Shown here one piece after another: positions 1-64,000 of a stretch of DNA of 64,000 nt. Made by a program: the position numbers and the translations under genes. This stretch comes from a virus. The DNA lies in the IMG/VR virus record IMGVR_UViG_3300024339_000015; one strand, written 5' to 3'. How positions within the stretch are numbered: the stretch's first letter is position 1; each line of letters opens with the position of its first letter. The notes under the pieces are model-generated. The model made no database searches and was not told where the DNA came from. It worked only from the letters and a program-made list of their open reading frames with translations.

Positions 1-489
1 ATCCGGTTTAGTTGGTTTAGGTAATGCGTTTAGCCTATTAAAATCGCTAAAGGGACGTTCATGCTTTAAGGCAGGTGATACGCCTGTAAACTTACGCCCT
101 TCTAAGAGTGCGTCCATGGAAGCCCTACGGGCTGGTGTATCGAACCTTCGTGCTGGACTCAGTAATTTAGTATTAAGTGGTTCAGTCGCAAATTTAGCGT
201 ACGCCCCGGTAGGGGGCCCGGTGGGGGTAAGATGCTTGGGATAAGCCCGCCCTTCTAAGAGTGCGTCCATGGAAGCCCTACGGGCTGGTGTATCGAACCT
301 TCGTGCTGGACTCAGTAATTTAGTATTAAGTGGTTCAGTCGCAAATTTAGCGTACGCCCCGGTAGGGGGCCCGGTGGGGGTAAGATGCTTGGGATAAGCC
401 CGCCCCTTCTTCATAAGTCGTAACATTCGACGTATTACGCTAGCCCCTGATGCTACTTTATTAAAAACTACTTCTGATTTTTCTCTCAT
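1..489 (-). CDS. Probable virion/internal head protein, partial (runs off window), with a duplicated 51-aa segment
   Basis: Manually translated: ATG at 489 after GAGGGAG RBS, MREKSEVVFNKVAS..., open to position 1; absent from the ORF track because it has no stop in the window. Confidence 0.7.
   Translation of the reverse strand, partial: MREKSEVVFNKVASGASVIRRMLRLMKKGRAYPKHLTPTGPPTGAYAKFATEPLNTKLLSPARRFDTPARRASMDALLEGRAYPKHLTPTGPPTGAYAKFATEPLNTKLLSPARRFDTPARRASMDALLEGRKFTGVSPALKHERPFSDFNRLNALPKPTKPD
95..400. repeat. Exact tandem repeat, 2 x 153 bp (95-247, 248-400)
   Basis: Identical copies starting cgcccttctaagagtg; 153 nt = 51 codons, frame preserved. Confidence 0.95.
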
Positions 490-841
490 TGTTTGCTCCC
501 TCGTTGTTAAGCCTTTATAAGGCTGTTTTAAAAAATTCCAAAAAAATTCTCTATATGCAATTTACCAGGTGAAAACTAATCTGCGGAAGATGTGGTGTTT
601 TGCATGGGGGGTGTACCTGGTACCCTATTCCCTTAAGATCAAGCACCCCACCTCTACCTAGGTAGTTATGCGTGCGTCCTTAAGCTCCTCATCTACGTCA
701 TCTATAGCCCAGCCCTTTTTATGGCCGCATGCATCACACTGCCAAGCCCTTCGTAGTATGCATATAATTACTAAATGAGCCATTTTGTCGCATTTACTGC
801 ATTTTTTAGTGTAATTTATGCCCATATTTGCCCATTTTTTA

Positions 842-853
842 TGGTATAAGAAT
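842..853 (+). promoter_or_regulatory. TGGTATAAGAAT motif (putative early promoter)
   Basis: Copy of a motif found 9-10 times in intergenic DNA, always on the + strand. Confidence 0.5.
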
Positions 854-922
854 AGTATGTTAATAACATATTCTTTTATATACCCTTCATGCCCTTTTTA
901 TAAGCCTCTATTTTTTTTTACA

Positions 923-1294
923 TTAAGAATTAGCATAATTCCCCGATATCCCGCACTCGTCTTGTAAGTCATTTCACATAACACTGTCCATTGCCTCTCG
1001 TGACTTAAATACAAACTTCTTTCCATTATGGTCTAATCTAGTGATAAAACCACATAAAATACTATACACAGCCTCATTCATAACAAAAACATGGCTACCA
1101 GAGTAGTATAACTTGTCGTATTCGCCCATTTCCTCGTTCTGCTCTACCTTAAAGGTCAATTTTACCCCATTTTCGCCTACTACCTCATACGCCGCTATAC
1201 GTGTATAAGGGCCTTTTACGTCATCTATAAACAAAAGAGCATCCAAAAGTACTTCAGATGCCTTCGATGTGATGAATATTGGGGCTTCAAGCAT
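923..1294 (-). CDS. HesB/IscA-fold-like protein (123 aa if TGA 974-976 is read as Trp)
   Basis: Spacing of IFITSKASE...TRIA...FVMNE...FVFK resembles IscA/HesB; readthrough adds WNDLQDECGISGNYANS up to TAA 923-925. Confidence 0.4.
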
Positions 1295-1361
1295 ATTAGT
1301 TAATTAAAGTTGAGTGAATTGATACAAAATTATAGATTTGCTCTGTTCGTGCGAAACCAGG

Positions 1362-1847
1362 TTAATCTGACTCCATGGTGCTAAGAGCTCCTAATCCGAT
1401 AGCTCCAGCCAATCCTTTGTCAGCATGTCTTGCTAAAAGTCTTTCTAACGGCTCATTCTTATCTTTTAGAAGCTCTATTAGCTTTGCTTCTCGTTTACTG
1501 TCTATAGTGCTTTGTATGCCTTCCATCCGTCTATATTTCTTACTATTACCGTGCAAGTTGGCCCCCCTTGCTGAGCTGTATGCCTTAGAGACTCTGTCAG
1601 TATTGCGATCATACTGGTGTGCCCATGTTGGGTTATCTTTCATCAAAGCATCTATTTTGTGGCCTCTAGTCCTTTCTAACGCTTCGTCAGAATACTTAGC
1701 GTAATCTCCGCCATCTGACAGCATCTTCCATAGCCTTCCAACAATAGAGTCACTTAAGCCTTCTCTAACTAAGGCACTTCGACCTCCTGCTCGTTTTTCA
1801 AGTTCACTTATAAACCCATCTTGCCTTGCTTTTTCATAATTATTCAT
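1362..1847 (-). CDS. Hypothetical virion protein (ELEKRA motif)
   Basis: ORF track, RBS, TAA stop, N-terminal K-x-A motif. Confidence 0.7.
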   Translation of the reverse strand: MNNYEKARQDGFISELEKRAGGRSALVREGLSDSIVGRLWKMLSDGGDYAKYSDEALERTRGHKIDALMKDNPTWAHQYDRNTDRVSKAYSSARGANLHGNSKKYRRMEGIQSTIDSKREAKLIELLKDKNEPLERLLARHADKGLAGAIGLGALSTMESD

Positions 1848-1858
1848 TTTTATTTCTC

Positions 1859-3544
1859 CTATTGGTCAGCTACAACAGTGCCGACTTGTTTTAGTGCTAA
1901 GATTACCTCTGATAACCCGCTCATTGCACGCTGTATTGCGTCTTCTGGAATGTGGCTTTTACCCAATCTTGAAATGATAAGCATTTTAGCTAATTCAGAT
2001 AAAACCATCTCATATTGAGGAACCATGTTTACAAATTCCATGATATTGCCTTTATTTACCATACCTAACGATAATAAAGCGTCTACTGTTGCGGAATCTT
2101 CTACTACTGCCGCCTCTTTGATTAAGTCAGGCATTATAATAGAAACTTTCTTATTAAACTCCCCCACCTTTTTAATTAACTCACTCTTGGTATCTTTCAC
2201 AGACTTTGGAGACTTAACTGGGACTTTTATATGAGCAGTACCACAATTAGCTAATTTACTGATCTCTGTTACTACGCTTTCAGGACAATTGCAGTGAATT
2301 GCTGTTCAAACAGCCTCAGTTTTTGAAAGATCTCTTATAGAATTATCTTTACCGTACTTTTCAAAATCTGGTCCAGAGAACGAGTACAGGCCTACAGAAT
2401 CTTTAAAAACAGCGTTTCCTGGTGCTTGTTTGTCCCTAATCTGAAAAGATAGGCTAGTATCAAGAGGCTGGTCCACTTCCACAAACTTTGCGTTTCCTGG
2501 TACATAGAAAGCCCCTGCAATCTTGTCATGGTCTTCAAGCTTATCTGAATGGACTCTGATAGGATAATAAGCTACTTTATCAAGCCCTGTTCATCCGACA
2601 ACTTCAAAAGTTCCATGTCCGGCAACTTTTTGCATCCCAATAACCTCAAAAGGTTTGGTCATTGTTTCTCCAACCATCCAAGCCCCGTAACTGCCTACTT
2701 TAGGCATTATTCCCTGATTAAGCTCAGCATCCTTGTTGGTGTCGTTGCTAGCAGCTTTTTCAATCTCTTCGTCCGAAGCAAATAAATTACCCATTTCTTC
2801 TCCATCAAGTATCTTAGTAGTCCAAACATAGTCTACGGAGGAATTCGCTTGTTTTACAAAACGATTTCCTAAATCGTCCGAATACACTAATTGCCTGTCA
2901 ATAGGCAAATTTCTCACCATATTTTTCATCTCTCCTTCCTCAGTCATGAACTCTTTACCTGCTAATTTCTCCAGCACTTCTCCGTGCCCATTTGTTATAA
3001 AATTATTATACAAATCTTGGTCCTCATTTATTTTCTTTAACATAGACACTACGTCATCCCTACTGACCGACGAAATTTTCTCTATAAAAGATGCGTACTT
3101 AGCAGGACGCTCTGTCCCCGACGCGTTATTAAAAACAGACTCTACAGGTGAATATTGCATGTTGCCAGAAAACAAGCTAGTCACACCTTTGGGTGGAGAC
3201 TGCGCAACCCCTTTAAAGGGGTCAGTTTTTGTCATTAATTCTTGGATTGTGAGCGGTGTCAACGGATAAACTCTTCCGTTCATTAGAATAACATCTAATG
3301 ATGACAGCTCATAATTATTTATAATAACGGGAACCGTACCGCCCGCAACTTTTAATGCACCTACTGCTGTTCCTTTCTCTATATCTTTATTAACCCATTG
3401 CACAGAAACTTCTTGATCCTGCAACATCGGGAACTGCGTAAGAAAAACGGTGACAATTTGCTTTATCCAGCGAGTATGGTCAGAGTCTAATTTAGTATTT
3501 GCAGTTTTTTCAAACCTTTGTTTCGTTACAAATAAATTAGTCAT
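1859..3544 (-). CDS. Large structural/head protein, 561 aa with two in-frame TGA (2591-2593, 2306-2308)
   Basis: ORFs 2591..3544 and 1859..2200 share one frame and are separated only by TGA codons (VVG*TGLDKVAY; EAV*TAIHC); true stop is TAG. Confidence 0.85.
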
Positions 3545-3593
3545 GTATAATTCCTCTTATTTAATTTAATACTTTATATCCCATTAACACTTC

Positions 3594-3622
3594 AATATAG
3601 TAACCACTTAAAAGTTAGTCAA
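3594..3622 (-). promoter_or_regulatory. Sigma70-like promoter TTGACT-N17-TATATT
   Basis: Hexamers and 17-nt spacer read directly upstream of the 3544 gene. Confidence 0.65.
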
Positions 3623-3638
3623 GTGTTAATTGTCCTAA

Positions 3639-4346
3639 CTATGGTTCTAACGATTCTACTCTTGCTGTGAGCGCGTCTATCTGGTCTTTTAGTAGCTCAT
3701 ACACTGCAGCTGCTATTACAGCATCTTTGTGGTCGTCAGAAAACCATTCCCCCTTTTCTGGCACTGTAACGCTTATTGGGATGGTTGACTCCTCGTCCTC
3801 ACTTTCTTTAGGGTTCCCGTGTGATTCTTTACTGTGGCTGACATTCTCGTACCCGGCAGGAATTTTGCCTGCATCGACCAACATTTGCCAGTCTTGGTCA
3901 GAAAGAGCTTCTTTAACTACTTTAAAGACTTCTACTGTATCCGTGTACTCGGCAACTTGGTTCCAATACGTCGGAGGGCTTCCTTGCACATCCTCATCAT
4001 TAATAGCTAAAGGAAAAGTTTCCATTATCCTGTCATCTGTAGGAAGTCCGGTTAATGAATACTCTATTATGCCTGATACCATCATTATGTACTCGTAGTC
4101 GTTAGTACCTACTATGGCGTGCATTTTTGGTACACTCTCCGTGGCAAGTTCCCCTGTATCCTCCCATATGTTGTTATTGGTCTCTGTAGATGTAGTAAGC
4201 TCACACCTTAATAATGTAGCTGTAACAGTCTTACCGGGTATAACCTCACTGGACAATGCCCCCTCGGACAAAACATTGCTGTTACTATAATACTCATTAG
4301 CTATCTCTCTAGCTTTACTCGCCAGAGCTTCTCTTGATACGCTCAT
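3639..4346 (-). CDS. Tail-associated protein with C-terminal coiled coil (fibre chaperone-like)
   Basis: C-terminus YELLKDQIDALTARVESLE; follows baseplate genes; TAATG coupling. Confidence 0.5.
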   Translation of the reverse strand: MSVSREALASKAREIANEYYSNSNVLSEGALSSEVIPGKTVTATLLRCELTTSTETNNNIWEDTGELATESVPKMHAIVGTNDYEYIMMVSGIIEYSLTGLPTDDRIMETFPLAINDEDVQGSPPTYWNQVAEYTDTVEVFKVVKEALSDQDWQMLVDAGKIPAGYENVSHSKESHGNPKESEDEESTIPISVTVPEKGEWFSDDHKDAVIAAAVYELLKDQIDALTARVESLEP

Positions 4347-4798
4347 TACTTAATCCACTGCTTCACAGCAATTGGTGGAACAAATGCACTTTCATCTGTA
4401 TTTGCTGGGCCCGCAGTAAGATTCAACATGTCGAATGATGATAGTACAGCAGTGCCCGGGGATATTGTAACCTGTGCTGCTGGACTTCCAGCGGTGCTAA
4501 TTCCAGGCAAAACAGTGACTGAGGATGCTAAAGGTTTGGCAGAATGGCCGACAACAGTATTAAAGGAAAACTCCGCATCTTTCTGTATGTGCTTTATAAC
4601 TCCTTCTGCGATTGCTTCTATTAAATGCTTTAACTCGTCGGGCGGGCTACTTCCGCCCCAATCTACAGTATAAGGCTGTACCGCCGGAATAGCTTCCATA
4701 CTTCCGTCCTCTTTTGGAACAAATCCTTGAGGTACGCTATGAGTTTTCATGCCTAAAATACTTATTATATAATTTACTAGAGTATCTTTTTTTAACAT
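4346..4798 (-). CDS. Baseplate-associated hypothetical protein
   Basis: ORF track; adjacent to the spike gene. Confidence 0.6.
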   Translation of the reverse strand: MLKKDTLVNYIISILGMKTHSVPQGFVPKEDGSMEAIPAVQPYTVDWGGSSPPDELKHLIEAIAEGVIKHIQKDAEFSFNTVVGHSAKPLASSVTVLPGISTAGSPAAQVTISPGTAVLSSFDMLNLTAGPANTDESAFVPPIAVKQWIK

Positions 4799-4801
4799 TT
4801 T

Positions 4802-6535
4802 TTACTCCGCTTTTAAAATTGATGTGAAATTTGATATAGGAAAATGAGGCGCAGTTATGTCTGGCATCGGTATAGGAGGTGATGGTGGTCCTACTGCTGC
4901 TGTAGGGTGAACATGGCTATTAAACAAATTCATTACCCAAGACTTGGTTACTAACTGCTGTACTCCGGATTCGTCTGCACCTAACACTCCGATTAAGACT
5001 TCGCTAGTAGGTGCATTAGCAACCCCTCCGGCACTTATTCTTACAGTAGAATGTACTTCACTATTTTCTAACTCTATCTTCGCTTCCCCTCCTGCAATTA
5101 GCCCTGTAGACGACAAAACATACTTAGCGCCGGCCAAGCTGCTGGTATATTCTTTTGTCAACTTTGCTGACGGTGCTTCTTTTATACCGTTCAGCACCTC
5201 TGATTTGTACAAAAAAGGTGCTAAAGTAGGGCCCCCTCCTAATTGTCTTGTGTAAGATAGTCCTCCAGCAAGTAAAGGATCGTAAGAGTGGATTCTGTGA
5301 CGCCAAACACTTCCGTACAGATCATTGCCTACTAATAGAACTGAGTCCAGGACCCCAAAGGACTCTGAATAAGCTCTCTCAGCTTTGTCTACTGTATCAG
5401 ACGAGTATGACTCGCCTTCTCCTAGCGGGTCAACTACAGCAAGACCGTATGGAACCCCATAGTTTAGCCCATCCAATACTTGATGTTTAAATATTTCCCC
5501 ACTTACTGGCTCTCCGCCAGGTACTGATGTAGGCGATGCGTCAGGAAATTTTGTCCCATAATCCCCCTCATATTTACCGTATCTCCACACATACGACGAG
5601 ACATTGAGAGGTACATTCCTTTTTGCGGATACCTCTATCATAGTTCCACCGGGTTTCCATGTAGTCCCTGAATAAGGGAAATGTTCCCCCTGATACCCCA
5701 GCTTGAAGTTAGTTACTGTATCTTTCTGCGTTGAAACTGCCCCAGTAGATTGCCTAGTATCGACTTCGTAGGTATGAGTCGGTTGCCCGTAGTATCCGTG
5801 AGACTTGTTTGATACTTGGCCTGCCCTAATAACAGCTTTTCCTACATAATTACTTATTAGAGGTATTTGACCTACCTCCTCTGTTCCTAAGTCAGACTGT
5901 ATAGATGATACATCACTCTCCCTTTTCGACTCTTTCCTCTGAGTGAACACGGCCATGTGCCTAGTCCTACTTTCCGTAGACAGGGGAGTCGAGGCATTCT
6001 CTTCAAAAATATCTGACTGAAAACCTGTGGACGAAATTTTATTGTAATTTTTAGCTGAGATGTCAACTTTCTCTAGCCTGGCGTTGATCTTTATATTAGA
6101 GAACTGACCTGCCATCAGTTTTATGACACCAGACTTTGTCTGCCCTATGACTGTTTTAAACTTACCTCCAATTTTAGTAAAAAACCCGCCAATACCTGGT
6201 TTCTCTGGCGCTAAGTTACCAAATACACTCATCCCGGGCAAAGCTATGTAAGTAAGTATCTGAGCAATATCCAAATCTTCGCTCTCAAATATTAAACACT
6301 GAGCCCCAGGCTCTGGTATAGAAACAGCTCCAGACCCATAGTCATCGACGGGAATAGGAGACGGGGGGTTTACTTCTCTGGGCGGAGTATCTATTGGAAT
6401 GCCTACCTCCCTTATCCATATCTTTGCGTGGCCTGCGTTTGCTGTCCCTCTCGGAGGATTGTCGACGCTAGTAACGGATGCCCTGAAAACTCTAGACTTA
6501 ATTTTATTCTTACTTTTTTCTCTAAGTATTTCCAT
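4802..6535 (-). CDS. Baseplate hub/central spike protein (gp5/gpV-like)
   Basis: Probable N-terminal OB-fold-like region, beta-rich body, C-terminal FNSHVHP metal-binding tip motif. Confidence 0.65.
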   Translation of the reverse strand: MEILREKSKNKIKSRVFRASVTSVDNPPRGTANAGHAKIWIREVGIPIDTPPREVNPPSPIPVDDYGSGAVSIPEPGAQCLIFESEDLDIAQILTYIALPGMSVFGNLAPEKPGIGGFFTKIGGKFKTVIGQTKSGVIKLMAGQFSNIKINARLEKVDISAKNYNKISSTGFQSDIFEENASTPLSTESRTRHMAVFTQRKESKRESDVSSIQSDLGTEEVGQIPLISNYVGKAVIRAGQVSNKSHGYYGQPTHTYEVDTRQSTGAVSTQKDTVTNFKLGYQGEHFPYSGTTWKPGGTMIEVSAKRNVPLNVSSYVWRYGKYEGDYGTKFPDASPTSVPGGEPVSGEIFKHQVLDGLNYGVPYGLAVVDPLGEGESYSSDTVDKAERAYSESFGVLDSVLLVGNDLYGSVWRHRIHSYDPLLAGGLSYTRQLGGGPTLAPFLYKSEVLNGIKEAPSAKLTKEYTSSLAGAKYVLSSTGLIAGGEAKIELENSEVHSTVRISAGGVANAPTSEVLIGVLGADESGVQQLVTKSWVMNLFNSHVHPTAAVGPPSPPIPMPDITAPHFPISNFTSILKAE

Positions 6536-6576
6536 AGCTTAGTATAGCTATAAAAACACAACAAATCAACATATTC

Positions 6577-6587
6577 TGGTATAAGAA
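6577..6587 (+). promoter_or_regulatory. TGGTATAAGAA motif at the strand switch
   Basis: Intergenic, upstream of the first + strand genes. Confidence 0.6.
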
Positions 6588-6653
6588 AAGTATGAACCTT
6601 AGCATTAGAATGAGTTCTAAAACGCAAGGTTTCTCAATAACTAAGGAGTAAAC

Positions 6654-6770
6654 ATGAAAAAAATCGTTTCAGTAGTATACCGGGGCAGGCTCGTATCTGT
6701 TACAGTACCACCAAAGGCAACGAAATTCCAGATTGCTAAAGCAACCAGAGACATGCTGTTCGGAAAATAA
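6654..6770 (+). CDS. Small hypothetical protein (38 aa)
   Basis: AAGGAG RBS, MKKIVSVVYRG... Confidence 0.6.
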   Translation: MKKIVSVVYRGRLVSVTVPPKATKFQIAKATRDMLFGK

Positions 6771-6811
6771 GGCATTAGCCTTATTTTAATTTAAAATACA
6801 AAGGAGTTAAC

Positions 6812-7168
6812 ATGGAAGATATACATATAAAAATACAAAAAGACTTGTCACTTTCAAAAGATGATATAGATAACATTGTCGCAGGAGCCTTAGAAGGGGG
6901 GATAACTTATTGGTGTACCAAAGCTAAAGTAGTCAATAAGGAGTACAAAGGCGGAGAATTCACCAATAGTGTGGTATCACGGGGAGGATCAATAGAACTT
7001 TACGAAGATGATGGATCCTTCAAAGTTCTAGACCTGGAAAAGTTAAAGAAAGGGATTAAGACATATTACGAAACTAATAAGCGCCCATTCGACATAGATG
7101 ACATGGACGCAGATGACTACGACGTGATAATTCAATTAGCAGTATTCGATGAGGTAGTATATGGGTAA
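6812..7168 (+). CDS. Phage hypothetical protein (ALEGGITYW)
   Basis: ORF track, AAGGAG RBS. Confidence 0.75.
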   Translation: MEDIHIKIQKDLSLSKDDIDNIVAGALEGGITYWCTKAKVVNKEYKGGEFTNSVVSRGGSIELYEDDGSFKVLDLEKLKKGIKTYYETNKRPFDIDDMDADDYDVIIQLAVFDEVVYG

Positions 7169-7403
7169 ATTTTCAAATAAATACCAGGCAATTAAAGATA
7201 GACACAGAGATGTCCTATTGCTAGGTATTCAACTAGTAGTTGCAGGACTGCTAGTTTATTTTTTAGCACCAGTAGTGTTCTCAGCAATCCAACTCCTAGG
7301 AGTTTTCCTCAGCTATATAATAACAATTGGCTTAGTAATAGCACTTTTTATATTCGTAATTGAGAAGGGAAGCGATAAATCACCTTTCAAGTGGATGCAC
7401 TGA
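7161..7403 (+). CDS. Small membrane protein
   Basis: Two hydrophobic segments; ends in TGA. Confidence 0.65.
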   Translation: MGKFSNKYQAIKDRHRDVLLLGIQLVVAGLLVYFLAPVVFSAIQLLGVFLSYIITIGLVIALFIFVIEKGSDKSPFKWMH

Positions 7404-7591
7404 ACATTAAATTGGGTGCCATTGGCGGTGATTGTTCACTTATAGTTGCTTACATAACGACTACAGATTTTTAATCTATTCTTGTAAGCAACTATCTTAC
7501 TTAGCACCAGTTACAAAACACTTTCAGAGTATTTAACAGGAGCTAACATATCTATGACCACTATAGTTGCTGATAACCCCGTAAATGTGAG

Positions 7592-8086
7592 TTTACCACG
7601 TTTTTATGCAACTTACTACAACTTTACCACGCATTTACCACAGATTTACCACGGACACCTTTAGGTACCTATACCGAACAATAAAAGCATTTACAGTACC
7701 TAACATAACCTACTCCTTTGTACTTACCACGTGTTTCGAGCACTAGCACCCTAGGGTAGGACAAAAACACATTGTTTTTTATTTTTTATTCTCCACACGT
7801 AGTGCTTGTTTATAAAAGCGTAGTAAATATCATGTATTGTATAGTAGTTATAGTATAAGTTATGTATTATATAGTATATATATTCCCTCTTTTTTTACTT
7901 GAAAGGATCAGACTTAAAACCGGTAATATCAACAGTTACACCTTATTCACAACAACCTAAGTTCCGCACTAACTTAGGCAATAACAACAGTTACAACGGT
8001 TACTTACAATTTTTTGTAGTAAATAGCCAAAAAAGCGTAGTAAACCCGTGGTAAACGTGTAGTAAACCACTCAAAAACGTAGTAAA
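7592..8086. repeat. Two oppositely oriented clusters of TTTACYACR iterons (candidate replication origin)
   Basis: Forward copies at 7592, 7623, 7634, 7645, 7724; reverse copies at 7819, 8015, 8036, 8047, 8058, 8078; 11-bp period inside each triplet; non-coding. Confidence 0.75.
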
Positions 8087-8091
8087 TACCA

Positions 8092-8123
8092 ACAATTACA
8101 CAATTACACAATTACACAATTAC
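8092..8123. repeat. Tandem repeat (ACAATTAC)x4
   Basis: Read directly. Confidence 0.9.
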
Positions 8124-8144
8124 TAATAACCCAAGGTACCCAAC

Positions 8145-8378
8145 ATGAATAAACAAAAACAACAGCAAGCCCAACAAGTACAAAAAATACAACATCCCAT
8201 AATGCCAGACTTAAGCGATTTGTATATTTATGAACAAAACACACAACAATCCATTAGTACTGACACTGTAAAAAATAATGTGCACGCAGATACACCCGAC
8301 TTTAATGTAATATTAGGTAAAATAGCACAAATACTAAAAAAAACGTGGTCAATAACAACTACTAATAACAACTACTAA
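8145..8378 (+). CDS. Hypothetical low-complexity protein
   Basis: ORF track; AAGGT RBS. Confidence 0.45.
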   Translation: MNKQKQQQAQQVQKIQHPIMPDLSDLYIYEQNTQQSISTDTVKNNVHADTPDFNVILGKIAQILKKTWSITTTNNNY

Positions 8379-8437
8379 TAACAACTACACAACTTCGTAG
8401 CTAGTAGTACACATGGTGCAACTGACAAGACATACTA

Positions 8438-8506
8438 ACTAAGGATAAAAACTAATGATAAAAACTAAGGATAAAAACTAAGGATAAAAACTAAGGATAA
8501 AAACTA
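8438..8506 (+). repeat. Five tandem 13-bp units ACTAAGGATAAAA containing the RBS of the AAA gene
   Basis: Units at 8438, 8451 (variant ACTAATG), 8464, 8477, 8490, then ACTA-ATG at 8507. Confidence 0.95.
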
Positions 8507-9997
8507 ATGGCAACAAAATTTGAAACAGTAAACAACTATTTAATTAAAAAATACAAGGAAAATGCTTGTGCTATGACCACAACAAGCACGACGAGTACAT
8601 TAGCAAAAGCTAAAACAAAAACAAACCTCACAACAAAAACTAAAACAACAAAAGCTACCGGCAATGCCAACACAACTTACCAAGGTGTAGACCCAAACGG
8701 CTTTGTCACTACAGAGGGCGACACCGAGCTGCAGTGGGAAATGCTGGTATCGTGGAGACATCATGCTCGCAAATACAATCAGCGCACCTTTCATATTGCA
8801 GATGTTACACCGCTGTCTCAAGACATAGTGCCCAACTGTAGTTTTGGAATCCGGCCCGTTAAGTACAAGCCAGACACAATACTGGCAGAGGATCGGCTAG
8901 GAGTATTTAAGATTACTTTTGAAGAAACTGTTAAGAACAAGTTAACAAATCAAGACAAGACAACTCAATATTATATGTATCTAGCAAAGTGGAGGACAGG
9001 AGGAGGCAACAATGCTTCAATAGAAGGAATCGCAGCCACTGAGACAAAAACATGGTACAAGTACAAAAGAATGTTAAACAAGCATCGGAGACACAATGCC
9101 AAGCCCAAGCCAGGTACTTATGTATTACGAGAGCTTGGGCAAGGAATGGTCTACTACGACCCCGTAGAAAAACCTAACAAGATTCCAACAGTGCATCCTA
9201 CTATAAAAACCTTAGACAAAGACCTAGATTTTTTCTTTAATAACGTTAGTTTATATACTCGTTATGGAATGCCAGGTACCCGGAAAGTCGCTCTCATAGG
9301 ACCACCTGGAACAGGGAAAACTTCTATGGCTTATAGAGTAGCTAGAGAGCACTCGGATAAAAAGAGTGTAGTATTTTGTACAGAGATTTCTTTACTGGCC
9401 ACACATCTAGCATCTTGTGCAAAGTACGGTGTGCCGACTATAGCTATTCTCGAAGATGCAGAGTCTGCGTTCAATGCGCAATCTCCTACGGGAGGTGCAT
9501 CATCGTCTGTCCTAAACTTTTTAGATGGCATAAATCAGAAGCCGAATAAATCAGGAGCTTACGTAATTTTTACTACTAATTTCCCTGAAGCAATAGAACC
9601 TAGGATAATACAGCGTCCTGGCCGTATTGACAAACTTCTGGAAGTCGGAACATTAAAAGGGTCAGATGCAGTAGAGTGTGCAAGAATATATTTTGAACCA
9701 GCTTTTAAGATCACAAAAACTCGAGCTAAGAAACTTGAGCCTATTGTAGATAATATGTCTGGGGCACAAATAAAGGAGTTAGCTCAATCCACCTTTTCTT
9801 ATACAGTGTCAACACGAGCTAAAAAGATAACAACAGATTTAGTGCAAGACGTCAAGGATGGCATGAAAGAAGATCTAAAAGAAGTATATAAGTATGCTGA
9901 TGACACTGACATGTTCTATCAAAAACTTATGAAGAAGATTGGTTTTGATTCTATGAAAGAAAAGTATGGGATCACTACTAAAAAACTACCTTTTTAA
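8507..9997 (+). CDS. AAA+ ATPase (single classical AAA domain)
   Basis: Walker A GPPGTGKT, Walker B ILEDAE, TTN sensor, RPGRID second region of homology. Confidence 0.9.
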   Translation: MATKFETVNNYLIKKYKENACAMTTTSTTSTLAKAKTKTNLTTKTKTTKATGNANTTYQGVDPNGFVTTEGDTELQWEMLVSWRHHARKYNQRTFHIADVTPLSQDIVPNCSFGIRPVKYKPDTILAEDRLGVFKITFEETVKNKLTNQDKTTQYYMYLAKWRTGGGNNASIEGIAATETKTWYKYKRMLNKHRRHNAKPKPGTYVLRELGQGMVYYDPVEKPNKIPTVHPTIKTLDKDLDFFFNNVSLYTRYGMPGTRKVALIGPPGTGKTSMAYRVAREHSDKKSVVFCTEISLLATHLASCAKYGVPTIAILEDAESAFNAQSPTGGASSSVLNFLDGINQKPNKSGAYVIFTTNFPEAIEPRIIQRPGRIDKLLEVGTLKGSDAVECARIYFEPAFKITKTRAKKLEPIVDNMSGAQIKELAQSTFSYTVSTRAKKITTDLVQDVKDGMKEDLKEVYKYADDTDMFYQKLMKKIGFDSMKEKYGITTKKLPF

Positions 9998-10179
9998 TGC
10001 AGGGCTCGAGTACAGGGAGACCATGCTATTAGGAAGTCATTCGACAACCTAAAAATAAAAAAAGAACCTGTACCGGAAATACAATATTCATTATGCGTCC
10101 GATAAAGCGCAGAAAAATACGATAGTAAATAAAAGTACAACAACGTACATAACAACAGTAACAAGGAACATATTATAAT

Positions 10180-10482
10180 ATGACAAATGCAACACAAGAA
10201 GCAACACAGGAAGGAATGTCCACTGGGACAGTAAAGTGGTTTAATGATAAAAAAGGCTTCGGCTTTATAACCCCTAGCATCAACTCATTAGCCACAAGCA
10301 CTACGGAAGACGGGGACGATTTAACCGTGGATGCAGATTCACGTGACTTATTCGTTCATATGAGCGAAATTCAGATGGACGGCTTCAAAACTCTTTCCGA
10401 AGGACAAGAGGTTGAATTCATAGAATCTAACGGTGAAAAAGGGCCATGTGCAACAAATGTGATCCCGGGACCACAAGCATAA
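10180..10482 (+). CDS. cspA: Cold-shock domain protein with a loop insertion
   Basis: [46 protein letters not shown]. Confidence 0.95.
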
Positions 10483-10520
10483 AAAGTTAGAAGAAAAAGT
10501 AAAGAGATAACGTAACTGTG

Positions 10521-10593
10521 GGGGCTGTAGCTCAGTTGGGAGAGCACCTGATTTGCATTCAGGGGGTCGCAGGTTCGATCCCTGTCAGCTCCA
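10521..10593 (+). tRNA. tRNA-Ala(UGC)
   Basis: GGGGCTG/CAGCTCC acceptor with G3:U70, anticodon arm CCTGA-TTTGCAT-TCAGG, TTCGA T-loop; CCA not encoded. Confidence 0.97.
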
Positions 10594-10625
10594 CTATTTA
10601 CGTTACTTGACTAAAGCAGAAAAAG

Positions 10626-10652
10626 AAAGGTATAGAATATACCTTTTTTTTT
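10626..10652 (+). terminator. Intrinsic terminator
   Basis: AAAGGTATA-gaa-TATACCTTT followed by a T-run. Confidence 0.7.
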
Positions 10653-10662
10653 ACATCAAATT

Positions 10663-10674
10663 TGGTATAAGAAT
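10663..10674 (+). promoter_or_regulatory. TGGTATAAGAAT motif
   Basis: Repeated intergenic motif. Confidence 0.6.
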
Positions 10675-10709
10675 AGTACTAGGAAAGATTTAAATTACGA
10701 CAAGTAAAA

Positions 10710-10935
10710 GATTTGTTGTGTGCCTCACAGCTCAATGGTCGAGGGTCGGTATTCTAAGCTATGCTCGCACGTTCATGCACTTACCAAAGATAGTAGTATG
10801 AGTCGTCTTTAGTAGCTCACAACATCCTGGCACTATTGTGCCGAGTCTCCCATAGTTGGAAATCACAGAGTGGGAGTTTTAAAAGGCAAGATAATTATTT
10901 CATGCGCCTACATGATTTAAGTGTCTTGCCTTTAT
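10710..10935 (+). ncRNA. Candidate structured RNA or long leader, class unknown
   Basis: TGTTGTG/CACAACA long-range stem plus hairpins GGCAC/GTGCC, CTCCCA/TGGGAG, AAAGGCAAGA/TCTTGCCTTT; no ORF; follows a promoter motif. Confidence 0.5.
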
Positions 10936-10974
10936 AAGATTTAAAGTAACTAACCAGTAAAAGGGGAAAAAACA

Positions 10975-11121
10975 ATGCGAAAATCTAAAACCAGGAAGCA
11001 AACGAAAGCAAAGTTAAACTCTGATCTCAGTATAAACGGCAGGACTGCCGTTCAGGTAAAAAAGATTAGAGCTAAAAACCAAAAGAAAGGTTCTTTAAAA
11101 CCAACTTTTGGGAAACGATAA
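10975..11121 (+). CDS. Small, very basic protein (48 aa)
   Basis: AAGGGG RBS; MRKSKTRKQTKAKLNSDLSINGRT...; followed by a terminator. Confidence 0.65.
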   Translation: MRKSKTRKQTKAKLNSDLSINGRTAVQVKKIRAKNQKKGSLKPTFGKR

Positions 11122-11122
11122 G

Positions 11123-11145
11123 AAAAAGGGGTACGCCCTTTTTTT
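11123..11145 (+). terminator. Intrinsic terminator, possibly bidirectional
   Basis: AAAAAGGG-gtacg-CCCTTTTTTT between convergent genes. Confidence 0.75.
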
Positions 11146-11234
11146 ACTTTAAATATTTATTATAACTCGTCTAAAAACTTTGTCATCAGACACCACACAA
11201 TTACATACCCAACAGCAAGAAGAAGAAATCACAC

Positions 11235-11582
11235 CTACTTTAATTTTGTCGGAGTATGTCTAACATCTAACTCAGGCAAGGGCTTTTCTATAACCATATT
11301 TTTTATCTTACTGTTTTGTACTACTCTTTTATATCCGTGAGTTATTATTCCATCCTTTATTGTGTACACAAAAAACACAGTTTTCCACATACTAACCCTA
11401 ACTATCCGTCCAGGTTTCCCGTCTATTAGCACTACATCATCAACATTATAATCATTACCTAAAAATATCATAAGAGCATCTACCATGCTTTCAATGGTCC
11501 TGCGGAAAATCATAACAAAAAATGCTGCTGTAAAAACCCACCCGTATGCCCCCATTAGTCCTTCTATTACTTCTTGATCCAT
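11235..11582 (-). CDS. MscS-like (small mechanosensitive channel beta-domain) membrane protein
   Basis: N-terminal TM helix, then YNVDDVVLIDGKPGRIVRVSMWKT resembling the MscS Sm-like domain. Confidence 0.55.
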   Translation of the reverse strand: MDQEVIEGLMGAYGWVFTAAFFVMIFRRTIESMVDALMIFLGNDYNVDDVVLIDGKPGRIVRVSMWKTVFFVYTIKDGIITHGYKRVVQNSKIKNMVIEKPLPELDVRHTPTKLK

Positions 11583-11825
11583 ATCACCTCCTATTTTTTG
11601 TTTACGTATTGATTAAAAACAGTTCACACAATAATATTTAGTGAGCCAATAACCCCCACAAATCAATTAGTATAGGCACTTTGTGCAAATAAATGTATGT
11701 AATATAACCCTATTACGAGGTTAGTCCAAAGTAAAGCATTCTTCACATCTTTTTGCTGTTCTATATCTTTCATATTTTAGTATACAAGGTGCCAGTCACA
11801 ATGCCAACACTTAATTACTGAAATT

Positions 11826-11837
11826 TGGTATAAGAAT
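11826..11837 (+). promoter_or_regulatory. TGGTATAAGAAT motif
   Basis: Upstream of the kinase-HD pair. Confidence 0.6.
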
Positions 11838-11910
11838 GCTATGGTAGTACTTTCTACTGAAAAGTTATTTAAAGAGTAAATCTTAAAGAGTAAATCTTAA
11901 GGAGTAAACA

Positions 11911-12369
11911 ATGAAAACGCTTTTTTTAATAGGAGGCCCTCCAGGGTCAGGCAAAACGACTGCAGCGGAAATGCTGCAAAACCTAATTGGGTTAGAATCT
12001 GTAGTGATGGTTGCAGCAGACGACTATTTCGATTTGCATACAGAAGGTAAATTTGATCCAGCCTTGCTTGGGGACGCACACAAGTACTGTCGAGGTGTAG
12101 CAAGAGTTGCTATGCTTGAAGCAGTTCCCGCAGTGATTGTTCACAACACCTTCACCAGCTCCACCAAATACGGTACAAAACCTTACGAACTTCTCGCTGA
12201 GAATTTAGGCTATAACACCGTCTGCTTCATGACTGTAAACTTACATCAGTCTGAATCAGTGCATAACGTACCATCAGACACAGCTATTCGAATGGCTAAA
12301 GAGTGCGGACAATTTGTCACATCGAGAGGAAAAGCTCCTTACGAGGATGTCACTGAATATGGCGAATAA
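11911..12369 (+). CDS. P-loop kinase (AAA_33 / polynucleotide kinase-like)
   Basis: GGPPGSGKTT, AADDYF, VIVHNTF. Confidence 0.8.
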   Translation: MKTLFLIGGPPGSGKTTAAEMLQNLIGLESVVMVAADDYFDLHTEGKFDPALLGDAHKYCRGVARVAMLEAVPAVIVHNTFTSSTKYGTKPYELLAENLGYNTVCFMTVNLHQSESVHNVPSDTAIRMAKECGQFVTSRGKAPYEDVTEYGE

Positions 12370-12883
12370 AATAAAGCTACCATTAGGCATAATCGCTCTC
12401 TTACAGGATACCCCGTCCAAGGGTCCCTACCATCCCGAGGAAACTGTATTAGATCACATCCAGATAATGGCGGATAGATTTAGTAATTCGACACAAACGG
12501 TTAGAGCAAAACTAGGGTTAACGTGGGGCGATATAAAAGTAGTGGAGCAATCTATACTATATCACGACCTGGGTAAGATTGACACTGTAAAGTGGAACGA
12601 AAAAACCAATGGGTACAGCTTCTACGGACACGAACGATACTCATTAAATAGAATGAAAGATCTGAACGCTATTAATCCAATACCGCACTATGACAGAGTA
12701 CGATGGATCGTAAGTAACCACATTCGTATACATGCTCTAACAAAAGGACAAATGAAAAACCCGTTTAAAATAGATAAACTAAAATCAAACCCGGACTTCA
12801 AGTTATTAAATTGGTTCGAAAAACTTGATGACATGATTCTCAACTATGAGGACTGGGCCAATAGTTTAAAAGAAGAGTCTTAA
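12359..12883 (+). CDS. HD-domain phosphohydrolase
   Basis: HPEETVLDH...LYHDLGK...FYGHE; likely start is ATG 12359, overlapping the kinase. Confidence 0.8.
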   Translation: MANKIKLPLGIIALLQDTPSKGPYHPEETVLDHIQIMADRFSNSTQTVRAKLGLTWGDIKVVEQSILYHDLGKIDTVKWNEKTNGYSFYGHERYSLNRMKDLNAINPIPHYDRVRWIVSNHIRIHALTKGQMKNPFKIDKLKSNPDFKLLNWFEKLDDMILNYEDWANSLKEES

Positions 12884-12907
12884 TGGCTTTTCTTTTAAAT
12901 TAAAATT

Positions 12908-12919
12908 TGGTATAAGAAT
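12908..12919 (+). promoter_or_regulatory. TGGTATAAGAAT motif
   Basis: Upstream of the Ro60-like gene. Confidence 0.6.
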
Positions 12920-12993
12920 AACGCTGTAGAACAGTTTTACAGTCAATGCCTGGTTAGGTACTAAAAGATAAATAAACAAAAAGGAGATATTAA

Positions 12994-14430
12994 ATGTCAT
13001 TATTCACAACAACAAATAAAGGCGCAATGGCGCCGGACCACGAAAATCACGGATTAGAATACTTTTCTAAAGCCGGTAACGTCGGGCCAAAATCGAATCC
13101 ATATGCCAATAGAGAGTCAATCTCGACTTGGTTTAAAATGTTTTATCAAGACCCTATGAAAGCTATGAAGCTTTTATTTTGGGCAAGAGACCCACGAGGA
13201 GGTGCAGGGCATCGTCGTATATTCAAAGAGATCATCGAGCAGATGACTAAGACCCCAATTGGTCTTGATTGGTTACTTCCAAACATAAGCCTTATACCCG
13301 AGCACGGTCGGTGGGACGATCTATACTCTTTATACGGAACAAACGCAGAACTCACTGCGCTGAGCATGTTCCGCAACAATCTCGACAACGAGTTGTGTGC
13401 AAAGTGGGTAAAGCGAAAAGATTCCCGGTTACGGGAGTACATGTCCTTAGAAGAGGGAAGAGTAATCACTAACAAAGAATTTAGAAAGATTCTAGTTAGC
13501 AACTCTAATACAGTAGAACAATTAATGAGTGCAGGTAAGTATTCAGAAATAGACTACACAAGAGTCCCGGCTTTAGCAGGTATTAGGTATTTAAATGCTT
13601 TTCTTAAGCATGACAAAGAAAGGTTTTTAAACCATGTTAGGGAGCATGGGCTGAAAGCACAGGTAGCTTTCCCACATGAAGTAATGAGAATCCACAAGGC
13701 GGGTATAGACGCAGAACTTCAGCAAGTTCTTTTTGAGTCTCTCCCTAATTTCGTAAAAGAAGGAGAAAGGATACTGCCTGTAGTGGATGTTAGTGGGAGC
13801 ATGAACATGGAAGCATCCGGCAGCATAACCTGCATGGATGTATCTGTTTCTCTTGGAATGTACGTATCTGACAAGATACAAGGACATTTTAAAAGAAAGT
13901 ATCTAACTTTCTCTGCAAACCCAAAACTCGAAAATTGGGACAACCTAACTGTTGACAAAGCCATTGAATCAGTCAGATCATCGGATTGGGGGTTTAACAC
14001 AAACATTGAGAGAGCATTAGAGTCGATACTGGACCAAGCAAAAATGTTTAATGTTCAACAGGCCCAAATGCCTACGATACTACTCATCCTCAGTGACATG
14101 CAGTTCGACGAAAGTCAGGGGCATATACCCACAGGTACAGCACAGACCGTTATTGAAGCCGCACTTTTGAGGTGGAGAGAAGCGGGGTACAGATCTCCTG
14201 CGATAGTTTTCTGGAATCTTGCTAAGAACTCAGGGCAACCTTCGGGAAGTGCAACAAACGTTGCTTATATCTCTGGTTTTTCACCTGCAATTTTAGAGGC
14301 AACTCTAGGGTGCGTAGAAAGAGATGATGATGGGACAGTAAAGAAACTGGACCCAAATGCAGTGCTTGAAAAAAGCATTGAGAAGTATGAAGTTAAAGTA
14401 CCGAAAGGGTATGAAAAGTTCAACTTCTAA
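12994..14430 (+). CDS. Ro60/TROVE-like vWA protein (DUF2828-type)
   Basis: FWARDPRGGAGHRR, HGRWDDL, MIDAS VVDVSGSM, ILSDMQFD, IVFWNL, SGFSP. Confidence 0.85.
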   Translation: MSLFTTTNKGAMAPDHENHGLEYFSKAGNVGPKSNPYANRESISTWFKMFYQDPMKAMKLLFWARDPRGGAGHRRIFKEIIEQMTKTPIGLDWLLPNISLIPEHGRWDDLYSLYGTNAELTALSMFRNNLDNELCAKWVKRKDSRLREYMSLEEGRVITNKEFRKILVSNSNTVEQLMSAGKYSEIDYTRVPALAGIRYLNAFLKHDKERFLNHVREHGLKAQVAFPHEVMRIHKAGIDAELQQVLFESLPNFVKEGERILPVVDVSGSMNMEASGSITCMDVSVSLGMYVSDKIQGHFKRKYLTFSANPKLENWDNLTVDKAIESVRSSDWGFNTNIERALESILDQAKMFNVQQAQMPTILLILSDMQFDESQGHIPTGTAQTVIEAALLRWREAGYRSPAIVFWNLAKNSGQPSGSATNVAYISGFSPAILEATLGCVERDDDGTVKKLDPNAVLEKSIEKYEVKVPKGYEKFNF

Positions 14431-14440
14431 AGTGTTTCAA

Positions 14441-14470
14441 AGTAGGGGGAGTCATTTGGTTCTCCCTACT
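14441..14470 (+). terminator. Stem-loop after the Ro60-like gene
   Basis: AGTAGGGGGA/TCTCCCTACT. Confidence 0.5.
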
Positions 14471-14501
14471 AAACTGTTTTATAAAATTTTTATATAATCT
14501 T

Positions 14502-14513
14502 TGGTATAAGAAT
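14502..14513 (+). promoter_or_regulatory. TGGTATAAGAAT motif
   Basis: Directly upstream of a non-coding structured region. Confidence 0.6.
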
Positions 14514-14518
14514 AATAT

Positions 14519-14730
14519 GATTTAGGAATTACTTCCCAAATCTAAGCCCCTTTCAGCATATAAAACATATAAATAAGAGGGATGTTAAATGGTTAGGGGT
14601 CCGAAAGGATTAATCATTTAGCAGTTACCAACCTTCAGAGTTTAACTCCTTTACTCTGAATCTGCTTTCAGCATAAATAATCTAATACAATAAGATACTG
14701 CAGCCCGACAGGGAAAGGTTGGTACCCACA
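14519..14730 (+). ncRNA. Candidate structured ncRNA with duplicated CTTTCAGCATA motif
   Basis: Several hairpins including a GAAA tetraloop; ACCAACCTT(14627)/AAGGTTGGT(14715) closing stem; motif at 14550 and 14665; bracketed by promoter motifs. Confidence 0.6.
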
Positions 14731-14764
14731 AAATAAAGATTTCTCTTTATTTTTATCTTAAAAA

Positions 14765-14775
14765 TGGTATAAGAA
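14765..14775 (+). promoter_or_regulatory. TGGTATAAGAA motif
   Basis: Upstream of the long early operon. Confidence 0.6.
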
Positions 14776-14831
14776 AAACGGGAATAAAGCTTTAAAAGTA
14801 ATAAAAATTAAATAAGAAAACGGAGGTTAAT

Positions 14832-15062
14832 ATGGCTGATTACTGTAAGCAATGCTCTAATGATTGGGGGTTTCCAAACGGTTTATCAGGGCTAACCCAG
14901 AAAGGAGAAGGCTACCCAATTGTAATTTGTGAGGGGTGTGGAGTAATACAAGTAGACAACGAAGGTATTTGCGTATCATCGGATTGTGAAAGAAAACATG
15001 CTCTACCGTTAGATAAAGATACTAAATATACAGATAAATTTTTTAATAGAAATCAGGAATAA
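14832..15062 (+). CDS. Small Cys-rich hypothetical protein
   Basis: CxxC pairs; GGAGG RBS. Confidence 0.75.
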   Translation: MADYCKQCSNDWGFPNGLSGLTQKGEGYPIVICEGCGVIQVDNEGICVSSDCERKHALPLDKDTKYTDKFFNRNQE

Positions 15063-15064
15063 AT

Positions 15065-15487
15065 ATGTCAATACAAAATTCCAAAGATACACCCAGCCAT
15101 TATTTTTCTAAGTCTAAAGCAATTTTTATGGAAATATCTAGTATGAACACTAAACATATAGAAAATGCTGTTAAAAAGTTAACCTACACTGACTCAGACG
15201 GCGACAGTGTAATGTACGACAAACGACTTGAAAACATGAAAAAAGAGCTTGATAAAAGATACAAACAGAAGCGAATAAATAAGTTGCGAGAAGGGATGGT
15301 CGGGTATTGGATAGGAAGTGATAATAAATTGTCATTTGTCCAAGACTTAGCTGATGAACATGTGCTAGCTATATTAAATAAATACCTGGAAGCTAGAACA
15401 TTTACAACGAACAGTGACAGAAGCATGCCTAATAAATATTATGAAATTAAAATTGAAACTTTAAGAAGAGGGCTAATTGACAGATGA
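15065..15487 (+). CDS. Hypothetical protein
   Basis: ORF track; ends at an ATGA overlap. Confidence 0.7.
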   Translation: MSIQNSKDTPSHYFSKSKAIFMEISSMNTKHIENAVKKLTYTDSDGDSVMYDKRLENMKKELDKRYKQKRINKLREGMVGYWIGSDNKLSFVQDLADEHVLAILNKYLEARTFTTNSDRSMPNKYYEIKIETLRRGLIDR

Positions 15488-16019
15488 AGATTAATGCATT
15501 AGAAATGGGCACAAAGAAGTCCTCTCAGGTTATACCTGTAATAAATGATTTGATAAAAGAAATAGAGGATTTAATGGAAATATCTAGTATGAACACTAAA
15601 CATATAGAAAATGCTGTTAAAAAGTTAACCTACACTGACTCAGACGGCGACAGTGTAATGTACGACAAACGACTTGAAAACATGAAAAAAGAGCTTGATA
15701 AAAGATACAAACAGAAGCGAATAAATAAGTTGCGAGAAGGGATGGTCGGGTATTGGATAGGAAGTGATAATAAATTGTCATTTGTCCAAGACTTAGCTGA
15801 TGAACATGTGCTAGCTATATTAAATAAATACCTGGAAGCTAGAACATTTACAACGAACAGTGACAGAAGCATGCCTAATAAATATTATGAAATTAAAATT
15901 GAAGCTTTAAGAAGAGGGCTAATTGACAGATGAAGATTAATGCATTAGAAATGGGCACAAAGAAGTCCTCTCAGGTTATACCTGTAATAAATGATTTGAT
16001 AAAAGAAATAGAGGATTTA
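15128..16019. repeat. Tandem duplication, 2 x 446 bp, one substitution seen
   Basis: Copies 15128-15573 and 15574-16019; GAAACT vs GAAGCT (ETLRR vs EALRR). Confidence 0.95.
15484..15933 (+). CDS. Chimeric ORF created by the duplication
   Basis: First 30 aa equal those of 15930..16133; remainder matches the 15065..15487 body. Confidence 0.6.
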   Translation: MKINALEMGTKKSSQVIPVINDLIKEIEDLMEISSMNTKHIENAVKKLTYTDSDGDSVMYDKRLENMKKELDKRYKQKRINKLREGMVGYWIGSDNKLSFVQDLADEHVLAILNKYLEARTFTTNSDRSMPNKYYEIKIEALRRGLIDR

Positions 16020-16133
16020 AAAGAAATAATAAAGGACCACATGGACTATACCGGATACTTTGAAGACCATGGTATTGCTTTAAGAGAGAATATGTGGGAA
16101 CATAACGATAAAAAAATAAAAGTAGTAGTATGA
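15930..16133 (+). CDS. Hypothetical protein
   Basis: ORF track; ATGA overlaps at both ends. Confidence 0.65.
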   Translation: MKINALEMGTKKSSQVIPVINDLIKEIEDLKEIIKDHMDYTGYFEDHGIALRENMWEHNDKKIKVVV

Positions 16134-17032
16134 GCCAATTCACAAGATATCAACACATAGAAAAGTATCAAACTATGGAAGTAGAAGGAATAGAGCTTGG
16201 TAAAGTCTACGTCTTTCCAAAAATAGATGGGACCAACGCATCTGTTTGGTTAGATGACGATGACATCACCATCAAAGCTGGCTCTCGTAATAGAGAATTA
16301 ACCTTTGATAATGATAATGCTGGGTTTTTCAAAGCAATTAGAAGTGACTATGATAATATTCATCACTATTTATACGAGCATCCAACACACATATTATACG
16401 GCGAATGGTTAGTCAAACACACATTACAAACATATGAAGAAAATGCTTGGCGCAAGTTTTATGTATTTGATGTTATGGTAAATGACATGTACGTAAATTA
16501 CGATACTTACAAAGAATGGTTGGAAGAGTTTAGTATAGACTACATTCCTGCTATTTGTTCTATTGCAAACGGGGCTTCAGATAAATTCCACTACCAACTT
16601 GAAAACTCTAACTACTTAGTTAAGGACGGAGAAGGTTTGGGTGAAGGCGTGGTACTAAAGAATTATGACTTTGTAAATAAGTTTGGACGAACAACATGGG
16701 CTAAAATCGTTAGATCAGACTTTAAAGCAAGTTTCCATAAAATAATGGGGCACCCTGAAATGAAGGGCAAAGACACCACAGAAATAAAGATAGCTGAACA
16801 GTATATTACGTCACATTTAGTTGAAAAAGAGTTTGCTAAAATAGTGAATAAAAACGACGGGTGGTCTAGTAAATTCATACCTCAGCTACTCGAAACAGTT
16901 TTTTATAGTTTGATTACTGAAGAAATGAATGATATATTAAAGAAGTATAAGAATCCAACTATTAATTTTGGAACTCTTAGAAATTTTGTTATACACCAAA
17001 TCAAACTAAAAAAACATGAGATATTTAGTTAA
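16130..17032 (+). CDS. RNA ligase (Rnl2-like nucleotidyltransferase)
   Basis: Motif I PKIDGTN, LYGEW, FYVFDV, EGVVLKN, AKIV. Confidence 0.85.
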   Translation: MSQFTRYQHIEKYQTMEVEGIELGKVYVFPKIDGTNASVWLDDDDITIKAGSRNRELTFDNDNAGFFKAIRSDYDNIHHYLYEHPTHILYGEWLVKHTLQTYEENAWRKFYVFDVMVNDMYVNYDTYKEWLEEFSIDYIPAICSIANGASDKFHYQLENSNYLVKDGEGLGEGVVLKNYDFVNKFGRTTWAKIVRSDFKASFHKIMGHPEMKGKDTTEIKIAEQYITSHLVEKEFAKIVNKNDGWSSKFIPQLLETVFYSLITEEMNDILKKYKNPTINFGTLRNFVIHQIKLKKHEIFS

Positions 17033-17041
17033 AGTACTTTC

Positions 17042-17133
17042 AAACTTACCGTGGTTAATATTCGTTATTATCTGGAATTTTAAATTTCCAGAAGCTACCC
17101 CCCCCATAGCTGACATATTGGCTACGGTTTGTT
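17042..17133 (+). other. Intergenic three-way-junction-like structure
   Basis: ACCGTGGTT/GGCTACGGT enclosing TCTGGAA/TTCCAGA and AGCTA/TAGCT. Confidence 0.45.
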
Positions 17134-17178
17134 TGTTTTTATTTAATAGAAGTTATACACAAAGATTCGAGGACAACT

Positions 17179-17520
17179 ATGCAAAGTAAAGATGCACTAA
17201 AAAAAATAGGATTAGATGCTTACACAGAACTAGGAAAATCACACAAAGCATTAGAAGAATACATTGATAAGTTAGGGACTACTGTAAAAAACGGGAGGCT
17301 AACAGATAAAGATTGGGTGTTATTAGTTAGAAAAATGGTGGACCTTGTACACAAACACCCTGAGCTAAGGATTGGGCAAGCTTATATGAATGCCTTATGT
17401 GAAGTAGAGCCTGCTTTGTATACGTGTATAACGGGTACAGATGCAGACTGTTTTTATTTAGACAGTAATTTGCACAAATTCATGAAATATTTAAATGGAG
17501 AAAAAGCTGATGAAAATTAA
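17179..17520 (+). CDS. Hypothetical protein
   Basis: ORF track, GAGG RBS. Confidence 0.7.
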   Translation: MQSKDALKKIGLDAYTELGKSHKALEEYIDKLGTTVKNGRLTDKDWVLLVRKMVDLVHKHPELRIGQAYMNALCEVEPALYTCITGTDADCFYLDSNLHKFMKYLNGEKADEN

Positions 17521-17701
17521 AATACCAGAAAACTACGATGTAACTATAAGAGATGGTTATTTGCAAGTGGTAGAAATTAAACAATGTAAAGATGGGGTTA
17601 TCAGAGTTGAAAAACTTGTATACTCTGATGATTATCCCGCGCTAAAATTGAACCGAACGAAAACACTGTAATTCAAAATTATGAATTAAAGGAGAAATAA
17701 A

Positions 17702-17959
17702 ATGAAATACGAACAATTAACAGAAAAGTACGGAACAGACAAAATAGAAGATGTCCCAGTAGAAACGTATAGTCAGTATGAAAAATCAAAAATGAGCACA
17801 ATGAAATTAAAACTACATAGTGCAAAATTGGGAGATTTTATCAAAGATTATATCGAACACACTAATATTTCTAAATGGAGACGTAGTTTTGATTGGGATA
17901 TCGTAGAAGAACAAATTCGCAAACATTTAAACCAAGCTACAGTTCAATGGCATCAATAG
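17702..17959 (+). CDS. Hypothetical protein
   Basis: ORF track, AAGGAG RBS. Confidence 0.7.
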   Translation: MKYEQLTEKYGTDKIEDVPVETYSQYEKSKMSTMKLKLHSAKLGDFIKDYIEHTNISKWRRSFDWDIVEEQIRKHLNQATVQWHQ

Positions 17960-17968
17960 GAAAATAGG

Positions 17969-18265
17969 ATGAAAAATACTAAAGATATACCAAAAGGTTT
18001 TTATTGCTATGATAAGAATGGACATTGTACTCATTATGCTATACTTCCAGATTTACCAGAACAAGCAAATGGTTTTTGCTCTTTTATGGGAAAATCAGAT
18101 CAAGACTTAAATAAGGAATATGCTAAAACTGTAAGAATTAAAAAATCAAAAGATAAGAGCGTAGAAGGGGAGCTAGTAGTTGATGTATATGGCAAGCCTT
18201 TTGAGTTTTCACTGCTCTGGGACCAAGTTAAAGAGTGTGGTGAAAATATGGTAGAAACAGAATGA
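17969..18265 (+). CDS. Hypothetical protein
   Basis: ORF track; TGA stop in an ATGA overlap. Confidence 0.7.
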   Translation: MKNTKDIPKGFYCYDKNGHCTHYAILPDLPEQANGFCSFMGKSDQDLNKEYAKTVRIKKSKDKSVEGELVVDVYGKPFEFSLLWDQVKECGENMVETE

Positions 18266-18486
18266 AAGATGGTATAAGAGCTGAGAATAAACAAAGCGCA
18301 ATACTTAAGTATAATAGTGGTCATGGGGCTATACTTTGTTCTACGTGTAATATTATTGTTAAAGAAGGGCACTACACTTTTACAGAGGCGGAACAAGATG
18401 CTTTTTTTAATAATGGTAACTTAGATCCATACTATTGCGACAAATGCAAACAAAAAATAATGGAGAATACTAATGAAACAATTTAA
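18262..18486 (+). CDS. Hypothetical zinc-ribbon protein
   Basis: CSTC...CDKC. Confidence 0.7.
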   Translation: MKDGIRAENKQSAILKYNSGHGAILCSTCNIIVKEGHYTFTEAEQDAFFNNGNLDPYYCDKCKQKIMENTNETI

Positions 18487-18886
18487 TAATTTATTTAAAA
18501 TATTAGAAAATACAGGTGAACACTTTCATAGGACTATATGTGGTCTGATAGGCGGGTACTGCGAAGACCGCTTTACTTTACAAGAAATAAAACCTGTTAT
18601 TGATCATATTGTGGAAAAGGATTTAATTACATGGAGTATCGAAAATGAAGATAATGATGGAGAAGATACGATTGATTATTTTATTGCTATAGATAATGAA
18701 AATGGAAATGAATTTTATTCATTTTTAGATATTTACCATGAACTGTATTCCGTACCTACTGCGGTCCTCGGCATGGCTAATCCTTGTGAGAATTATTTCA
18801 TTTTGGAAAATTTTGATAATAAAGAAGTTATAGAGCTGTTTCTTAGAAAAGTAGGAATAGAACTTGGAGAAGGAGAAGAAGAATGA
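18473..18886 (+). CDS. Hypothetical acidic protein
   Basis: ORF track; TGA stop in an ATGA overlap. Confidence 0.7.
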   Translation: MKQFNNLFKILENTGEHFHRTICGLIGGYCEDRFTLQEIKPVIDHIVEKDLITWSIENEDNDGEDTIDYFIAIDNENGNEFYSFLDIYHELYSVPTAVLGMANPCENYFILENFDNKEVIELFLRKVGIELGEGEEE

Positions 18887-19028
18887 AAAGAACGTGGACA
18901 GGAGAACATAAAACATTTAAGTCTAAAAAAGAAAAGGACACACAACTTGAGTGGCTATTATTTAAAACAGCCTTAGGATTTTTAATAGCCACGGCGTATA
19001 TGTATTACATAATATTAGGAGGTCCGTC

Positions 19029-19499
19029 ATGAACAAAAATTTAGACAAACAATTGATAGAAAAATATCCGAAAATATTTAGGGATAGATACGCAGACTTA
19101 AAAGAAACAGCAATGTGCTGGGGCTTCGAGTGTGACGATGGTTGGAATTGGCTGATAGACAGTCTTTGTGAGTCTGTACAAAGTTACATAGATAGTAATA
19201 ATGTGTCACAGTTCGTTGCTACACAAGTAAAAGAAAAGTTTGGTACATTACGGTTTTATGGCGATGGGGGCGACGAGCTTATAGACGGGATGACATGGCT
19301 AGCAGAACACCAGTCAGAGACTATATGTGAAAAATGTGGAGAATCTGGCCGTCTACAAGTAAGCGGTGGAAACCCGAATGGGTGGATGAAGACACTTTGC
19401 AAATATTGTGCTTATGCCTTGGAGTACAAAGATTATCCTTCTACGGAAGAGATAGAAAAGTTTAATAAAGAGCAGGAGACTAAAAGAAATGAGTTATAG
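19029..19499 (+). CDS. Phage hypothetical protein (QVKEKFGTLRFY, CxxC)
   Basis: ORF track, GGAGG RBS. Confidence 0.75.
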   Translation: MNKNLDKQLIEKYPKIFRDRYADLKETAMCWGFECDDGWNWLIDSLCESVQSYIDSNNVSQFVATQVKEKFGTLRFYGDGGDELIDGMTWLAEHQSETICEKCGESGRLQVSGGNPNGWMKTLCKYCAYALEYKDYPSTEEIEKFNKEQETKRNEL

Positions 19500-19854
19500 T
19501 AGATGGGGAAGCCCCGGACGTTGGTATTGCTTCTGGTCAGCAAAAACTGAGTCTAAAAAACGAGATGACCAACTGTTTGAAATTTGTGAAATTGGAAGAG
19601 GGCATTTATTTTCATACGGAGAGATGAAAAAAGATCTAGACAAAGTTTTACAGGAAGTAAAGGATAATTACGCGTTGCAAACAACGTGCAGTATGTTTAA
19701 AGAAGTTCCTGAAGGCGGAACGCTTGTAGATGCTACTTATGAAGAAACTGTTATTGAACCAGCTCCAGTGTCTAATAATGATCTTAAAGAATTAAAAACA
19801 TATATGATTCGATTTATAGATGACGTTGAGGAGGACACTGATTTATATGACTAG
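19489..19854 (+). CDS. Hypothetical protein
   Basis: ORF track; TGA stop in an ATGA overlap. Confidence 0.7.
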   Translation: MSYSRWGSPGRWYCFWSAKTESKKRDDQLFEICEIGRGHLFSYGEMKKDLDKVLQEVKDNYALQTTCSMFKEVPEGGTLVDATYEETVIEPAPVSNNDLKELKTYMIRFIDDVEEDTDLYD

Positions 19855-20077
19855 CTGGTACATAATACAAGTAGATTTTGAATACTTGTCTGATATAGAT
19901 ACTAGATTATGCTTTAGAGAGTATACAACTCTTAAAACAAGAGCTATGCGTGTATCTAACAAGCAGTCGAGGGAATTAAAAGCTCATTTAGATGATCAAG
20001 GAATTACTTATGAGTTTGTTAGAACAACTTATACACCTCAAACAGCTAAACGATTTAATCTTAATAGAGGGTATTAA
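19851..20077 (+). CDS. Hypothetical protein
   Basis: Likely ATG 19851 coupled to the upstream stop. Confidence 0.6.
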
Positions 20078-20105
20078 AAAATTACAGTACTAGGAGAAAA
20101 TAAAT

Positions 20106-20711
20106 ATGAAAATACATAATGAAAATTGCGAAGGATGCGTATCTACAGAAGGCGAGAAAGAGTGCTTCGATGATATAAGCGAAATGATGAATTACCATAA
20201 ATCACAAAGATCTTGGTACGAAGTTATCTGGGATGGCATTTATTACCCATGTTGGAGAGTATTTGATAAAATAAGATATTTTCCAAAAGAAGTTAAATGG
20301 TTTATTCAACGAGGAAAAAGGGGATGGTCAGACTGCGACAGTTGGAATGTGTATTCCCACATAGCAGAGATACTTCCATCCATGCTTAAGAAAATGAAGG
20401 AAGACAATCATGGGTACCCCTCAGCAATGTATGACGATAACGAATGGGAGCATACGGATGCCGAGGATAAAGCAGCAAAAGAAAAATGGGGTAAGATACT
20501 AAATGGTATTATTAAAACATTTGAAATTGAAGCTGGTATAGGTGATTCAGTTATTTTAGACCTAGGACCTCGCCCTACTAAGAGACAAAGAGAGTTTGGA
20601 AAAGAGCATTGTGAGAAATTTGGCGTTAAACTGCTAACTAAAGAAGATAGAAAAATTAGAAAAGAGGGCTGGAAAAACTTCCAGAAGTATTTTCACAACT
20701 TATGGGATTAA
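20106..20711 (+). CDS. Hypothetical protein
   Basis: ORF track, GGAG RBS. Confidence 0.75.
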   Translation: MKIHNENCEGCVSTEGEKECFDDISEMMNYHKSQRSWYEVIWDGIYYPCWRVFDKIRYFPKEVKWFIQRGKRGWSDCDSWNVYSHIAEILPSMLKKMKEDNHGYPSAMYDDNEWEHTDAEDKAAKEKWGKILNGIIKTFEIEAGIGDSVILDLGPRPTKRQREFGKEHCEKFGVKLLTKEDRKIRKEGWKNFQKYFHNLWD

Positions 20712-21103
20712 ATATGGAAAGCAAAGAAAATAAAATAGGTCATTTTGATTGTGCTTGTCACGATCGAGACCATATGATTAAAGTGTCCCATTTTAATTGG
20801 GGACCTGGTGATGAACATAATATACAAGAAATAGATTTTAATTTTGTTATACATCATACTTGTTGGGAAGCTAATAAAAATGGATATACTACTGAAAGTA
20901 GAATTCAAGAAAAGGCTAGAGATTTTCTTAACTTCTTTAGGCGCATTTGGTGGAGAATACGTAAATCGGCAGAAATACTTACTACTGGCAGTATAAAATT
21001 AGAAGGAAATTGGTCCGCTACAGAAGAAAGCTTTGCAGGTCTTAGAAAATGGATGAATAAAACCGCTAAGATAATTAAGCAAGAAAATGGGAGAGTATTG
21101 TAA
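20702..21103 (+). CDS. Hypothetical protein
   Basis: ORF track. Confidence 0.65.
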   Translation: MGLNMESKENKIGHFDCACHDRDHMIKVSHFNWGPGDEHNIQEIDFNFVIHHTCWEANKNGYTTESRIQEKARDFLNFFRRIWWRIRKSAEILTTGSIKLEGNWSATEESFAGLRKWMNKTAKIIKQENGRVL

Positions 21104-21903
21104 TGAGCGATGAAAAACAAACATGCTGTCAACCAGAAGAATCCTGTAAAGATGATATAAACGATGTGATGAGTTTAGAGGATAAAAAGAAAATGGAGCT
21201 TGACCTGTACTTATCTACATGCCAAGCAGCGGACGTAATACCAGACGACTTTGTTGTAAAAGCAGTAAAAGAATACTTACCGAGAAGCTATGATGGCCAC
21301 ACACACCACCATGCTAAACGAGAGTTAGAAATGGGCGAGTGGTTAAAAAAAGGCGAAGACACGCTGTATAACGGCATGATCGGAGAAGCAGTATTAGAAT
21401 TAATATCTGTTTTTGCAGGCCAAGGTCACTCCGGTATGAGTGCCGGAGTCGTAACAAGTTTATTTACAAAACTGTCAAAGCATGAGCCATTAGGCCCCCT
21501 TACGGGCGAAGACAACGAGTGGGTTTCTGATGTAGACAAATACAGTAAGGAGTTTGCAGAAGAAAATGGATATGGATACCAAAACAAACGTGAGTCTGCA
21601 GTATTTAAAAACAGTAAAGATGGTACGGCATACTATCTATACGCAATAGTGTTTAGAGAAGAGGATGGATCGACTTTTACAGGCAACAGTATTGAGATGC
21701 CTGACAGCAGCATGCTTACAAGCAGGCAGTACATAAAAGGATTTCCTTTTACACCTAAAACATTTTACATTGATGTTGTGTCGAAACGATACAAAGATAG
21801 AGATGAAAAACTTGAAGATATAAACGGGGACTGGTGGAAACACTGGATTAAGGACGAAAGCCAGTTGAAGGAAGTTTGGGAATACTACGATAAATATAAA
21901 TAA
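21103..21903 (+). CDS. Phage hypothetical protein (QGHSGMSA motif)
   Basis: ORF track; TAATG coupling. Confidence 0.75.
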   Translation: MSDEKQTCCQPEESCKDDINDVMSLEDKKKMELDLYLSTCQAADVIPDDFVVKAVKEYLPRSYDGHTHHHAKRELEMGEWLKKGEDTLYNGMIGEAVLELISVFAGQGHSGMSAGVVTSLFTKLSKHEPLGPLTGEDNEWVSDVDKYSKEFAEENGYGYQNKRESAVFKNSKDGTAYYLYAIVFREEDGSTFTGNSIEMPDSSMLTSRQYIKGFPFTPKTFYIDVVSKRYKDRDEKLEDINGDWWKHWIKDESQLKEVWEYYDKYK

Positions 21904-21950
21904 CATAGGAAAAATAAATATGAACTTACATAAAGACAAGGATACTTAAA

Positions 21951-22292
21951 ATGGGATTAGACACGTACTCAAGTAAAGAAGAACTGGATTATGGAAAGAT
22001 AGAGCTTTGTGGTGGAATGATGTCTGCTAATGGCCAAGGATCGTTTCGTGGAAAGGTTTACTCTGATTTTATAGAGAAAGTTACAGGCGAAAGTTTGTAT
22101 CAAGAAAAAATATCGAATAAAACAGTAAGAACTATGTCCTTTAAACTGACTAAGTATATAGAAGATAATACAGAAGAGACACATAACCCAGATCTATACG
22201 AATGGGAAGTGACGTGGGAAGATGCAAAAAATCTTGCTAAGTGGTTCAGAGCTACGGCTTGGGACGATGCCGATGTTCTAGGATGGTGGTAA
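21951..22292 (+). CDS. Hypothetical protein (MGLD- start)
   Basis: ORF track, AAGGA RBS. Confidence 0.7.
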   Translation: MGLDTYSSKEELDYGKIELCGGMMSANGQGSFRGKVYSDFIEKVTGESLYQEKISNKTVRTMSFKLTKYIEDNTEETHNPDLYEWEVTWEDAKNLAKWFRATAWDDADVLGWW

Positions 22293-22293
22293 G

Positions 22294-22941
22294 ATGAAGC
22301 TAGTATGTATATCTGATAACCATAATAACTACAATGATTTTATTGTCCCAAACGGAGATGTCCTTATACATGCAGGTGACTTTTCTTATCAAGGCAAGCC
22401 CGGAGAGATAGTAGATTTTATGGACTGGTTAAACAGACAGCCACATACACATAAACTATGGATCCCAGGGAACCATGAGTTGTCCTTAGAAGATTTTCCA
22501 TACAATATTGAGACGATTGAAAAAGAAACTAGTTCAGTTTGTTTGCATAACAAAGAATACACAATAGATGGGGCCAGATTTTTCGGAGCAGCGTTTACAC
22601 CAGAATTTAATCACTGGGCGTACAATCTTACAGATAGACAATCAAAAGTATTTTGGGAAAATGCACCTAGTACGGACGTACTCGTATCCCATGGACCACC
22701 TAGAGATGTATTGGATACATCTGGGTATCACGGTAGGCCATTAGGATGTAAGTATCATTTTGAGTACTTAAAACGAACCAAACCGAAGATTAATGTATTC
22801 GGCCACATACATGGATCAGGGGGCTTAGAAGAAAAACTTCAATGGGACAACGGAAGTACAACGCTTTGTGCAAATGTATCAGTATTAAACGAAAAGTATA
22901 AGTTCGAAAATGAACCTACTGTCCTTGACGTAAATATTTAA
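22294..22941 (+). CDS. Calcineurin-like metallophosphoesterase
   Basis: ISDNH, IHAGDF, IPGNHE, SHGPP, VFGHIH. Confidence 0.93.
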   Translation: MKLVCISDNHNNYNDFIVPNGDVLIHAGDFSYQGKPGEIVDFMDWLNRQPHTHKLWIPGNHELSLEDFPYNIETIEKETSSVCLHNKEYTIDGARFFGAAFTPEFNHWAYNLTDRQSKVFWENAPSTDVLVSHGPPRDVLDTSGYHGRPLGCKYHFEYLKRTKPKINVFGHIHGSGGLEEKLQWDNGSTTLCANVSVLNEKYKFENEPTVLDVNI

Positions 22942-22954
22942 ATTAAGGAAAATT

Positions 22955-23269
22955 ATGAAAGAGCCAAGAACGAAGTATGAAGTATTGGAAATGGTAAAAG
23001 AACTTCGTAACTTACAGTTTGATGAGTTAGAAAATCTGGGTAAGTCTATGATGTTAGAAGACATGTTCCCAGATAAACCATTTCCAGTAAAGATAGAAGT
23101 TTCCGGAGGAAATATAGAGAAGCCTTATGAACTAGCTACAGCTTATTTTACTTTTGCTGATGGGTCCGTAGAAAACATAAAATTAATGGAGGTCTCAAAA
23201 AAATTGTGGCCTCAAGAACTAATAAACCAATTTAATAAAGATGAAAAAAGAAAGTCCATCGACAGATAG
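22955..23269 (+). CDS. Hypothetical protein
   Basis: ORF track. Confidence 0.7.
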   Translation: MKEPRTKYEVLEMVKELRNLQFDELENLGKSMMLEDMFPDKPFPVKIEVSGGNIEKPYELATAYFTFADGSVENIKLMEVSKKLWPQELINQFNKDEKRKSIDR

Positions 23270-23651
23270 CACAATAAATACTCTCAACTACTCACATAGC
23301 ACGATTCCAAGTGTATACACATGTTCAGCAGGAACAGCCAACAGTTCATTTTTATACCCAGATGTTCAAAGTACAAGTATACAGCTTACAGCGTCTAATG
23401 GTGAAATAATAAATTTATTTATTGATGATAATGATGGCTTGCTTAAGTGCTCTGGAAAAATAGATGAAGAAACAATAACACCTTTCATAAACCTATTTAA
23501 CCAAAGACTTATTGAGGATTCAAATATTCCGGTAAAATTAGAGTTGCTGCTTATTGATGCTGTGGGCTTGCTAAAAAAGAGCGGCGCGGTAAAAACCTCT
23601 CAAGGAAAGAAGTTACTAAGAAAATTTAAAAGTTATTTACTAGGAGAATAA
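23241..23651 (+). CDS. Hypothetical protein
   Basis: ORF track. Confidence 0.65.
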   Translation: MKKESPSTDSTINTLNYSHSTIPSVYTCSAGTANSSFLYPDVQSTSIQLTASNGEIINLFIDDNDGLLKCSGKIDEETITPFINLFNQRLIEDSNIPVKLELLLIDAVGLLKKSGAVKTSQGKKLLRKFKSYLLGE

Positions 23652-23699
23652 AATGGATAAAGCTGTTAATAAGTATATTGTAAATGATGGAGAAATAAG

Positions 23700-24170
23700 A
23701 TGGGAACAAATTATTACAGAGAACCCTTAAAAGAAAGATATAATGAAGACTGTGATTTAAATTATTTTACAGATAAGTATGAATCACACATCGGTAAACG
23801 TAGCGCAGCAGGATACTATTGCTGGGACTGCAAAACGACGTTAAAGGTCGGCGGAGAAGCCAAAGTACATTATGACGGAGAGTGGTATGATGAGTGTCCT
23901 AAGTGTGGTGCATCTAAGCATGTAGAGACTTTAGACGATAGTTCTGCTGGACGAGAGCTTGGGTTTAATAAATCAAATACAAGCAAGCATAACGGCGTTA
24001 GAACAGTGTCTTCTTTTAATTGGGCTATAGATCCTGAAACTTTAGATAGTGTATTAAACGAAAAAACATATAATGAATATGGAGATGACTTCACAAAAGA
24101 AGAGTTTAAAAATCTTATTTCAGACTGTCCTATACACTTTACTAGGTCAATTGGGAAAGAATTTTCATAG
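23700..24170 (+). CDS. Hypothetical protein with CxxC pairs
   Basis: CWDC...CPKC. Confidence 0.75.
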   Translation: MGTNYYREPLKERYNEDCDLNYFTDKYESHIGKRSAAGYYCWDCKTTLKVGGEAKVHYDGEWYDECPKCGASKHVETLDDSSAGRELGFNKSNTSKHNGVRTVSSFNWAIDPETLDSVLNEKTYNEYGDDFTKEEFKNLISDCPIHFTRSIGKEFS

Positions 24171-24181
24171 GGAGAAATAAA

Positions 24182-24394
24182 ATGAGTACAGTAAAAGATA
24201 CTTGCGCATGTGGGGCTAAGTTTGAGTTTACAGAACAAAAAGGGTGGGGACGAGGTTGCGACACCATGCACAAACAATGGCTTACTGCACATGAAACGTG
24301 CAGAAATAAATATGTGCAACCTGCTTGGATTGTTCCAGTAGATGAAAGTTTAAAACCGCCATTTGAAATAACTTGCAATACAAAGGAGAAATAA
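24182..24394 (+). CDS. Hypothetical protein
   Basis: ORF track, GGAG RBS. Confidence 0.65.
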   Translation: MSTVKDTCACGAKFEFTEQKGWGRGCDTMHKQWLTAHETCRNKYVQPAWIVPVDESLKPPFEITCNTKEK

Positions 24395-24395
24395 A

Positions 24396-24794
24396 ATGAA
24401 TAAACAAACGTTTATAAAAATAGTAAAGTGTCTTAGAAAGCAATATGCTTTAGAGCACGATTTCGCTAATGCAATGGAACCTGTTCTAGACGGCAGGTTT
24501 GTTCCACAAATATCTAACGACGTAATGGAAGCTTTTAGGCTTGCGCTCGTAAGTGCTACAGACGAAGATTTTGAAGACTGGGCCTGGTGGTGGTTGTACG
24601 ACTGTAACGGGATAGATAAAGATTTGGAGCATGATTGGTTTATAAGAGATGCTAAAGAACAAAAAAACGAAGCCATCTTTACGCAAGGCACAAGAGAGCC
24701 TCTTGCGGCATTTAGTGATGGCAAAGAATACGCACCACGCAACGCCGAGGAGCTATATGAAATGATTGAACTTTTTAACGATGAGAAGGGATAA
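24396..24794 (+). CDS. Hypothetical protein
   Basis: ORF track, AAGGAG RBS. Confidence 0.7.
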   Translation: MNKQTFIKIVKCLRKQYALEHDFANAMEPVLDGRFVPQISNDVMEAFRLALVSATDEDFEDWAWWWLYDCNGIDKDLEHDWFIRDAKEQKNEAIFTQGTREPLAAFSDGKEYAPRNAEELYEMIELFNDEKG

Positions 24795-24811
24795 ATAATG
24801 AGGAGCATATA

Positions 24812-25159
24812 ATGTCAACTAGAGCAACATACACAATACACAATGAAGAGTTAAGACCTCAGACATACTACATACACCATGATGGGTACGAAGCTGGGGC
24901 TAAAAGTTATTTTCAAGAAATGGTGGACTATGAGGGTCCGGGCAGTAATCAAGACCGCTTTATAAAAGCTAATATAGGAGCCACGTTTACTTACGGTCGC
25001 GAGGCACATGGGGATACTGAATATCACTATGACTTGTCAGTAACAGGGCTAGTAACGATGCAGGAATCGGAGGGGTTTACTGAAGATGGGCCGAGAGACT
25101 GGGTAACTATAAAAACAATAGATCTAGATAAATGGTTGGAGGAAGTAAACAATGGGTAG
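24812..25159 (+). CDS. Phage hypothetical protein (MSTRA...YIHHDGY)
   Basis: ORF track, GAGGAG RBS. Confidence 0.75.
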   Translation: MSTRATYTIHNEELRPQTYYIHHDGYEAGAKSYFQEMVDYEGPGSNQDRFIKANIGATFTYGREAHGDTEYHYDLSVTGLVTMQESEGFTEDGPRDWVTIKTIDLDKWLEEVNNG

Positions 25160-25442
25160 AGAAAAACAATTGCAGGAAGTACCAATGACCAGAGAATACT
25201 TTATGGAGAAGAACGCCAGTAGTAATAAATCTATTGAGGTTTTTAGGATGAAGTGTTGTGACGAAGAAGTTGGGCGACATATCTTAAATAAAAATATACC
25301 AGAAGACTTGGAATTAGTTGAAGATCACTGTGAACGATACTTGCAAACTTACAAGAGTGCAGAGTCCATAACTCCTATTTATTGTAGTTGTGGTCGGCTC
25401 CAAGAATATGAAATTAGCCTGGATGGGAGGAAAACATGGTAA
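25152..25442 (+). CDS. Hypothetical protein
   Basis: ORF track. Confidence 0.65.
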   Translation: MGREKQLQEVPMTREYFMEKNASSNKSIEVFRMKCCDEEVGRHILNKNIPEDLELVEDHCERYLQTYKSAESITPIYCSCGRLQEYEISLDGRKTW

Positions 25443-25592
25443 CAACAGACAAAAAAGATAACTTAAGGTTTACGGTGCCCGGAGGAGGCTGGTTTTATAT
25501 ATGGCTTATTATGTGGGTAGGCGACCCTGACATAATAGACAGTATAATAGAAGTGATAAAGGCATTGTCATCCTGGATAGGGAGGTTATAAA

Positions 25593-25925
25593 ATGATAAG
25601 TAAAAAACAAAGTATACATGATTTTGGCCCACATCTAGAAAAGATACTGGTTAGAATGTGTAAAGTTGTGGGGGCAGACCCCAATACAATAGACTTTAAA
25701 ACAGATAATTGGTATCACTTATATTCTTGGACACCAGAAACAGAGGCAAAATTCAAAGAGTGGATGGTAAAGTACCTTAGAACAACTGCTGCTGCCAGGT
25801 CGGAGCTTTTCGGGCACGGGACTTATGTAAGAAAGGAATTACTTGAACGAGAAGTAGATATGTTTAACTTGAATTATGGGTGGAAGACTAAGAATTATGA
25901 GGATATAGAATGGGAGCAAGATTAA
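25593..25925 (+). CDS. Hypothetical protein
   Basis: ORF track, GGAGG RBS. Confidence 0.7.
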   Translation: MISKKQSIHDFGPHLEKILVRMCKVVGADPNTIDFKTDNWYHLYSWTPETEAKFKEWMVKYLRTTAAARSELFGHGTYVRKELLEREVDMFNLNYGWKTKNYEDIEWEQD

Positions 25926-26034
25926 TACAGGCTCTGAAAATTGTAACCTTACCATTTTTACTGATTATCGTATTAGTGGTCGGTACGTTTAGAGGGGTCG
26001 TCTCGCACATAAAAGAGATGGGGAAAAAAGAGTA

Positions 26035-26601
26035 ATGAATTACTTCACAAGTGACCTTCATTTTAATCACGCTAAAATATGTGACTATACAAAGCGTCCA
26101 TGGAAAGAAGATGTGGAAAAAATGAATAGTACACTTATAAATAATATTAATTCTAGGGTAAAACCTAGCGACACTTTATACCACGTTGGTGATTTTGCTT
26201 TTAAAGGCGGGTGGCAAGGTGGGAAAGAAGCTGCCCAACATTTTGAGGATAGAATTAATTGCAAAGTTATTCATGTACTAGGAAATCATGACCGTAATAA
26301 CCACATAAAAAACAGTATTAGATATGCTGAAATGTGGTTTGGCAATAAACGATGGTGCTTACAACATCACCCACCAGAGCCTAGACAGTTGAGACGGTTT
26401 CCGTACGCAGGAGATACTACCACGGTTTATTTAGTAGGCCATGTCCATGAAGCATGGAAACATAAATGGGTAGAAGATTTTCTTGTAATTAATGTAGGTA
26501 CAGATGTTTGGAATTACAGGCCTATAAACACAAGTGAAATAGTAGTATATGCAGATAGATGTATTAAACGATTAACCAAAGGAATAGATAATGCCAAATA
26601 A
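26035..26601 (+). CDS. Phage calcineurin-like phosphoesterase
   Basis: FTSDLHFNH, YHVGDF, LGNHD, LVGHVH, INVGTD. Confidence 0.92.
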   Translation: MNYFTSDLHFNHAKICDYTKRPWKEDVEKMNSTLINNINSRVKPSDTLYHVGDFAFKGGWQGGKEAAQHFEDRINCKVIHVLGNHDRNNHIKNSIRYAEMWFGNKRWCLQHHPPEPRQLRRFPYAGDTTTVYLVGHVHEAWKHKWVEDFLVINVGTDVWNYRPINTSEIVVYADRCIKRLTKGIDNAK

Positions 26602-26863
26602 TAACTGGGAATCGCAGAGAGCAGAAATTGCGGCTTGGCTTTCTGGTTGGTCTGGAATGATTAAAAAATGGGTTGATAAAATCCTAGACTCAGACCATGA
26701 CGTTGACAAGAATAAAATTATAAACACTCTAACAGAGTGGATTAAATATCTTGAAGACACAAAACTAAAGATAATAAAAATGAACAGTACACCTCCCAAA
26801 GAAGAACCTGAGGGGTATGTCTCTAAAGAAACTAACGAAGACAAACAAAACTTAACCGAGTAG
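26591..26863 (+). CDS. Hypothetical protein
   Basis: ORF track. Confidence 0.6.
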   Translation: MPNNNWESQRAEIAAWLSGWSGMIKKWVDKILDSDHDVDKNKIINTLTEWIKYLEDTKLKIIKMNSTPPKEEPEGYVSKETNEDKQNLTE

Positions 26864-26882
26864 CAACAAACCAAAATCAACA

Positions 26883-27014
26883 ATGAAAATGAACAAAGAA
26901 GCTATTTCTGCCCGTAGTAAGATATACTACGAAGGTAACAAAGAAGCTATTGCCGCTAAGAGTAAGGTATATAGGGAAGTTAACAAAGAAGCTATTTCCC
27001 CTCCCATTAACTGA
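26883..27014 (+). pseudogene. Short remnant of NKEAI-repeat linker, typical of homing-endonuclease-like proteins
   Basis: Three 45-bp-spaced AACAAAGAAGCTATT copies (15-aa repeat), truncated after 43 aa. Confidence 0.45.
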
Positions 27015-27028
27015 GGGTAAATAAAAAA

Positions 27029-27205
27029 TAGCCGAGCAACCACAAACCCACTGGTATTTAGGTCTTCAAGGGGAATGGAATGCGAACTTGATGTAAATCC
27101 TGCTCGGCTAAAGGCTGGGCGCACACTTGCCCAAAAAGTGGGTGGTATGCCTATAAGAATGATGGACGAAAAGCCAGCATGGTAACAGGCCAGTATGCAT
27201 ACCAC
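27029..27205. ncRNA. Candidate pseudoknotted RNA, class unknown
   Basis: TAGCCGAGCA/TGCTCGGCTA (10 bp) crossed by ACCCACT/AGTGGGT (7 bp); also GTGGTATGC/GCATACCAC and TGGGC/GCCCA. Confidence 0.45.
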
Positions 27206-27354
27206 TTTTAGTAACTAATAAGGAAACAAATAACATGATCACATTTAACGATTATTTAGGGTCAATGAAATACACGGACCAAGAGGACATCCTCTTGAAC
27301 AAGACATAGAAGAAATACTAATTAAAAATTCAAACACAACAATCAGGAAATAAC

Positions 27355-27534
27355 ATGAATAACACAAAACAAATATACGAACACATAACAGCATTATACA
27401 TGGACTTCGTAGATAACCATGAAGAAAGCATGAACGGAAACAAAGCAGCTGGAAGCAGAGCACGTAAAGCACTTGGCGAGATTAAGAAACTTGTAACTGC
27501 TTATCGTAAAGCATCTGTAGAGGCATCAAAATAA
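27355..27534 (+). CDS. Histone H1-like (Hc1-type) small protein
   Basis: Manually translated: ...GNKAAGSRARKALGEIKKLVTAYRKASV; missing from the ORF track (59 aa). Confidence 0.75.
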   Translation: MNNTKQIYEHITALYMDFVDNHEESMNGNKAAGSRARKALGEIKKLVTAYRKASVEASK

Positions 27535-27848
27535 TGAAAGTAAATCTTTTAATGCAGGTAAATGACGTAAGTCTGACTGCTGAAAATATAACACTAACTA
27601 AAGCATTTGAAACTATGCATACTACGCTTAGATTTACAGATGTGGATAAAGAGTCTAAGATTGGGGTTTCATTGTCGGGAACAGATAAGTATTCTGACAA
27701 TTATTGGCGTTTAGGGTCTGGTACACATAGTAACTTCTATGAAATGGTCGGAGATATTAATGACACACTTACAACCTCTCCAGGTTGGCCAACGGGGCTT
27801 AAGATTCCTAAAAGATTCATTAAAAAATGGGAGCTTAATGAGGCATAA
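27534..27848 (+). CDS. Hypothetical protein
   Basis: ORF track; TAATG coupling. Confidence 0.65.
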   Translation: MKVNLLMQVNDVSLTAENITLTKAFETMHTTLRFTDVDKESKIGVSLSGTDKYSDNYWRLGSGTHSNFYEMVGDINDTLTTSPGWPTGLKIPKRFIKKWELNEA

Positions 27849-28047
27849 ATTAAGAACTATAGACAAAGGACAGTTTTATATACAACTATTCACAGCTATT
27901 TTATTTATGTATAAATCTATAGAGGTATCGCCCATAAGCCCTATAAATGTTTTAATCGGCTTATTGTTACTAACAGGATGGTCTTTAGGGGCCGTTAGAC
28001 ATAGAACTGTTAGAAGGAGATTAAGAAATAATGAAAACAAAAACTAA
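27838..28047 (+). CDS. Small membrane protein
   Basis: Two hydrophobic segments; likely ATG 27838. Confidence 0.55.
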   Translation: MRHKLRTIDKGQFYIQLFTAILFMYKSIEVSPISPINVLIGLLLLTGWSLGAVRHRTVRRRLRNNENKN

Positions 28048-29173
28048 ATTCGGACCCATATATGCATTAGCTTCGAATGGTAAGATAAAAATATGGCAAG
28101 CAATTATCCGCCCAACTGATCGCGGTGCTTATATAACGTATAAATATGGCTACGATGATGGACAGCAACAAACACAAATGAGAGAAGTATTTGAAGGTAA
28201 AAATCTCGGTAAAAAGAATGAGACTACTGCATTTGAGCAAGCTTGTAAGGACGCTGAAAGTAAATACAATAAAAAATGTGATGCAGGCTATCAAGCGGAT
28301 AAGGATGGATTAACCGTCCCAATTTTACCAATGTTAGCTCACTCTTATAGTAAGCGAGGTCATAACATAAATTGGCCCTGCTATATTCAACCAAAGATAG
28401 ACGGAATTCGCTGTACTTTCACAATGAAAAACGATGTTATTACAATGTTTACACGGAAAGGTAAAGAGTTTACCCCATTACCCCATTTAGATGGTGCTAT
28501 CCGATTGTTATATGAAAATGTACAGTCTAACCACTTCTCTACTGAAGATTTATATTTTGATGGAGAAATGTATTCTGATACTTTAACCTTTCAAGAATTA
28601 GCAGGAACGCTTCGCAGACATAAAAATACAGATGAAACTCTTAACCAAATATATTTAGTTGTATTTGATATATTCTATTTAAGTAAAGATAGGGCGTATG
28701 ATTTTGGGTTTAGAACGGCTTTATTAGACCAATTTTTTGAGTCGTATACAAGTAGTTATATTAAGTTAATTGAGACTGAGCAGGTGACCGATGAGGCAAT
28801 GGTTCACGAGCAACACCAGGAGTATATTGAAGCTGGTTACGAGGGCATAATGCTGCGTAACGCATTAGGTGCCTACAAACTAAACCAGCGTTCTGCTGAT
28901 CTTCAGAAACTTAAAATGTTTCAAGACGAAGAATTTGAAATAGTTGGTTTTAAAGAAGGAGAGGGCGTTGAAGAAGGTTGTGTAGTATGGCAATGTACTA
29001 CAGGGGCATATACTTTCTGGGTTAGGCCAAGAGGTACTCAGGAGATACGAAAAGAATTGTTTAAACACGGATATGACTATATTGGAAAACAACTTACAGT
29101 ACGTTATCAAGAATTAACTGATGACGGGAAACCTAGATTTCCCGTGGGAATTTCAATACGAGACTATGAATAA
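28031..29173 (+). CDS. lig: ATP-dependent DNA ligase
   Basis: PMLA, QPKIDGIR, YFDGEMY, VFDI, EGIMLR, LQKLK, RYQELT..GKPRFP. Confidence 0.95.
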   Translation: MKTKTKFGPIYALASNGKIKIWQAIIRPTDRGAYITYKYGYDDGQQQTQMREVFEGKNLGKKNETTAFEQACKDAESKYNKKCDAGYQADKDGLTVPILPMLAHSYSKRGHNINWPCYIQPKIDGIRCTFTMKNDVITMFTRKGKEFTPLPHLDGAIRLLYENVQSNHFSTEDLYFDGEMYSDTLTFQELAGTLRRHKNTDETLNQIYLVVFDIFYLSKDRAYDFGFRTALLDQFFESYTSSYIKLIETEQVTDEAMVHEQHQEYIEAGYEGIMLRNALGAYKLNQRSADLQKLKMFQDEEFEIVGFKEGEGVEEGCVVWQCTTGAYTFWVRPRGTQEIRKELFKHGYDYIGKQLTVRYQELTDDGKPRFPVGISIRDYE

Positions 29174-29441
29174 AAAAGAAACAATGAAAGAACTAATAGC
29201 TGAAGCTAACCCAGAAGCAATGTTAGCAGACGGGTTCGACGACGCCTTAATTGGGTATACAGATGGTAGCAATGTTATCGCAGTTTATGACAGAGATAGG
29301 TGCGTAAGCATACTAAACCAAGACATGCCACTAGAAGATGCTGAAGATTACTTTTATTACAACGTAATAGGATCGTATGTAGGTGAGTATACTCCTATAT
29401 TTATTAAAGTATTTAACAAAGAAGAGGAATTTAATGACTAG
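29167..29441 (+). CDS. Phage hypothetical protein (ADGFDDALIG)
   Basis: ORF track; likely ATG 29167. Confidence 0.75.
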
Positions 29442-29616
29442 AAAAGAGGTTATAAAAACAAGTGGGCAGTTTTCAATATATGGGGTATTTAGGTTTTCAA
29501 CTTATATGCTTTCAGCAGTATCTTTATATATAGAGGACTTTCAGATGGCTGCTATCACTTTAGGGTTTGGAGCACTACTTGGTTTTATCAGACGTGTAGC
29601 AAGAATTTGGGAATAA
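29434..29616 (+). CDS. Small membrane protein
   Basis: Hydrophobic; likely ATG 29434. Confidence 0.55.
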   Translation: MTRKEVIKTSGQFSIYGVFRFSTYMLSAVSLYIEDFQMAAITLGFGALLGFIRRVARIWE

Positions 29617-29619
29617 GTC

Positions 29620-29648
29620 TTGATCGTTTAAGATTTATATACTATATT
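29620..29648 (+). promoter_or_regulatory. Sigma70-like promoter TTGATC-N17-TATATT
   Basis: Read directly upstream of hsp20. Confidence 0.65.
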
Positions 29649-29663
29649 AAAGAATAACCGTAC

Positions 29664-30201
29664 TTAGATAGGCGGTGAACAAAAAACCCGTAGTGATCTA
29701 ACGACACTACAATCAAACCTTACTATATGGAGGAATTACACATGACAAATGCATTATACACACAACACACGGGTCTATTCGACCTATTTTTTAGAGACTA
29801 TATTAGAGACGAAGTTTATTCGCCACTACCTGATAAAGTTCATTACCCCACAGATATATACGAAGATGCCATTGGGCTATCAATTGACATAGTTGCAATT
29901 GGAGCGCAGAAGGATGATGTCAGTATATTAACAGAAGACGGTAATACTCTAAAAGTAACTTACAAAAATACTAGTAAACCTATGGATGAAAATGTGAAGC
30001 ATTGGCATTCTAGGAATATAACTAGAAAGGATTTTGAATTTGGATGGACTATTCCTACGAAATTCAATCTTACAAAAATAAGCGCTGAGTATGAAGGGGG
30101 AGTCATTAAATTTCGAATACCTTTTTCAGAGGCGTCTAAACCTAAAGAAATAAAATTAGGATAAATGACAGTATAAAATAACTAAGTTTACGCCTATCTA
30201 A
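29664..30201. repeat. Inverted repeat bracketing hsp20 (29664-29680 / 30186-30201)
   Basis: TTAGATAGGCGGTGAAC vs GTTTACGCCTATCTAA. Confidence 0.85.
29727..30164 (+). CDS. Hsp20/alpha-crystallin small heat-shock protein
   Basis: YPTDIYED, RNIT.KDFEFGW, AEYEGGVI, SKPKEI. Confidence 0.9.
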   Translation: MEELHMTNALYTQHTGLFDLFFRDYIRDEVYSPLPDKVHYPTDIYEDAIGLSIDIVAIGAQKDDVSILTEDGNTLKVTYKNTSKPMDENVKHWHSRNITRKDFEFGWTIPTKFNLTKISAEYEGGVIKFRIPFSEASKPKEIKLG

Positions 30202-30209
30202 TACAGCTT

Positions 30210-30236
30210 AAGCCCCACTTATTAGTGGGGCTTTCT
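30210..30236 (+). terminator. Intrinsic terminator
   Basis: AAGCCCCACT-tatt-AGTGGGGCTT-tct. Confidence 0.8.
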
Positions 30237-30261
30237 ATTAATAATAACTTGGAGACAAGCT

Positions 30262-30444
30262 TTGAAAAATAATACTAACGAAAATACGTCTATATTTGGT
30301 AGTTTTAAAACACAAGACGATATAAATCATTCTTACGGCATGCTTATGAAAAGCCTCCCTAAAAAAAGTAGAGGTGCAGTAACAATTTTTATAGGACGTT
30401 TAGAAGAGACTTTAAAACAATGGAAGGGAAATAGAAATGAATAG
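30262..30444 (+). CDS. Hypothetical protein
   Basis: ORF track (TTG start), GGAG RBS. Confidence 0.55.
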   Translation: MKNNTNENTSIFGSFKTQDDINHSYGMLMKSLPKKSRGAVTIFIGRLEETLKQWKGNRNE

Positions 30445-31159
30445 TTTATTTGATGACAATCTTCTATTCAATGAGAAGAAACATAAGTACTCTTTAAAAA
30501 ATAGGCCAGACTTTGTTTTTACTAGTACAACTACGATGATACACAAATTTTTCCCTGTCTTTAACGGGCCTAGAATTGCTCAGAATTTAATCGATAGTGT
30601 GCCTAAATATTCTGGAATGACAAAAGAAGCGGTAATGAAGGATTGGAGAAAGAGTGCTACGGACGGAACAAGGGTTCACAATGAGTTAGAAAAATACGTC
30701 CTAAATAGGCGCACTAAGCCTAAGGAAGAAAAGTCTAAACAAGGAGTTCAATGGTTAAAGGACAGGGTTTTTACGCAAAAAAATTGGGTAGTATATCCGG
30801 AAGCAGCCATGTTTAGTACAGATATAGGTATTTCCGGTACAGCTGATTTATTAATACATAATACAGAAACAGATGAGTATGTTATTGGGGATTGGAAAAC
30901 AAATAAAAAGATAACTAAAACTTCTTACGGTAATAAAGTAGGCACAAGGCAAGCAACTAGACACTTAAAAGATTGTAACTACAACCATTACGCCCTTCAG
31001 TTTAGCATGTATAGGTATATACTAGAAAAATACTACGGGTTGAATATAAAAAATTCTTTTCTCATTCATCTTAGTAAGGGTAGCTATAAAGACTATAAGA
31101 TGCCTTACCTTAAAAATGAGATTAAGAACATGTTAAGAGACTATGAGTCTATAAAATAA
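30437..31159 (+). CDS. PD-(D/E)xK nuclease (RecB/Cas4-like superfamily)
   Basis: GTRVHNELE, PE..., SGTADL, IGDWKT, YALQFSMY. Confidence 0.85.
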   Translation: MNSLFDDNLLFNEKKHKYSLKNRPDFVFTSTTTMIHKFFPVFNGPRIAQNLIDSVPKYSGMTKEAVMKDWRKSATDGTRVHNELEKYVLNRRTKPKEEKSKQGVQWLKDRVFTQKNWVVYPEAAMFSTDIGISGTADLLIHNTETDEYVIGDWKTNKKITKTSYGNKVGTRQATRHLKDCNYNHYALQFSMYRYILEKYYGLNIKNSFLIHLSKGSYKDYKMPYLKNEIKNMLRDYESIK

Positions 31160-31176
31160 TTGTTGTATAACAGTCC

Positions 31177-31205
31177 TTGATTTACCGATTATTTATTCTT
31201 ATATT
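31177..31205 (+). promoter_or_regulatory. Sigma70-like promoter TTGATT-N17-TATATT
   Basis: Read directly. Confidence 0.65.
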
Positions 31206-31210
31206 AAAGT

Positions 31211-31555
31211 ATGAGAAAAAATAAATATATTGAAAAAGAGTGCCAGAAGCACGGGGAAACGACTTACGTGTTAGAGAGTAGCGGGTACTATAGGTGTAAA
31301 AAGTGTCGTGTAGCTAATATGAGTAAATCAAGAAAAAACTTAAAGAGAAGGTTGGTGAGCCATTATGGTGGGGAATGTACTTCTTGTGGGTATGACAAGA
31401 CTATTGAAGCTTTGGTTTTCCATCATAGAGTTCCTAAAAATAAAAGCTTCTCTATTTCTAGTACCGTGAGAAATTTTAAAGAAATGACAAAGGAGGCTAA
31501 AAAGTGTGATTTATTGTGTGCTAATTGTCACGCAGAAACGCATGCTAAAGATTAG
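31211..31555 (+). CDS. HNH endonuclease-like protein
   Basis: CTSCGY...LVFHH...KCDLLCANCHAE. Confidence 0.85.
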   Translation: MRKNKYIEKECQKHGETTYVLESSGYYRCKKCRVANMSKSRKNLKRRLVSHYGGECTSCGYDKTIEALVFHHRVPKNKSFSISSTVRNFKEMTKEAKKCDLLCANCHAETHAKD

Positions 31556-31799
31556 TAGTCGCAAATCTGATAGCTTTTTTTCGATACCATAAGAAAGTAA
31601 GTATCTCATCTTCAGCTTCAGCGCCACGAACACCGGCCACTGTGGTTACTTTTTCAACTTCATATTCTTTTGTTGTGACTTCTTCAATTTCATTCCAGAC
31701 TGTGTTATCCCACTCAATATCGTCAAGGGGCAAATCTTTACCTACCCCTTGACAAAATACTAAGCTACTAAGGAGTGGTATACTCAGTAGGACTTTCAT
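31545..31799 (-). CDS. Small exported protein of the pilin cassette
   Basis: Signal-peptide-like start; VAGVRGAEAED motif; overlaps the pilin gene end. Confidence 0.55.
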   Translation of the reverse strand: MKVLLSIPLLSSLVFCQGVGKDLPLDDIEWDNTVWNEIEEVTTKEYEVEKVTTVAGVRGAEAEDEILTFLWYRKKAIRFATTNL

Positions 31800-32193
31800 C
31801 TAAACTGAACGCTAATGAGTCATAAGAATAGTACCATATTTCATCATTTGCCCGCCTGTGAAAGATGGCAGGTGACGTTAATGCAGTCTTATCAAACTGC
31901 CACTCGTTATCTTCATCAGGAATTCCTAATGTCATAGTAACTATAATATTACGAGTTCTTTCTAATACTGACAAAGGGTGTCCTGGCCATGCTTCCTTAC
32001 CATCAGTAATTAATCTGATATCTGCTTCAGATTCTAACCCTATCCAAATATTATTAACAACTGCTTTCTCAGCGGCTATCTCAGCTTTAGCTATTGTATT
32101 TGCATAGCGAGGCAGAGCAACTGCCGCTAATATGCCTAATATAATTGTAGTCATTACTAGCTCAATAAGAGTAAATCCTTTGTTGTTTTTCAT
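31768..32193 (-). CDS. Type IV pilin / pseudopilin
   Basis: KG|FTLIELVMTTIILGILAAVALP prepilin cleavage/methylation motif. Confidence 0.92.
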   Translation of the reverse strand: MKNNKGFTLIELVMTTIILGILAAVALPRYANTIAKAEIAAEKAVVNNIWIGLESEADIRLITDGKEAWPGHPLSVLERTRNIIVTMTLGIPDEDNEWQFDKTALTSPAIFHRRANDEIWYYSYDSLAFSLDESPTEYTTP

Positions 32194-32203
32194 GGTATCT
32201 TTT

Positions 32204-32854
32204 CTACGGTCTAAGTGTTTTATTAAACATAGCTGGATTTTCTAAATCAGCTACATATAGAGTTGGAGCTTCTGCAGCTTCACCACTACCGCCACCAGGG
32301 ATTACTACATAAATGTAATGTCCATCCTGAAATGGTGATTTAATTGTTTGATCTCCAAATCCCGCTAAGAATTCAGTAGAACCAACAATAGCGCCTGCGT
32401 CATCAACTACTGAAACATCAGATTGATTGACTACAGGAATCCCTGCAGCTACATGAGTTAATCCAAACACTGACGACCAGTTTGCACCTTCTGTATCTGA
32501 ATACTTCTCGAACCCACCATCGGATAATGCAATTTCAGTTGCTGTTCTTGCGGCAAGTATTTCTGTAATGGTTGCTCCATCGCTGCCATATCCACCTACA
32601 ACTCTATCAAATTTTTCTTGTCCTGGAAATCTTCCACGACCTTCATCAGATACAGCTTTATTATAAAAGTTATTCGCCGATTGAACAATTGCGTCAATGT
32701 TTGAGATAGCTTTACGTTTCTTAGCACCGGCACCCACTCCAGAGAATTTAGGTGCAGCAACCGTTGCCATAGTACCCATCATTGCAGCAACAACAGCAAA
32801 TTCAGCCAAAGATGCGCCACGGGTTCTTTTAAGATAGTTAGTTAGTTTGAACAT
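32204..32854 (-). CDS. Major pilin-like protein with atypical N-terminus
   Basis: RG|ASLAEFAVVAAMMGTMATVAAPKF: G-1, E+5, hydrophobic helix, Pro. Confidence 0.8.
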   Translation of the reverse strand: MFKLTNYLKRTRGASLAEFAVVAAMMGTMATVAAPKFSGVGAGAKKRKAISNIDAIVQSANNFYNKAVSDEGRGRFPGQEKFDRVVGGYGSDGATITEILAARTATEIALSDGGFEKYSDTEGANWSSVFGLTHVAAGIPVVNQSDVSVVDDAGAIVGSTEFLAGFGDQTIKSPFQDGHYIYVVIPGGGSGEAAEAPTLYVADLENPAMFNKTLRP

Positions 32855-32913
32855 TTTATATTGTTCTCCATGTTATGTTATTTAATTAGTTTTAATTATT
32901 ATTTATTAAACAT

Positions 32914-32929
32914 AGCAAATATCATGCCA
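32914..32929 (-). promoter_or_regulatory. Sigma54 (-24/-12) promoter TGGCATgatatTTGCT
   Basis: Near-consensus TGGCAC-N5-TTGC, about 60 nt upstream of the pilin start. Confidence 0.75.
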
Positions 32930-33092
32930 CATATTAGTAATATGTTTAAGTTAACATATTGCTATACTTACAGTTATACAAAATTATAAGGTATAAGAAT
33001 TATATATGTATCATTCTATTACATAATGTACAATTATGGTACAATAGTATAGTAACGATACACTTAATAAAAAAGATAAGGAAACAAAAGAA

Positions 33093-33668
33093 ATGAACTT
33101 AGTACCATTTATTATAGAAAGTACAGCAAAAGGCGAAAGAGCCTACGATATATATTCCAGGCTTTTAAAAGAGGGCATTATATTTATTGGGACACCGATA
33201 AATGATATGGTAGCAAACAGTATTATTGCACAAATTCTTCTTCTAGAGGCAGAAGAAGATGTAGACGTAATTCATATGTATATAAACTCTCCAGGTGGAA
33301 ACATTACATCAGGGTTAGCTATATATGACACAATGCAGAGTATTAACACCCCTATAGCTACTACATGCGTAGGACAAGCTTCTAGTATGGGTGCGTTGTT
33401 ACTAGCAGGTGGGGCAAAAGGACAACGATCGGCGTTACCTAACTCACGGATCATGATTCATCAACCTCATGGTGGAATTATGGGGCAAGAATCTGACATA
33501 CAAATACAGGCCGATGAAATGAAGCGAATGAGGTCGTCTTTAAATGCTATCTTATCGAAACATACGAAAAGGACATTGAAAAAGATAGAAAAAGATACGG
33601 ATAGAGACTATTTTATGTCTTCTGATGAGGCAAGAAAATATGGAATTATAGATAAAGTATTAAATTAA
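33093..33668 (+). CDS. clpP: ATP-dependent Clp protease proteolytic subunit
   Basis: [42 protein letters not shown]. Confidence 0.97.
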
Positions 33669-33684
33669 CGAGGAGAATTTACTA

Positions 33685-34050
33685 ATGGAATTTGAAATAG
33701 TATTAAATGAAATCGAACAAAGATTGGATGTTGAACAAAAAGAATCTTTACTTAGAGATTTAATTAGTTATGCAGATAGGGGATGGCTAGAGATGTCGCT
33801 CAGAGACTTTGATGTGATTGGTAGAACAAAGATATATAAAGATTTTGGTTGGCATAACATGGCACACCAGATGCGCGGGGCAGAACAAAGGAAAGATGCC
33901 CACCTCACATCATTACTAGGGAATGTCTCAATAGGCGGATGGATTAGTAGGTATCTATTACAGTACCCTTTAAAACAGTTCTTACCTCTACTCCACCGGT
34001 ACATGTCAGTAGCAGGCTTAAACCTCACCGTAGGCATAACCAATAATTAA
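33685..34050 (+). CDS. Hypothetical protein
   Basis: ORF track, GAGGAG RBS. Confidence 0.65.
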   Translation: MEFEIVLNEIEQRLDVEQKESLLRDLISYADRGWLEMSLRDFDVIGRTKIYKDFGWHNMAHQMRGAEQRKDAHLTSLLGNVSIGGWISRYLLQYPLKQFLPLLHRYMSVAGLNLTVGITNN

Positions 34051-34052
34051 CT

Positions 34053-34280
34053 ATGAGTAAAGATCAAATAGCGTCTCAACAACCACTTAATATTAATATG
34101 GAAAATACCACACTAATGAAGTGTGTTAAGTGTAAATCTACAACGTTTTCAGAAGGTGTCCAATTAAGGAGGATATCTGAGATTGCGTCACCCACAGGAC
34201 AGGCAGGCATTATACCAGTACCAGTCTTTTTCTGCATCAGCTGTAAATCAGAGATTACCCAAGAGAACAAAGAAACATAA
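34053..34280 (+). CDS. Small zinc-ribbon protein
   Basis: CVKC...CISC. Confidence 0.75.
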   Translation: MSKDQIASQQPLNINMENTTLMKCVKCKSTTFSEGVQLRRISEIASPTGQAGIIPVPVFFCISCKSEITQENKET

Positions 34281-34297
34281 AATAAATTAGTATAATT

Positions 34298-34308
34298 TGG
34301 TATAAGAA
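34298..34308 (+). promoter_or_regulatory. TGGTATAAGAA motif
   Basis: Repeated intergenic motif. Confidence 0.6.
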
Positions 34309-34341
34309 AAATAGTGTTTATAGGCTTGGCACTAAAATAAA

Positions 34342-34677
34342 ATGCAAGCCTCACATTTGAAAACAGGAAATAACATGGAAAAAAATAAAAGTACGTGGGC
34401 AGTAATAGTCTACGTGGGCAATTACATGAGGAAAGAAAAAGGGTCTTCTTGTGACCTAATTGGGGTCTATCCGACTAAAGAAGCAGCTATGTTTATTAGT
34501 CGTAAGGCTAAATTTAATATGAAGTTAGCCTTCTACCCCAAAGTAATCCCATCCAGTGCTCCCGTAACTACGACTAAAGTCGAGCCTTATTTAGCGTACA
34601 TTAACGAAAAAGAGGAAAAAAGAAATGGCAACAGCAAAAGCATTACCGATGATAAACGGTACAGCAAACGGGGCTGA
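34342..34677 (+). CDS. Hypothetical protein
   Basis: ORF track; start may be the later ATG. Confidence 0.6.
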   Translation: MQASHLKTGNNMEKNKSTWAVIVYVGNYMRKEKGSSCDLIGVYPTKEAAMFISRKAKFNMKLAFYPKVIPSSAPVTTTKVEPYLAYINEKEEKRNGNSKSITDDKRYSKRG

Positions 34678-35002
34678 TTTTAAGATTACAGGGAGCGGGC
34701 GAATGAGCACCGGACTTGTTGAGAAATCCGTCCAAATCTCCCAAGCTATGGGGACTAAGTTTGAAGTAGAAGTTAGAGGAGACTATATCTGGATTATGGC
34801 TAAGCGCCATAAAATGAGTTTAGATCATCTCTTAAGCTTGGTTAAAAAGAATGCGAAGGTGCGTAACATAAGATGGAAAGGAAATAAATACAGAATTTCT
34901 AAGAAGTCTGAAGGCATATGCTGGCCATCGCGAAGCGGAGTTTGGGGATCATCTGGATCTGTGAAAAGTCATAGACCATGGTATCTTACCCCAGGTAAGT
35001 AA
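34625..35002 (+). CDS. Hypothetical basic protein
   Basis: ORF track, GAGG RBS. Confidence 0.65.
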   Translation: MATAKALPMINGTANGADFKITGSGRMSTGLVEKSVQISQAMGTKFEVEVRGDYIWIMAKRHKMSLDHLLSLVKKNAKVRNIRWKGNKYRISKKSEGICWPSRSGVWGSSGSVKSHRPWYLTPGK

Positions 35003-35010
35003 TAAAATTA

Positions 35011-35046
35011 AGAAGGGAGGGCTTAACGGCTCTCCCCTTCTTTTTT
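35011..35046 (+). terminator. Intrinsic terminator
   Basis: AGAAGGGAGGGC/GGCTCTCCCCTTCT plus T-run. Confidence 0.75.
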
Positions 35047-35082
35047 ACTTTGAAGTAAGACAAAATCGGAGTATATTTAATT

Positions 35083-35277
35083 ATGAGTATAAACATGACA
35101 AACTTTAAAGAACAAACAGATGGATCTGCGACGCTTGATTTACATTATGATAAAGACTTTGAAGTATTTTTAAAAGAAAAGTTTGGTTGGAAGAGAGTAA
35201 CTCAAAAAAGAATAGAAAAATTTATAAACGATACTTTACTTGAAATGGTGAGTAAAGACATAAAAAATACACAATAA
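35083..35277 (+). CDS. Hypothetical protein
   Basis: ORF track. Confidence 0.65.
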   Translation: MSINMTNFKEQTDGSATLDLHYDKDFEVFLKEKFGWKRVTQKRIEKFINDTLLEMVSKDIKNTQ

Positions 35278-35281
35278 TAAT

Positions 35282-35706
35282 GGGCCCTAACTAGTATCGA
35301 TTGGCAGAACTTACTATATGAAGCGCAGTCATGAAGAAAACATGTAAAAAATCAACCGTCAATTTAATTGGCAATTATAGTTACGCAGCTGCAGCTTAAT
35401 TGACTGTAGCCATCGTCCTTTGACTCCGATAAAGGAAAAGCGATGACATTATCGGGAAGAACCTACTACTTGTAGTGAAAAAAGGTTAGAAGTAATACGC
35501 AATAAACCAGTAACCTTGAGAAACACGGTGAAAGCCCAGCTGTTAGATTGTGTAAAGTATCGTTGGTTACCATCGAGCTACGACGATTAAATTTGAGAAA
35601 AGAACAGACATGGTAGACTTTGTCAGGGGGAAAGAAACTGACTAAACTGTAAATGACTTTTATAGAAGGCTGAGCAAGACGCGGGGGCAGTACCCGTGGG
35701 GTCCAC
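35282..35706 (+). ncRNA. ssrA: tmRNA, tag (A)GNYSYAAAA
   Basis: Acceptor GGGCCCT/GGGGTCC with G3:U70 and A discriminator; T-arm GCGGG-GGCAGTA-CCCGT; tag frame 35370-35399 ending GCA GCT GCA GCT TAA; ACTAAACTGTA near the 3' end. Confidence 0.92.
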
Positions 35707-35734
35707 AAAATTAATATAAAACCAATTAGGCGTA

Positions 35735-36313
35735 ATGATAAAGATAAAAAGTTCTTTAAAAAAGGATGTAGTGTTTGATTGTATAGATTATAATATAAAC
35801 ATCGACAGTAGAACGATGTATTATAGTGATGAAATAGATCTATACTCTCCAGCATGGATAAAAAGTAGGATAGAAGCTATATACGCCTTAACAGGAGATA
35901 ACAAGTCTCCCGTAACATTGGAGATAACTTCTTATGGTGGGGACGTGTACGGCATGTTTGGTGCTATAGATGTCATAAAAAATGCACCCACAAAAGTAAA
36001 TACAGTGGGTAGGGGGGCAATAATGTCTGCAGCCACCTGGATACTAGCATCAGGGACGGGAGATAGGATATTAGCTCCACATACCACAGTAATGATACAT
36101 GAGATATCATCACTTATAAATGGAACTAGTAAAGACATAATAGCAGAAGCATCTCATTTAAAAAGCTTACAAACAAAGATGTATAATACGTTTGAAGCGT
36201 ATTCAAATAAATCAAGCACATACTGGAAAAAGATGTCGAAAGTAAATTTTTATCTTACACCTGAGAAATGCTTAGATTTAGGAATCATTAATAAAATAGA
36301 AGGAAGTAAATAA
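35735..36313 (+). CDS. clpP: Second, divergent ClpP-family protease
   Basis: ITSYGGDV, IMSAA (catalytic Ser), VMIHE (His), FYLTPEKCLDLGII. Confidence 0.88.
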   Translation: MIKIKSSLKKDVVFDCIDYNINIDSRTMYYSDEIDLYSPAWIKSRIEAIYALTGDNKSPVTLEITSYGGDVYGMFGAIDVIKNAPTKVNTVGRGAIMSAATWILASGTGDRILAPHTTVMIHEISSLINGTSKDIIAEASHLKSLQTKMYNTFEAYSNKSSTYWKKMSKVNFYLTPEKCLDLGIINKIEGSK

Positions 36314-36314
36314 A

Positions 36315-36539
36315 ATGGAAACAGAAACATTTGTAGATTTTAAAGGCGATAAAGGGCATTTACTCCCTGCGCAAGAGCAGTTTTTACTGGATTTTTCAAG
36401 GCATATGTCTAAGTACGTAGAAGATAATCCGCAAGGAAGTGCAGGAGAGCTGATGTTTATGTTAGAAGAGATTTTAATGAAGACTCAGATAGCCCAAGAA
36501 ATGCTAGACGTAACCGGGGAGATAAGAACTAATGGATAG
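36315..36539 (+). CDS. Hypothetical protein
   Basis: ORF track. Confidence 0.65.
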   Translation: METETFVDFKGDKGHLLPAQEQFLLDFSRHMSKYVEDNPQGSAGELMFMLEEILMKTQIAQEMLDVTGEIRTNG

Positions 36540-37020
36540 GGTCAGAAGAACAAAAGTAGAAATTGAAGCTGGTATGACTTTTGAGCAAAAGAAGAAGGGA
36601 TACACCCTCGATGACTTAGATGTGCCAGAAACTTTAAAGAAAAAAAAGATAGAAATAACAACAAAAAATGGCGATAAAACTTGGGAAACAGTAGATCATG
36701 AGTATAAGACTATTTATAAATATAAGGATCACGAAAGGGTGATAGAGAAAGAAGTACCTGTTGTAAAAGAAGTTAGAATTTTAAATGGGACAAAGAAAAC
36801 CGAAAAAACTGTAGATGAAATTTTAAGTGAAGAGCTAGGAAAGTGTGTATGGGAATGGAAAACAGTGAAAATGGACAATAAGTTTAGAGTTGGAATGCTG
36901 GACGAATTGGGGAAAAAGGGATGGAAGTTTGCTTTCATTACGGAGTGGTCTTTAATAGACCCAAGTAAAAAAAATAAACCACATACTATAAGTTTCCAGA
37001 GACCAATCTTCAAGTCATGA
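36532..37020 (+). CDS. Hypothetical protein
   Basis: ORF track; TGA stop in an ATGA overlap. Confidence 0.7.
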   Translation: MDRVRRTKVEIEAGMTFEQKKKGYTLDDLDVPETLKKKKIEITTKNGDKTWETVDHEYKTIYKYKDHERVIEKEVPVVKEVRILNGTKKTEKTVDEILSEELGKCVWEWKTVKMDNKFRVGMLDELGKKGWKFAFITEWSLIDPSKKNKPHTISFQRPIFKS

Positions 37021-37259
37021 AGAGAGTAACTGACGAAGATACTCAAAAATTACAGGAGATTGAAGAGTTACTAAAGTTTACTAAAGAAAGATTAGAGGGT
37101 AAAAGTCCTACAGAACAAGCTAAACAAATACTTTTGTTGCAAGTTGGTAGGACTTTTTCTCATACTTTAGAGAGCCATGGGATAGAAGTTAGTGATGTTT
37201 TAATGAACGACTTTAAGGAAGCTTACACAAAAGACATACTAAATTTCTCAATAAAATAA
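37017..37259 (+). CDS. Hypothetical protein
   Basis: ORF track. Confidence 0.65.
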   Translation: MKRVTDEDTQKLQEIEELLKFTKERLEGKSPTEQAKQILLLQVGRTFSHTLESHGIEVSDVLMNDFKEAYTKDILNFSIK

Positions 37260-37277
37260 AAAAGTAAAGGATTACAA

Positions 37278-38054
37278 ATGAAAATCTATACACATTCTTA
37301 TGTAGATTTGGATGCTGCATTCTCAGCATCCTTAGTTAAATTACACAACAGTGATAAAAAATGTACAATCGAGTTCGTTTCTGCAGACCATGACGGAGTT
37401 GGTCTGGATACGGATTCTATTATAGTAGACTTGGAAGCAGGTGGCAAAGGCTTAAAAGGAGATAAATCAGCATTTTCAAGTTATCTAAATATGTACTGCA
37501 AAAACACTTATAAGGAGGCATTCACTAATCTTTCTAGGTTCATAGACGCCCAAGACTCAACAGGCGACTGGAGCACTGGGTACGAGATTTATGGAGAAGG
37601 TATGGAATCTATTCCTACCCTACAATACTTATTTAATTCTCTAAGAAGCAGTTATGACGACGACAAAGCATTAGTCAACTTCGCACATAACGTCCTAATA
37701 GGTGAACTAAAAAATTATAAAAAGTATCGTAAAGCACTAGTGGAGGCGGAGGAAGCAGAATGGGTGTACAATAACATAGCTATAACTAAAGGTGTAGAGA
37801 CACAAACCACTGGTATCTTGTTTTCCAAAGGAGCCGACTTCGTTATATACGAAGATGGAAATAATCTAGGAGTTCTTAGATCAAAATACTTGGCGGAAGT
37901 TAACTTAGGAAACAAGCTAAAGAGCGAGTTACCTTCTTGGTTTCATCACGAGTCCGGATTTTTATCTAGCTGGGGAACGAGGAAAGCTATAAAGTCAACC
38001 CCACCGAGCATATCTTCCGAGCAATTAGCAGGGATAATACACACACTATTTTAA
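37278..38054 (+). CDS. Putative DHH/MYG1-like phosphoesterase
   Basis: N-terminal THSYVDLDA; resemblance only. Confidence 0.45.
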   Translation: MKIYTHSYVDLDAAFSASLVKLHNSDKKCTIEFVSADHDGVGLDTDSIIVDLEAGGKGLKGDKSAFSSYLNMYCKNTYKEAFTNLSRFIDAQDSTGDWSTGYEIYGEGMESIPTLQYLFNSLRSSYDDDKALVNFAHNVLIGELKNYKKYRKALVEAEEAEWVYNNIAITKGVETQTTGILFSKGADFVIYEDGNNLGVLRSKYLAEVNLGNKLKSELPSWFHHESGFLSSWGTRKAIKSTPPSISSEQLAGIIHTLF

Positions 38055-38060
38055 TTTATA

Positions 38061-38096
38061 AGAAAAGGAAAAGGTACACATGTAACCTTTTCTTTT
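38061..38096. terminator. Bidirectional terminator at the convergent strand switch
   Basis: AGAAAAGGAAAAGGT...ACCTTTTCTTTT. Confidence 0.7.
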
Positions 38097-38099
38097 ACC

Positions 38100-38669
38100 T
38101 TAAAAAGGCTTGTACTTCTCCCTAGCAGACTTATAAGTATATACAGGGGTTTCTGAGTCTCTGACTAGTTTAGTCCCCCCTAATTTTATATCAGGTTTTT
38201 TATCTTCTTCACCTGCTTCCTCTTCGTTTCTCTCACCCTCTTCCTTGTAAACATAAGAGTCGACATCTCTTTCTGCAGTTTTACCTTGTATAGGTGGGTC
38301 ATTTTTTTGTACAGAAATCTTTGGTTTATTTTCTTTCTCTGTTTTCTCTACCTTAAAGTTAGATTTAGTAAAATTTTGATTATTAAAGTAGTCACTTAGG
38401 TCATCTTCGGCTACTAAAGAATAATATACGTGTGGTTTATTGTCGTCACTTTTAAACCCAAGTTTCTTAGTTTCTTCAAATCCCACGTCAGTGGTAGTAA
38501 CTTTTAAAGTTACAACATCATATCCCCACCGTTTATTAGGTATGTGCCTTAATATAACGCAAGGATCGGACTCACCTACTAGTTCCAAATACCCATTTAA
38601 GTATTCTGAATTATATTCGTGGTCTCTCCATACAATAGTTTGATCATCATTGTTTTTAAAGTAAGGCAT
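38100..38669 (-). CDS. Hypothetical late protein
   Basis: ORF track; TAA stop. Confidence 0.7.
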   Translation of the reverse strand: MPYFKNNDDQTIVWRDHEYNSEYLNGYLELVGESDPCVILRHIPNKRWGYDVVTLKVTTTDVGFEETKKLGFKSDDNKPHVYYSLVAEDDLSDYFNNQNFTKSNFKVEKTEKENKPKISVQKNDPPIQGKTAERDVDSYVYKEEGERNEEEAGEEDKKPDIKLGGTKLVRDSETPVYTYKSAREKYKPF

Positions 38670-38670
38670 A

Positions 38671-39159
38671 TTATAATCCTAGTTGCAAAGTAGTTGCTAG
38701 CCTAGCCTCTCTACTTAAAGGTAATTTTTCATTTTTATCTTCTACCCACATTTTAAATGATGGAAATACCTTACTATCACTACTTATATTTTTATTAACA
38801 GAGTACCAGTCAGCTAGAGCTTCTAACTGATTCTCTAATGGTTGATCGATTCCCATCTTGTGAGCATGGTGTAAGTTTCTTTTATAATGCCCATCAACAG
38901 CATCCCTAAACAATTTTTTAATAAGAGGGTCTTTAATCCCTGTAACCCCTTTTGGTCCTTTAAAGTATGCTACATATGGGTTCCACATATCTTTACTAAA
39001 TTTATCCATATCATGCTTTAAAAGAGTACTCAAAGGAATACCAAGGTTACGGCCAGGGCTTATCATGGAAGCTTTATGTTTTAATAAATATTTTAAGTAA
39101 CTTCCATGATCTTTTAAAGTTAAGTCTTCGTATTGGGCTATTTTTTTAAAGTATTTCAT
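38671..39159 (-). CDS. DUF5662-like (HD-related) protein
   Basis: KHDMDKF, HYKRNLHH, ADW; N-terminal FKKIA. Confidence 0.65.
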   Translation of the reverse strand: MKYFKKIAQYEDLTLKDHGSYLKYLLKHKASMISPGRNLGIPLSTLLKHDMDKFSKDMWNPYVAYFKGPKGVTGIKDPLIKKLFRDAVDGHYKRNLHHAHKMGIDQPLENQLEALADWYSVNKNISSDSKVFPSFKMWVEDKNEKLPLSREARLATTLQLGL

Positions 39160-39503
39160 TATTTTATAATATCCTTATAGTGAGTACCTAGTTTAATATT
39201 ATTTTTTTTGAACCAACCTGAGTTAGTTTCTATAACATATTTATATTCACCAGCCCCGAACACTGGGTATCTCTGTTCCTCTACAAGCTTTTCCACGTTC
39301 AGAAGATTACCTTTTACATCAAAAAAGCCTACATCAATTGAGAAGGAAACATTTTTATTTCAAAAGTTACCAGACTTTGGTTCTCCAAAGATGAATAATG
39401 CACCTTCATTAGTCTTTAATTTATTTTGACCCATAAGACCTTTCATTTGGTCGTTAGGTGATGTGGCGGTAAATCTGATATTTAATTTATGTGTTTTTTT
39501 CAT
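39159..39503 (-). CDS. DUF192 family protein, 114 aa with TGA (39360-39362) at the conserved Trp
   Basis: Manually translated: MKGLM...EGALFIF...NF*NKNVSFSIDVGFFD...YVIETNSGWF; family consensus is FWMKN. Confidence 0.9.
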
Positions 39504-39529
39504 TTACAGTTACGTTGTTGTACTTATTA

Positions 39530-40126
39530 TTATAAGTAGATTTTTATTAAATTTCTAAGGGCATCAAATCTTGTTGCTTTATGTCTAAATGCTCCTACTC
39601 CAGACTCAATTGGATATAAAAATTCCCTGACTTTTCTAGATATAGGAATATCGTATCCTTTCATCATTCTGTTTTGAGCAGCAAATTCTTCTATCGCATC
39701 TCTCTTGCCTCTAGTAAATTTATCTTTCAGTGTTTTTGGTCTAAAAGTTTTTTGAGGGTTCTTTTGGTTTCTTATAGCGTGGGTAAGCTCATGCTTTTTT
39801 ATCATAGGATACTCCGCCCCCAACTTTCTTTTATTTAAAAAAACTAGTTGTTTTCCGCTTTTCATGCCTACAGTTTTTGCTACTGGGAATGAGCCTAAGT
39901 CTTGGTATAAACTTTCCCCCATTATTTTGCCTACAGCCTTATCCAGGTCATTTCAGTTATTTATTTCTTTTATTGACAAGGCAGTTTTAGTTAATTTTAA
40001 GTTTCCCAACCCAGTTCTTCTTAGTGCCCTAATAAAAGGTGGTTTTTTTCCAGCAGCCAAAGATTTGTCCATTAACTTTTTTAATTCCGGAACTTTTTTT
40101 GTACTAAGCGGTCTTTGGAAACTCAT
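39530..40126 (-). CDS. Late protein with HExxH motif, 198 aa via TGA 39953-39955
   Basis: ATG coupled to the RNAP stop (TAATG); in frame with 39530..39922; KKHELTHAIR. Confidence 0.7.
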
Positions 40127-43100
40127 TAATAATACTCCCCTTCATTTCTAGCAAATTCTTCCCCATAAATATATGCAGGTATTGGGTCTTTACCGTGTAT
40201 GTCCGTCACCTGACCAGCAGAAGCCCCCTCTACTAAAGCAGCTTTTATCCTATTAGTAGTAAATTTTGTTAACCAATCTTCACTGTCTGAGTTAAGAGTA
40301 TCTACGGATTTAAAATATGGCCTATATCCTATTAAGTCTAATCCAGTCATTTCCCTTTCTTTATTTAGTCTTTCAATTCTTGTAATGGACGTTTTGTCTC
40401 CCCTTAAAAACCCGCTACCTGTCGGAGCTTCTGTAATATATGCATTATCAGATATACCTCTTACTATAGTTTCAAATGTTTTCTTAAAAAATTTACTATC
40501 AAATACAGGACCATTTAGCTCGTCAACAATATATTGCTGTGCCTCTAAGTGAGATTTTAAGTCACTCAACTCTTGCGGTTTTATAGTTCCATCAGATACC
40601 TTATCTCCCACATTGACTAAGTCACCTATTTTTACTACTGGGATTCTTCCGGAAGGAACTGTAAACGTTTTGTCGTTCTGAGTTCCATACCCTTCTATTC
40701 TAAGGTCATAACCTCCTATAGGATTCTTTTCTATCCACTTTACCTTTCCCTTTACATCGCTAAGAGTAGCTTTACCGAGCAGCTTCTCAGGAACTTTTAA
40801 CAATTGTTCTAATCTAGGAAATTTATCTGTCAAGCCTCCACCCGCAGACGCAGATCCACCACTATGAAAAGTTTTCATAACTAATTGTGTCGAGCGTTCG
40901 GTCAAAGCTTGGGACTCAAGAATACCAATAGAAACACCTACTGAAGGTAGACTTCCGTTAGGCATTAACCCGTAACAAAAACTGCAGATACCTTCTACAG
41001 ACTCACAAGTCAAGGGGCTACGAACTTTTATTGACCTTATTCCTGCAGTCTTTAGCTTCAAAATCATGTTACTATTGATCAAGTCATTTCTCCTTGCGAC
41101 ACCAGACACGGACTGTCCTAGAACTCTATCCATGGCGTCCTTGCTATCCACCGTCATTTCTATATCTCTTAATGTCTTGCAATCTTCTTCAGTAATAAGT
41201 AAATTTCTATTTACGCTAAGCAAAGTTTTGTTTAAAGCCCCAGAATCCTGAGTATTTACTGCTCTGTCAATAGTTCCCTTTCTTACCGCATACATTGAAT
41301 TAAAGTATGATGGAGTGTCTATCCCCTCACCGTAAGATTTTAAAACGGGTATAGGCAACGCTTTACCAGAAACATCCTGCAAAACCCCTGGCATCGATAA
41401 AACTTGTCTTATAGAGTCTTTCTTACTAAAAGATCCTGACTCATACATTCTGTATAAATTATTTGAGGAAGATAGGCTTTTATCTTGTGCTTTTTCTGTA
41501 TCAGTAGTAAGCTTTAATAAAGCCTCTATTCTTTTATCTCCTGACATCGCCTGTATCTTAGGAAGTCTGTCTTTATACAGTCTATCTCTATAATCCCTAT
41601 TTATAGCAAAATCTGTAATAGATACAGTGTTACCGATTGTATGCCCATACTGGACAGATAAATCCTTCCAGGCATTTATAATAACAGAAAATTTATCACG
41701 GTAGTTCTTTCCTACCCTAGAAAGCACGTCACCAACTGTATTAGCATCCATTACGCGGGAGTAATCCTTTAATGGCTCTGGCAAATCTTTATTTATATAG
41801 TACTGCCCAAGAGTCATATTTTGTCTGCCTAGCTTAAAAACATCTGTCATCTCAAGTCTTGCACTCTTAGCATCTGATATAGTCTTAAAAGATTTACCGG
41901 TATTTTTACCTAGTAAGCTAGCTTGGTACAGCCCTAACTGGTAATCCTGTCCCAGATCGGGTACAACAGAAAGATCACCGTGCTTAAAAATATTTTTACT
42001 TGGTAACATACGATTAGCTTCTTCTATTGCATCGTTGCCAATTGGTATGTTTACTGACATAGTGTCCCCGTCAAAGTCAGCATTAAACCCTTTCACAACT
42101 ATAGGGTTTAATTTTATATCACTTCCATCAGTAAGGACGGTATTAAATGCTTGAATACTATGTTTGTGTAAAGAAGGCGCCCTATTAATAACTACTGGTC
42201 TAGATTTTACTACATTATTTAAAGAATTTTTAGCTAAAATATCTTCGTCATTGTATGCTTTTAAAGCTGCTGACGCACTCATACCTTGTTGCTTTAAATC
42301 CTTTATAATAAAAGGTTGAAATATCTTGTAAGCCATTTTAGTGGGAACGCCTACCTGGTCTATCCCCAAGGACGGCTCAACAGTGATGGTAGATCTTCCT
42401 GATAAATCCTGTCTAGAGTCCCACATAGTACCGTGAACAAACCCACGTTTTAAACTTTGTCCAGATAAATCTTTTAAAATACCCTTATACTTTTTATTCC
42501 CATAAGTTATTGGGTCTATAAACCCTTGTAGAGCTTTTACAGAACTATATAAATTATTTGAGTACTTAATTTCATCTTCTTTAGTTAGTACGTTAGCTGC
42601 TTTAGCTTTTCTATAACCCTGGTTGATAAGCCCCACATCCCTATAATGGTGATTTAAATCATTTACCATTAAATCTCCAGAGGGTAATGGATAAATTGGT
42701 CTAAAAATTGGCGGTAAAACTGGTAGGTATTGCATAGTATACGCATCATAAGCACTTAACTTCAACTTTTTTAAATTCTGTAAAAACCTAACCTTTTTAT
42801 TCAATTTATTGACATCTGATGGAGGAGCTTTTTTTAACATACGTTTTGATGAAGTGAGCTCTTTACCCACATCTAAGCTTTTAAGTGCTGAAAGTATAGA
42901 ATTAAAACCGCCAGCTTTTTTAAAGCTAGGATCTAATCTCTCACTACCATCCATAACAGAACTAAATTTATTTTCTGTTATACCCAGTATTTTTTGAATA
43001 GAATCTTGATACATAGGATTAGGTATTCTATCAACTAACTTAATGTGGGACCAATTCTTCCCAGAAGACCCGCCTGTAACGTCGTTGTCAAATAAACCTC

Positions 43101-46100
43101 CTTTCCTGCTAGCAAGGTTTTTACCTATCAATAACGCACCAGGATCTTTTAATTCCCCATTACTTAATTTTTTTACATCCTTGTCTGTGAGAGGAAAGAT
43201 TTTTATTGTGTCGCCAACTTTCTCTGTATTTACGCCAGCTGCTTTTAATCTATTTAACATCTTATCAAATACAAAGTTTCTAGACGGTTTAGGGGGCATC
43301 AAACCCAATTGTAATGCTCTCCAGTACTCTTCATTTTCTCTGCCTTTTATGTTTGCAATTTCATACAAATTATTTTTTGCACCATGGGCCAAATATGCGT
43401 AAGTCTCCATATGACCAGCTTTCTGTGCACCTTTACCAACAGGCCTGTTGTCTACATCATAGCTTCCTATTCCGTGACCAGCGGATTTTTTCTTGACGAT
43501 GTGCCTAAGTTTCATAAAATATTTTTCACCGACAAATATGGGGTTTTTAAAAGCTTTCCCAGTCTTACCATCAGTTAAAATTTCATTAGGCTCAACGCCT
43601 GCTTTCTTTATATCAGCCAGCACCCTTTTAGAAGAGTCATCATTCGGGTCATCGAAGTTATCTACTATATAAGTGTTTCCAGTTTTCTTTGCAATTTTTC
43701 CAGCCCCAGCTTCTAAGAGTTGTCCAATATTCATACGTCCAGGGACACCGTGTGGGTTCAACATTATGTCTACAGAAGTACCATCGGGCCTATGTGGTGC
43801 TTCACTGTCAGGAATTATTTTAGTAACAATATTTTTATTACCATATCTCCCGCTCAGTTTGTCAGCTAGTTTAAATGGGTGTACAGATTTTATGTAAATA
43901 TCTAAGTTTCTACCTATTTTTTTAATATCTATTACTGTACCAGACTCATCCTCATCTCACTCTACAACAACTTTGGTGTACATACTAAATATAGCCTTAT
44001 TTAATTTTTTTAATGCTCTTTCTTGATCATCCAAAACTTTTTCAACTAAAAAAGCTGCCACTACCTCACCAGGAAAAAATTCTTTTCCTTTTTTTGCTAT
44101 ACCATCTGACCCTAACTTAGCTAGGTTATCTGGACTAATCTCATCTGGATACCACGCCGAAAACTTTTTCTTATCAAACGAACTAATCTTAGGATTAAAG
44201 TAAACATTTTTTTTATGGATCATTGTGTGTGAAAGTTTTTCAGCAGCACTTTCCGTTATCACTGCTCCGTCTTCGAAATTGTATCCTTTCCAAGGCATGT
44301 ATGCCACAGTCAAATTTTTACCTATTGATAAAGCTCCGTTACTAGAATAATTGCTGTCAGCTAGTGAGTCCCCCTCTTTTACTTTGTCCCCTACTTTAAC
44401 TAATACATCGGAGTGAAGAAATCCATCTTGATTTAATGGAAAATTATTGTACAGTCCCTTACTGAATGACTCCCCGTTAGACTTTTTTATAGTCACGTAA
44501 TCATCTGTAATTTTTTCTATAATACCTCGCTCCCCTTTCAGTATGACCGGATTTAAAAAGTTTCCTACTAACTGTTCGTACGTTTTATCTTCATCCCGTT
44601 TTACCTGGACATAAGGAGCTTCTTTTTGATCTAATGCAAGCGCCTGTGTAATCATGCGACCTCCCATCGACCCCCTATTACCTTGTACAGTTTCTAAAAA
44701 AGGAACCATATTTGACTCAAAGGAAAACATAGATTTAGGCGATCTCAAGTAAAAATCGACTTCTGAAGATGAGATCTTCTTAGTTTTACCTTCATGCATA
44801 ACAATAACTCTAGGCCCTCGTGACTTGGGAAGACCGTTAACAGTTATATATTGATCTGGAAATCCTACCACCTTAGAAAAAAACTGAGTAGGATTTAAAT
44901 AGTGGATTTTTCCTTTCTTATCAATTACCGGGCTAGTTATGTCATTTCCTACCTTATGGACTTCTGAAGTTAAGCCGACTGACACCCCAATTTTCCCCGA
45001 TTCTGGGGTAGCGAGGGAGTCTAAAAAACCGAAGTGTGAAGGTTGGACAGACCTAGCCTCCATTGTAATTGCATGGCTACTACCTATCCCACCCGTGCCC
45101 ATTGGTGTCGTTTTTCTCCAATCAGCTAGTATACTTGCAGGGTTAGTTTGTGGAGGAGTTGCAGATAAGTCGCCCACAGTAAAGAACTCTTTTATTGGCT
45201 TAGAGAAAGCACTAGCACTAACAATATCCCTAACGTTATCTTTCAATGACATGGATCGGATCATTTTTCTCTGCAAAGATTCTTTATGTTTATCAAAATG
45301 TGCTGACAATAAATCATCTATACCATATATATTTTTAAAGATTAAACTATCTCTTTTGTCGGGTATATCGATCCCTTTATTTATATTCAGTAACTTCACC
45401 GATGAAGCTAATAAGGTTTTTCCATTTACAGTTTCGTATCCTGTACCTAGAGTCACCTTAGTTGTTTCTTTACTAACTTTTGTATAGTTATTGAAGTACT
45501 CATTTAAGCCATTAATAACCTCCTTATAATCTTTCGGATCTTTTTTGTAGAAGTTTTTGTAAATTGAGGTCATTTCTGAAACCTCAGTATTTAGTGCCCC
45601 TTTTTTATTTAGTAATAAAAGGTCAGATCCCCAAGCTTTTTCCATATCTCTATCAGATACGCCGAGTAAGTTTAGTAATGTCCAGAGTCTATATTTTCTA
45701 TTTTTTAATATTACAACAAAAATTTGTTTTATAGGATCCAGCTGCATTTTAAAATTATAGCCACGCTCAAGATTAAATTCATTCTCAAGCTCACCATTAT
45801 TCTTTACCCTAGCATATATACCAGACTTTCTTCTAAGTTGGTTGGTTGTTTGATACTCATTACCGTCTATTATTGCTGTGAACCTGTTTGTTAGCTTTGG
45901 TATGTGTCCTATTTTTGAATTTTTTTTCTGACTAATAATCTTACCAGAAGTAGAGTCAATAATCTTTATATCAGCATATATAGGAATTTGCCATGTCTTC
46001 CTGTTTAATTTTACTTTCTTTTGCTCAGGGAAATCCATATCAGAGAGAGTATCTTTTACTACGACATTCTCTATAATAAGTTTTCTACCATTAGATTCTA

Positions 46101-46188
46101 CGGGGAAGGCCGCCTCTATAGAGTTAGATATGGAAGAAAAGATGTTTTTATTCTGGAGTCGGTGGTCTAAGTAATTAGCGTTTTTCAT
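40126..46188 (-). CDS. rpoBC: Fused beta-beta' multisubunit RNA polymerase, 2020 aa with in-frame TGA 43957-43959
   Basis: Beta motifs TPES, YNFEDG, DKLSGRYGNK, NPHGVPGRMN; beta' motifs DLSGRS, NRAPSLH, NADFDGD; the two track ORFs share one frame, and the gap between them encodes DKLSGRYGNK. Confidence 0.93.
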
Positions 46189-46210
46189 AGAAATTTTTTT
46201 TTATAAATAT

Positions 46211-46222
46211 TGGTATAAGAAT
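46211..46222 (+). promoter_or_regulatory. TGGTATAAGAAT motif at the strand switch
   Basis: Divergent from the RNAP gene. Confidence 0.6.
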
Positions 46223-46558
46223 TAAGTAACGTTGTACTGTTTAAATATAAACTAACAGTACGGCTATGTCAACTGATAAACCAGGGACATATTTTTGAAT
46301 ACAAAAGAAAAAGAAAGTGATCCCAACGACGAAATTTACGTCGAACCTTGGGGTAAGTAAGGAAAGAAAGGGACTATCTGTCTCTTTCTAATTTAAAAAA
46401 AATAACCATATTTATCTATGAAAGATTCTGAAATGAAGTCATCAATAACAGACATAGTAAAAACTGTTTCTACGTTTGTACTTGATCTAATTTATGGCAC
46501 CGACGAAGAACACACAAAAAAAGATTCGAAAAAAAAAGATAAGTAAAGGAAACTAAAG

Positions 46559-46870
46559 ATGATTGATATCCCGAAGCAGGACCCAATAAGTTATGAAGAA
46601 TCGGCGTATGATTTAGAAGGATACGACTTTGTAAGGGACGTACATGTAAATGTTTGTACAAATGATGTTGGGTATGTAACTAAACTAGAAGTCATGGTAT
46701 GTACAAACAGTCTAGAAAGTTTTTCAGATATTGTTCTTCCTGTTGAGTTTAAAAATAAGGAAGAGTTTGATCAACTACTGGAAGGCAAGTTGAAACAAGC
46801 AGACGAACACTTTAAAAAAGAAAACGAAAGATTAGAAGCCTCTTTTAGGCAATGCAGATTATTTAATTAA
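46559..46870 (+). CDS. Hypothetical protein
   Basis: ORF track, AAGGA RBS. Confidence 0.7.
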   Translation: MIDIPKQDPISYEESAYDLEGYDFVRDVHVNVCTNDVGYVTKLEVMVCTNSLESFSDIVLPVEFKNKEEFDQLLEGKLKQADEHFKKENERLEASFRQCRLFN

Positions 46871-46892
46871 AAACAAAGGAAACAAAAAAAAG

Positions 46893-48026
46893 ATGTTAAA
46901 AAAATTATTAAAAACAGAGAGTACCTTAAACTCTTATTTTATAGAGAGGGAAGACGAAGTCAGAGGACTAACCTTAGGCATATTATCGGGAAACAATGTT
47001 CTATTTTTGGGCCCTCCCGGAGTATCTAAGTCACTTCTTGTAAATAGTTGGGCGTCGTTAATTAAGGACACTAACTATTTTGGATGGCTAGTGAACAGAT
47101 TCTCAACACCAGAAGAGCTTTTTGGCCCTTACTCTTTAAAAGGTTTGGAAAACGATGAGTACAAAAGAATTACGGATGGAAAACTTCCGGACTCTCATGT
47201 AGGTTTTATTGATGAAGTCTTCAAGTGTAATTCAGGTGTTTTAAATGCATTACTAAGCGTGTTAAATGAGAGAACCTTCTACAATAACGGGAAGGCAGTG
47301 AAGACCCCAATATTAACAGTGGTAGGCGCATCAAATGAATTACCAGAAGAATCTGATAACTTAGAAGCTATGTACGATAGATTTCAGTTAAAATATATGG
47401 TAAGCCGCATTCAGGAGCCATCTAATTTTTCTAAATTAATGAAATTAAAAAATGGTTTTGAAGGAAATACGACTTTAAGTTTATCCGACATTCATGCCGC
47501 AAAAGCTCAAGCAATGGAAGTTCAGATATCCGATGAAATGGTTGACCTTCTAACTGAGCTGAGAGAAAAGTTAAAGGAAGAAAATATCGACGTTACTGAT
47601 AGGACATATATGTTTTCTAAAAAATTACTAAAAGCAGAAGCGTATATGAACGGTAAATCAGAAGTAACTGAAGAAGACTTTGAAATTTTACAAAACGCAT
47701 TTTGGTCTGAACCAGGTCAGAAAAAAACTGTATACAGCACTATCTTAAACACCGTAAACCCAGCAAAGAGTAAAGTCTTAGATATTTATTATGACGCTAC
47801 GGACTTATTTGAGGATTTAATGGCAAGTAAAAAAGATAACATAGAATCTACAGAGAAGAGTATGGAAGCTGTAATTAAGTTAAAAGATGCTAAAAAATCT
47901 TTACGGGGACATTACTTAGATGCTAAGAAAAATGGACAAGACTACAAAATTGTACAGAAATACGAAAAGAAAGTAGACATCTATTTAAATAAAGTATACG
48001 CAGAATGTTTGGAGGTTTCATTTTAA
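46893..48026 (+). CDS. ravA: MoxR-family AAA+ ATPase (RavA-like)
   Basis: GPPGVSKS, STPEELFGP, FIDEVFK, GASNELP, AMYDRF. Confidence 0.9.
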   Translation: MLKKLLKTESTLNSYFIEREDEVRGLTLGILSGNNVLFLGPPGVSKSLLVNSWASLIKDTNYFGWLVNRFSTPEELFGPYSLKGLENDEYKRITDGKLPDSHVGFIDEVFKCNSGVLNALLSVLNERTFYNNGKAVKTPILTVVGASNELPEESDNLEAMYDRFQLKYMVSRIQEPSNFSKLMKLKNGFEGNTTLSLSDIHAAKAQAMEVQISDEMVDLLTELREKLKEENIDVTDRTYMFSKKLLKAEAYMNGKSEVTEEDFEILQNAFWSEPGQKKTVYSTILNTVNPAKSKVLDIYYDATDLFEDLMASKKDNIESTEKSMEAVIKLKDAKKSLRGHYLDAKKNGQDYKIVQKYEKKVDIYLNKVYAECLEVSF

Positions 48027-49571
48027 ATGAAAAGTTTATCAAAGAAAAATAGATCTATATTAAGCGAGATCAGGTCAGAAGAGTTTACTATAGACCACGA
48101 TAACTTTGATATTAAGAACTTTCAAGAGTTACTAGTAAAAAATCCTAAGATAGCCCGATTATATATCGAAGGATCAAAAGAATACCCACAATTCAAAAAT
48201 CTTCAACAAGATGTTTATGATTCATTATATAAATACGGGCCGAAAAAAGTACATGAGTCAGATATACAATTAGAGTACCTATTAAATAGTCAAATTATGG
48301 ATGCAGTAGTAGACTCTAATAAGTATAAGGAATTAAGATTAATGACAAGGCTGGATAAGGTAAATTCAGCCGTCGGGTCTGAGGTATTAGGTAATGATGT
48401 GAAAGACTTGGTTGACAAGTTAAGAGAGGAGTTTGAAGACGCATTAAATAATGCAAAACAAGCTCAGAAACAAGTAGACGATGAACAGGGACAAGGTAAG
48501 GGTGAGCAACCCGAGTCCGAGGGAGGTGCCGGAGATCAAGAAGGTAAAGGACAGGAATTCACATCTCTTGAGGAAGCACAAAAGAAACTGGAAGAGTCTA
48601 TGAAGACCTTGAACAACTTTATTGATGAACGTGAAAGACGTCAGATAGATAAAATGCTGGACAATGCTTTAAGTGAGACGAAGGAAACTTCGGACATGAT
48701 TACTAACTGGGGGTTAGAACAAGACCCAAGTTACAGCAAAGCAGGGTACCAACAAAAGTTGAAACTGATTGAAAGGCTAAAGTCATCAAAAAAGCTACAA
48801 GAAATATCTAAGTTAGCTGGAAGATACAAAAGATTAGCTGTAAACTCTCAGAAAGAAAAAATACGAAAGGGAGCAGATTCTCTATATGACATAGTTACGG
48901 GGAATGACCTGGGACGAGTGTTATCTAGCGAAGCAATGAAGTTAAGAAAACCTATATTGAAAACCTTGTTTATGAAAGAGTATCTAGAAGAATCGTTACT
49001 ACAATATGAGTACCAAGGCAAGGAAAGGAAAGGTAATGGTCCTATGATATGTTGCATTGACTCGTCTGGAAGTATGGGAGGTATCCCAGAAATTTGGGCA
49101 AAATCAGTAGCTATGGGATTGTTAGATATTTCAAGACAGCAAAAAAGATCCTTCATGGTCATACATTTCGATGCGTCAAGCAAAGAAAGTTTGCACACCA
49201 ATACTTTTGACAAAAACGGAAGTTACAATATAGAAGAGGTGCTAGACATGGCAGAATACTTCACGAGTGGCGGCACATTATTCGAGCCATCCCTAGATCT
49301 AGCAAGAGACAAGATCGAACAAGAGAAAGACTTCGAAAAAGCTGATATAGTTTTTATAACTGACGGAGAATCTACCATAAGACCAAATTGGTTATCTAAC
49401 TTTAAGAAGTGGAAGTCAGAAAAGAATGTAAAGATACAATCTATACTAATAGATATGGGCTATAATTTTCAAGGAAGCTTGGATTTATTCAGCGATTCAG
49501 TTACAAAACTGAGAGAATTGACCTCATCATCTTTGGATGAGTTAGCTACGGACATCTTTAAAAACATATAA
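48027..49571 (+). CDS. viaA: vWA-domain protein (ViaA-like)
   Basis: GNDLGRVLSSE, MIDAS IDSSGSM, GGTLF, ADIVFITDGE; follows the MoxR gene. Confidence 0.88.
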   Translation: MKSLSKKNRSILSEIRSEEFTIDHDNFDIKNFQELLVKNPKIARLYIEGSKEYPQFKNLQQDVYDSLYKYGPKKVHESDIQLEYLLNSQIMDAVVDSNKYKELRLMTRLDKVNSAVGSEVLGNDVKDLVDKLREEFEDALNNAKQAQKQVDDEQGQGKGEQPESEGGAGDQEGKGQEFTSLEEAQKKLEESMKTLNNFIDERERRQIDKMLDNALSETKETSDMITNWGLEQDPSYSKAGYQQKLKLIERLKSSKKLQEISKLAGRYKRLAVNSQKEKIRKGADSLYDIVTGNDLGRVLSSEAMKLRKPILKTLFMKEYLEESLLQYEYQGKERKGNGPMICCIDSSGSMGGIPEIWAKSVAMGLLDISRQQKRSFMVIHFDASSKESLHTNTFDKNGSYNIEEVLDMAEYFTSGGTLFEPSLDLARDKIEQEKDFEKADIVFITDGESTIRPNWLSNFKKWKSEKNVKIQSILIDMGYNFQGSLDLFSDSVTKLRELTSSSLDELATDIFKNI

Positions 49572-49741
49572 TTACAGTTACATAGGACAGAGTCGTCCGG
49601 GCAATACGTTTCGTATAGCATTGTAGGTTAGCCTACCACTCAGTTGCACGAGATTAGTGGTTAGTGTAGTTATAGTTAAATCAACAGTTACGAGAGTAAC
49701 ATACTACGATGGCTGATACGGCCATCTATGATTATAATGTT
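49563..49741 (+). ncRNA. Retron msr/msd-like unit 0 (upstream of the RT)
   Basis: Imperfect arms AACATATAATTACA / TATGATTATAATGTT, G49577 right after the first arm, hairpin GGAC/GTCC, hairpin ATACG-TTT-CGTAT (49604-49616); more hairpins continue to 49860. Confidence 0.6.
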
Positions 49742-49881
49742 GTACAAATACTATTTTGCACAGCAATATCATCAAGAACAAAATCTAAACAGTTTTTAAG
49801 ATCGTTAAAAACTGGTAGTATAACTACTAAAATGCGGGCGGGGAGATAACTCTCCCCACCCCATGACAAGGAGAAGACAAC

Positions 49882-50784
49882 ATGACAATTTTTGAAATGG
49901 TAGAGAAAGATAGAGAAGAGTTGAAAGATATAGACAAAAATAAGGAGTTATATTATCTGTCGTACCCCATAAAGAAAAGAAATGGTAATAGTAGATGGTT
50001 AGACGCACCTCAAGGTGAGTTAAAAGATTTTCAAGAGGCCTTTCTTTATAAATTTTTATACAAGTTTAAACCACATCCAGCAGCAGTAGGGTTTGTGACA
50101 AAAAAACACGTATCAGATGGCGCTAAAAAACATTTAAAAAATAATGTACTGCTTACAATAGACGTACTAAATTTCTTTGGAAGTATACATGAACTTAGAG
50201 TTATAAAATTAATTAGCTTCTTGTTTAGTGCATACGTAAAAAGAGACCCATCTTTTGTATTCAGGAAAGACGACATACCATTAATAGCCTCTTTATTAAC
50301 ATTTAAAGGATCTATTCCCCAGGGCGCCCCGTCAAGTCCAGCATTATCGAATTTGTATTGCCTTAGACTAGACAAGAATTTAACTAACTTTGCAGAAAAC
50401 CACAATCTTGTGTACACCAGATATGCTGATGATTCTGCATTTAGTCATAAAAATAGGACCGAAGATATAGGCAAGCTTATTCCTGAAATAGAGATGTTTT
50501 TTAACGCAGAAGCTTTAGTATTAAATAAAAAGAAAACTAAAGTTAGGAGACCTCATAAAAGAATGGTAGTCACGGGAGTAGTAATAAATGATAAATTAGG
50601 GATTCCTAAATGGAAAAGTAAAAATTTTAGAGCTAAGTTACATAACTTAATAAGAGACAATAAGTCAGTAACATTAGAAGAATATCAAAAAATGAGAGGT
50701 TATGCAGAATGGATACGAACATTGGACCCACTAAAGGGAAAAAAGTTTATAAAACAACTTGGGAACGTGACTTTATCAGATTAA
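49882..50784 (+). CDS. Retron-type reverse transcriptase
   Basis: IKKRNG..R..AP, region X GAKKH, IDVLNFFGSI, PQGAPSSP, YTRYADD, region Y VTG; RT-only, no maturase or endonuclease domain. Confidence 0.92.
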   Translation: MTIFEMVEKDREELKDIDKNKELYYLSYPIKKRNGNSRWLDAPQGELKDFQEAFLYKFLYKFKPHPAAVGFVTKKHVSDGAKKHLKNNVLLTIDVLNFFGSIHELRVIKLISFLFSAYVKRDPSFVFRKDDIPLIASLLTFKGSIPQGAPSSPALSNLYCLRLDKNLTNFAENHNLVYTRYADDSAFSHKNRTEDIGKLIPEIEMFFNAEALVLNKKKTKVRRPHKRMVVTGVVINDKLGIPKWKSKNFRAKLHNLIRDNKSVTLEEYQKMRGYAEWIRTLDPLKGKKFIKQLGNVTLSD

Positions 50785-51233
50785 AAGAGTTACGAGAGTC
50801 TTTCTTAAAGTTAAGTAATGCCCACGTTTACCTACCATTTGGGTGGATAGACTTAGGGAATCCTATAAAGCCAAAGAAAAAATTGGGAAGGTATACCCAC
50901 AAGTCAATAAAACCTGAATTTAGGCCACTAATCCCAAAGCATTTTAATGCGGGCATGGGTTTGGGAACTATAGGCTTTATGACAGCTTACGCTGAGTCAG
51001 TTAGGGAAAGAAAAATTTTAGGGTTACAGATGACGTTCCCTGCGAGTACTGGGGAGCATTTGATACACAGAGTGACTGGGTTTAAATATAAGTGGAATAA
51101 ATCGTCTGTAACAATAAAACGAATTTTAGGGACAACAAAAATCCCTAGAGTAGAAGAGCAAATACTTTGTTTGCTCAGAGAATGTAACAGGTTTTTTAAC
51201 CTGTACTGTGAAGAGAAGATAGTTAGAATATAA
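50709..51233 (+). CDS. Unknown protein overlapping the RT 3' end (candidate partner)
   Basis: ORF track; start uncertain. Confidence 0.55.
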   Translation: MDTNIGPTKGKKVYKTTWERDFIRLKELRESFLKLSNAHVYLPFGWIDLGNPIKPKKKLGRYTHKSIKPEFRPLIPKHFNAGMGLGTIGFMTAYAESVRERKILGLQMTFPASTGEHLIHRVTGFKYKWNKSSVTIKRILGTTKIPRVEEQILCLLRECNRFFNLYCEEKIVRI

Positions 51234-51429
51234 ATAATAAACCGGAACAATATAATATGATACCTACATTAATCGGAGCTGTTATTTTGCAGACAGTTGG
51301 GGCTGTTGCCTCAATACTAGCAGAAGAACAGTATAGAAAAGCTAAAGGTAAAGGAAATAAAAAACATAAAAAAAAGAAAAGCTAAACCGATAATTAGGAA
51401 ACGTATGACGACGAGGACAAAAATATAAC

Positions 51430-51618
51430 ATGCAGTTTAAAATAAAATTGGAGACGGGAAAAAAAGGAAGTGAATCTAGAATTTTATTTGTTAGAGCTGA
51501 TAGCATAATTGGTGCTATGGATATATCAAATAAAGTTAGAGGTAGCAAGTTAAAAGAGATAACACCTATCACATATGAAGAGTATATGGCAGGTGTGCGT
51601 AAGAAATATGATAATTAA
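51430..51618 (+). CDS. Hypothetical protein
   Basis: ORF track, GAGGA RBS. Confidence 0.65.
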   Translation: MQFKIKLETGKKGSESRILFVRADSIIGAMDISNKVRGSKLKEITPITYEEYMAGVRKKYDN

Positions 51619-51630
51619 CCAGTAATATAA

Positions 51631-52353
51631 GTGAGACTCAGAGCATTTACTCAGAATAGCAAGACAATTCTTTCTGTAGATTTCTCTAGAACTACGTGCC
51701 CACAAGTATGTGAGTATTGTTACGTAGGAAACATGGAAAGAATATATCCAAGCTATAAAGAAAAAATAAAGAAAAATGCAAACTGGGCAACTGGAAACTA
51801 TGAAAACTTCTCGTCGCAATTAAATGACGAATACACATCAACAAGGAAAAGTAAAGCAAAAAAACTAAGACGGGTGAGTAAATTACCCGTTAGAATATAC
51901 GGCTCTGGAGATTTTATCCCAGAACATCTAATGTTTATGGAAAGATTAGACTTTAAGTTTTATGTAATTAGCAAGTCACTAACATCCAACTTTATGCATA
52001 AATACATAGATGAATTATTGAAAATGGATAATCTGACAAATTTAGTGTTGAGTTTCGACGCACAAAATTTAGATAATTATAATGGTATAAGTAAATTATA
52101 TGGTGACGATCGGATTTCATTCGCTTTTACTGGCATGGCAGACGAGTTTAAAGAAGTCAGACTTGACAAACAGTTCGATATATTTTTTAATATATCTAAT
52201 AAAAAAATCGAGAAAGAAAAATCAAAACTGTATAAGGAACAATGCCCATGTGATAGTGGAGCAATGGCCCATAACGAAAGTTGCTCTTTCTGCAACAAGT
52301 GTTGGAAGTCATCATTAACAAAAGACAAGGATTGGAATAAGGAACATATATGA
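51631..52353 (+). CDS. Gp88-like / radical-SAM-like Fe-S protein
   Basis: CPQVCEYC, VRIYGSGDF, C-terminal CPC...CSFCNKC. Confidence 0.65.
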   Translation: MRLRAFTQNSKTILSVDFSRTTCPQVCEYCYVGNMERIYPSYKEKIKKNANWATGNYENFSSQLNDEYTSTRKSKAKKLRRVSKLPVRIYGSGDFIPEHLMFMERLDFKFYVISKSLTSNFMHKYIDELLKMDNLTNLVLSFDAQNLDNYNGISKLYGDDRISFAFTGMADEFKEVRLDKQFDIFFNISNKKIEKEKSKLYKEQCPCDSGAMAHNESCSFCNKCWKSSLTKDKDWNKEHI

Positions 52354-52571
52354 GTTTACTAGGAAAAGAGTTAAGAACAGAACCCATCATTGATGAAATA
52401 GAAGTATTATATGATGAGTTTAAAAAGTTGTACAACGAAGTGCTGGTTAAAGGCGGTATAAAAAGATCTATCAAACTCAGAAGCACAGCAAGACAGCTTC
52501 AAATGGCGTTTAAATCATTTAGACCTGCCTCTGTGAGCGATACACGGGAGCACTTAGGAAGAATTAAGTAA
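52350..52571 (+). CDS. Small basic helical protein, weakly Hc1-like
   Basis: ORF track; ATGA overlap. Confidence 0.6.
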   Translation: MSLLGKELRTEPIIDEIEVLYDEFKKLYNEVLVKGGIKRSIKLRSTARQLQMAFKSFRPASVSDTREHLGRIK

Positions 52572-52575
52572 AAAA

Positions 52576-52789
52576 AATACACATAGTTTATCTATTATGT
52601 TAATAGCATAAAAAGACATACGATTCGTATATCAATGATACGTATACATTCCTTCTTAGGAACAAAGTCTGAAAAAATTAGAGGACCGCAGGAAAAAAAC
52701 TAACTATCCAGAAAAGATGCCTTCTGGATAGTACTATTTTTTTTCCACACGGACTCCTACTTTTTTGCAGTCCTCAAAGTATGTGTGTT
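52576..52789 (+). ncRNA. Retron msr/msd-like unit 1
   Basis: Arms AATACACATA / TATGTGTGTT, G52586 directly after the first arm, ATACG-ATT-CGTAT (52618-52630), long hairpin 52681-52775. Confidence 0.75.
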
Positions 52790-52795
52790 AGAAAC

Positions 52796-53129
52796 GATAA
52801 ATCTCGCAGTTTATCTATTAACACAAGTAGAGTTAGTGGAGCATATGTTTCGTATGCACATAACAATCAGCATTAACATGAAACGGTACAGCTAGAAGGA
52901 GGAAAGAAAAATCCCTCCTCCAATCTGTACCGGTACACATGTTAATGCTGCAGACAGCAAAGAGTATCCCGGAATTCCATCCGACTCTTCGTGGGCCCCA
53001 AGACTCTGGCGATCAGCTCACCAGCGGGCGCGCCCTTCATCGCCGCCGTCCCAGGATCTTCAGGCGTTTTCGAAACTGGGCCAGGTCAGGATTAGGTGAT
53101 CAGGAGAACATTTTTGCAGTGCGAGCTAT
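52796..53129 (+). ncRNA. Retron msr/msd-like unit 2 with GC-rich cargo
   Basis: Arms GATAAATCTCGCA / TGCGAGCTATC, G52809, AGTTTATCTATTA shared with unit 1, GCATATG-TTT-CGTATGC (52841-52857), hairpin 52868-52950 with a perfect 13-bp base. Confidence 0.72.
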
Positions 53130-53131
53130 CA

Positions 53132-53160
53132 TAAAAAAGGAACTAACCATTCCTTTTTTT
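53132..53160 (+). terminator. Intrinsic terminator closing the ncRNA pair
   Basis: AAAAAAGGAA...TTCCTTTTTTT. Confidence 0.7.
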
Positions 53161-53241
53161 TAACTTAAAAATTCTTTTTTTTAGTTTGAAATATGTTTAT
53201 ATTAAAGAGAGACTAAAATTAACTAAAAATCAAACTTATAA

Positions 53242-54549
53242 ATGAAGAAGAAAATTCTAGCATGGTGTGACTTTAATGTTCCTACTGGGTTTGCAAACGT
53301 AGCAAAAAATTTATTAGAAGACTTACATGAAGAGTATGAATTATCTATACTTGGGATTAACTACCACGGACATACTAAGTATGACACAAGTAAGTGGTTC
53401 GTATACTCCATAACAAATCAAGACCCACTAGGGGTACGACGACTACCTAAAATAGCTGCCGAAGAGAATCCTGATATCCTATTTTTATTCCAGGACATAT
53501 TTCATATATCAGACCATCTCGAGGAGCTGAAAAAAGCCTTACCAGAAAAAACAAAGATAGTAAGTTATTTCCCCATAGATGGGGGACCATTCTCTCTCGC
53601 ATGGGGGAATGTATTCTCCGGGTCAGACGCAGTTATTACTTACTCTGATTGGGCCATAAAGACTATAAAAGATACCTTTCCTAAAATAAATACTACAATT
53701 CATAAGTTATATCACGGAGTGAACATAGATACTTTTTATCCACATGCATACGGAAAGATAAAAAGTTTAAGAAAAGAGTGGGGATGGGAAGGTAAATTTG
53801 TTCTTTCTAATGTCAATAGATTCCAACCCAGAAAAGCAGTACCATTAAACCTTAGAGCTTACTCGTTATTTTCTAAAGGGTATAAGGAATGTAAGTGTGG
53901 TAATCATATGCCTATATCAAAGAAATCCTGTGACCTAAATATGTGTAAAAAAGAAGACATTATAAAAGTAGTAGAGCATGATAGAAACGACATATTTCTT
54001 TACTTACACATGATGCCTAAAGAATCTTCTATGGGGCCAGGAAGAGCTAATCTATTGCAGAATCACATACTAAATGCGGGATTCACAGATAAGGATGTCA
54101 ACAATATTATAGGAGTAAATGCAAACAATATTTATGGAGGCGGAGTAACGGAGGACATGGTAAATGATATTTACAATGCATCTAATATAAATGTTAGTTC
54201 TACTTTAGGAGAAGGTTGTGGGCTTAGTTTTTTAGAGTCAGCAGCTACAGGAACTCCTAGCATTGCCCCAAAGAACTCAGCTATCCCAGAGATGTTAAAC
54301 GGAACCGGAACATTAGTTAAAAATAATGCCATAATGAATCAAGCAATGGATAATGCTCATATGCGACCTATGGTTGATCCGTGGGAACTAGCATTAGCTT
54401 ACGAAAAAGAGTATAAAAGGTGGAAAAAGGAATGCCCAGATGGCGGGAAAGAGTTACGAAAAGATTGTACAAATAATATAGATACGAATTTTCTTTGGGA
54501 TGATAAGAAAGAAAAATTAAATAAAATATTTAAAGATGTATTAAAGTAG
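53242..54549 (+). CDS. GT-B (family 4-like) glycosyltransferase
   Basis: TGFANVA, LYHGVN, NVNRFQPRKA, GEGCGLSFLESAATGTP. Confidence 0.9.
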   Translation: MKKKILAWCDFNVPTGFANVAKNLLEDLHEEYELSILGINYHGHTKYDTSKWFVYSITNQDPLGVRRLPKIAAEENPDILFLFQDIFHISDHLEELKKALPEKTKIVSYFPIDGGPFSLAWGNVFSGSDAVITYSDWAIKTIKDTFPKINTTIHKLYHGVNIDTFYPHAYGKIKSLRKEWGWEGKFVLSNVNRFQPRKAVPLNLRAYSLFSKGYKECKCGNHMPISKKSCDLNMCKKEDIIKVVEHDRNDIFLYLHMMPKESSMGPGRANLLQNHILNAGFTDKDVNNIIGVNANNIYGGGVTEDMVNDIYNASNINVSSTLGEGCGLSFLESAATGTPSIAPKNSAIPEMLNGTGTLVKNNAIMNQAMDNAHMRPMVDPWELALAYEKEYKRWKKECPDGGKELRKDCTNNIDTNFLWDDKKEKLNKIFKDVLK

Positions 54550-54551
54550 TA

Positions 54552-54731
54552 CTACTCAAATTCTAGATACCAAACAGTTATCATTGCCTTCCCCAACTTA
54601 TCATAAGTAAATTCATCTCTTAAGATTTCACAGTTGGGGTTGTTCAAAATATCCTCGTATTGAGCTTTTTCTAGCTCGTCCTCTAACGAAAATTTTTTGA
54701 CATTAATTTTACCGTCCTCATTAAAGTTCAA
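54552..54731 (-). CDS. Small late protein (59 aa)
   Basis: Manually translated from TTG after GAGG: MNFNEDGKINVKKFSLEDE... Confidence 0.65.
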   Translation of the reverse strand: MNFNEDGKINVKKFSLEDELEKAQYEDILNNPNCEILRDEFTYDKLGKAMITVWYLEFE

Positions 54732-54936
54732 TAGGAACTACCTCAAGCTTATCTAGGTCATCACTATCATTTATCACGTCAGGATCATAGTCTAGCTCTT
54801 CTCACCTATCACCCTCCCCATTATAATAGTTAGAAACTTTTTCTAATCCTTTATCATCTGTACATAAAATTTTAGTTATTTTACCTGTGGAAGTATTTTT
54901 AAAAACTTTATACGTTCCATATTTTGTCATAGACAT
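54721..54936 (-). CDS. Small late protein, 71 aa via TGA 54802-54804
   Basis: TAATG-coupled to the portal gene; ...LEKVSNYYNGEGDR*EELDY... Confidence 0.7.
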
Positions 54937-56801
54937 TATACATTCCCTCTGGTTTGTCCCTTCTGTTTTTCAGAGTCATCCTGCACTCGCTGTGTTTCTG
55001 ACTGTTGGTTGTTCTGGGACTGATTACTAATATTTTTAGCTGCTTGTTCAGCTTGCTGTTGCTGTATCATCATAATCTGGTTCATTCTTTCCGTAACTAA
55101 GCCGTACGTAATTGGCATATCTGCTGCCATTTTTTGTAACCTTTGTTTCTGTTGAGCTTGTGGCAACCCAAGCAATTCGTACGAATACCTCTCAATTAAT
55201 TGAGCAGGATCAGCTGGTATTCCTTGGTTCTCTCTTGCGAGTTCTTCCCCAAATAGTTCAGCTTTCAGTCTTGTTTGCTCACTTTGAGCTGCTTGCTGAG
55301 CCCGAACATTGTACCTAGCAATAGTTATACCTGCCTTACCTTGTGCCTCGGCCGCAGCTATTTGTCTATTAGATTGCTGTTCGTTCATTATAGACTGGGT
55401 TTTTTGTAGGGCCTCTTGCTCTGCGGCATAGTTGTACCCAAACTCATCCAGTAACCTAGCATCACTAATCTTACCGGTTTGGTTTAAATTAATAGCTAAC
55501 TGTTTTGCAGAAGCATCGTCAGCCATTTTAAACTTTTTAAAGTGTACCTTTACCTTAGGATAACTTAATATTTTATTTATTTTTGTAAGTACAAAGTGAT
55601 TTAAAAAATCAGTTAGTAGCTCCCTATACGTAAGAAAATGGTTCTCAACAATACGTAACGATACGCTAGAACTTGTCCAAGAGCCACCACCTTTAATAAA
55701 CTCTACTGGAACACCTAAACTATTTATTATACTTTCTTCTAAAAATCGCATCTCTGGAGTTAGCAATAACGCTCTAGCATTACCACCTAACTCTTGGTAA
55801 CCGATAGGGATAGGAAAAACACCAATATGGTTTGGGTCTTTTTTCCACTTTTTAATTTGGTCCTCCATTTGTCCTTTCCATTTACCGAGATTCATTTGTG
55901 TGAACGGATCAAGTGTAGTTGTATTAGCAGGATGAATAGCTTTTTTTGGAACAATATGCTCATTAGCAATTGCTTCATTACCACGTCTTAAGGTTTGTAA
56001 GTAATAAATTTCTTTTAGAGCAGGCAGTATAATTGGCTTGCCCCATCCCATATCTTCTTCTGCAAGAGTAGGTCTTTTAAAATGATAAAAATTAGACTGG
56101 TCTAATTCAATTTTCTTTCTTTTCTTTAGTGACTTAAGAAAAATAGCCGGAACACCTTTTAATATAGTTTTATTTCCTGATATAATTTGACTCTTAATCT
56201 TAGGTGGTATACTATAAAAGTAAGTAGATTTTCCAGTTATAGGATTAAATTCAATATCAATATTTTCTGGAGACCATCTCACTAGATCAAAGTTATCTAT
56301 AGACTTAAAGTACTCGTCTTCTACTGACATCATTATTTCTCCAGCACCACAAGAATCACATTTTCCATGGAATTGGAATTTTTTTAGCTTAAAGTTCTTT
56401 ATGTTATCAATTAAGTCTGTATTGCCGCAACTAGAGCACTTTAAAAAACGTCTAAAGCCTACTGAAGCGGATATAAAAGCGTTGCCGTAAGTAAAATAGT
56501 CTAACCCTATGCTTATCAAAAAACTTTTAATTTTTAGTTTATCATGTAAAGCAGTGTCATACTTATCCCTAGTTGCTGAATCAATACTATTTTCATATAA
56601 AATATCAGTGATAGGGTATTCAGTAAGCTTTGTAATTATATTATTTAAGAACCCATTAGTATAAAAGAATGTTCTACAATACTTAAATAAAGTCTTTATA
56701 TTTTTTGGTATAAAATTTCTAGCTAAATCGAAAAAAGGGTTCGGGTATTTATTACCCGTCGTGCTTGTTATATCAGCATCTGAGATTGGTCTTACTGGCA
56801 T
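54936..56801 (-). CDS. Portal protein
   Basis: Size, LVRWSPENI...FYHFK...WGKPII, head-gene context, Gln-rich tail. Confidence 0.75.
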   Translation of the reverse strand: MPVRPISDADITSTTGNKYPNPFFDLARNFIPKNIKTLFKYCRTFFYTNGFLNNIITKLTEYPITDILYENSIDSATRDKYDTALHDKLKIKSFLISIGLDYFTYGNAFISASVGFRRFLKCSSCGNTDLIDNIKNFKLKKFQFHGKCDSCGAGEIMMSVEDEYFKSIDNFDLVRWSPENIDIEFNPITGKSTYFYSIPPKIKSQIISGNKTILKGVPAIFLKSLKKRKKIELDQSNFYHFKRPTLAEEDMGWGKPIILPALKEIYYLQTLRRGNEAIANEHIVPKKAIHPANTTTLDPFTQMNLGKWKGQMEDQIKKWKKDPNHIGVFPIPIGYQELGGNARALLLTPEMRFLEESIINSLGVPVEFIKGGGSWTSSSVSLRIVENHFLTYRELLTDFLNHFVLTKINKILSYPKVKVHFKKFKMADDASAKQLAINLNQTGKISDARLLDEFGYNYAAEQEALQKTQSIMNEQQSNRQIAAAEAQGKAGITIARYNVRAQQAAQSEQTRLKAELFGEELARENQGIPADPAQLIERYSYELLGLPQAQQKQRLQKMAADMPITYGLVTERMNQIMMIQQQQAEQAAKNISNQSQNNQQSETQRVQDDSEKQKGQTRGNV

Positions 56802-56822
56802 GTTGTTTCTCCCTAGTAATGT

Positions 56823-57305
56823 TTAAACTAGATACTCTCGTATCTTTAAATACCTCATGGCTTGTATACCTAAGTAATCTTCATTTAAAGGGAACGGTCC
56901 TTTCTCTGCAAGACTCTTTACCTGTTCGTAATCTCTATTAGGTTCTATTCCGACGTTAGGTGGATAAAACATGTACCCACGATCATTAAAAATATATTTT
57001 ATATACATTTTAACTTCATGAGAAAGTTTAAATTCGGGATAAATTTGTTTTATCTTATCTATTGCTTTCCACACTAACTCAGGAGTAGAACCCTCACGTT
57101 TACCGATGTCAGGGCTAATTCCATTTAAAACTAAGACTACATTTTCGAATACATCCATGTCTAAGTAAGGTGCTTTTGAGTGAAGTAGTAAGTGTTTCAC
57201 TTGTAAAAGTTGTCTTTCTTTGTCTGTCATTCTCGGATCCAAACTCATAAGAGTTTCTGGTTCCAGTACTTCCCTGTTTTCAAGTGTCTGTTCTAAGTTA
57301 TTCAT
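56823..57305 (-). CDS. Hypothetical head-region protein
   Basis: ORF track. Confidence 0.7.
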   Translation of the reverse strand: MNNLEQTLENREVLEPETLMSLDPRMTDKERQLLQVKHLLLHSKAPYLDMDVFENVVLVLNGISPDIGKREGSTPELVWKAIDKIKQIYPEFKLSHEVKMYIKYIFNDRGYMFYPPNVGIEPNRDYEQVKSLAEKGPFPLNEDYLGIQAMRYLKIREYLV

Positions 57306-57654
57306 TGCTTTCTAAAATTGGGTCAGTAGTGCCTATATGTTTATCAAGAAACTTTTTATAAATTGGGTTCATTGTGAGAGCTATTGCCATAGCAGGAGCT
57401 ATCTTTAAAGCTTTTAATCCTATACCGCTGTAATGTTTTTTAAAAAAGTTTTTTCTAACTGAATTGCCCACATTCCTTGCTCCCTCTACCTGTTTATTTG
57501 TGATAGATGCATCTAGAGGGTAAAGAATCGGAAGACTTGATATACCAGCTAAGCCTCCAGCTACTAAACTTTTTACTGGGTCGGGCAGGCTAAATCTTTT
57601 TTCTTTTTTGCCTTCGGCATACTTTACTAACATAAAAGAATGGTCAACGTTCAC
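57298..57654 (-). CDS. Protein resembling one mitochondrial-carrier (SLC25) repeat
   Basis: LVAGGLAGISSLPILYPLD...YSG...LKIAPAMAI...YKKFL. Confidence 0.55.
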   Translation of the reverse strand: MNVDHSFMLVKYAEGKKEKRFSLPDPVKSLVAGGLAGISSLPILYPLDASITNKQVEGARNVGNSVRKNFFKKHYSGIGLKALKIAPAMAIALTMNPIYKKFLDKHIGTTDPILESNE

Positions 57655-58649
57655 TATTCATCCTCCAGAGCAGCGTCCATAAAACACCCTCTTGCCACGG
57701 CTGTTAAAGGCTCCTCTACCAGCTTTATCTCACTAATATTAATAGGAAATTCCTTTTGATTAAATTGAGCTTTAAATACTTCGATAAACCCTTTAATCAT
57801 AGACGTACCTCCACCTATCACTATTGGCACTGCCTCTGGAAAATGAGGCATAGCTTCGTTTATTTCAAATTGATTAGCAATATTATCTAAGAGGTATTTA
57901 ATTAATACCTGATAATAACTTCTAATTGCGTGTACCTCTCGTTCATTGTCTTCATCATAAATTGTATTATCTGATAAGTCTATTTTATTAGATTCTTTTA
58001 TAAATTGAGCTTTAGCTAGAGGTATTCCAGTATCTAAAGAGACGTGTTGATCTATAAAATCTCCACCCCTACTAACACTAAAAGTTAGTGCAACCAATCC
58101 TTGGTACATTATAGCGATATTAGCCATTCCTGCGCCCATTGATATTGATATCCCCGTTAGATTATTATTATTATCAGATAGTCCAGCATATCCTAAAGCT
58201 TCTGCTTCTTTTATAGACCTAGCTTTGTACCCTATACTTTCAATCATGGTTGATAAAACATCTTCGTGATAGTCCACTAACGTTTCTTTATCTATTGGCT
58301 TAGATGGTACACAATAAACACATACTTCTCCGTCTTCAGAAGGTTTCCCCAGTAGTGAGGAAATAATTTCCCGTAAAACCGGTAAGGCGTCCCTTTCAGA
58401 TGGGTTTAATAGTCCCTTAGACATAGGCCTCTTTAAATCCTTATTACCAAATATTTGTGCATAGTCATAAGCGCTCTTGCCAATAACATGCAATCTTTTA
58501 TTAATCTCAACAAACGGCACATTTAATCGTTTTAGTGACTTAATAGTAGTCGGGCTTTTATCTATTGTTAAAAAAGCATTTCGTTGTATTTTTACACCGT
58601 CCTCTGATGCAGCTACGTAATTCCCTGTCCCACAATCTAATCCTTTCAT
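57654..58649 (-). CDS. Actin-fold ATPase (MreB/ParM/FtsA-like)
   Basis: GLDCGT phosphate-1, SMGAG phosphate-2, IVIGGGTS adenosine motif. Confidence 0.85.
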   Translation of the reverse strand: MKGLDCGTGNYVAASEDGVKIQRNAFLTIDKSPTTIKSLKRLNVPFVEINKRLHVIGKSAYDYAQIFGNKDLKRPMSKGLLNPSERDALPVLREIISSLLGKPSEDGEVCVYCVPSKPIDKETLVDYHEDVLSTMIESIGYKARSIKEAEALGYAGLSDNNNNLTGISISMGAGMANIAIMYQGLVALTFSVSRGGDFIDQHVSLDTGIPLAKAQFIKESNKIDLSDNTIYDEDNEREVHAIRSYYQVLIKYLLDNIANQFEINEAMPHFPEAVPIVIGGGTSMIKGFIEVFKAQFNQKEFPINISEIKLVEEPLTAVARGCFMDAALEDE

Positions 58650-58652
58650 AAA

Positions 58653-59204
58653 TTATTTACCTTTCATTTTTTTTAAATCTTTTAAAGCCTTTTTTATGTC
58701 TACCCTACTTTTTTCAAGTTTAATATCCATACTACTAGTAGTGGCCTTTTCTATGTAAGGGTTTGACCCTTTCTTTATGTCTATATGTTTTGGTACAGAA
58801 TACTTACGTACATCAACTTCCTTAGAAGTACTCGATGTTTTTTTGTCACTACTTACCACACTATTTACTACTATCGGAGAATTAGTACTTTTTTTAAACC
58901 AAAATGCTGCTATGAAAATTGATAGCAATACTAATAAAATCCTGAATTCTACTACGTAATAATATATAGGGTTTTGCACTGTTTCTATTGGAATAAGTAT
59001 TTCATCCCCAGGAAATATTTTATCGGGATTAATTCCTAAGGATTCTTTGTTTAAATGGTAAACACTACTTCAAGAAACTCCGTAAATTTCAGATATTTTA
59101 CTAACAGATTCACCGCTTCTTACTGTGTGCTGTTTAGCTCTAATATAATCAGTACCAAACAAAAACGACGTTACCAGCAGTAAGTATACTAATAACCTTT
59201 TCAT
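58653..59204 (-). CDS. Signal peptide + LysM + TM protein, 183 aa via TGA 59070-59072
   Basis: Manually translated: HTVRSGESVSKISEIYGVS*SSVYHLNKESLGINPDKIFPGDEILIP, in frame with 58653..58979. Confidence 0.88.
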
Positions 59205-59206
59205 TT

Positions 59207-60280
59207 TTATAGTCTGGAAGTGATTTCTTCTCTAATAGGCTTTGGCAAAGAAGCTAATATGTCTAAACCCTCTTCACCCCGTAACTCAGGTATAATATCA
59301 TTTCCAACTAGTGGAGTAAGTTCTGAATCAGGAATACTCCTTAGCTGTTCATGGGTAACTGTAGTACCGTCGACATCAATAGAAGCAACTTTAGGTAAGT
59401 CTAGAGTGGCCATTAACGGGTCCTCTATACCCTTACCATAAGTACCCGTTAGGGATGCTTCTTTGTCTAACTCATACATAGTTAATGCAGAAACAATAGC
59501 ACCTTTACTGTCAGCTTCCTTTAGTAAATTATCATACTTAGAACTTAATTCATCCTCATTATCTTTTAAATAGCTCTTCCTAATTTGAACATGGTTATAG
59601 AATTCAGTATTAAATATTTCTGAGTCTAAACTAGCATACTTTTCAACTGCAGTCTTATTTAGGAATACCTCGTTTAAACTAGCTGCTTTCTGTAAATTAG
59701 ATATAAACTCTAATTTCTTATCAACAGGCATTTTATAGTGATTTTTCTCGAAGTAAGATGCTGCTTTTTTTATGTTAATTGGTGTGTCAATAGGGTATCT
59801 TTCTTCCTTCTCCCATGCGTATAGGGAAGGAGACACTTCTTGGTTACCAACTTTATTTACAAAGTCAGCTTCATTTATATCTCTAATGTCAAAAACATTG
59901 TCTATATAATCTTCTGATGCGTACTTAGAAAGTCCGTCTGGAGTTTGTAATTTATGTGAAGCAGCTGCTCTTGTTAAGTTAGCTGCTGCAACTTTAATAA
60001 CTTCTTCTGGTAATGTATCTAAAGATTCAGATAGAAAAGCCATGTTCAGCTCTACAAGCTCCGGAGTGTACATAGCAAATTTATTTAATTTACCTGTTCT
60101 GGGATGCCATAAAACTAAAGCGAAGTCTCGTTCGTTTTTTGTCTGCTGCTCTTCATAGCTTGGAATATGCGCTGTTTTCACGCTATCTGACAATCCTTCA
60201 ACTATGCTTGCAAGTTTTTCTATCTCATTTGCCATGATATAGTCAACAACATCCAAGTTCATACTTGCAATTTTATTCAT
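59207..60280 (-). CDS. Head/scaffold-like structural protein rich in K-x-A motifs
   Basis: NKIAS, EKLAS, VKTA, IKVAA, SKYAS, NKTA, EKYAS, PKVAS. Confidence 0.7.
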   Translation of the reverse strand: MNKIASMNLDVVDYIMANEIEKLASIVEGLSDSVKTAHIPSYEEQQTKNERDFALVLWHPRTGKLNKFAMYTPELVELNMAFLSESLDTLPEEVIKVAAANLTRAAASHKLQTPDGLSKYASEDYIDNVFDIRDINEADFVNKVGNQEVSPSLYAWEKEERYPIDTPINIKKAASYFEKNHYKMPVDKKLEFISNLQKAASLNEVFLNKTAVEKYASLDSEIFNTEFYNHVQIRKSYLKDNEDELSSKYDNLLKEADSKGAIVSALTMYELDKEASLTGTYGKGIEDPLMATLDLPKVASIDVDGTTVTHEQLRSIPDSELTPLVGNDIIPELRGEEGLDILASLPKPIREEITSRL

Positions 60281-60283
60281 TTG

Positions 60284-60898
60284 TTAGCCCTCGTTTTTTA
60301 TTTTATTTATGTAATCGTAAGCAACATACCCAGGACATGCAGGCTTCCCGAAGTCAGCGTGACCATATATGTCTGCTTTAGTTATAGACAATTTATCCAT
60401 ATTAAGCAAGTGTTCTATCAATTTTTTTAGAGACGAGAGCTGTGCTTGAGAAGGTCCACTAGATGTTCCTTTGTGACCCTCGCCGTCAAAGTCACCAACC
60501 AACATTATTCCTATACTTGATGTATTTTGTCCCTTAGCTTGCCATACGGTATGACTTAATTGATTACAGTGGTATACATCCCCTTCTTTTGATATCCCAT
60601 AATGATAACAAAAATGGGGACACCCGTTAGGAGAGATATGATTAGGTTGGATATGGTAGTTATTGACTTGCTCTACTGTGGCATCACCAAGTTCTTGGTG
60701 CACAATTATTTTATTTATAGATGCTAGCGATCTTTTACTTCATTTTCTTGACTCGTGCCATTGTAACTCACTAATTACATTATCAATAACAAATGGTTTT
60801 TTTATTGCCTCTTCTGAAACTTTTTTATCTGGAGCTGGTATTGTCCTCTTTAGTAAGATTTTAATAAATTCTCAAACGTATGTTAGTATTATTTTCAT
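60284..60898 (-). CDS. Endolysin, type-2 N-acetylmuramoyl-L-alanine amidase, 204 aa via TGA 60872-60874 and 60740-60742
   Basis: KIIVHQ, YHYGI, SIGIMLVGDF, YGHADFGKPACPG; the first zinc-ligand strand is only complete with the upstream TGA-containing N-terminus. Confidence 0.9.
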
Positions 60899-60911
60899 GT
60901 TTTAATTTAGG

Positions 60912-61178
60912 TTAGTTTTGGGCAGGCCTGGTAGGAATTGAACCCACGCACTCCGTTTTGGACGCGGAGGGGGACAGTTTTGAAGACTGCTCGTCACCCA
61001 GCTGACGCCTCAGGCCTATTTTATTTTTTATATAGTCCTGTGACGCATTATTAGCATCATCAATATTATTGTATGCATTATCTAGAATTTTGGTTTGTTG
61101 TAAACAATGGTCGTCTATTTGTACAGAAAAATTGTCTGTACCATAAATAGCGTCTATATGTATTTCGAGTCTCTTCAT
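60912..61178 (-). CDS. ORF whose 3' third is the UCA tRNA
   Basis: TAATG-coupled start; no stop before the tRNA. Confidence 0.45.
   Translation of the reverse strand: MKRLEIHIDAIYGTDNFSVQIDDHCLQQTKILDNAYNNIDDANNASQDYIKNKIGLRRQLGDEQSSKLSPSASKTECVGSIPTRPAQN
60919..61018 (-). tRNA. tRNA with UCA anticodon (reads UGA), long variable arm, Sec-like/suppressor
   Basis: AGGCCTG/CAGGCCT acceptor (8 bp with U:G, then C-CCA), D-stem CGTCA/TGACG, GCAGT-CTTCAAA-ACTGT, CTCCG/CGGAG extra arm, GTGGG-TTCAATT-CCTAC. Confidence 0.9.
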
Positions 61179-61501
61179 TATTTATCCAATGTCTTAGTTA
61201 TTCCAGCACCTAGTATGGTGTATAAAAGTTTTTTAAACCATAGTTGCTCCCAGAAGGGGACTTGTAGTTTGTCTACCTCCTGGTAGTTAATAATTATAGA
61301 GTCCTGGATAGCTATTAAACTATCCTTATTAACACACTCCTGTAGCTTGACTAAAAGAGTGTCAAACTGTGTTGGTGTAAATACTATACTACCTACATCA
61401 ACTAAGGTAGGTTTAGTTAGGAGCTCTTGACAACCCACTAAACTAAAGCTTAGAAAGGAGATCGTTAAAGTGCTTAACTTTATCTTCTGGAACAATGTCA
61501 T
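61178..61501 (-). CDS. Lipoprotein, spanin-like
   Basis: Lipobox LVGC, C-terminal hydrophobic stretch, overlaps the upstream TM/coiled-coil gene. Confidence 0.65.
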   Translation of the reverse strand: MTLFQKIKLSTLTISFLSFSLVGCQELLTKPTLVDVGSIVFTPTQFDTLLVKLQECVNKDSLIAIQDSIIINYQEVDKLQVPFWEQLWFKKLLYTILGAGITKTLDK

Positions 61502-61706
61502 TTATTTCTTTCTCAATAGATTTTTTTTTATTTTTATTTTGCAGCCTGTTTCTTTTTTCTAAAAGGCGTTTTATCTTATTTCTTTTAATTTTAATCTCCG
61601 CTGAATCGTTAGATAATACTTTAGACCCAGCGTAGATTAATACTACATAAGAAATTATGTGTAACAGTTCCCTTATAAGTGAAGCTAGGTTACTTAGCTT
61701 CTTCAT
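61443..61706 (-). CDS. Membrane-anchored coiled-coil protein (i-spanin-like)
   Basis: N-terminal TM segment plus basic helical tail; lysis-cassette position. Confidence 0.55.
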   Translation of the reverse strand: MKKLSNLASLIRELLHIISYVVLIYAGSKVLSNDSAEIKIKRNKIKRLLEKRNRLQNKNKKKSIEKEINDIVPEDKVKHFNDLLSKL

Positions 61707-61914
61707 CTGTCCCTACTAATTCCCGCAAACTTTCTATTTTGCCTCTTGTAAAGTCATGTACTTCTTTTTCTTGTGCAATAGCTTGACGTATTTCGTTCTC
61801 TTGTTCACGTAATTTCTGTATATTGTCGTTGTATTCTTGCACCTTTTGCACACGAGCATTATTTTCTTCTTCTAACTTATGTATCTTTTCTTCCAGCATT
61901 TTGGTATCTTTCAT
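61690..61914 (-). CDS. Coiled-coil protein
   Basis: ORF track. Confidence 0.7.
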   Translation of the reverse strand: MKDTKMLEEKIHKLEEENNARVQKVQEYNDNIQKLREQENEIRQAIAQEKEVHDFTRGKIESLRELVGTDEEAK

Positions 61915-62052
61915 ATTATTGTAGTTTGGTTAAGTTTGAAAGTGTTATATTATTTAATATATTAAGTTTGATTATGAAAAGCAATGGTTATTTATGGTAT
62001 TTTTCTTTTATATTTTATAGCTGTTTCCCACCTAGACATTATGCCCTAAATA

Positions 62053-63999
62053 CTACCCACAATGGTACGTACAACCAACAAACGCTACCATGTACACTAC
62101 TCCATCATACTCCACCTCTTCTAGTTTATACTTAGTATCATCATCAAAATTACAGTCCATTGTTATTTTAGCAACAGTATAGTTGTGTAGTACATCATCT
62201 GATTGTTTCATGCCTATACCAGGAATAGGTGATGAAGTTATATAGTCCCCATTTTCTAGATTTCCAGAATAATTTGATATCCAAACAGCACCCTCCCCTA
62301 AGGAGTTTATTTTTAAGTACTCATTTAGCATAGAGTTTCCTTCACTGTCTACAAGTAGATTTTTATCATCGTCAAATTTTCTGGTGTTAGTAATGCCAGA
62401 TATAACGCCGTAAACCGACTTATCCATTTTTGTGGAAGATACCTCAACATTCGTTCATGTGTCCATTATATCAATAGAAGAGATACCCGTATTCATTGAC
62501 CGATCTGTATAACCAGGACTAGAAGTGACAATTTTACCTATATAATTCTCTATGTTATCCTTGTAGTAGTTAATTGTATTATCAGATGGCCATGATTTAT
62601 GGGTACCAGTAAAAAATAAACTGGTCCAAAATACTCCCCCAGTATCATCGGTTAGGAACTCATCGTTAGCTGCAGTTGAATTGTTAGAATCGTATAAGAA
62701 CGATCTCATTCTAACAGTACCGTTGACATCAAGCTGACTAGTTGGAGCGTCAACATTTATACCTACGTTCCCACCAGAAATATTTAGTTTATTACCATTC
62801 TCAAGTTTAAAATTTATAAAAGACCCTGGAGTACCTCACCCTATATAACACCCCCTAGTATCAGAACTATCTCTTACTTCAAAGTACCCATAGTGGTCGG
62901 AGTCGGAAGTATATTTAGATGTAATAGCTCCATAATTACATCTTATTTTTCCCCCACTTACATCAAATAGCTCCCCAGGGTTGGTAGTGCCAACACCGAC
63001 ATTTCCATCATACTTTATAGTCAGTCTGTCAAATAAGTCCTTATCATAAAGGTTATTAACGGCAAATCTAAGGTCAGTTTTGTCATAACTGGTATTCATA
63101 TTATCAGTGTGCCTTACAGCCCTAATTGCAGCCCCTATCTGGTCAGTGTCCTCGGATGGATTCATAGTATTTGATTTAAAAGCGATCCCAGCGAATGCGT
63201 TTTCTGTTGCATTATCGTTGTGTATAACTAGCTCAAAGTCACTAAATATGTTATTGTTGGATGTAGTTGTGCCGTCATCTCCCCTAATTTCCATAACCCC
63301 AGCAGCAATTGTCCCTACGCCACCTGCACTTAATTTATTAGTAATTTTGACATCACCACCCGTTACATATAATTTATATGAACCATTTAGATTATCATCT
63401 CCGATAGTTACTTGTCCTGCTGTAATTCCTTTTTGAAAATATGGGGGGAAAGAATCGTAGGATGACGCGGCTAAAAGTCTAAAATCAAAAGTAGATTTTA
63501 ATCAAAAGTACCTTGCGCCAGAGGTATGCCTTCCCAAGTTGGTGTAGGAAACGCCGTTTAGTTCAACATCGTAGCTTCAAAAAGCGTCTCCATCCAAATT
63601 ATTAGATGTAGCCCCTGTCAGGTCATCAGCGTCTCCTCCAAAATTGTATTTTCCAAGCGAAAAATCACTGCTAGTAGTACCAAAACCTAACGAAAGAGTG
63701 TTGGAGTTATAAGTTGAGTTAGTTGCATATGATTCTAATGTTGTGGAACTAACACCTACAGATCGTTTATAATAAAAAGTAGAGTTGGCTCCTTCTATGT
63801 ATACTTGGTGTCCTCCTCTTAGTCCTGGAGTAATTATCATTCCTATCGGATAGTCCAGCGATGGGGTCTCCATCCGAACCATACCAGCACTCTCCCCGCC
63901 TCGAGCTCCATTTAAAATTAAAGCATAGTAATTTCCGGAACCGGAAGTCCAATCTGATACATATCTCACGAAATATTTTCCAAAATCAGCATGTGTCTC
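62053..63999 (-). CDS. Tail fibre-like protein, partial, one frame with four TGA (63577, 63502, 62836, 62455)
   Basis: Four track ORFs join in frame; GNVGVGTTNP/GNVGIN repeats; C-terminal NSLGEGAVW...NGDYITSS...VAKITMDC domain; TAG stop. Confidence 0.88.
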
Positions 64000-64000
64000 G

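Follow-up and report, generated by a model that had tools for sequence, protein, structure and literature searches.

The idea that lysis is timed through recoded lysis genes, together with a suppressor tRNA adjoining the lysis cassette, has already been published (Borges et al., bioRxiv 10.1101/2021.08.26.457843). The same work described in Jade a "code change module" consisting of a tRNA, TrpRS, and RF1 upstream of the lysis cassette, and found suppressor tRNAs in just ~35% of the phages recoded at TGA, odd tRNAs being suspected to have been missed (bioRxiv 10.1101/2021.08.26.457843). Theta ribozymes, which are minimal HDV-like ribozymes, adjoin phage suppressor tRNAs, cleaving at the 3' end of the tRNA (Kienbeck et al. 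2024, PMC10879173). UAG is the codon read by 99.7% of the suppressors in that system, and none occurred with code 4 (PMC10879173). That stop-codon recoding serves as a clock for late and lytic phage genes is at present a hypothesis with scant mechanistic detail. We analyzed a 64,000-nt stretch of viral DNA (IMG/VR record IMGVR_UViG_3300024339_000015; hereafter the window), in which all elements of the lysis region lie on the minus strand. The unit of a tRNA and a small gene that we found there appears to be undescribed, whereas lysis gating by recoding is published.

A previous reading of the sequence alone (the sequence-only reading) had placed a suppressor tRNA in the lysis cassette, in the order TM/coiled-coil gene, lipoprotein gene, ORF 61178-60912 containing the tRNA, and amidase gene, and we located all of these on the minus strand in this order. 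The conserved block starts with a gene in the ORF list for a 74-aa coiled-coil protein (61690..61914), followed by one for an 87-aa protein (61443..61706) that has a single TM helix at its N-terminus and a highly basic coiled-coil tail. Both genes are free of TGA and have homologs in L001, L003, L012, and L030 (at the equivalent position in the case of the 74-aa gene), and the 87-aa protein may be a holin or an i-spanin. The next gene (61178..61501), which overlaps the 87-aa gene by 59 nt and also contains no TGA, encodes a 107-aa exported protein with a lipobox (LVGC) and a short hydrophobic segment near the C-terminus, making it a spanin-like candidate. Because the lipobox was seen in the window and L001 but was absent from L003, L012, and L030, the lipoprotein status of this protein is lineage-specific. 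Neither the 87-aa nor the 107-aa protein had a match in Pfam or PHROG. The ATG of the small ORF (88 codons, 61178-60912) overlaps the stop codon of the 107-aa gene (TAATG). Its conserved core of 54 codons occupies 61017..61178, and the tRNA, in the same orientation, makes up its last 34 codons; this read-through tail (60912..61016) translates the tRNA gene and stops at the TAA of 60912-60914. Our covariance model placed the tRNA(UCA), from A1 to G73, at 60923..61017 (ARAGORN, 60919-61018), with the anticodon at 60981-60983 and a long variable arm at 60951-60969 whose loop is 60956-60964. A spacer of 24 nt (60899..60922), which is the tRNA 3' trailer and the amidase leader at once, separates the tRNA from the gene of a 204-aa Amidase_2 endolysin candidate (60284..60898). 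Downstream are a conserved gene for a 357-aa protein with weak similarity to DUF6582 (59207..60280), used as a synteny anchor, and a gene for a 183-aa LysM and TM protein (58653..59204) with TGA at codon 45, the L030 homolog of which likewise has one TGA. The region has the makeup of a lysis cassette in that a peptidoglycan hydrolase adjoins small membrane proteins, namely the TM protein and the lipobox protein upstream.

The amidase matched Pfam PF01510 (E = 1.4e-16) and the PHROG endolysin and amidase families, and its codons 9 (60872-60874) and 53 (60740-60742) are both TGA. The column of codon 53 is Trp, invariant in 16 homologs (alignment A1). In the window, L001, L009, L013, and L008, TGA and TGG replace one another at three conserved Trp columns of the amidase; the non-recoded L003 and L011 have TGG at all three and end the gene with TGA. 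This exchange shows that TGA means Trp, and one block of genes would be read in this way. Two of the four Trp codons of the amidase are TGA, compared with approximately 20% of the Trp codons in minus-strand genes, an enrichment that is not significant in the window (p ~0.18, our own binomial estimate). The sequence-only reading also regarded the amidase as dependent on a UGA decoder. In agreement with this, a start at GTG 60703 would lose the invariant residues I38, W53, and R56, which lie upstream of it, so the amidase would be non-functional from that start and thus needs the decoder. The sequence-only reading is weakened in that TGA gating extends beyond the amidase to about 10 minus-strand genes of the window, with approximately 13 internal TGA codons among them. 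On the plus strand, which carries ligases, AAA/MoxR ATPases, and the anti-defence gene Tad3, nine genes have their sole TGA at the C-terminal end, showing that TGA still serves as a stop. The unannotated minus-strand genes are presumably virion genes; the label "late" for this block is our inference, since Pfam families are lacking for the majority of its genes. In-frame TGA at Trp positions, standard-code genes elsewhere, and a tRNA(UCA) are features that the window shares with phages recoded to TGA = Trp. Neither TrpRS nor a release factor was found among the neighbors of the tRNA(UCA) (20 window ORFs, Pfam and PHROG), and a 210-kb relative rated 100% complete has a single copy of the tRNA(UCA) and no gene for TrpRS or a release factor, including RF1.

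The structure and conservation of the tRNA are established by an alignment of eight distinct sequences, in which 97.7% of the cells are paired and 15 pairs are changed on both sides. This level of pairing and covariation was reached by none of 500 shuffles, a pattern by which the element is judged to be a real tRNA beyond chance. Read together with its relatives, the acceptor stem is a covarying 7-bp helix, and its identity positions are A1:U72 in seven of the eight sequences and G3:C70 and G73 in all eight. The bacterial Trp identity set includes G73, A1:U72, and the G2/G3 acceptor positions (PMC9976931), and by sequence the acceptor end of the tRNA(UCA) matches it. The body departs from canonical tRNA-Trp, having the anticodon UCA instead of CCA and, in place of a short variable loop, an arm with a 5-bp stem and a 9-nt loop containing UCCAAA. 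The base preceding the tRNA, U(-1), is invariant in 11 of 11 sequences. In the window G73 is followed by CCC, so CCA is not encoded; among the tRNA(UCA) loci compared, it is encoded only in L001, L009, L014, and L038. The distance between the tRNA and the amidase ATG, 24 nt in the window, is 16-41 nt in relatives. An Rfam search of 60800-61150 gave, besides the tRNA, no match with an E-value < 3.7 and no ribozyme. A tmRNA, which would matter for messages lacking a stop, was not found at ~35.3 kb of the window (none by ARAGORN; Rfam, 10.9 bits against a cut-off of 47).

Over its first 33 codons, the small ORF of the window differs from that of L001 by nine synonymous and two replacement changes, and its core aligns across six lineages (alignment A8). 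The structure of the small protein was predicted by AlphaFold with a pLDDT of 90.2, and the protein occurred in 28 clusters of a representative library of 1.8 billion proteins and, by hmmsearch, at 11 independent loci. On the strength of these comparisons and the model, the small ORF is judged to be a real gene with a conserved core of about 54 aa. The position of its stop codon relative to the tRNA differs between lineages: 4 nt upstream in L014, internal by 15 nt in L009 and by 65 nt in L012, and 11-20 nt downstream in the window, L001, and L030. The frame in which the ORF enters the tRNA is a different one in L012 and L013. Where the frame allows, as in L033 and L034, the stop is a UAG formed from U(-1), A1, and G2. 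With a stop whose place varies by lineage in this way, the stretch over the tRNA is incidental read-through that yields no conserved peptide, only the core being conserved. The overlapping ORF pointed out in the sequence-only reading is thus genuine as far as its core is concerned, but its tRNA-encoded third is not conserved as protein and has no fixed end. The small protein had no matches in Pfam or PHROGs, and Foldseek against PDB and BFVD returned none at E <= 0.001. Against AFDB clusters there was fold-level likeness only, to DUF2188, DUF1508, and AP2 (E ~0.06-0.1, TM 0.78-0.83). The predicted AP2/DUF1508-like beta-beta-beta-alpha fold is of a kind often used for nucleic-acid binding.

Relatives were collected by protein look-ups, with the 357-aa anchor gene, and with degenerate tRNA patterns; blastn of 58000-64000 against GenBank phages gave no match, nor did IMG/VR searches with the amidase alone or with the exact tRNA string. 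The order of small ORF, tRNA, and amidase recurs in six lineages (L001/2, L009, L012, L013, L014, and L030), which establishes the gene order, and the non-recoded relatives L003-L006 and L011 have neither the small ORF nor the tRNA. The tRNA and the small gene thus co-occur with recoding. When loci were found by the small protein alone and every such locus with downstream DNA was checked, a UCA tRNA was located 0-440 nt downstream (L033, L034/35, L036, and L038). The conserved tRNA position foreseen in the sequence-only reading is therefore real, as the slot is shared by six related lineages. A general tie between the tRNA and a UGA-locked endolysin, in contrast, does not hold. L014 keeps the tRNA slot with an amidase free of TGA and a small ORF that has its own stop before the tRNA, three genes lie between the tRNA and the amidase in L034, and in L038 and L015 the tRNA is found in non-lysis contexts, in L015 as the same tRNA type without the small gene (11.5 kb covered). 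The most constant neighbor found for the tRNA(UCA) is the small gene, not the endolysin.

With respect to transcription, RNA-library contigs from three runs, which may contain DNA, cross the tRNA and both flanks. One metatranscriptome run has a gap at 60923-60966, for which processing, an assembly break, and DNA carry-over give the same picture. A scan for sigma-70 promoters and terminators found 20 sites against 22.4 expected, sigma-70 being possibly not the promoter type of the host; the best promoter-like site (61104-61077) is inside the small ORF, and its -10 box is lost in L001. As for the predicted effect of tRNA excision on the flanking frames, the layout agrees, since the small-ORF stop would go and the amidase ATG would be left with a leader of at most 24 nt. 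A coupling of RNA processing to lysis would accordingly fit the gene architecture.

Taking these results together, we think it likely that this is a marine phage with two readings of TGA, in which a single Trp-type tRNA(UCA) decoder and the small gene form a two-gene unit. Plus-strand genes would end at TGA as a stop, and internal TGA of minus-strand genes would be decoded as Trp by the tRNA(UCA) with its Trp-type acceptor identity and long extra arm. The coding region of the small gene, which reaches the first base of the tRNA, would join the two into one unit, and in the clade of the window this unit would have been inserted between the spanin-like gene and the amidase. The tRNA would therefore share its strand, and most likely also its polycistronic transcript, with the genes that depend on it. 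We infer that RNase P would cut at the invariant U(-1)/A1 junction to release the tRNA 5' end, that trimming and CCA addition would complete the 3' end, and that host TrpRS would charge the product. As the tRNA accumulated, ribosomes would pass TGA in about 10 genes, the amidase included, and this may affect timing.

Two objections concern the nature of the components themselves. The tRNA(UCA) might be of the Sec or Ser type, and then either TGA would specify one of these two residues or the tRNA would be unrelated to the amidase. ARAGORN indeed labels it tRNA-SeC, the best Rfam family is tRNA-Sec (RF01852), and SerRS, too, has a long extra arm and G73 among its identity features (PMC9976931). 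The Rfam score of 38.5 bits is nevertheless below the gathering score of 47, and the tRNA falls below the Rfam cut-offs for both tRNA and tRNA-Sec; on our class model R1 it scores 113.5 bits, within a class range of 100-116 bits, whereas true Sec-like phage tRNAs reach at most 50 bits and have no UCCAAA loop. Since its acceptor stem is the 7-bp form with A1:U72, not the 8/5 or 9/4 Sec form, and UGA stands at invariant Trp columns in exchange with TGG rather than at Sec or Cys positions, tRNA-Sec identity was rejected and this reading seems to us hardly tenable. The overlapping ORF, for its part, might be an annotation artefact, a chance frame over a GC-rich tRNA in an intergenic gap. The tail with its shifting frame and stop would be expected from such a frame, and the ORF is missing from the gene calls of L001 and L002. 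The 54-codon core argues otherwise through its excess of synonymous changes against L001, the six-lineage alignment, the confidently predicted fold, the library clusters, and the 11 independent loci, by which a spurious ORF was rejected; we regard it as very improbable.

Two further readings, both of which we hold to be doubtful, give the junction itself a function. According to the sequence-only reading, excision of the tRNA is the lysis timer, one cut destroying the small-ORF message, creating the 5' end of the amidase mRNA, and supplying the decoder. Cleavage at U(-1)/A1 would indeed remove the small-ORF stop in all lineages but L014, that stop being the UAG across the junction where the frame allows (L033 and L034), the spacer before the amidase ATG is merely 16-41 nt, and without the decoder the amidase would be blocked at codon 9. 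A conceptual precedent exists in the theta ribozymes at the 3' ends of suppressor tRNAs, for which a part in the code switch has been proposed (PMC10879173). This reading is weakened by the lineages described above, that is, by the TGA-free amidase and separate small-ORF stop of L014, the intervening genes of L034, and the location outside lysis genes in L038 and L015, and RNA-library contigs, as contigs possibly including DNA, showed no RNA ends. In canonical holin-endolysin lysis, moreover, genes of the TM and lipoprotein types would set the timing, and here the TM and lipoprotein genes carry no TGA. A tentative alternative is that the tRNA acts together with the small gene as a single bifunctional unit, a minimal code-change kit of a group of marine recoded phages without TrpRS or a release factor. 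With a small-gene stop that either consists of U(-1), A1, and G2 of the tRNA or is missing altogether, one RNA would yield either the small protein, when uncut, or the tRNA, when cut by RNase P, and this either/or output might provide a built-in ratio or delay. The small protein might act on the suppressor, its precursor, or UGA termination, and the extra arm, by copying the tRNA-Trp anticodon loop, might keep host TrpRS charging possible despite the changed anticodon.

The preferred reading, a decoder tRNA and a small gene forming a two-gene unit, bears on the study of recoding in several ways. The window tRNA is an example of an odd suppressor, failing the Rfam cut-offs and mislabeled as SeC by ARAGORN. 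Its conserved physical fusion to a small protein gene suggests the small protein as a candidate second component of the code switch that can be tested. Recoded relatives with the unit and non-recoded ones without it, whose lysis cassettes are otherwise collinear, form a natural comparison set in which the order of events in recoding can be tested. For annotation, the decoder goes unnoticed, and standard-code gene callers break up genes including those of the amidase and the LysM protein.

Jade-type recoded phages are the nearest to the window phage, having in-frame TGA in lysis and presumed late genes with the standard code elsewhere, a phage-encoded tRNA(UCA) beside the lysis genes, and a proposed role in delaying late and lytic proteins, which is proposed here as well. 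However, they come from the gut and the window phage is marine. The tRNA of the window phage lies inside the cassette among genes with TGA as Trp and has a long extra arm, its complete relative has no TrpRS or RF1, and the companion of the tRNA is a small protein outside known families whose coding region abuts it. Here as in the theta-ribozyme system, a suppressor tRNA is proposed to be a site of RNA processing that contributes to the code switch turning on recoded lysis and structural genes, but only 24 nt separate the window tRNA from the next ATG and Rfam found no ribozyme there, so processing would fall to host enzymes. In the E. coli thrU-tyrU-glyT-thrT-tufB operon and the phage T4 tRNA cluster, tRNAs are freed from protein-coding transcripts by RNase P and 3' nucleases; unlike the window tRNA, they are not known to overlap a coding frame or to be the decoder that a downstream gene needs. 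Finally, bacterial tRNA-Sec and the allo-tRNAs share with the window tRNA the UCA anticodon, the long variable arm, G73, and a length of ~95 nt. The window tRNA differs from them in its 7-bp acceptor stem, A1:U72, sub-cut-off Rfam score, and Trp codon context, and in a variable-arm loop that copies the anticodon loop of tRNA-Trp.

The lysis block of the window lies on the minus strand and, in the listed order, begins with a coiled-coil gene (61914-61690, 74 aa), followed by genes for a protein with one transmembrane helix and a basic coiled-coil tail (61706-61443, 87 aa), a protein with the lipobox LVGC (61501-61178, 107 aa), a small ORF of 88 codons (61178-60912), a tRNA with the anticodon UCA (61018-60919 by ARAGORN), and an Amidase_2 protein of 204 aa after read-through of TGA at codons 9 and 53 (60898-60284). 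The tRNA gene makes up the final 34 codons of the small ORF, and 24 nt separate its G73 from the ATG of the amidase. Thus, every element described in the sequence-only reading, namely the gene order, the ORF/tRNA overlap, and the two TGA codons, was present at the locus.

In an alignment of 16 phage-like and bacterial homologues, residue 53 of the amidase corresponded to an invariant Trp in the motif W-H-x-x-R-x-W-S. A ribosome starting at the ATG would make only 8 residues under the standard code, and a start at the alternative GTG (60703) would drop the invariant I38, W53, and R56, all of which lie upstream of it; the proposed need of the endolysin for UGA decoding was therefore upheld. TGA and TGG were swapped among the relatives at three conserved Trp columns, with TGA at one column in the window, at two in the related locus L009, and at all three in L013 and L008. 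Judging from this conservation, TGA is read as Trp, and its decoding is required for the amidase. TGA occupies two of the four Trp codons of the amidase, which is no significant excess over the minus-strand block average of approximately 20%; no other short gene would be gated as heavily. Residues 1-20 (60838-60898) include a short N-terminal amphipathic helix with basic residues and, in many versions, a proline after it; TGA codon 9 falls in this region. The segment was found in every phage amidase version (the window, L003, L009, L012, L013, L014, L030, and L034), was absent from the bacterial homologues, and may be membrane-binding.

Across the window, TGA is read in two ways. In nine plus-strand genes the sole TGA sits within the final few codons and hence acts as a stop, while minus-strand genes contain approximately 13 internal TGAs, spread over eight to nine genes, versus 66 TGG. 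The large plus-strand genes encode DNA and RNA ligases, AAA/MoxR ATPases, a VWA protein, a glycosyltransferase, and a Tad3 homologue. No Pfam family was found for the large minus-strand genes, which are therefore only presumed to be "late". Two of these stand out: the homologue (21103-21903, plus strand; E 4e-31) of Tad3, which inhibits type I Thoeris defence, and the RNA ligase gene (16130-17032, plus strand; E 4e-19), whose product might repair cleaved tRNAs. No tmRNA was detected at 35282-35735 by ARAGORN, and the score with the Rfam tmRNA model was 10.9 bits (cut-off, 47).

The tRNA(UCA) did not attain the cut-off of the general Rfam tRNA model and scored 38.5 bits with that of tRNA-Sec (gathering score, 47). 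We used a covariance model of the class built with the relatives L001, L009, L012, L013, L014, L015, and L030. In the alignment of eight distinct sequences, 97.7% of cells were paired and both-sided changes occurred in 15 of 27 pairs, including each of the five in the long variable arm (60951-60969; loop, 60956-60964); none of the shuffled and slid controls came near this level. Members of the class scored 100-116 with this model, versus at most 50 bits for true Sec-like tRNAs on phage contigs. When aligned with its relatives, the tRNA has a 7-bp acceptor stem, and A1:U72 (7/8), G3:C70 (8/8), and G73 (8/8) match the bacterial Trp identity set (PMC9976931). The variable-arm loop carries UCCAAA, the sequence of the tRNA-Trp anticodon loop, replaced by CCAAAA in L034. 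L014 and L015 were fetched with this motif and were excluded as evidence for it; the window, L001, L009, L012, L013, L030, and L038 were retrieved independently. The loop may allow the host TrpRS to go on charging this tRNA despite its actual anticodon, UCA, or may be left over from the duplication of an anticodon arm; a non-exhaustive literature text search returned nothing relevant on an anticodon-mimicking variable arm and TrpRS. CCA is not encoded in the window and is encoded in some other lineages. In two distant members of the unit, the suppressor tRNA is interrupted, one in the anticodon loop by a group-I-intron-like insert of approximately 180 nt (L036:280-565; 30 bits with Rfam Intron_gpI, under the cut-off), and the other in the variable-arm loop by an insert of approximately 270 nt just 5' of CCAAA (L033:2608-2965). 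Splicing of these inserts could add another layer of regulation to the supply of the decoder.

The order spanin-like gene, small ORF, tRNA, amidase, and 357-aa gene (59207-60280, minus strand, in the window) recurred in six further lineages (L001/L002, with 89% amidase identity, L009, L012, L013, L014, a 210-kb contig rated 100% complete, and L030, a 73-kb contig), and the tRNA slot is thus conserved in relatives. In the collinear, non-recoded L003-L006, the spanin-like gene adjoins the amidase with a 41-nt gap and neither small ORF nor tRNA; every Trp codon of that amidase is TGG and its stop is TGA. L011 also lacks both, uses TGG for Trp and TGA as a stop, and has a different upstream gene. 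Because they are absent from non-recoded relatives, the small ORF and tRNA behave as an insertion accompanying recoding. The complete relative L014 has one copy of the UGA-decoding tRNA, and no TrpRS or release-factor gene was found in it. An intein splits the actin-like Volactin gene in two non-recoded relatives (L003:7743-9683 and L004:2671-4611; Pfam order Volactin, Intein_splicing, Volactin); the copy in the window (57654-58649) is uninterrupted.

The small ORF represents a genuine gene, which is partnered with the tRNA. Its first 33 codons differ from those of L001 by nine synonymous and two replacement changes, and approximately 50 residues can be aligned across six lineages. The AlphaFold model (pLDDT 90.2) consists of three strands and a helix, and the last residue of the domain, 53, coincides precisely with the start of the tRNA. 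No Pfam family matched the protein, and fold searches gave fold-level likeness alone to DUF2188, DUF1508, and AP2-type domains (TM 0.78-0.83, E approximately 0.06-0.1). A profile search of 1.8 billion representatives yielded 28 clusters, and C-terminal tails were recognisable as translated tRNA in 9 of 25 sequences examined. We examined the DNA of four distant members picked by the small protein alone (L034/35, L033, L036, and L038). The tRNA begins 2 nt before the end of the small ORF in L034/35; the arrangement is the same in L033, but with an interrupted tRNA, and one additional gene separates the two in L038. Hmmsearch located the protein at 11 independent loci and gave no hit at any non-recoded or Sec-type locus; the sole converse exception was L015, with a tRNA and no small gene in the 11.5 kb examined. 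A strain variant falls within the small ORF at 61031, 14 nt before the tRNA (T in the window, C in all four metatranscriptome runs).

RNase P prefers U at position -1, and the U(-1) found before the tRNA in 11 of 11 sequences fits this preference. U(-1), A1, and G2 spell UAG, which serves as the small gene's stop in L033 and L034; the L036 gene stops at tRNA positions 7-9. A frame one base off this UAG lets the ribosome read on into the tRNA in the window, L001, L009, and L030, to a stop 15 nt inside it (L009) or 11-20 nt past it (the other three). L012 uses the third frame, with a stop 65 nt inside the tRNA, and L014 has a separate TAA 4 nt upstream. Since frame and stop position vary by lineage, the tRNA-encoded tail has no conserved sequence and, from these comparisons, is best seen as tolerated read-through. 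Of the overlapping ORF noted earlier, the core therefore stood as a gene and the tail did not. The conserved feature is the close contact between coding region and tRNA, with a gap of 0-4 nt, and cleavage by RNase P would deprive the message of the small gene of its stop in every lineage except one.

The stretch was found in 20 runs of marine metagenomes from 16 seawater studies, and the phage is therefore widespread. Six metatranscriptome runs also held it; RNA contigs from three spanned the tRNA and both flanks, and those of one were gapped inside the tRNA. The spanning contigs are compatible with a polycistronic precursor, although they give no ends, strand, or processing, and DNA carry-over is possible.

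We propose that the unit of small ORF and tRNA provides the phage's only UGA decoder, from inside the block of genes needing it. Host RNase P and 3' enzymes probably excise the tRNA from the operon RNA, and charging by host TrpRS would allow approximately ten genes to be completed. The sequence-only reading went further, with a lysis timer in which a single cut would shut off the small ORF, create a new 5' end for the amidase, and supply the decoder. The architecture makes this possible, but we consider it unlikely. L014 has the tRNA in the equivalent slot, yet its amidase is TGA-free; in L034 the tRNA comes first in the cassette, separated from a two-TGA amidase by three genes, one for an HNH endonuclease; the tRNA of L038 and L015 has unrelated genes around it. 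These exceptions weaken the claimed link between the tRNA and a UGA-locked endolysin and show that tRNA-amidase adjacency is a clade feature, not a requirement. Moreover, the genes for the membrane proteins, which would ordinarily set the time of lysis, are TGA-free. The HNH endonuclease gene of L034 (1970-2689) is flanked by a two-TM holin-like gene and the amidase. Taken together, the original observation was confirmed and its interpretation partly supported.

Of the new findings, the conserved unit of small gene and tRNA is the most valuable. Ribozymes at the 3' ends of suppressor tRNAs, nearly all UAG, have been described as possible code-switch triggers (Kienbeck et al., 2024; PMC10879173), and lysis genes were reported to be preferentially recoded (Borges et al., bioRxiv 10.1101/2021.08.26.457843). 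The available portions of the two papers make no mention of a tRNA-fused protein gene or a long-armed Trp suppressor. Relative to the published idea of recoding as a timer (Borges et al.), the window locus represents the same idea in a new lineage and with new parts.

Follow-up and report, generated by a model that had tools for sequence, protein, structure and literature searches.

The phage DNA analysed here, a stretch of 64,000 nucleotides (the window) from a widespread and abundant marine phage, encodes a tRNA with a UCA anticodon whose long variable arm is, to judge from its sequence and that of its homologues, a second anticodon-type hairpin and not an arm of the Ser or Sec type. We hold it to be reasonably probable that this gene encodes an opal-suppressor tRNA-Trp with a duplicated anticodon arm, in which the UCA copy would be used for decoding and the CCA copy would act as an identity decoy for tryptophanyl-tRNA synthetase (TrpRS).

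Structure of the tRNA gene and its homologues

A single tRNA(tca) gene, located on the minus strand at 60919-61018, was found by ARAGORN, which labelled it tRNA-SeC. The tRNA body from A1 to G73 (60923-61017, 95 nt), which was delimited by ARAGORN, a segment check, and the family alignment, has the parts of an opal-suppressor tRNA-Trp(UCA) with two anticodon-type hairpins, and is followed by a 3' tail, CCCA (60919-60922), which is not an exact encoded CCA, the window reading GCCCA and not GCCA. The 5' strand of the acceptor stem, AGGCCUG (61011-61017), pairs with CAGGCCU at 60930-60924, a helix supported by covariation, and gives the pairs A1-U72, G2-C71, and G3-C70 beside the discriminator G73 at 60923. 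As an earlier note on this DNA had pointed out, the acceptor can also be drawn with 8 bp, including U(-1):G, followed by C and CCA, instead of with 7 bp and G73; both drawings are possible in the window. A 3-nt linker, AGG, which contains A8, leads to the D arm with a 5-bp stem, CGUCA/UGACG, and a 6-nt loop, GCUGGG (linker and D arm 60992-61010, from ARAGORN), and one pair of this arm covaries in the closest relatives, L076 and L078. Hairpin 1 (60974-60990, from ARAGORN and covariation), the presumed decoding anticodon arm, consists of the stem GCAGU/ACUGU and the loop CUUCAAA (60985-60979), with the anticodon UCA at 60983-60981. The variable region comprises 26 nt (60973-60948), compared with 4-5 nt in a class I variable loop, and contains hairpin 2 (60951-60969), with the stem CUCCG(C)/(A)CGGAG and the loop GUCCAAA (60963-60957), in which CCA is located at 60961-60959; this hairpin was recognized from conservation and compensatory changes among the homologues. 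The T arm of 5 bp, GUGGG/UUCAAUU/CCUAC (60931-60947), was supported by ARAGORN, the segment check, and covariation. The unusual features listed in the earlier note, namely the anticodon UCA in a CUUCAAA loop, A8, the long extra arm, and a D stem of 5-6 bp (5 bp by our analysis) with a small loop, were all seen in the sequence.

The UCA tRNA was confirmed to be real, far beyond chance, by syntenic homologues in related phages, which are located approximately 4 kb from the portal gene, and by the covariation of its helices. Homologues were collected by pattern searches and aligned with MAFFT, which yielded more than 60 distinct tRNAs from marine and gut phages with a common tRNA-Trp acceptor identity (A1-U72 and G73); members of this family are found in assemblies of standard-code hosts, one of which is an isolate Bacteroides genome. 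All four helices that were tested covary, with 94% of the cells paired versus 72% in shuffles, and none of 500 shuffles reached as high a value. In the acceptor stem 7 of 7 pairs were kept, 4 of them with compensatory changes, all 5 pairs of the hairpin 1 stem covary, and all 6 pairs of the hairpin 2 stem show compensatory changes while the loop stays invariant. The 7-bp acceptor and the 5-bp T stem were 100% paired across the homologues. In each of the two large searches for homologues, one part of the tRNA was kept constant, either the acceptor end or the arm loop; to count its conservation in the resulting set would be circular, so that we counted that of the other part alone. When the acceptor was unconstrained (56 homologues), pair 1:72 was A:U in 46, G:U in 8, and G:C in 2, N73 was G in 55, CCA was encoded directly after G73 in 34, the commonest acceptor start, AGGGG, was found in 24, and U(-1) was found in 43, which is the usual context for RNase P. 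When the variable region was unconstrained, U-CCA was present in the arm loop of all 20 distinct long-arm homologues. A 7-nt loop NUCCAAN on a stem of 5-7 bp was found in 50 of 59 homologues.

The loop of hairpin 2, GUCCAAA, is a tRNA-Trp anticodon loop, a point that was absent from the earlier note. From this loop to its 3' end, the sequence is collinear with tRNA-Trp(CCA) from the anticodon loop onwards, and the 5' halves are collinear as well. The spacer between hairpin 2 and the T stem is 3-4 nt in most members, as in a normal variable loop, and the spacer between the two hairpins varies from 0 to 10 nt. The pair of hairpins has the appearance of a tRNA-Trp anticodon arm that was duplicated in tandem and the 5' copy of which was mutated to UCA. 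In a literature search that covered few subscription journals, we found no description of an anticodon mimic in a variable arm, of a second anticodon, or of a duplicated anticodon arm.

The locus was also examined by more general methods. A minimum free energy fold of the single sequence recovered the acceptor, D, anticodon, and extra-arm helices and did not recover the T arm, with z = -1.7, a result that is uninformative alone. Neither megablast with 60000-64000 nor blastn with the tRNA gave a match among GenBank phages. A scan for promoters and terminators found no more sites than in shuffles; one -35/-10-like site approximately 60 nt upstream of the tRNA is not interpretable. In contigs from seawater metatranscriptomes, the locus was covered in three of four runs and one contig spans the tRNA and the endolysin gene, for which carry-over of DNA is a possible source; since such contigs are no guide to transcription, transcript ends, or CCA addition, we did not count them as evidence. 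Annotation pipelines call such genes tRNA-SeC or overlook them: ARAGORN missed the copy at L006, and Rfam at its gathering thresholds reported nothing at the window locus.

TGA as a sense codon in the late genes

The codon usage of the window differs between the two strands. The early/replication block on the plus strand (6700-38060) and a second such block (46500-54600) follow the standard code with essentially no internal TGA; together the plus-strand blocks contain 138 TGG, 2 internal TGA, and 4 terminal TGA, and several early open reading frames (ORFs) end at a TGA located 2-4 codons before the next TAA or TAG. The minus-strand blocks, in contrast, contain 50 TGG, 12 internal TGA, and no terminal TGA (Fisher p = 1.6e-5 versus the plus-strand blocks). 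By these counts, TGA appears to be a sense codon in the minus-strand late blocks and a stop codon in the plus-strand early blocks. This avoidance of internal TGA in the early genes, where the codon serves as a stop, implies that the host bacterium has the standard code.

The genes with in-frame TGA that are described here are on the minus strand. The tRNA is located in the late block, and 20 nt after it, in the same orientation, begins the endolysin gene (60284-60898; Amidase_2, Pfam PF01510), which would itself depend on UGA read-through, having in-frame TGA at 60872-60874 and 60740-60742; the relatives have W at codon 53 in 12 of 15 cases and TGA in the other 3. A fused RNA polymerase beta-beta' of 2020 amino acids (40126-46188) contains one in-frame TGA (43957-43959) in the motif YMP-W-KGYNFEDG, and solved RpoB chains have W or F at the residue aligned to this "MPW" codon. 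In a conserved structural protein of 561 amino acids (1859-3544; TGA at 2591-2593 and 2306-2308), codon 413 is aligned to W in all 19 homologues, and at codon 318 W is the most frequent residue (8 of 19). Further in-frame TGA codons were found in a tail-fibre-like protein that is open at the window end (62053-63999; four TGA, at 63577-63579, 63502-63504, 62836-62838, and 62455-62457) and in a LysM-domain protein (58653-59204; TGA at 59070-59072). Across the relatives, W was the top residue aligned to TGA. The claim of the earlier note that the codon context indicates Trp was thus borne out by the RpoB motif, the invariant column of the structural protein, and the endolysin, while its alternative, a suppressor that inserts another residue (Ser, Sec, Cys, or Gly), was contradicted by the residues aligned to TGA. 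In public gene calls, the late genes of this phage are broken up wherever a TGA occurs.

Recoding also follows the presence of the tRNA among the relatives. Among portal-related loci, the number of internal TGA is 2-19 in the nine that carry the tRNA and 0-1 in the twelve that lack it; these loci represent only about 3-4 independent lineages. The complete relative G003 has no UCA tRNA, its 47 conserved ORFs contain no internal TGA, and TGA is terminal 14 times. In G001, a relative that is 97% complete, the long-arm tRNA is the only UCA tRNA that was found, next to an ordinary tRNA-Trp(CCA), and the genome has 49 internal TGA. The possibility raised in the earlier note that this tRNA is not the actual decoder is therefore disfavoured: because recoding tracks the tRNA among the relatives and the tRNA is the sole UCA tRNA in G001, the long-arm UCA tRNA is very probably the decoder. 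It would thereby act as the code-switch element known from TGA-recoded phages.

Identity, charging, and the role of hairpin 2

The determinants of Trp identity are G73, A1-U72, G2-4:C69-71, and the CCA anticodon (PMC9976931, PMC2965240). The acceptor set of the homologues agrees with these determinants, and the window tRNA likewise has G73, A1-U72, and G-C pairs at 2-71 and 3-70. It departs from a bacterial tRNA-Trp in that the anticodon arm has UCA in place of C34-C35-A36, CCA being present in hairpin 2 instead, and in that its body is not of class I. The earlier note had seen in it a Sec/Ser-like body and possibly a remodelled selC-like scaffold, and had proposed to run the Rfam tRNA-Sec model. 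With this model (RF01852), the tRNA scored 38.5 bits, below the gathering cut-off of 47, and was found in a permissive E-value search only; furthermore, the relatives have a 7/5 fold with G73-CCA, and BLAST of a relative gave annotated tRNA-Trp genes as the sole matches, all of which speaks against such a scaffold. The 13-bp acceptor/T domain (8/5) of tRNA-Sec was rejected as well, since the pair U(-1):G73, although possible in the window, does not agree with the 7/5 fold of the relatives. That the gene is a genuine selC tRNA-Sec, used with SelA, SelB, and a SECIS, would be consistent with the UCA anticodon, the long arm, the extended D stem, the possible eighth pair, and the ARAGORN label, but is effectively refuted by the subthreshold score, by the fold of the relatives, by the finding of no SelA or SelB-wing domains in five related phage genomes (near-complete relatives among them), and by the occurrence of up to four TGA in one gene at the Trp positions of structural and lysis proteins. 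A suppressor that inserts Ser is also very improbable. A long arm and G73 are the main determinants for seryl-tRNA synthetase (SerRS) (PMC7609411, PMC5389517), so that this tRNA could be a SerRS substrate and UGA could be read as Ser; this architecture is also picked up by ARAGORN and by the Rfam Sec model. However, the residue aligned to TGA is Trp, in part in invariant columns, and not Ser. Furthermore, the loop of the arm is conserved as the 7-nt anticodon loop of a tRNA-Trp, whereas the loops of tRNA-Ser are short and variable, the arm is bordered by unpaired spacers of 4-6 nt and 3-4 nt, and the acceptor begins with A1-U72. Some mischarging with Ser may still occur, because the long arm and G73 are SerRS determinants too.

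The earlier note had also considered charging by a phage synthetase encoded outside the window. This is unlikely, since a TrpRS/TyrRS-family gene was found in none of 11 related or homologue-bearing phage genomes; none was found among the large ORFs of the window either. According to the explanation that we favour, the anticodon arm of a tRNA-Trp would have been duplicated in tandem and its 5' copy mutated to UCA, after which the 5' hairpin would decode on the ribosome and the 3' hairpin would show the major anticodon identity element, CCA, to the TrpRS of the host. A tRNA whose real anticodon is devoid of C34 could in this way still be efficiently charged with Trp, and no phage synthetase would be needed. 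Use of a host enzyme is also in line with the insertion of Trp by other phage tRNA(UCA) in an E. coli extract, cited below, and with the presence of family members in assemblies of standard-code hosts. Hairpin 2 is probably a decoy for the host TrpRS, as suggested by its loop and its conservation; that TrpRS makes contact with it is something that we purely infer.

It is also conceivable, though rather unlikely, that the tRNA inserts Trp while hairpin 2 does not serve as a handle for the synthetase, charging being achieved through G73, the acceptor stem, and C35/A36. The CCA hairpin could then be a site or decoy for a different reader of the tRNA-Trp anticodon loop, such as a modification enzyme, a defence anticodon nuclease, or a T-box-like sensor, or it could be a structural element that tunes the use of the tRNA by EF-Tu or the ribosome against RF2. 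UCA loses only C34 among the three anticodon determinants, E. coli TrpRS has been reported to charge UCA suppressors, and 13 of 13 phage tRNA(UCA) assayed in an E. coli extract inserted Trp, with no mention of an extra arm (bioRxiv 10.1101/2025.10.30.685624). Moreover, tRNA(UCA) with a short arm and the same acceptor features were found at 21 phage loci, one of them in a complete genome, G018, that has no TrpRS; nine other short-arm records are fragments. In one case, G014, the short-arm tRNA(UCA) is followed by Lon and then by a true TrpRS (TIGR00233, 317 bits), as would be predicted if a phage with its own TrpRS had no need of the long arm, but this single case is not significant. Because such short-arm tRNAs exist, including the one in G018, the CCA decoy hairpin would not be obligatory. 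On the other hand, the loop of hairpin 2 retains the residues that TrpRS reads, namely a U33-like U, C, C, A, and an A37-like A, on a stem of anticodon size in more than 60 divergent tRNAs, no candidate for another partner was found in the window or the relatives, and a Gln-type hairpin in another phage tRNA (L236, described below) points to a principle tied to synthetases that read anticodons. Less probable still is a two-state tRNA in which either hairpin can stack under the D stem, the CCA state being TrpRS-like and maybe reading UGG and the UCA state decoding UGA. Each hairpin has one canonical junction, hairpin 1 lying one nucleotide after the D stem and hairpin 2 being separated from the T stem by a spacer of normal variable-loop length, and both halves are collinear with a canonical tRNA-Trp, which fits such a tRNA. 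However, reading of UGG would be unneeded in G001, which has an ordinary tRNA-Trp(CCA), and the 5' spacer between the hairpins is variable.

Returning to the decoy explanation, we tentatively extend it, as a possibility with somewhat less in its favour than against it, to a general scheme in which phages uncouple decoding from recognition by means of a duplicated anticodon arm, one copy of which would read a stop codon while the other would serve as an identity tag, for both Trp/UGA and Gln/UAG and perhaps with toggling stackings. When the Gln/UAG analogue was searched for by pattern, at least 120 matches were obtained, most of them ordinary tRNA-Gln with TCTAA in the D loop. Seven matches passed a cloverleaf filter and only one of them, L236, was convincing, so that no frequency can be derived from this search; L236 is an amber-suppressor tRNA-Gln(CUA) with an analogous hairpin that carries a Gln-type CUG loop.

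Significance and comparison with known systems

Synthetases are rarely encoded by recoded phages, and the host TrpRS or GlnRS must be repurposed somehow (Borges et al.). If the decoy explanation is true, recoded phages would solve the problem of charging in a simple physical way, by building a conserved copy of the cognate anticodon arm into the suppressor tRNA. The tRNA would then have an architecture outside the class I/class II scheme, that of a natural 'two-anticodon' tRNA, and genetic-code engineering could adopt it directly, with its identity tag outside the anticodon, as a template for suppressors that are charged by unmodified host synthetases.

The closest known systems are the gut phages in which TGA is recoded to Trp (Borges et al., bioRxiv 10.1101/2021.08.26.457843; Ivanova et al. 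2014, cited there). Like those phages, the phage of the window encodes its own UCA tRNA directly upstream of a lysis gene, appears to use TGA as Trp in structural and lysis genes together with standard-code early genes, and has standard-code relatives interspersed among the recoded ones; charging by the host TrpRS is presumed in both cases. In contrast, their tRNA is a generic 'Sup-TCA' for which no second anticodon-type hairpin was described, their phages are from the gut whereas that of the window is marine, and in the window phage TGA is present in the phage's own fused RNA polymerase.

The tRNA shares A1-U72, G2-C71, G3-C70, G73, a 7/5 fold, and a CUUCAAA or CUCCAAA loop with bacterial tRNA-Trp(CCA) and with the tRNA-Trp(UCA) of code-4 bacteria (Mycoplasma/Spiroplasma), but a canonical tRNA-Trp is a class I tRNA with one anticodon arm, while the present tRNA has two such arms, to which this subfamily adds an extended D stem of 5 bp and a linker of 3 nt. 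With bacterial tRNA-Sec (selC, RF01852) it has in common the UCA anticodon, the long extra arm, the longer D stem, G73, and the SeC label given by software; it differs in having neither an 8/5 fold nor Sec machinery or a SECIS, in its Trp-type arm loop, and in the apparent insertion of Trp at many ordinary UGA codons. The allo-tRNAs and selC* tRNA-Cys(UCA) (Mukai et al. 2017, PMC5389517) are likewise natural, non-canonical tRNAs whose identity resides outside the anticodon, some of them opal suppressors and some phage-borne. Assignment to these groups was rejected, since they have 8/4 or 9/3 folds and Ser, Ala, or Cys identity through G73 with a long arm, G3:U70, or U73, whereas the present tRNA has a 7/5 fold and, with Trp as the residue aligned to TGA, a putative Trp identity, and its anticodon element appears to have been relocated into the extra arm. 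A parallel of another kind is the thrS operator of E. coli (reviewed in PMC9976931), in which a hairpin imitates the anticodon loop of the cognate tRNA and is recognized through the anticodon-binding domain of the synthetase. That mimic is located in an mRNA leader and represses translation; in contrast, the mimic proposed here is located inside a tRNA and would promote aminoacylation.

Recoding in the window phage

The window comes from a phage, has a G+C content of about 35%, and belongs to a phage found in seawater metagenomes of at least 10 studies. Under translation table 11 several minus-strand genes were interrupted by TGA, and these became single ORFs when TGA was read as Trp. The portal gene (54936-56801) was identified via relatives; also present are an Amidase_2 endolysin, a LysM protein, DNA and RNA ligases, a MoxR/VWA pair, an actin-like Volactin, and a fused RNA polymerase beta-beta' (40126-46188, minus strand), a single ORF of 2020 aa with the NADFDGD motif that is far shorter than the bacterial beta plus beta' pair. 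A reverse transcriptase gene (RVT_1, 49882-50784, plus strand) adjoins the MoxR-VWA pair and may be part of a diversity-generating retroelement or a defence-type RT. The endolysin start codon (60898), 20 nt beyond the end of the tRNA, is preceded by an A-rich stretch without a Shine-Dalgarno-like motif, as are other late-gene starts; such starts, together with the G+C content and the marine origin, hint at a Bacteroidota-type host.

The codon context had been said to indicate Trp, and this held in polymerase, structural protein and endolysin alike. The polymerase TGA sits in YMP-W-KGYNFEDG, at a position occupied by W or F in RpoB chains of known structure. In a 561-aa structural protein, codon 413 aligns with W in 19 of 19 homologues, and at codon 318 W is the commonest residue (8 of 19); codon 53 of the endolysin corresponds to W in 12 of 15 relatives and to TGA in the other 3. 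In cleaned gene sets from related loci, TGA aligned with TGA itself and with W, and neither Ser nor Cys nor Gly was in excess opposite TGA. These alignments establish Trp as the predicted reading of TGA in the late genes of the window phage.

A conserved second Trp-anticodon hairpin

ARAGORN reported two tRNAs in the window, a tRNA-Ala(UGC) (10521-10594, plus strand) and a 100-nt "tRNA-SeC (tca)" (60919-61018, minus strand). The latter is a real, conserved tRNA with the anticodon UCA, and all features listed for it in the earlier note were found in the minus-strand sequence, including both possible readings of the acceptor. The acceptor 5' strand AGGCCUG is followed by the linker AGG, so that position 8 is A, a D stem CGUCA/UGACG with the loop GCUGGG and then A, an anticodon stem GCAGU/ACUGU with the loop CUUCAAA, a variable region of 26 nt, a T arm GUGGG/UUCAAUU/CCUAC, and the acceptor 3' strand CAGGCCU, then G and CCCA; the resulting GCCCA tail counts as a weakness of the overall interpretation. 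Contigs from two seawater RNA libraries carry T>C at 61031, 13 nt upstream of the tRNA, and the tRNA itself is identical across all contigs compared from such libraries. An 88-codon ORF (60912-61178, minus strand), whose ATG shares bases with the preceding gene's stop codon (TAATG), crosses the whole tRNA gene and meets its first stop only at 60912; of three copies of this phage, two have it among their public gene calls, and it is either a short coupled gene with its 3' end over the tRNA or a chance ORF.

A scan of IMG/VR in which the anticodon loop, the acceptor's 3' end and part of the T arm were fixed, and in which any variable region of 10-40 nt was allowed, gave 24 distinct sequences from 30 loci. 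A junk sequence, a tRNA(UCA) of the ordinary short-arm type and a long-arm copy cut by the locus end were set aside, leaving 21 long-arm sequences, including the window's copy, which had been added as reference. In an alignment of this copy with 19 relatives, the unconstrained extra arm contained U-C-C-A in all 20 sequences, followed by A in 19, and all six of its stem pairs showed compensatory changes. A second scan, which fixed UCCAA together with the anticodon and T loops and put no constraint on the acceptor, gave more than 114 loci, and there were 56 distinct cloverleaves among the matches listed. Across all 59 sequences, the extra-arm loop was N-U-CCA-A-N (GUCCAAA in 28, CUCCAAA in 17, UUCCAAA/C in 10), its stem was 5-7 bp in 50, and the spacer to the T stem was mostly 3-4 nt. 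The family thus carries a conserved second hairpin that, by its loop, is assigned to the Trp anticodon; CUCCAAA is the anticodon loop of E. coli tRNA-Trp.

The acceptor, left free in the second scan, likewise has a Trp-type predicted identity. Among the matches listed, pair 1:72 was A:U in 46 of 56 and G:U in 8, N73 was G in 55, CCA directly followed G73 in 34, and the commonest 5' end was AGGGG. These match the identity elements of bacterial tRNA-Trp, namely G73, A1-U72, G-C at 2-4 and the CCA anticodon (PMC9976931; PMC2965240). In BLAST searches against GenBank phages, a common family member matched solely genes annotated as tRNA-Trp; its 5' half aligned with the tRNA-Trp 5' half, and everything from the extra-hairpin loop onwards aligned with the part of tRNA-Trp(CCA) that begins at the anticodon loop and runs to the 3' end. 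Most simply, the molecule would have arisen from a tRNA-Trp whose anticodon arm was duplicated in tandem, the upstream copy now being UCA.

A subfamily (L006 5861-5955, identical to L057, also L058/L072) has lost the canonical elbow, in that its T loop reads GGCGGUA or CUUGACA and its D loop lacks GG, and has kept the UCA loop and the CCA hairpin; it escapes ARAGORN. In another locus (L236, IMG/VR 3300024272_000400, around 8344-8406), a tRNA with the amber anticodon loop CUCUAAA has a Gln-type acceptor (U1-A72, G2, G3, G73, CCA) and a second 5-bp hairpin with the loop CUCUGAC, that of the Gln CUG anticodon. This makes a convincing candidate for the same two-hairpin layout for Gln/UAG as for Trp/UGA; L225 and L202 are weaker cases.

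Decoding and charging

Portal-based searches yielded 19 related loci. In nine loci, a homologous tRNA(UCA), one of them missed by ARAGORN and recovered with the Sec model, lies about 4 kb from the portal gene, and conserved ORFs contain 2-19 internal TGA; twelve loci that lack this tRNA have 0-1. The related 189-kb genome G003, with terminal repeats, encodes 17 tRNAs, none of them UCA; its 47 conserved ORFs contain 0 internal TGA, and 14 TGA stand at ORF ends. The 205-kb genome G001 (97% complete) has 49 internal TGA, mostly aligned to W; its only UCA tRNA is the long-arm one, and an ordinary tRNA-Trp(CCA) is also encoded. Long-arm tRNA(UCA) and TGA recoding therefore occur together, which weakens the suspicion that this tRNA may not be the decoder; because the comparison spans only about 3-4 lineages, this is a consistent pattern and not a statistic. 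G001 (the L012 genome) also encodes a 77-nt amber tRNA, anticodon CUA (105393-105469), and tmRNA occurs in several such large phages, recoded or not (G001 96897-97268, G003 120343-120710, L001 485-908).

The earlier note saw a Sec-like body and proposed a selC-like scaffold. The AGG linker and 5-bp D stem, extra traits of the window's subfamily (with L003, L076 and L078), account for this look. However, Rfam gave no match at the tRNA locus at gathering thresholds, and the best family in a permissive search, tRNA-Sec, scored 38.5 bits, below its cut-off of 47. The long-arm family is 7/5, several TGA per gene fall at Trp positions, and a search for SelA and SelB domains found none in five related phage genomes; Sec identity was rejected. 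Ser identity could be argued from the long arm and G73, both of which SerRS reads, although it does not read the sequence of the arm loop (PMC7609411, PMC5389517). It is contradicted by the residues aligned to TGA, and also because the loop sequence is under selective constraint.

The synthetase would be the host TrpRS. A phage synthetase outside the window had been proposed, yet no TrpRS/TyrRS-family gene was found in 11 phage genomes with long-arm-type tRNAs or among the large ORFs of the window; RF-1 domains were likewise not found in the phage sequences searched. Family members also occur in assemblies of standard-code bacteria, such as a 1.48-Mb contig from an isolate Bacteroides. According to a recent preprint, each of the 13 phage tRNA(UCA) it examined inserted Trp when assayed in an E. 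coli extract (bioRxiv 10.1101/2025.10.30.685624). Because TrpRS reads C34-C35-A36 and the decoding arm lacks C34, the most economical explanation for the conserved CCA hairpin is a putative identity decoy for TrpRS, which would lift Trp charging enough for competition with RF2. TrpRS might reach it through a class-II-like geometry or a stacking swap between the two hairpins.

Such a decoy would not be obligatory, since phages also have short-arm tRNA(UCA) whose acceptor is the same. The complete 223-kb genome G018 (L321), in which no TrpRS was found, has two (21-96 and 1194-1266) heading a 20-tRNA array. In the complete 237-kb genome G014 (L314), an ordinary short-arm tRNA(UCA) (3815-3889) is followed on the same strand by Lon protease (3990-6359) and a bona fide TrpRS (6346-7431; TIGR00233, 317 bits), a 'code-change module' of Jade type, and beyond TrpRS lies a large array of tRNAs, tRNA-Trp(CCA) among them. 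The predicted pairing of a short arm with an own TrpRS is therefore seen in G014 and not in G018.

Two codes in one genome

On the plus strand, the blocks at about 6.7-38 kb and 46.5-54.6 kb contain 138 TGG and only 2 "internal" TGA; 4 further TGA are real stops, as the next TAA/TAG follows each of them within six codons. In contrast, the minus-strand blocks have 12 internal TGA beside 50 TGG, and none of their TGA is terminal (Fisher p = 1.6e-5). The phage's own polymerase relies on suppression, since its ORF holds one TGA, which may be a feedback or timing device. This poses a possible feedback puzzle, in that the polymerase needs one read-through, yet the tRNA gene belongs to the late block.

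Phages that recode TGA to Trp are already known, as are their suppressor tRNAs. What appears new is a structural variant, a seemingly duplicated anticodon arm in a suppressor tRNA, with its proposed decoy function; no description of either was found in the literature, including Mukai et al. (PMC5389517) and a tRNA-identity review (PMC9976931). The genome layout is that of the TGA-recoded gut phages of standard-code hosts, in which early genes are standard, structural and lysis genes are recoded, and the suppressor tRNA stands before the lysis genes (Borges et al., bioRxiv 10.1101/2021.08.26.457843), just as the tRNA lies immediately ahead of the endolysin here.
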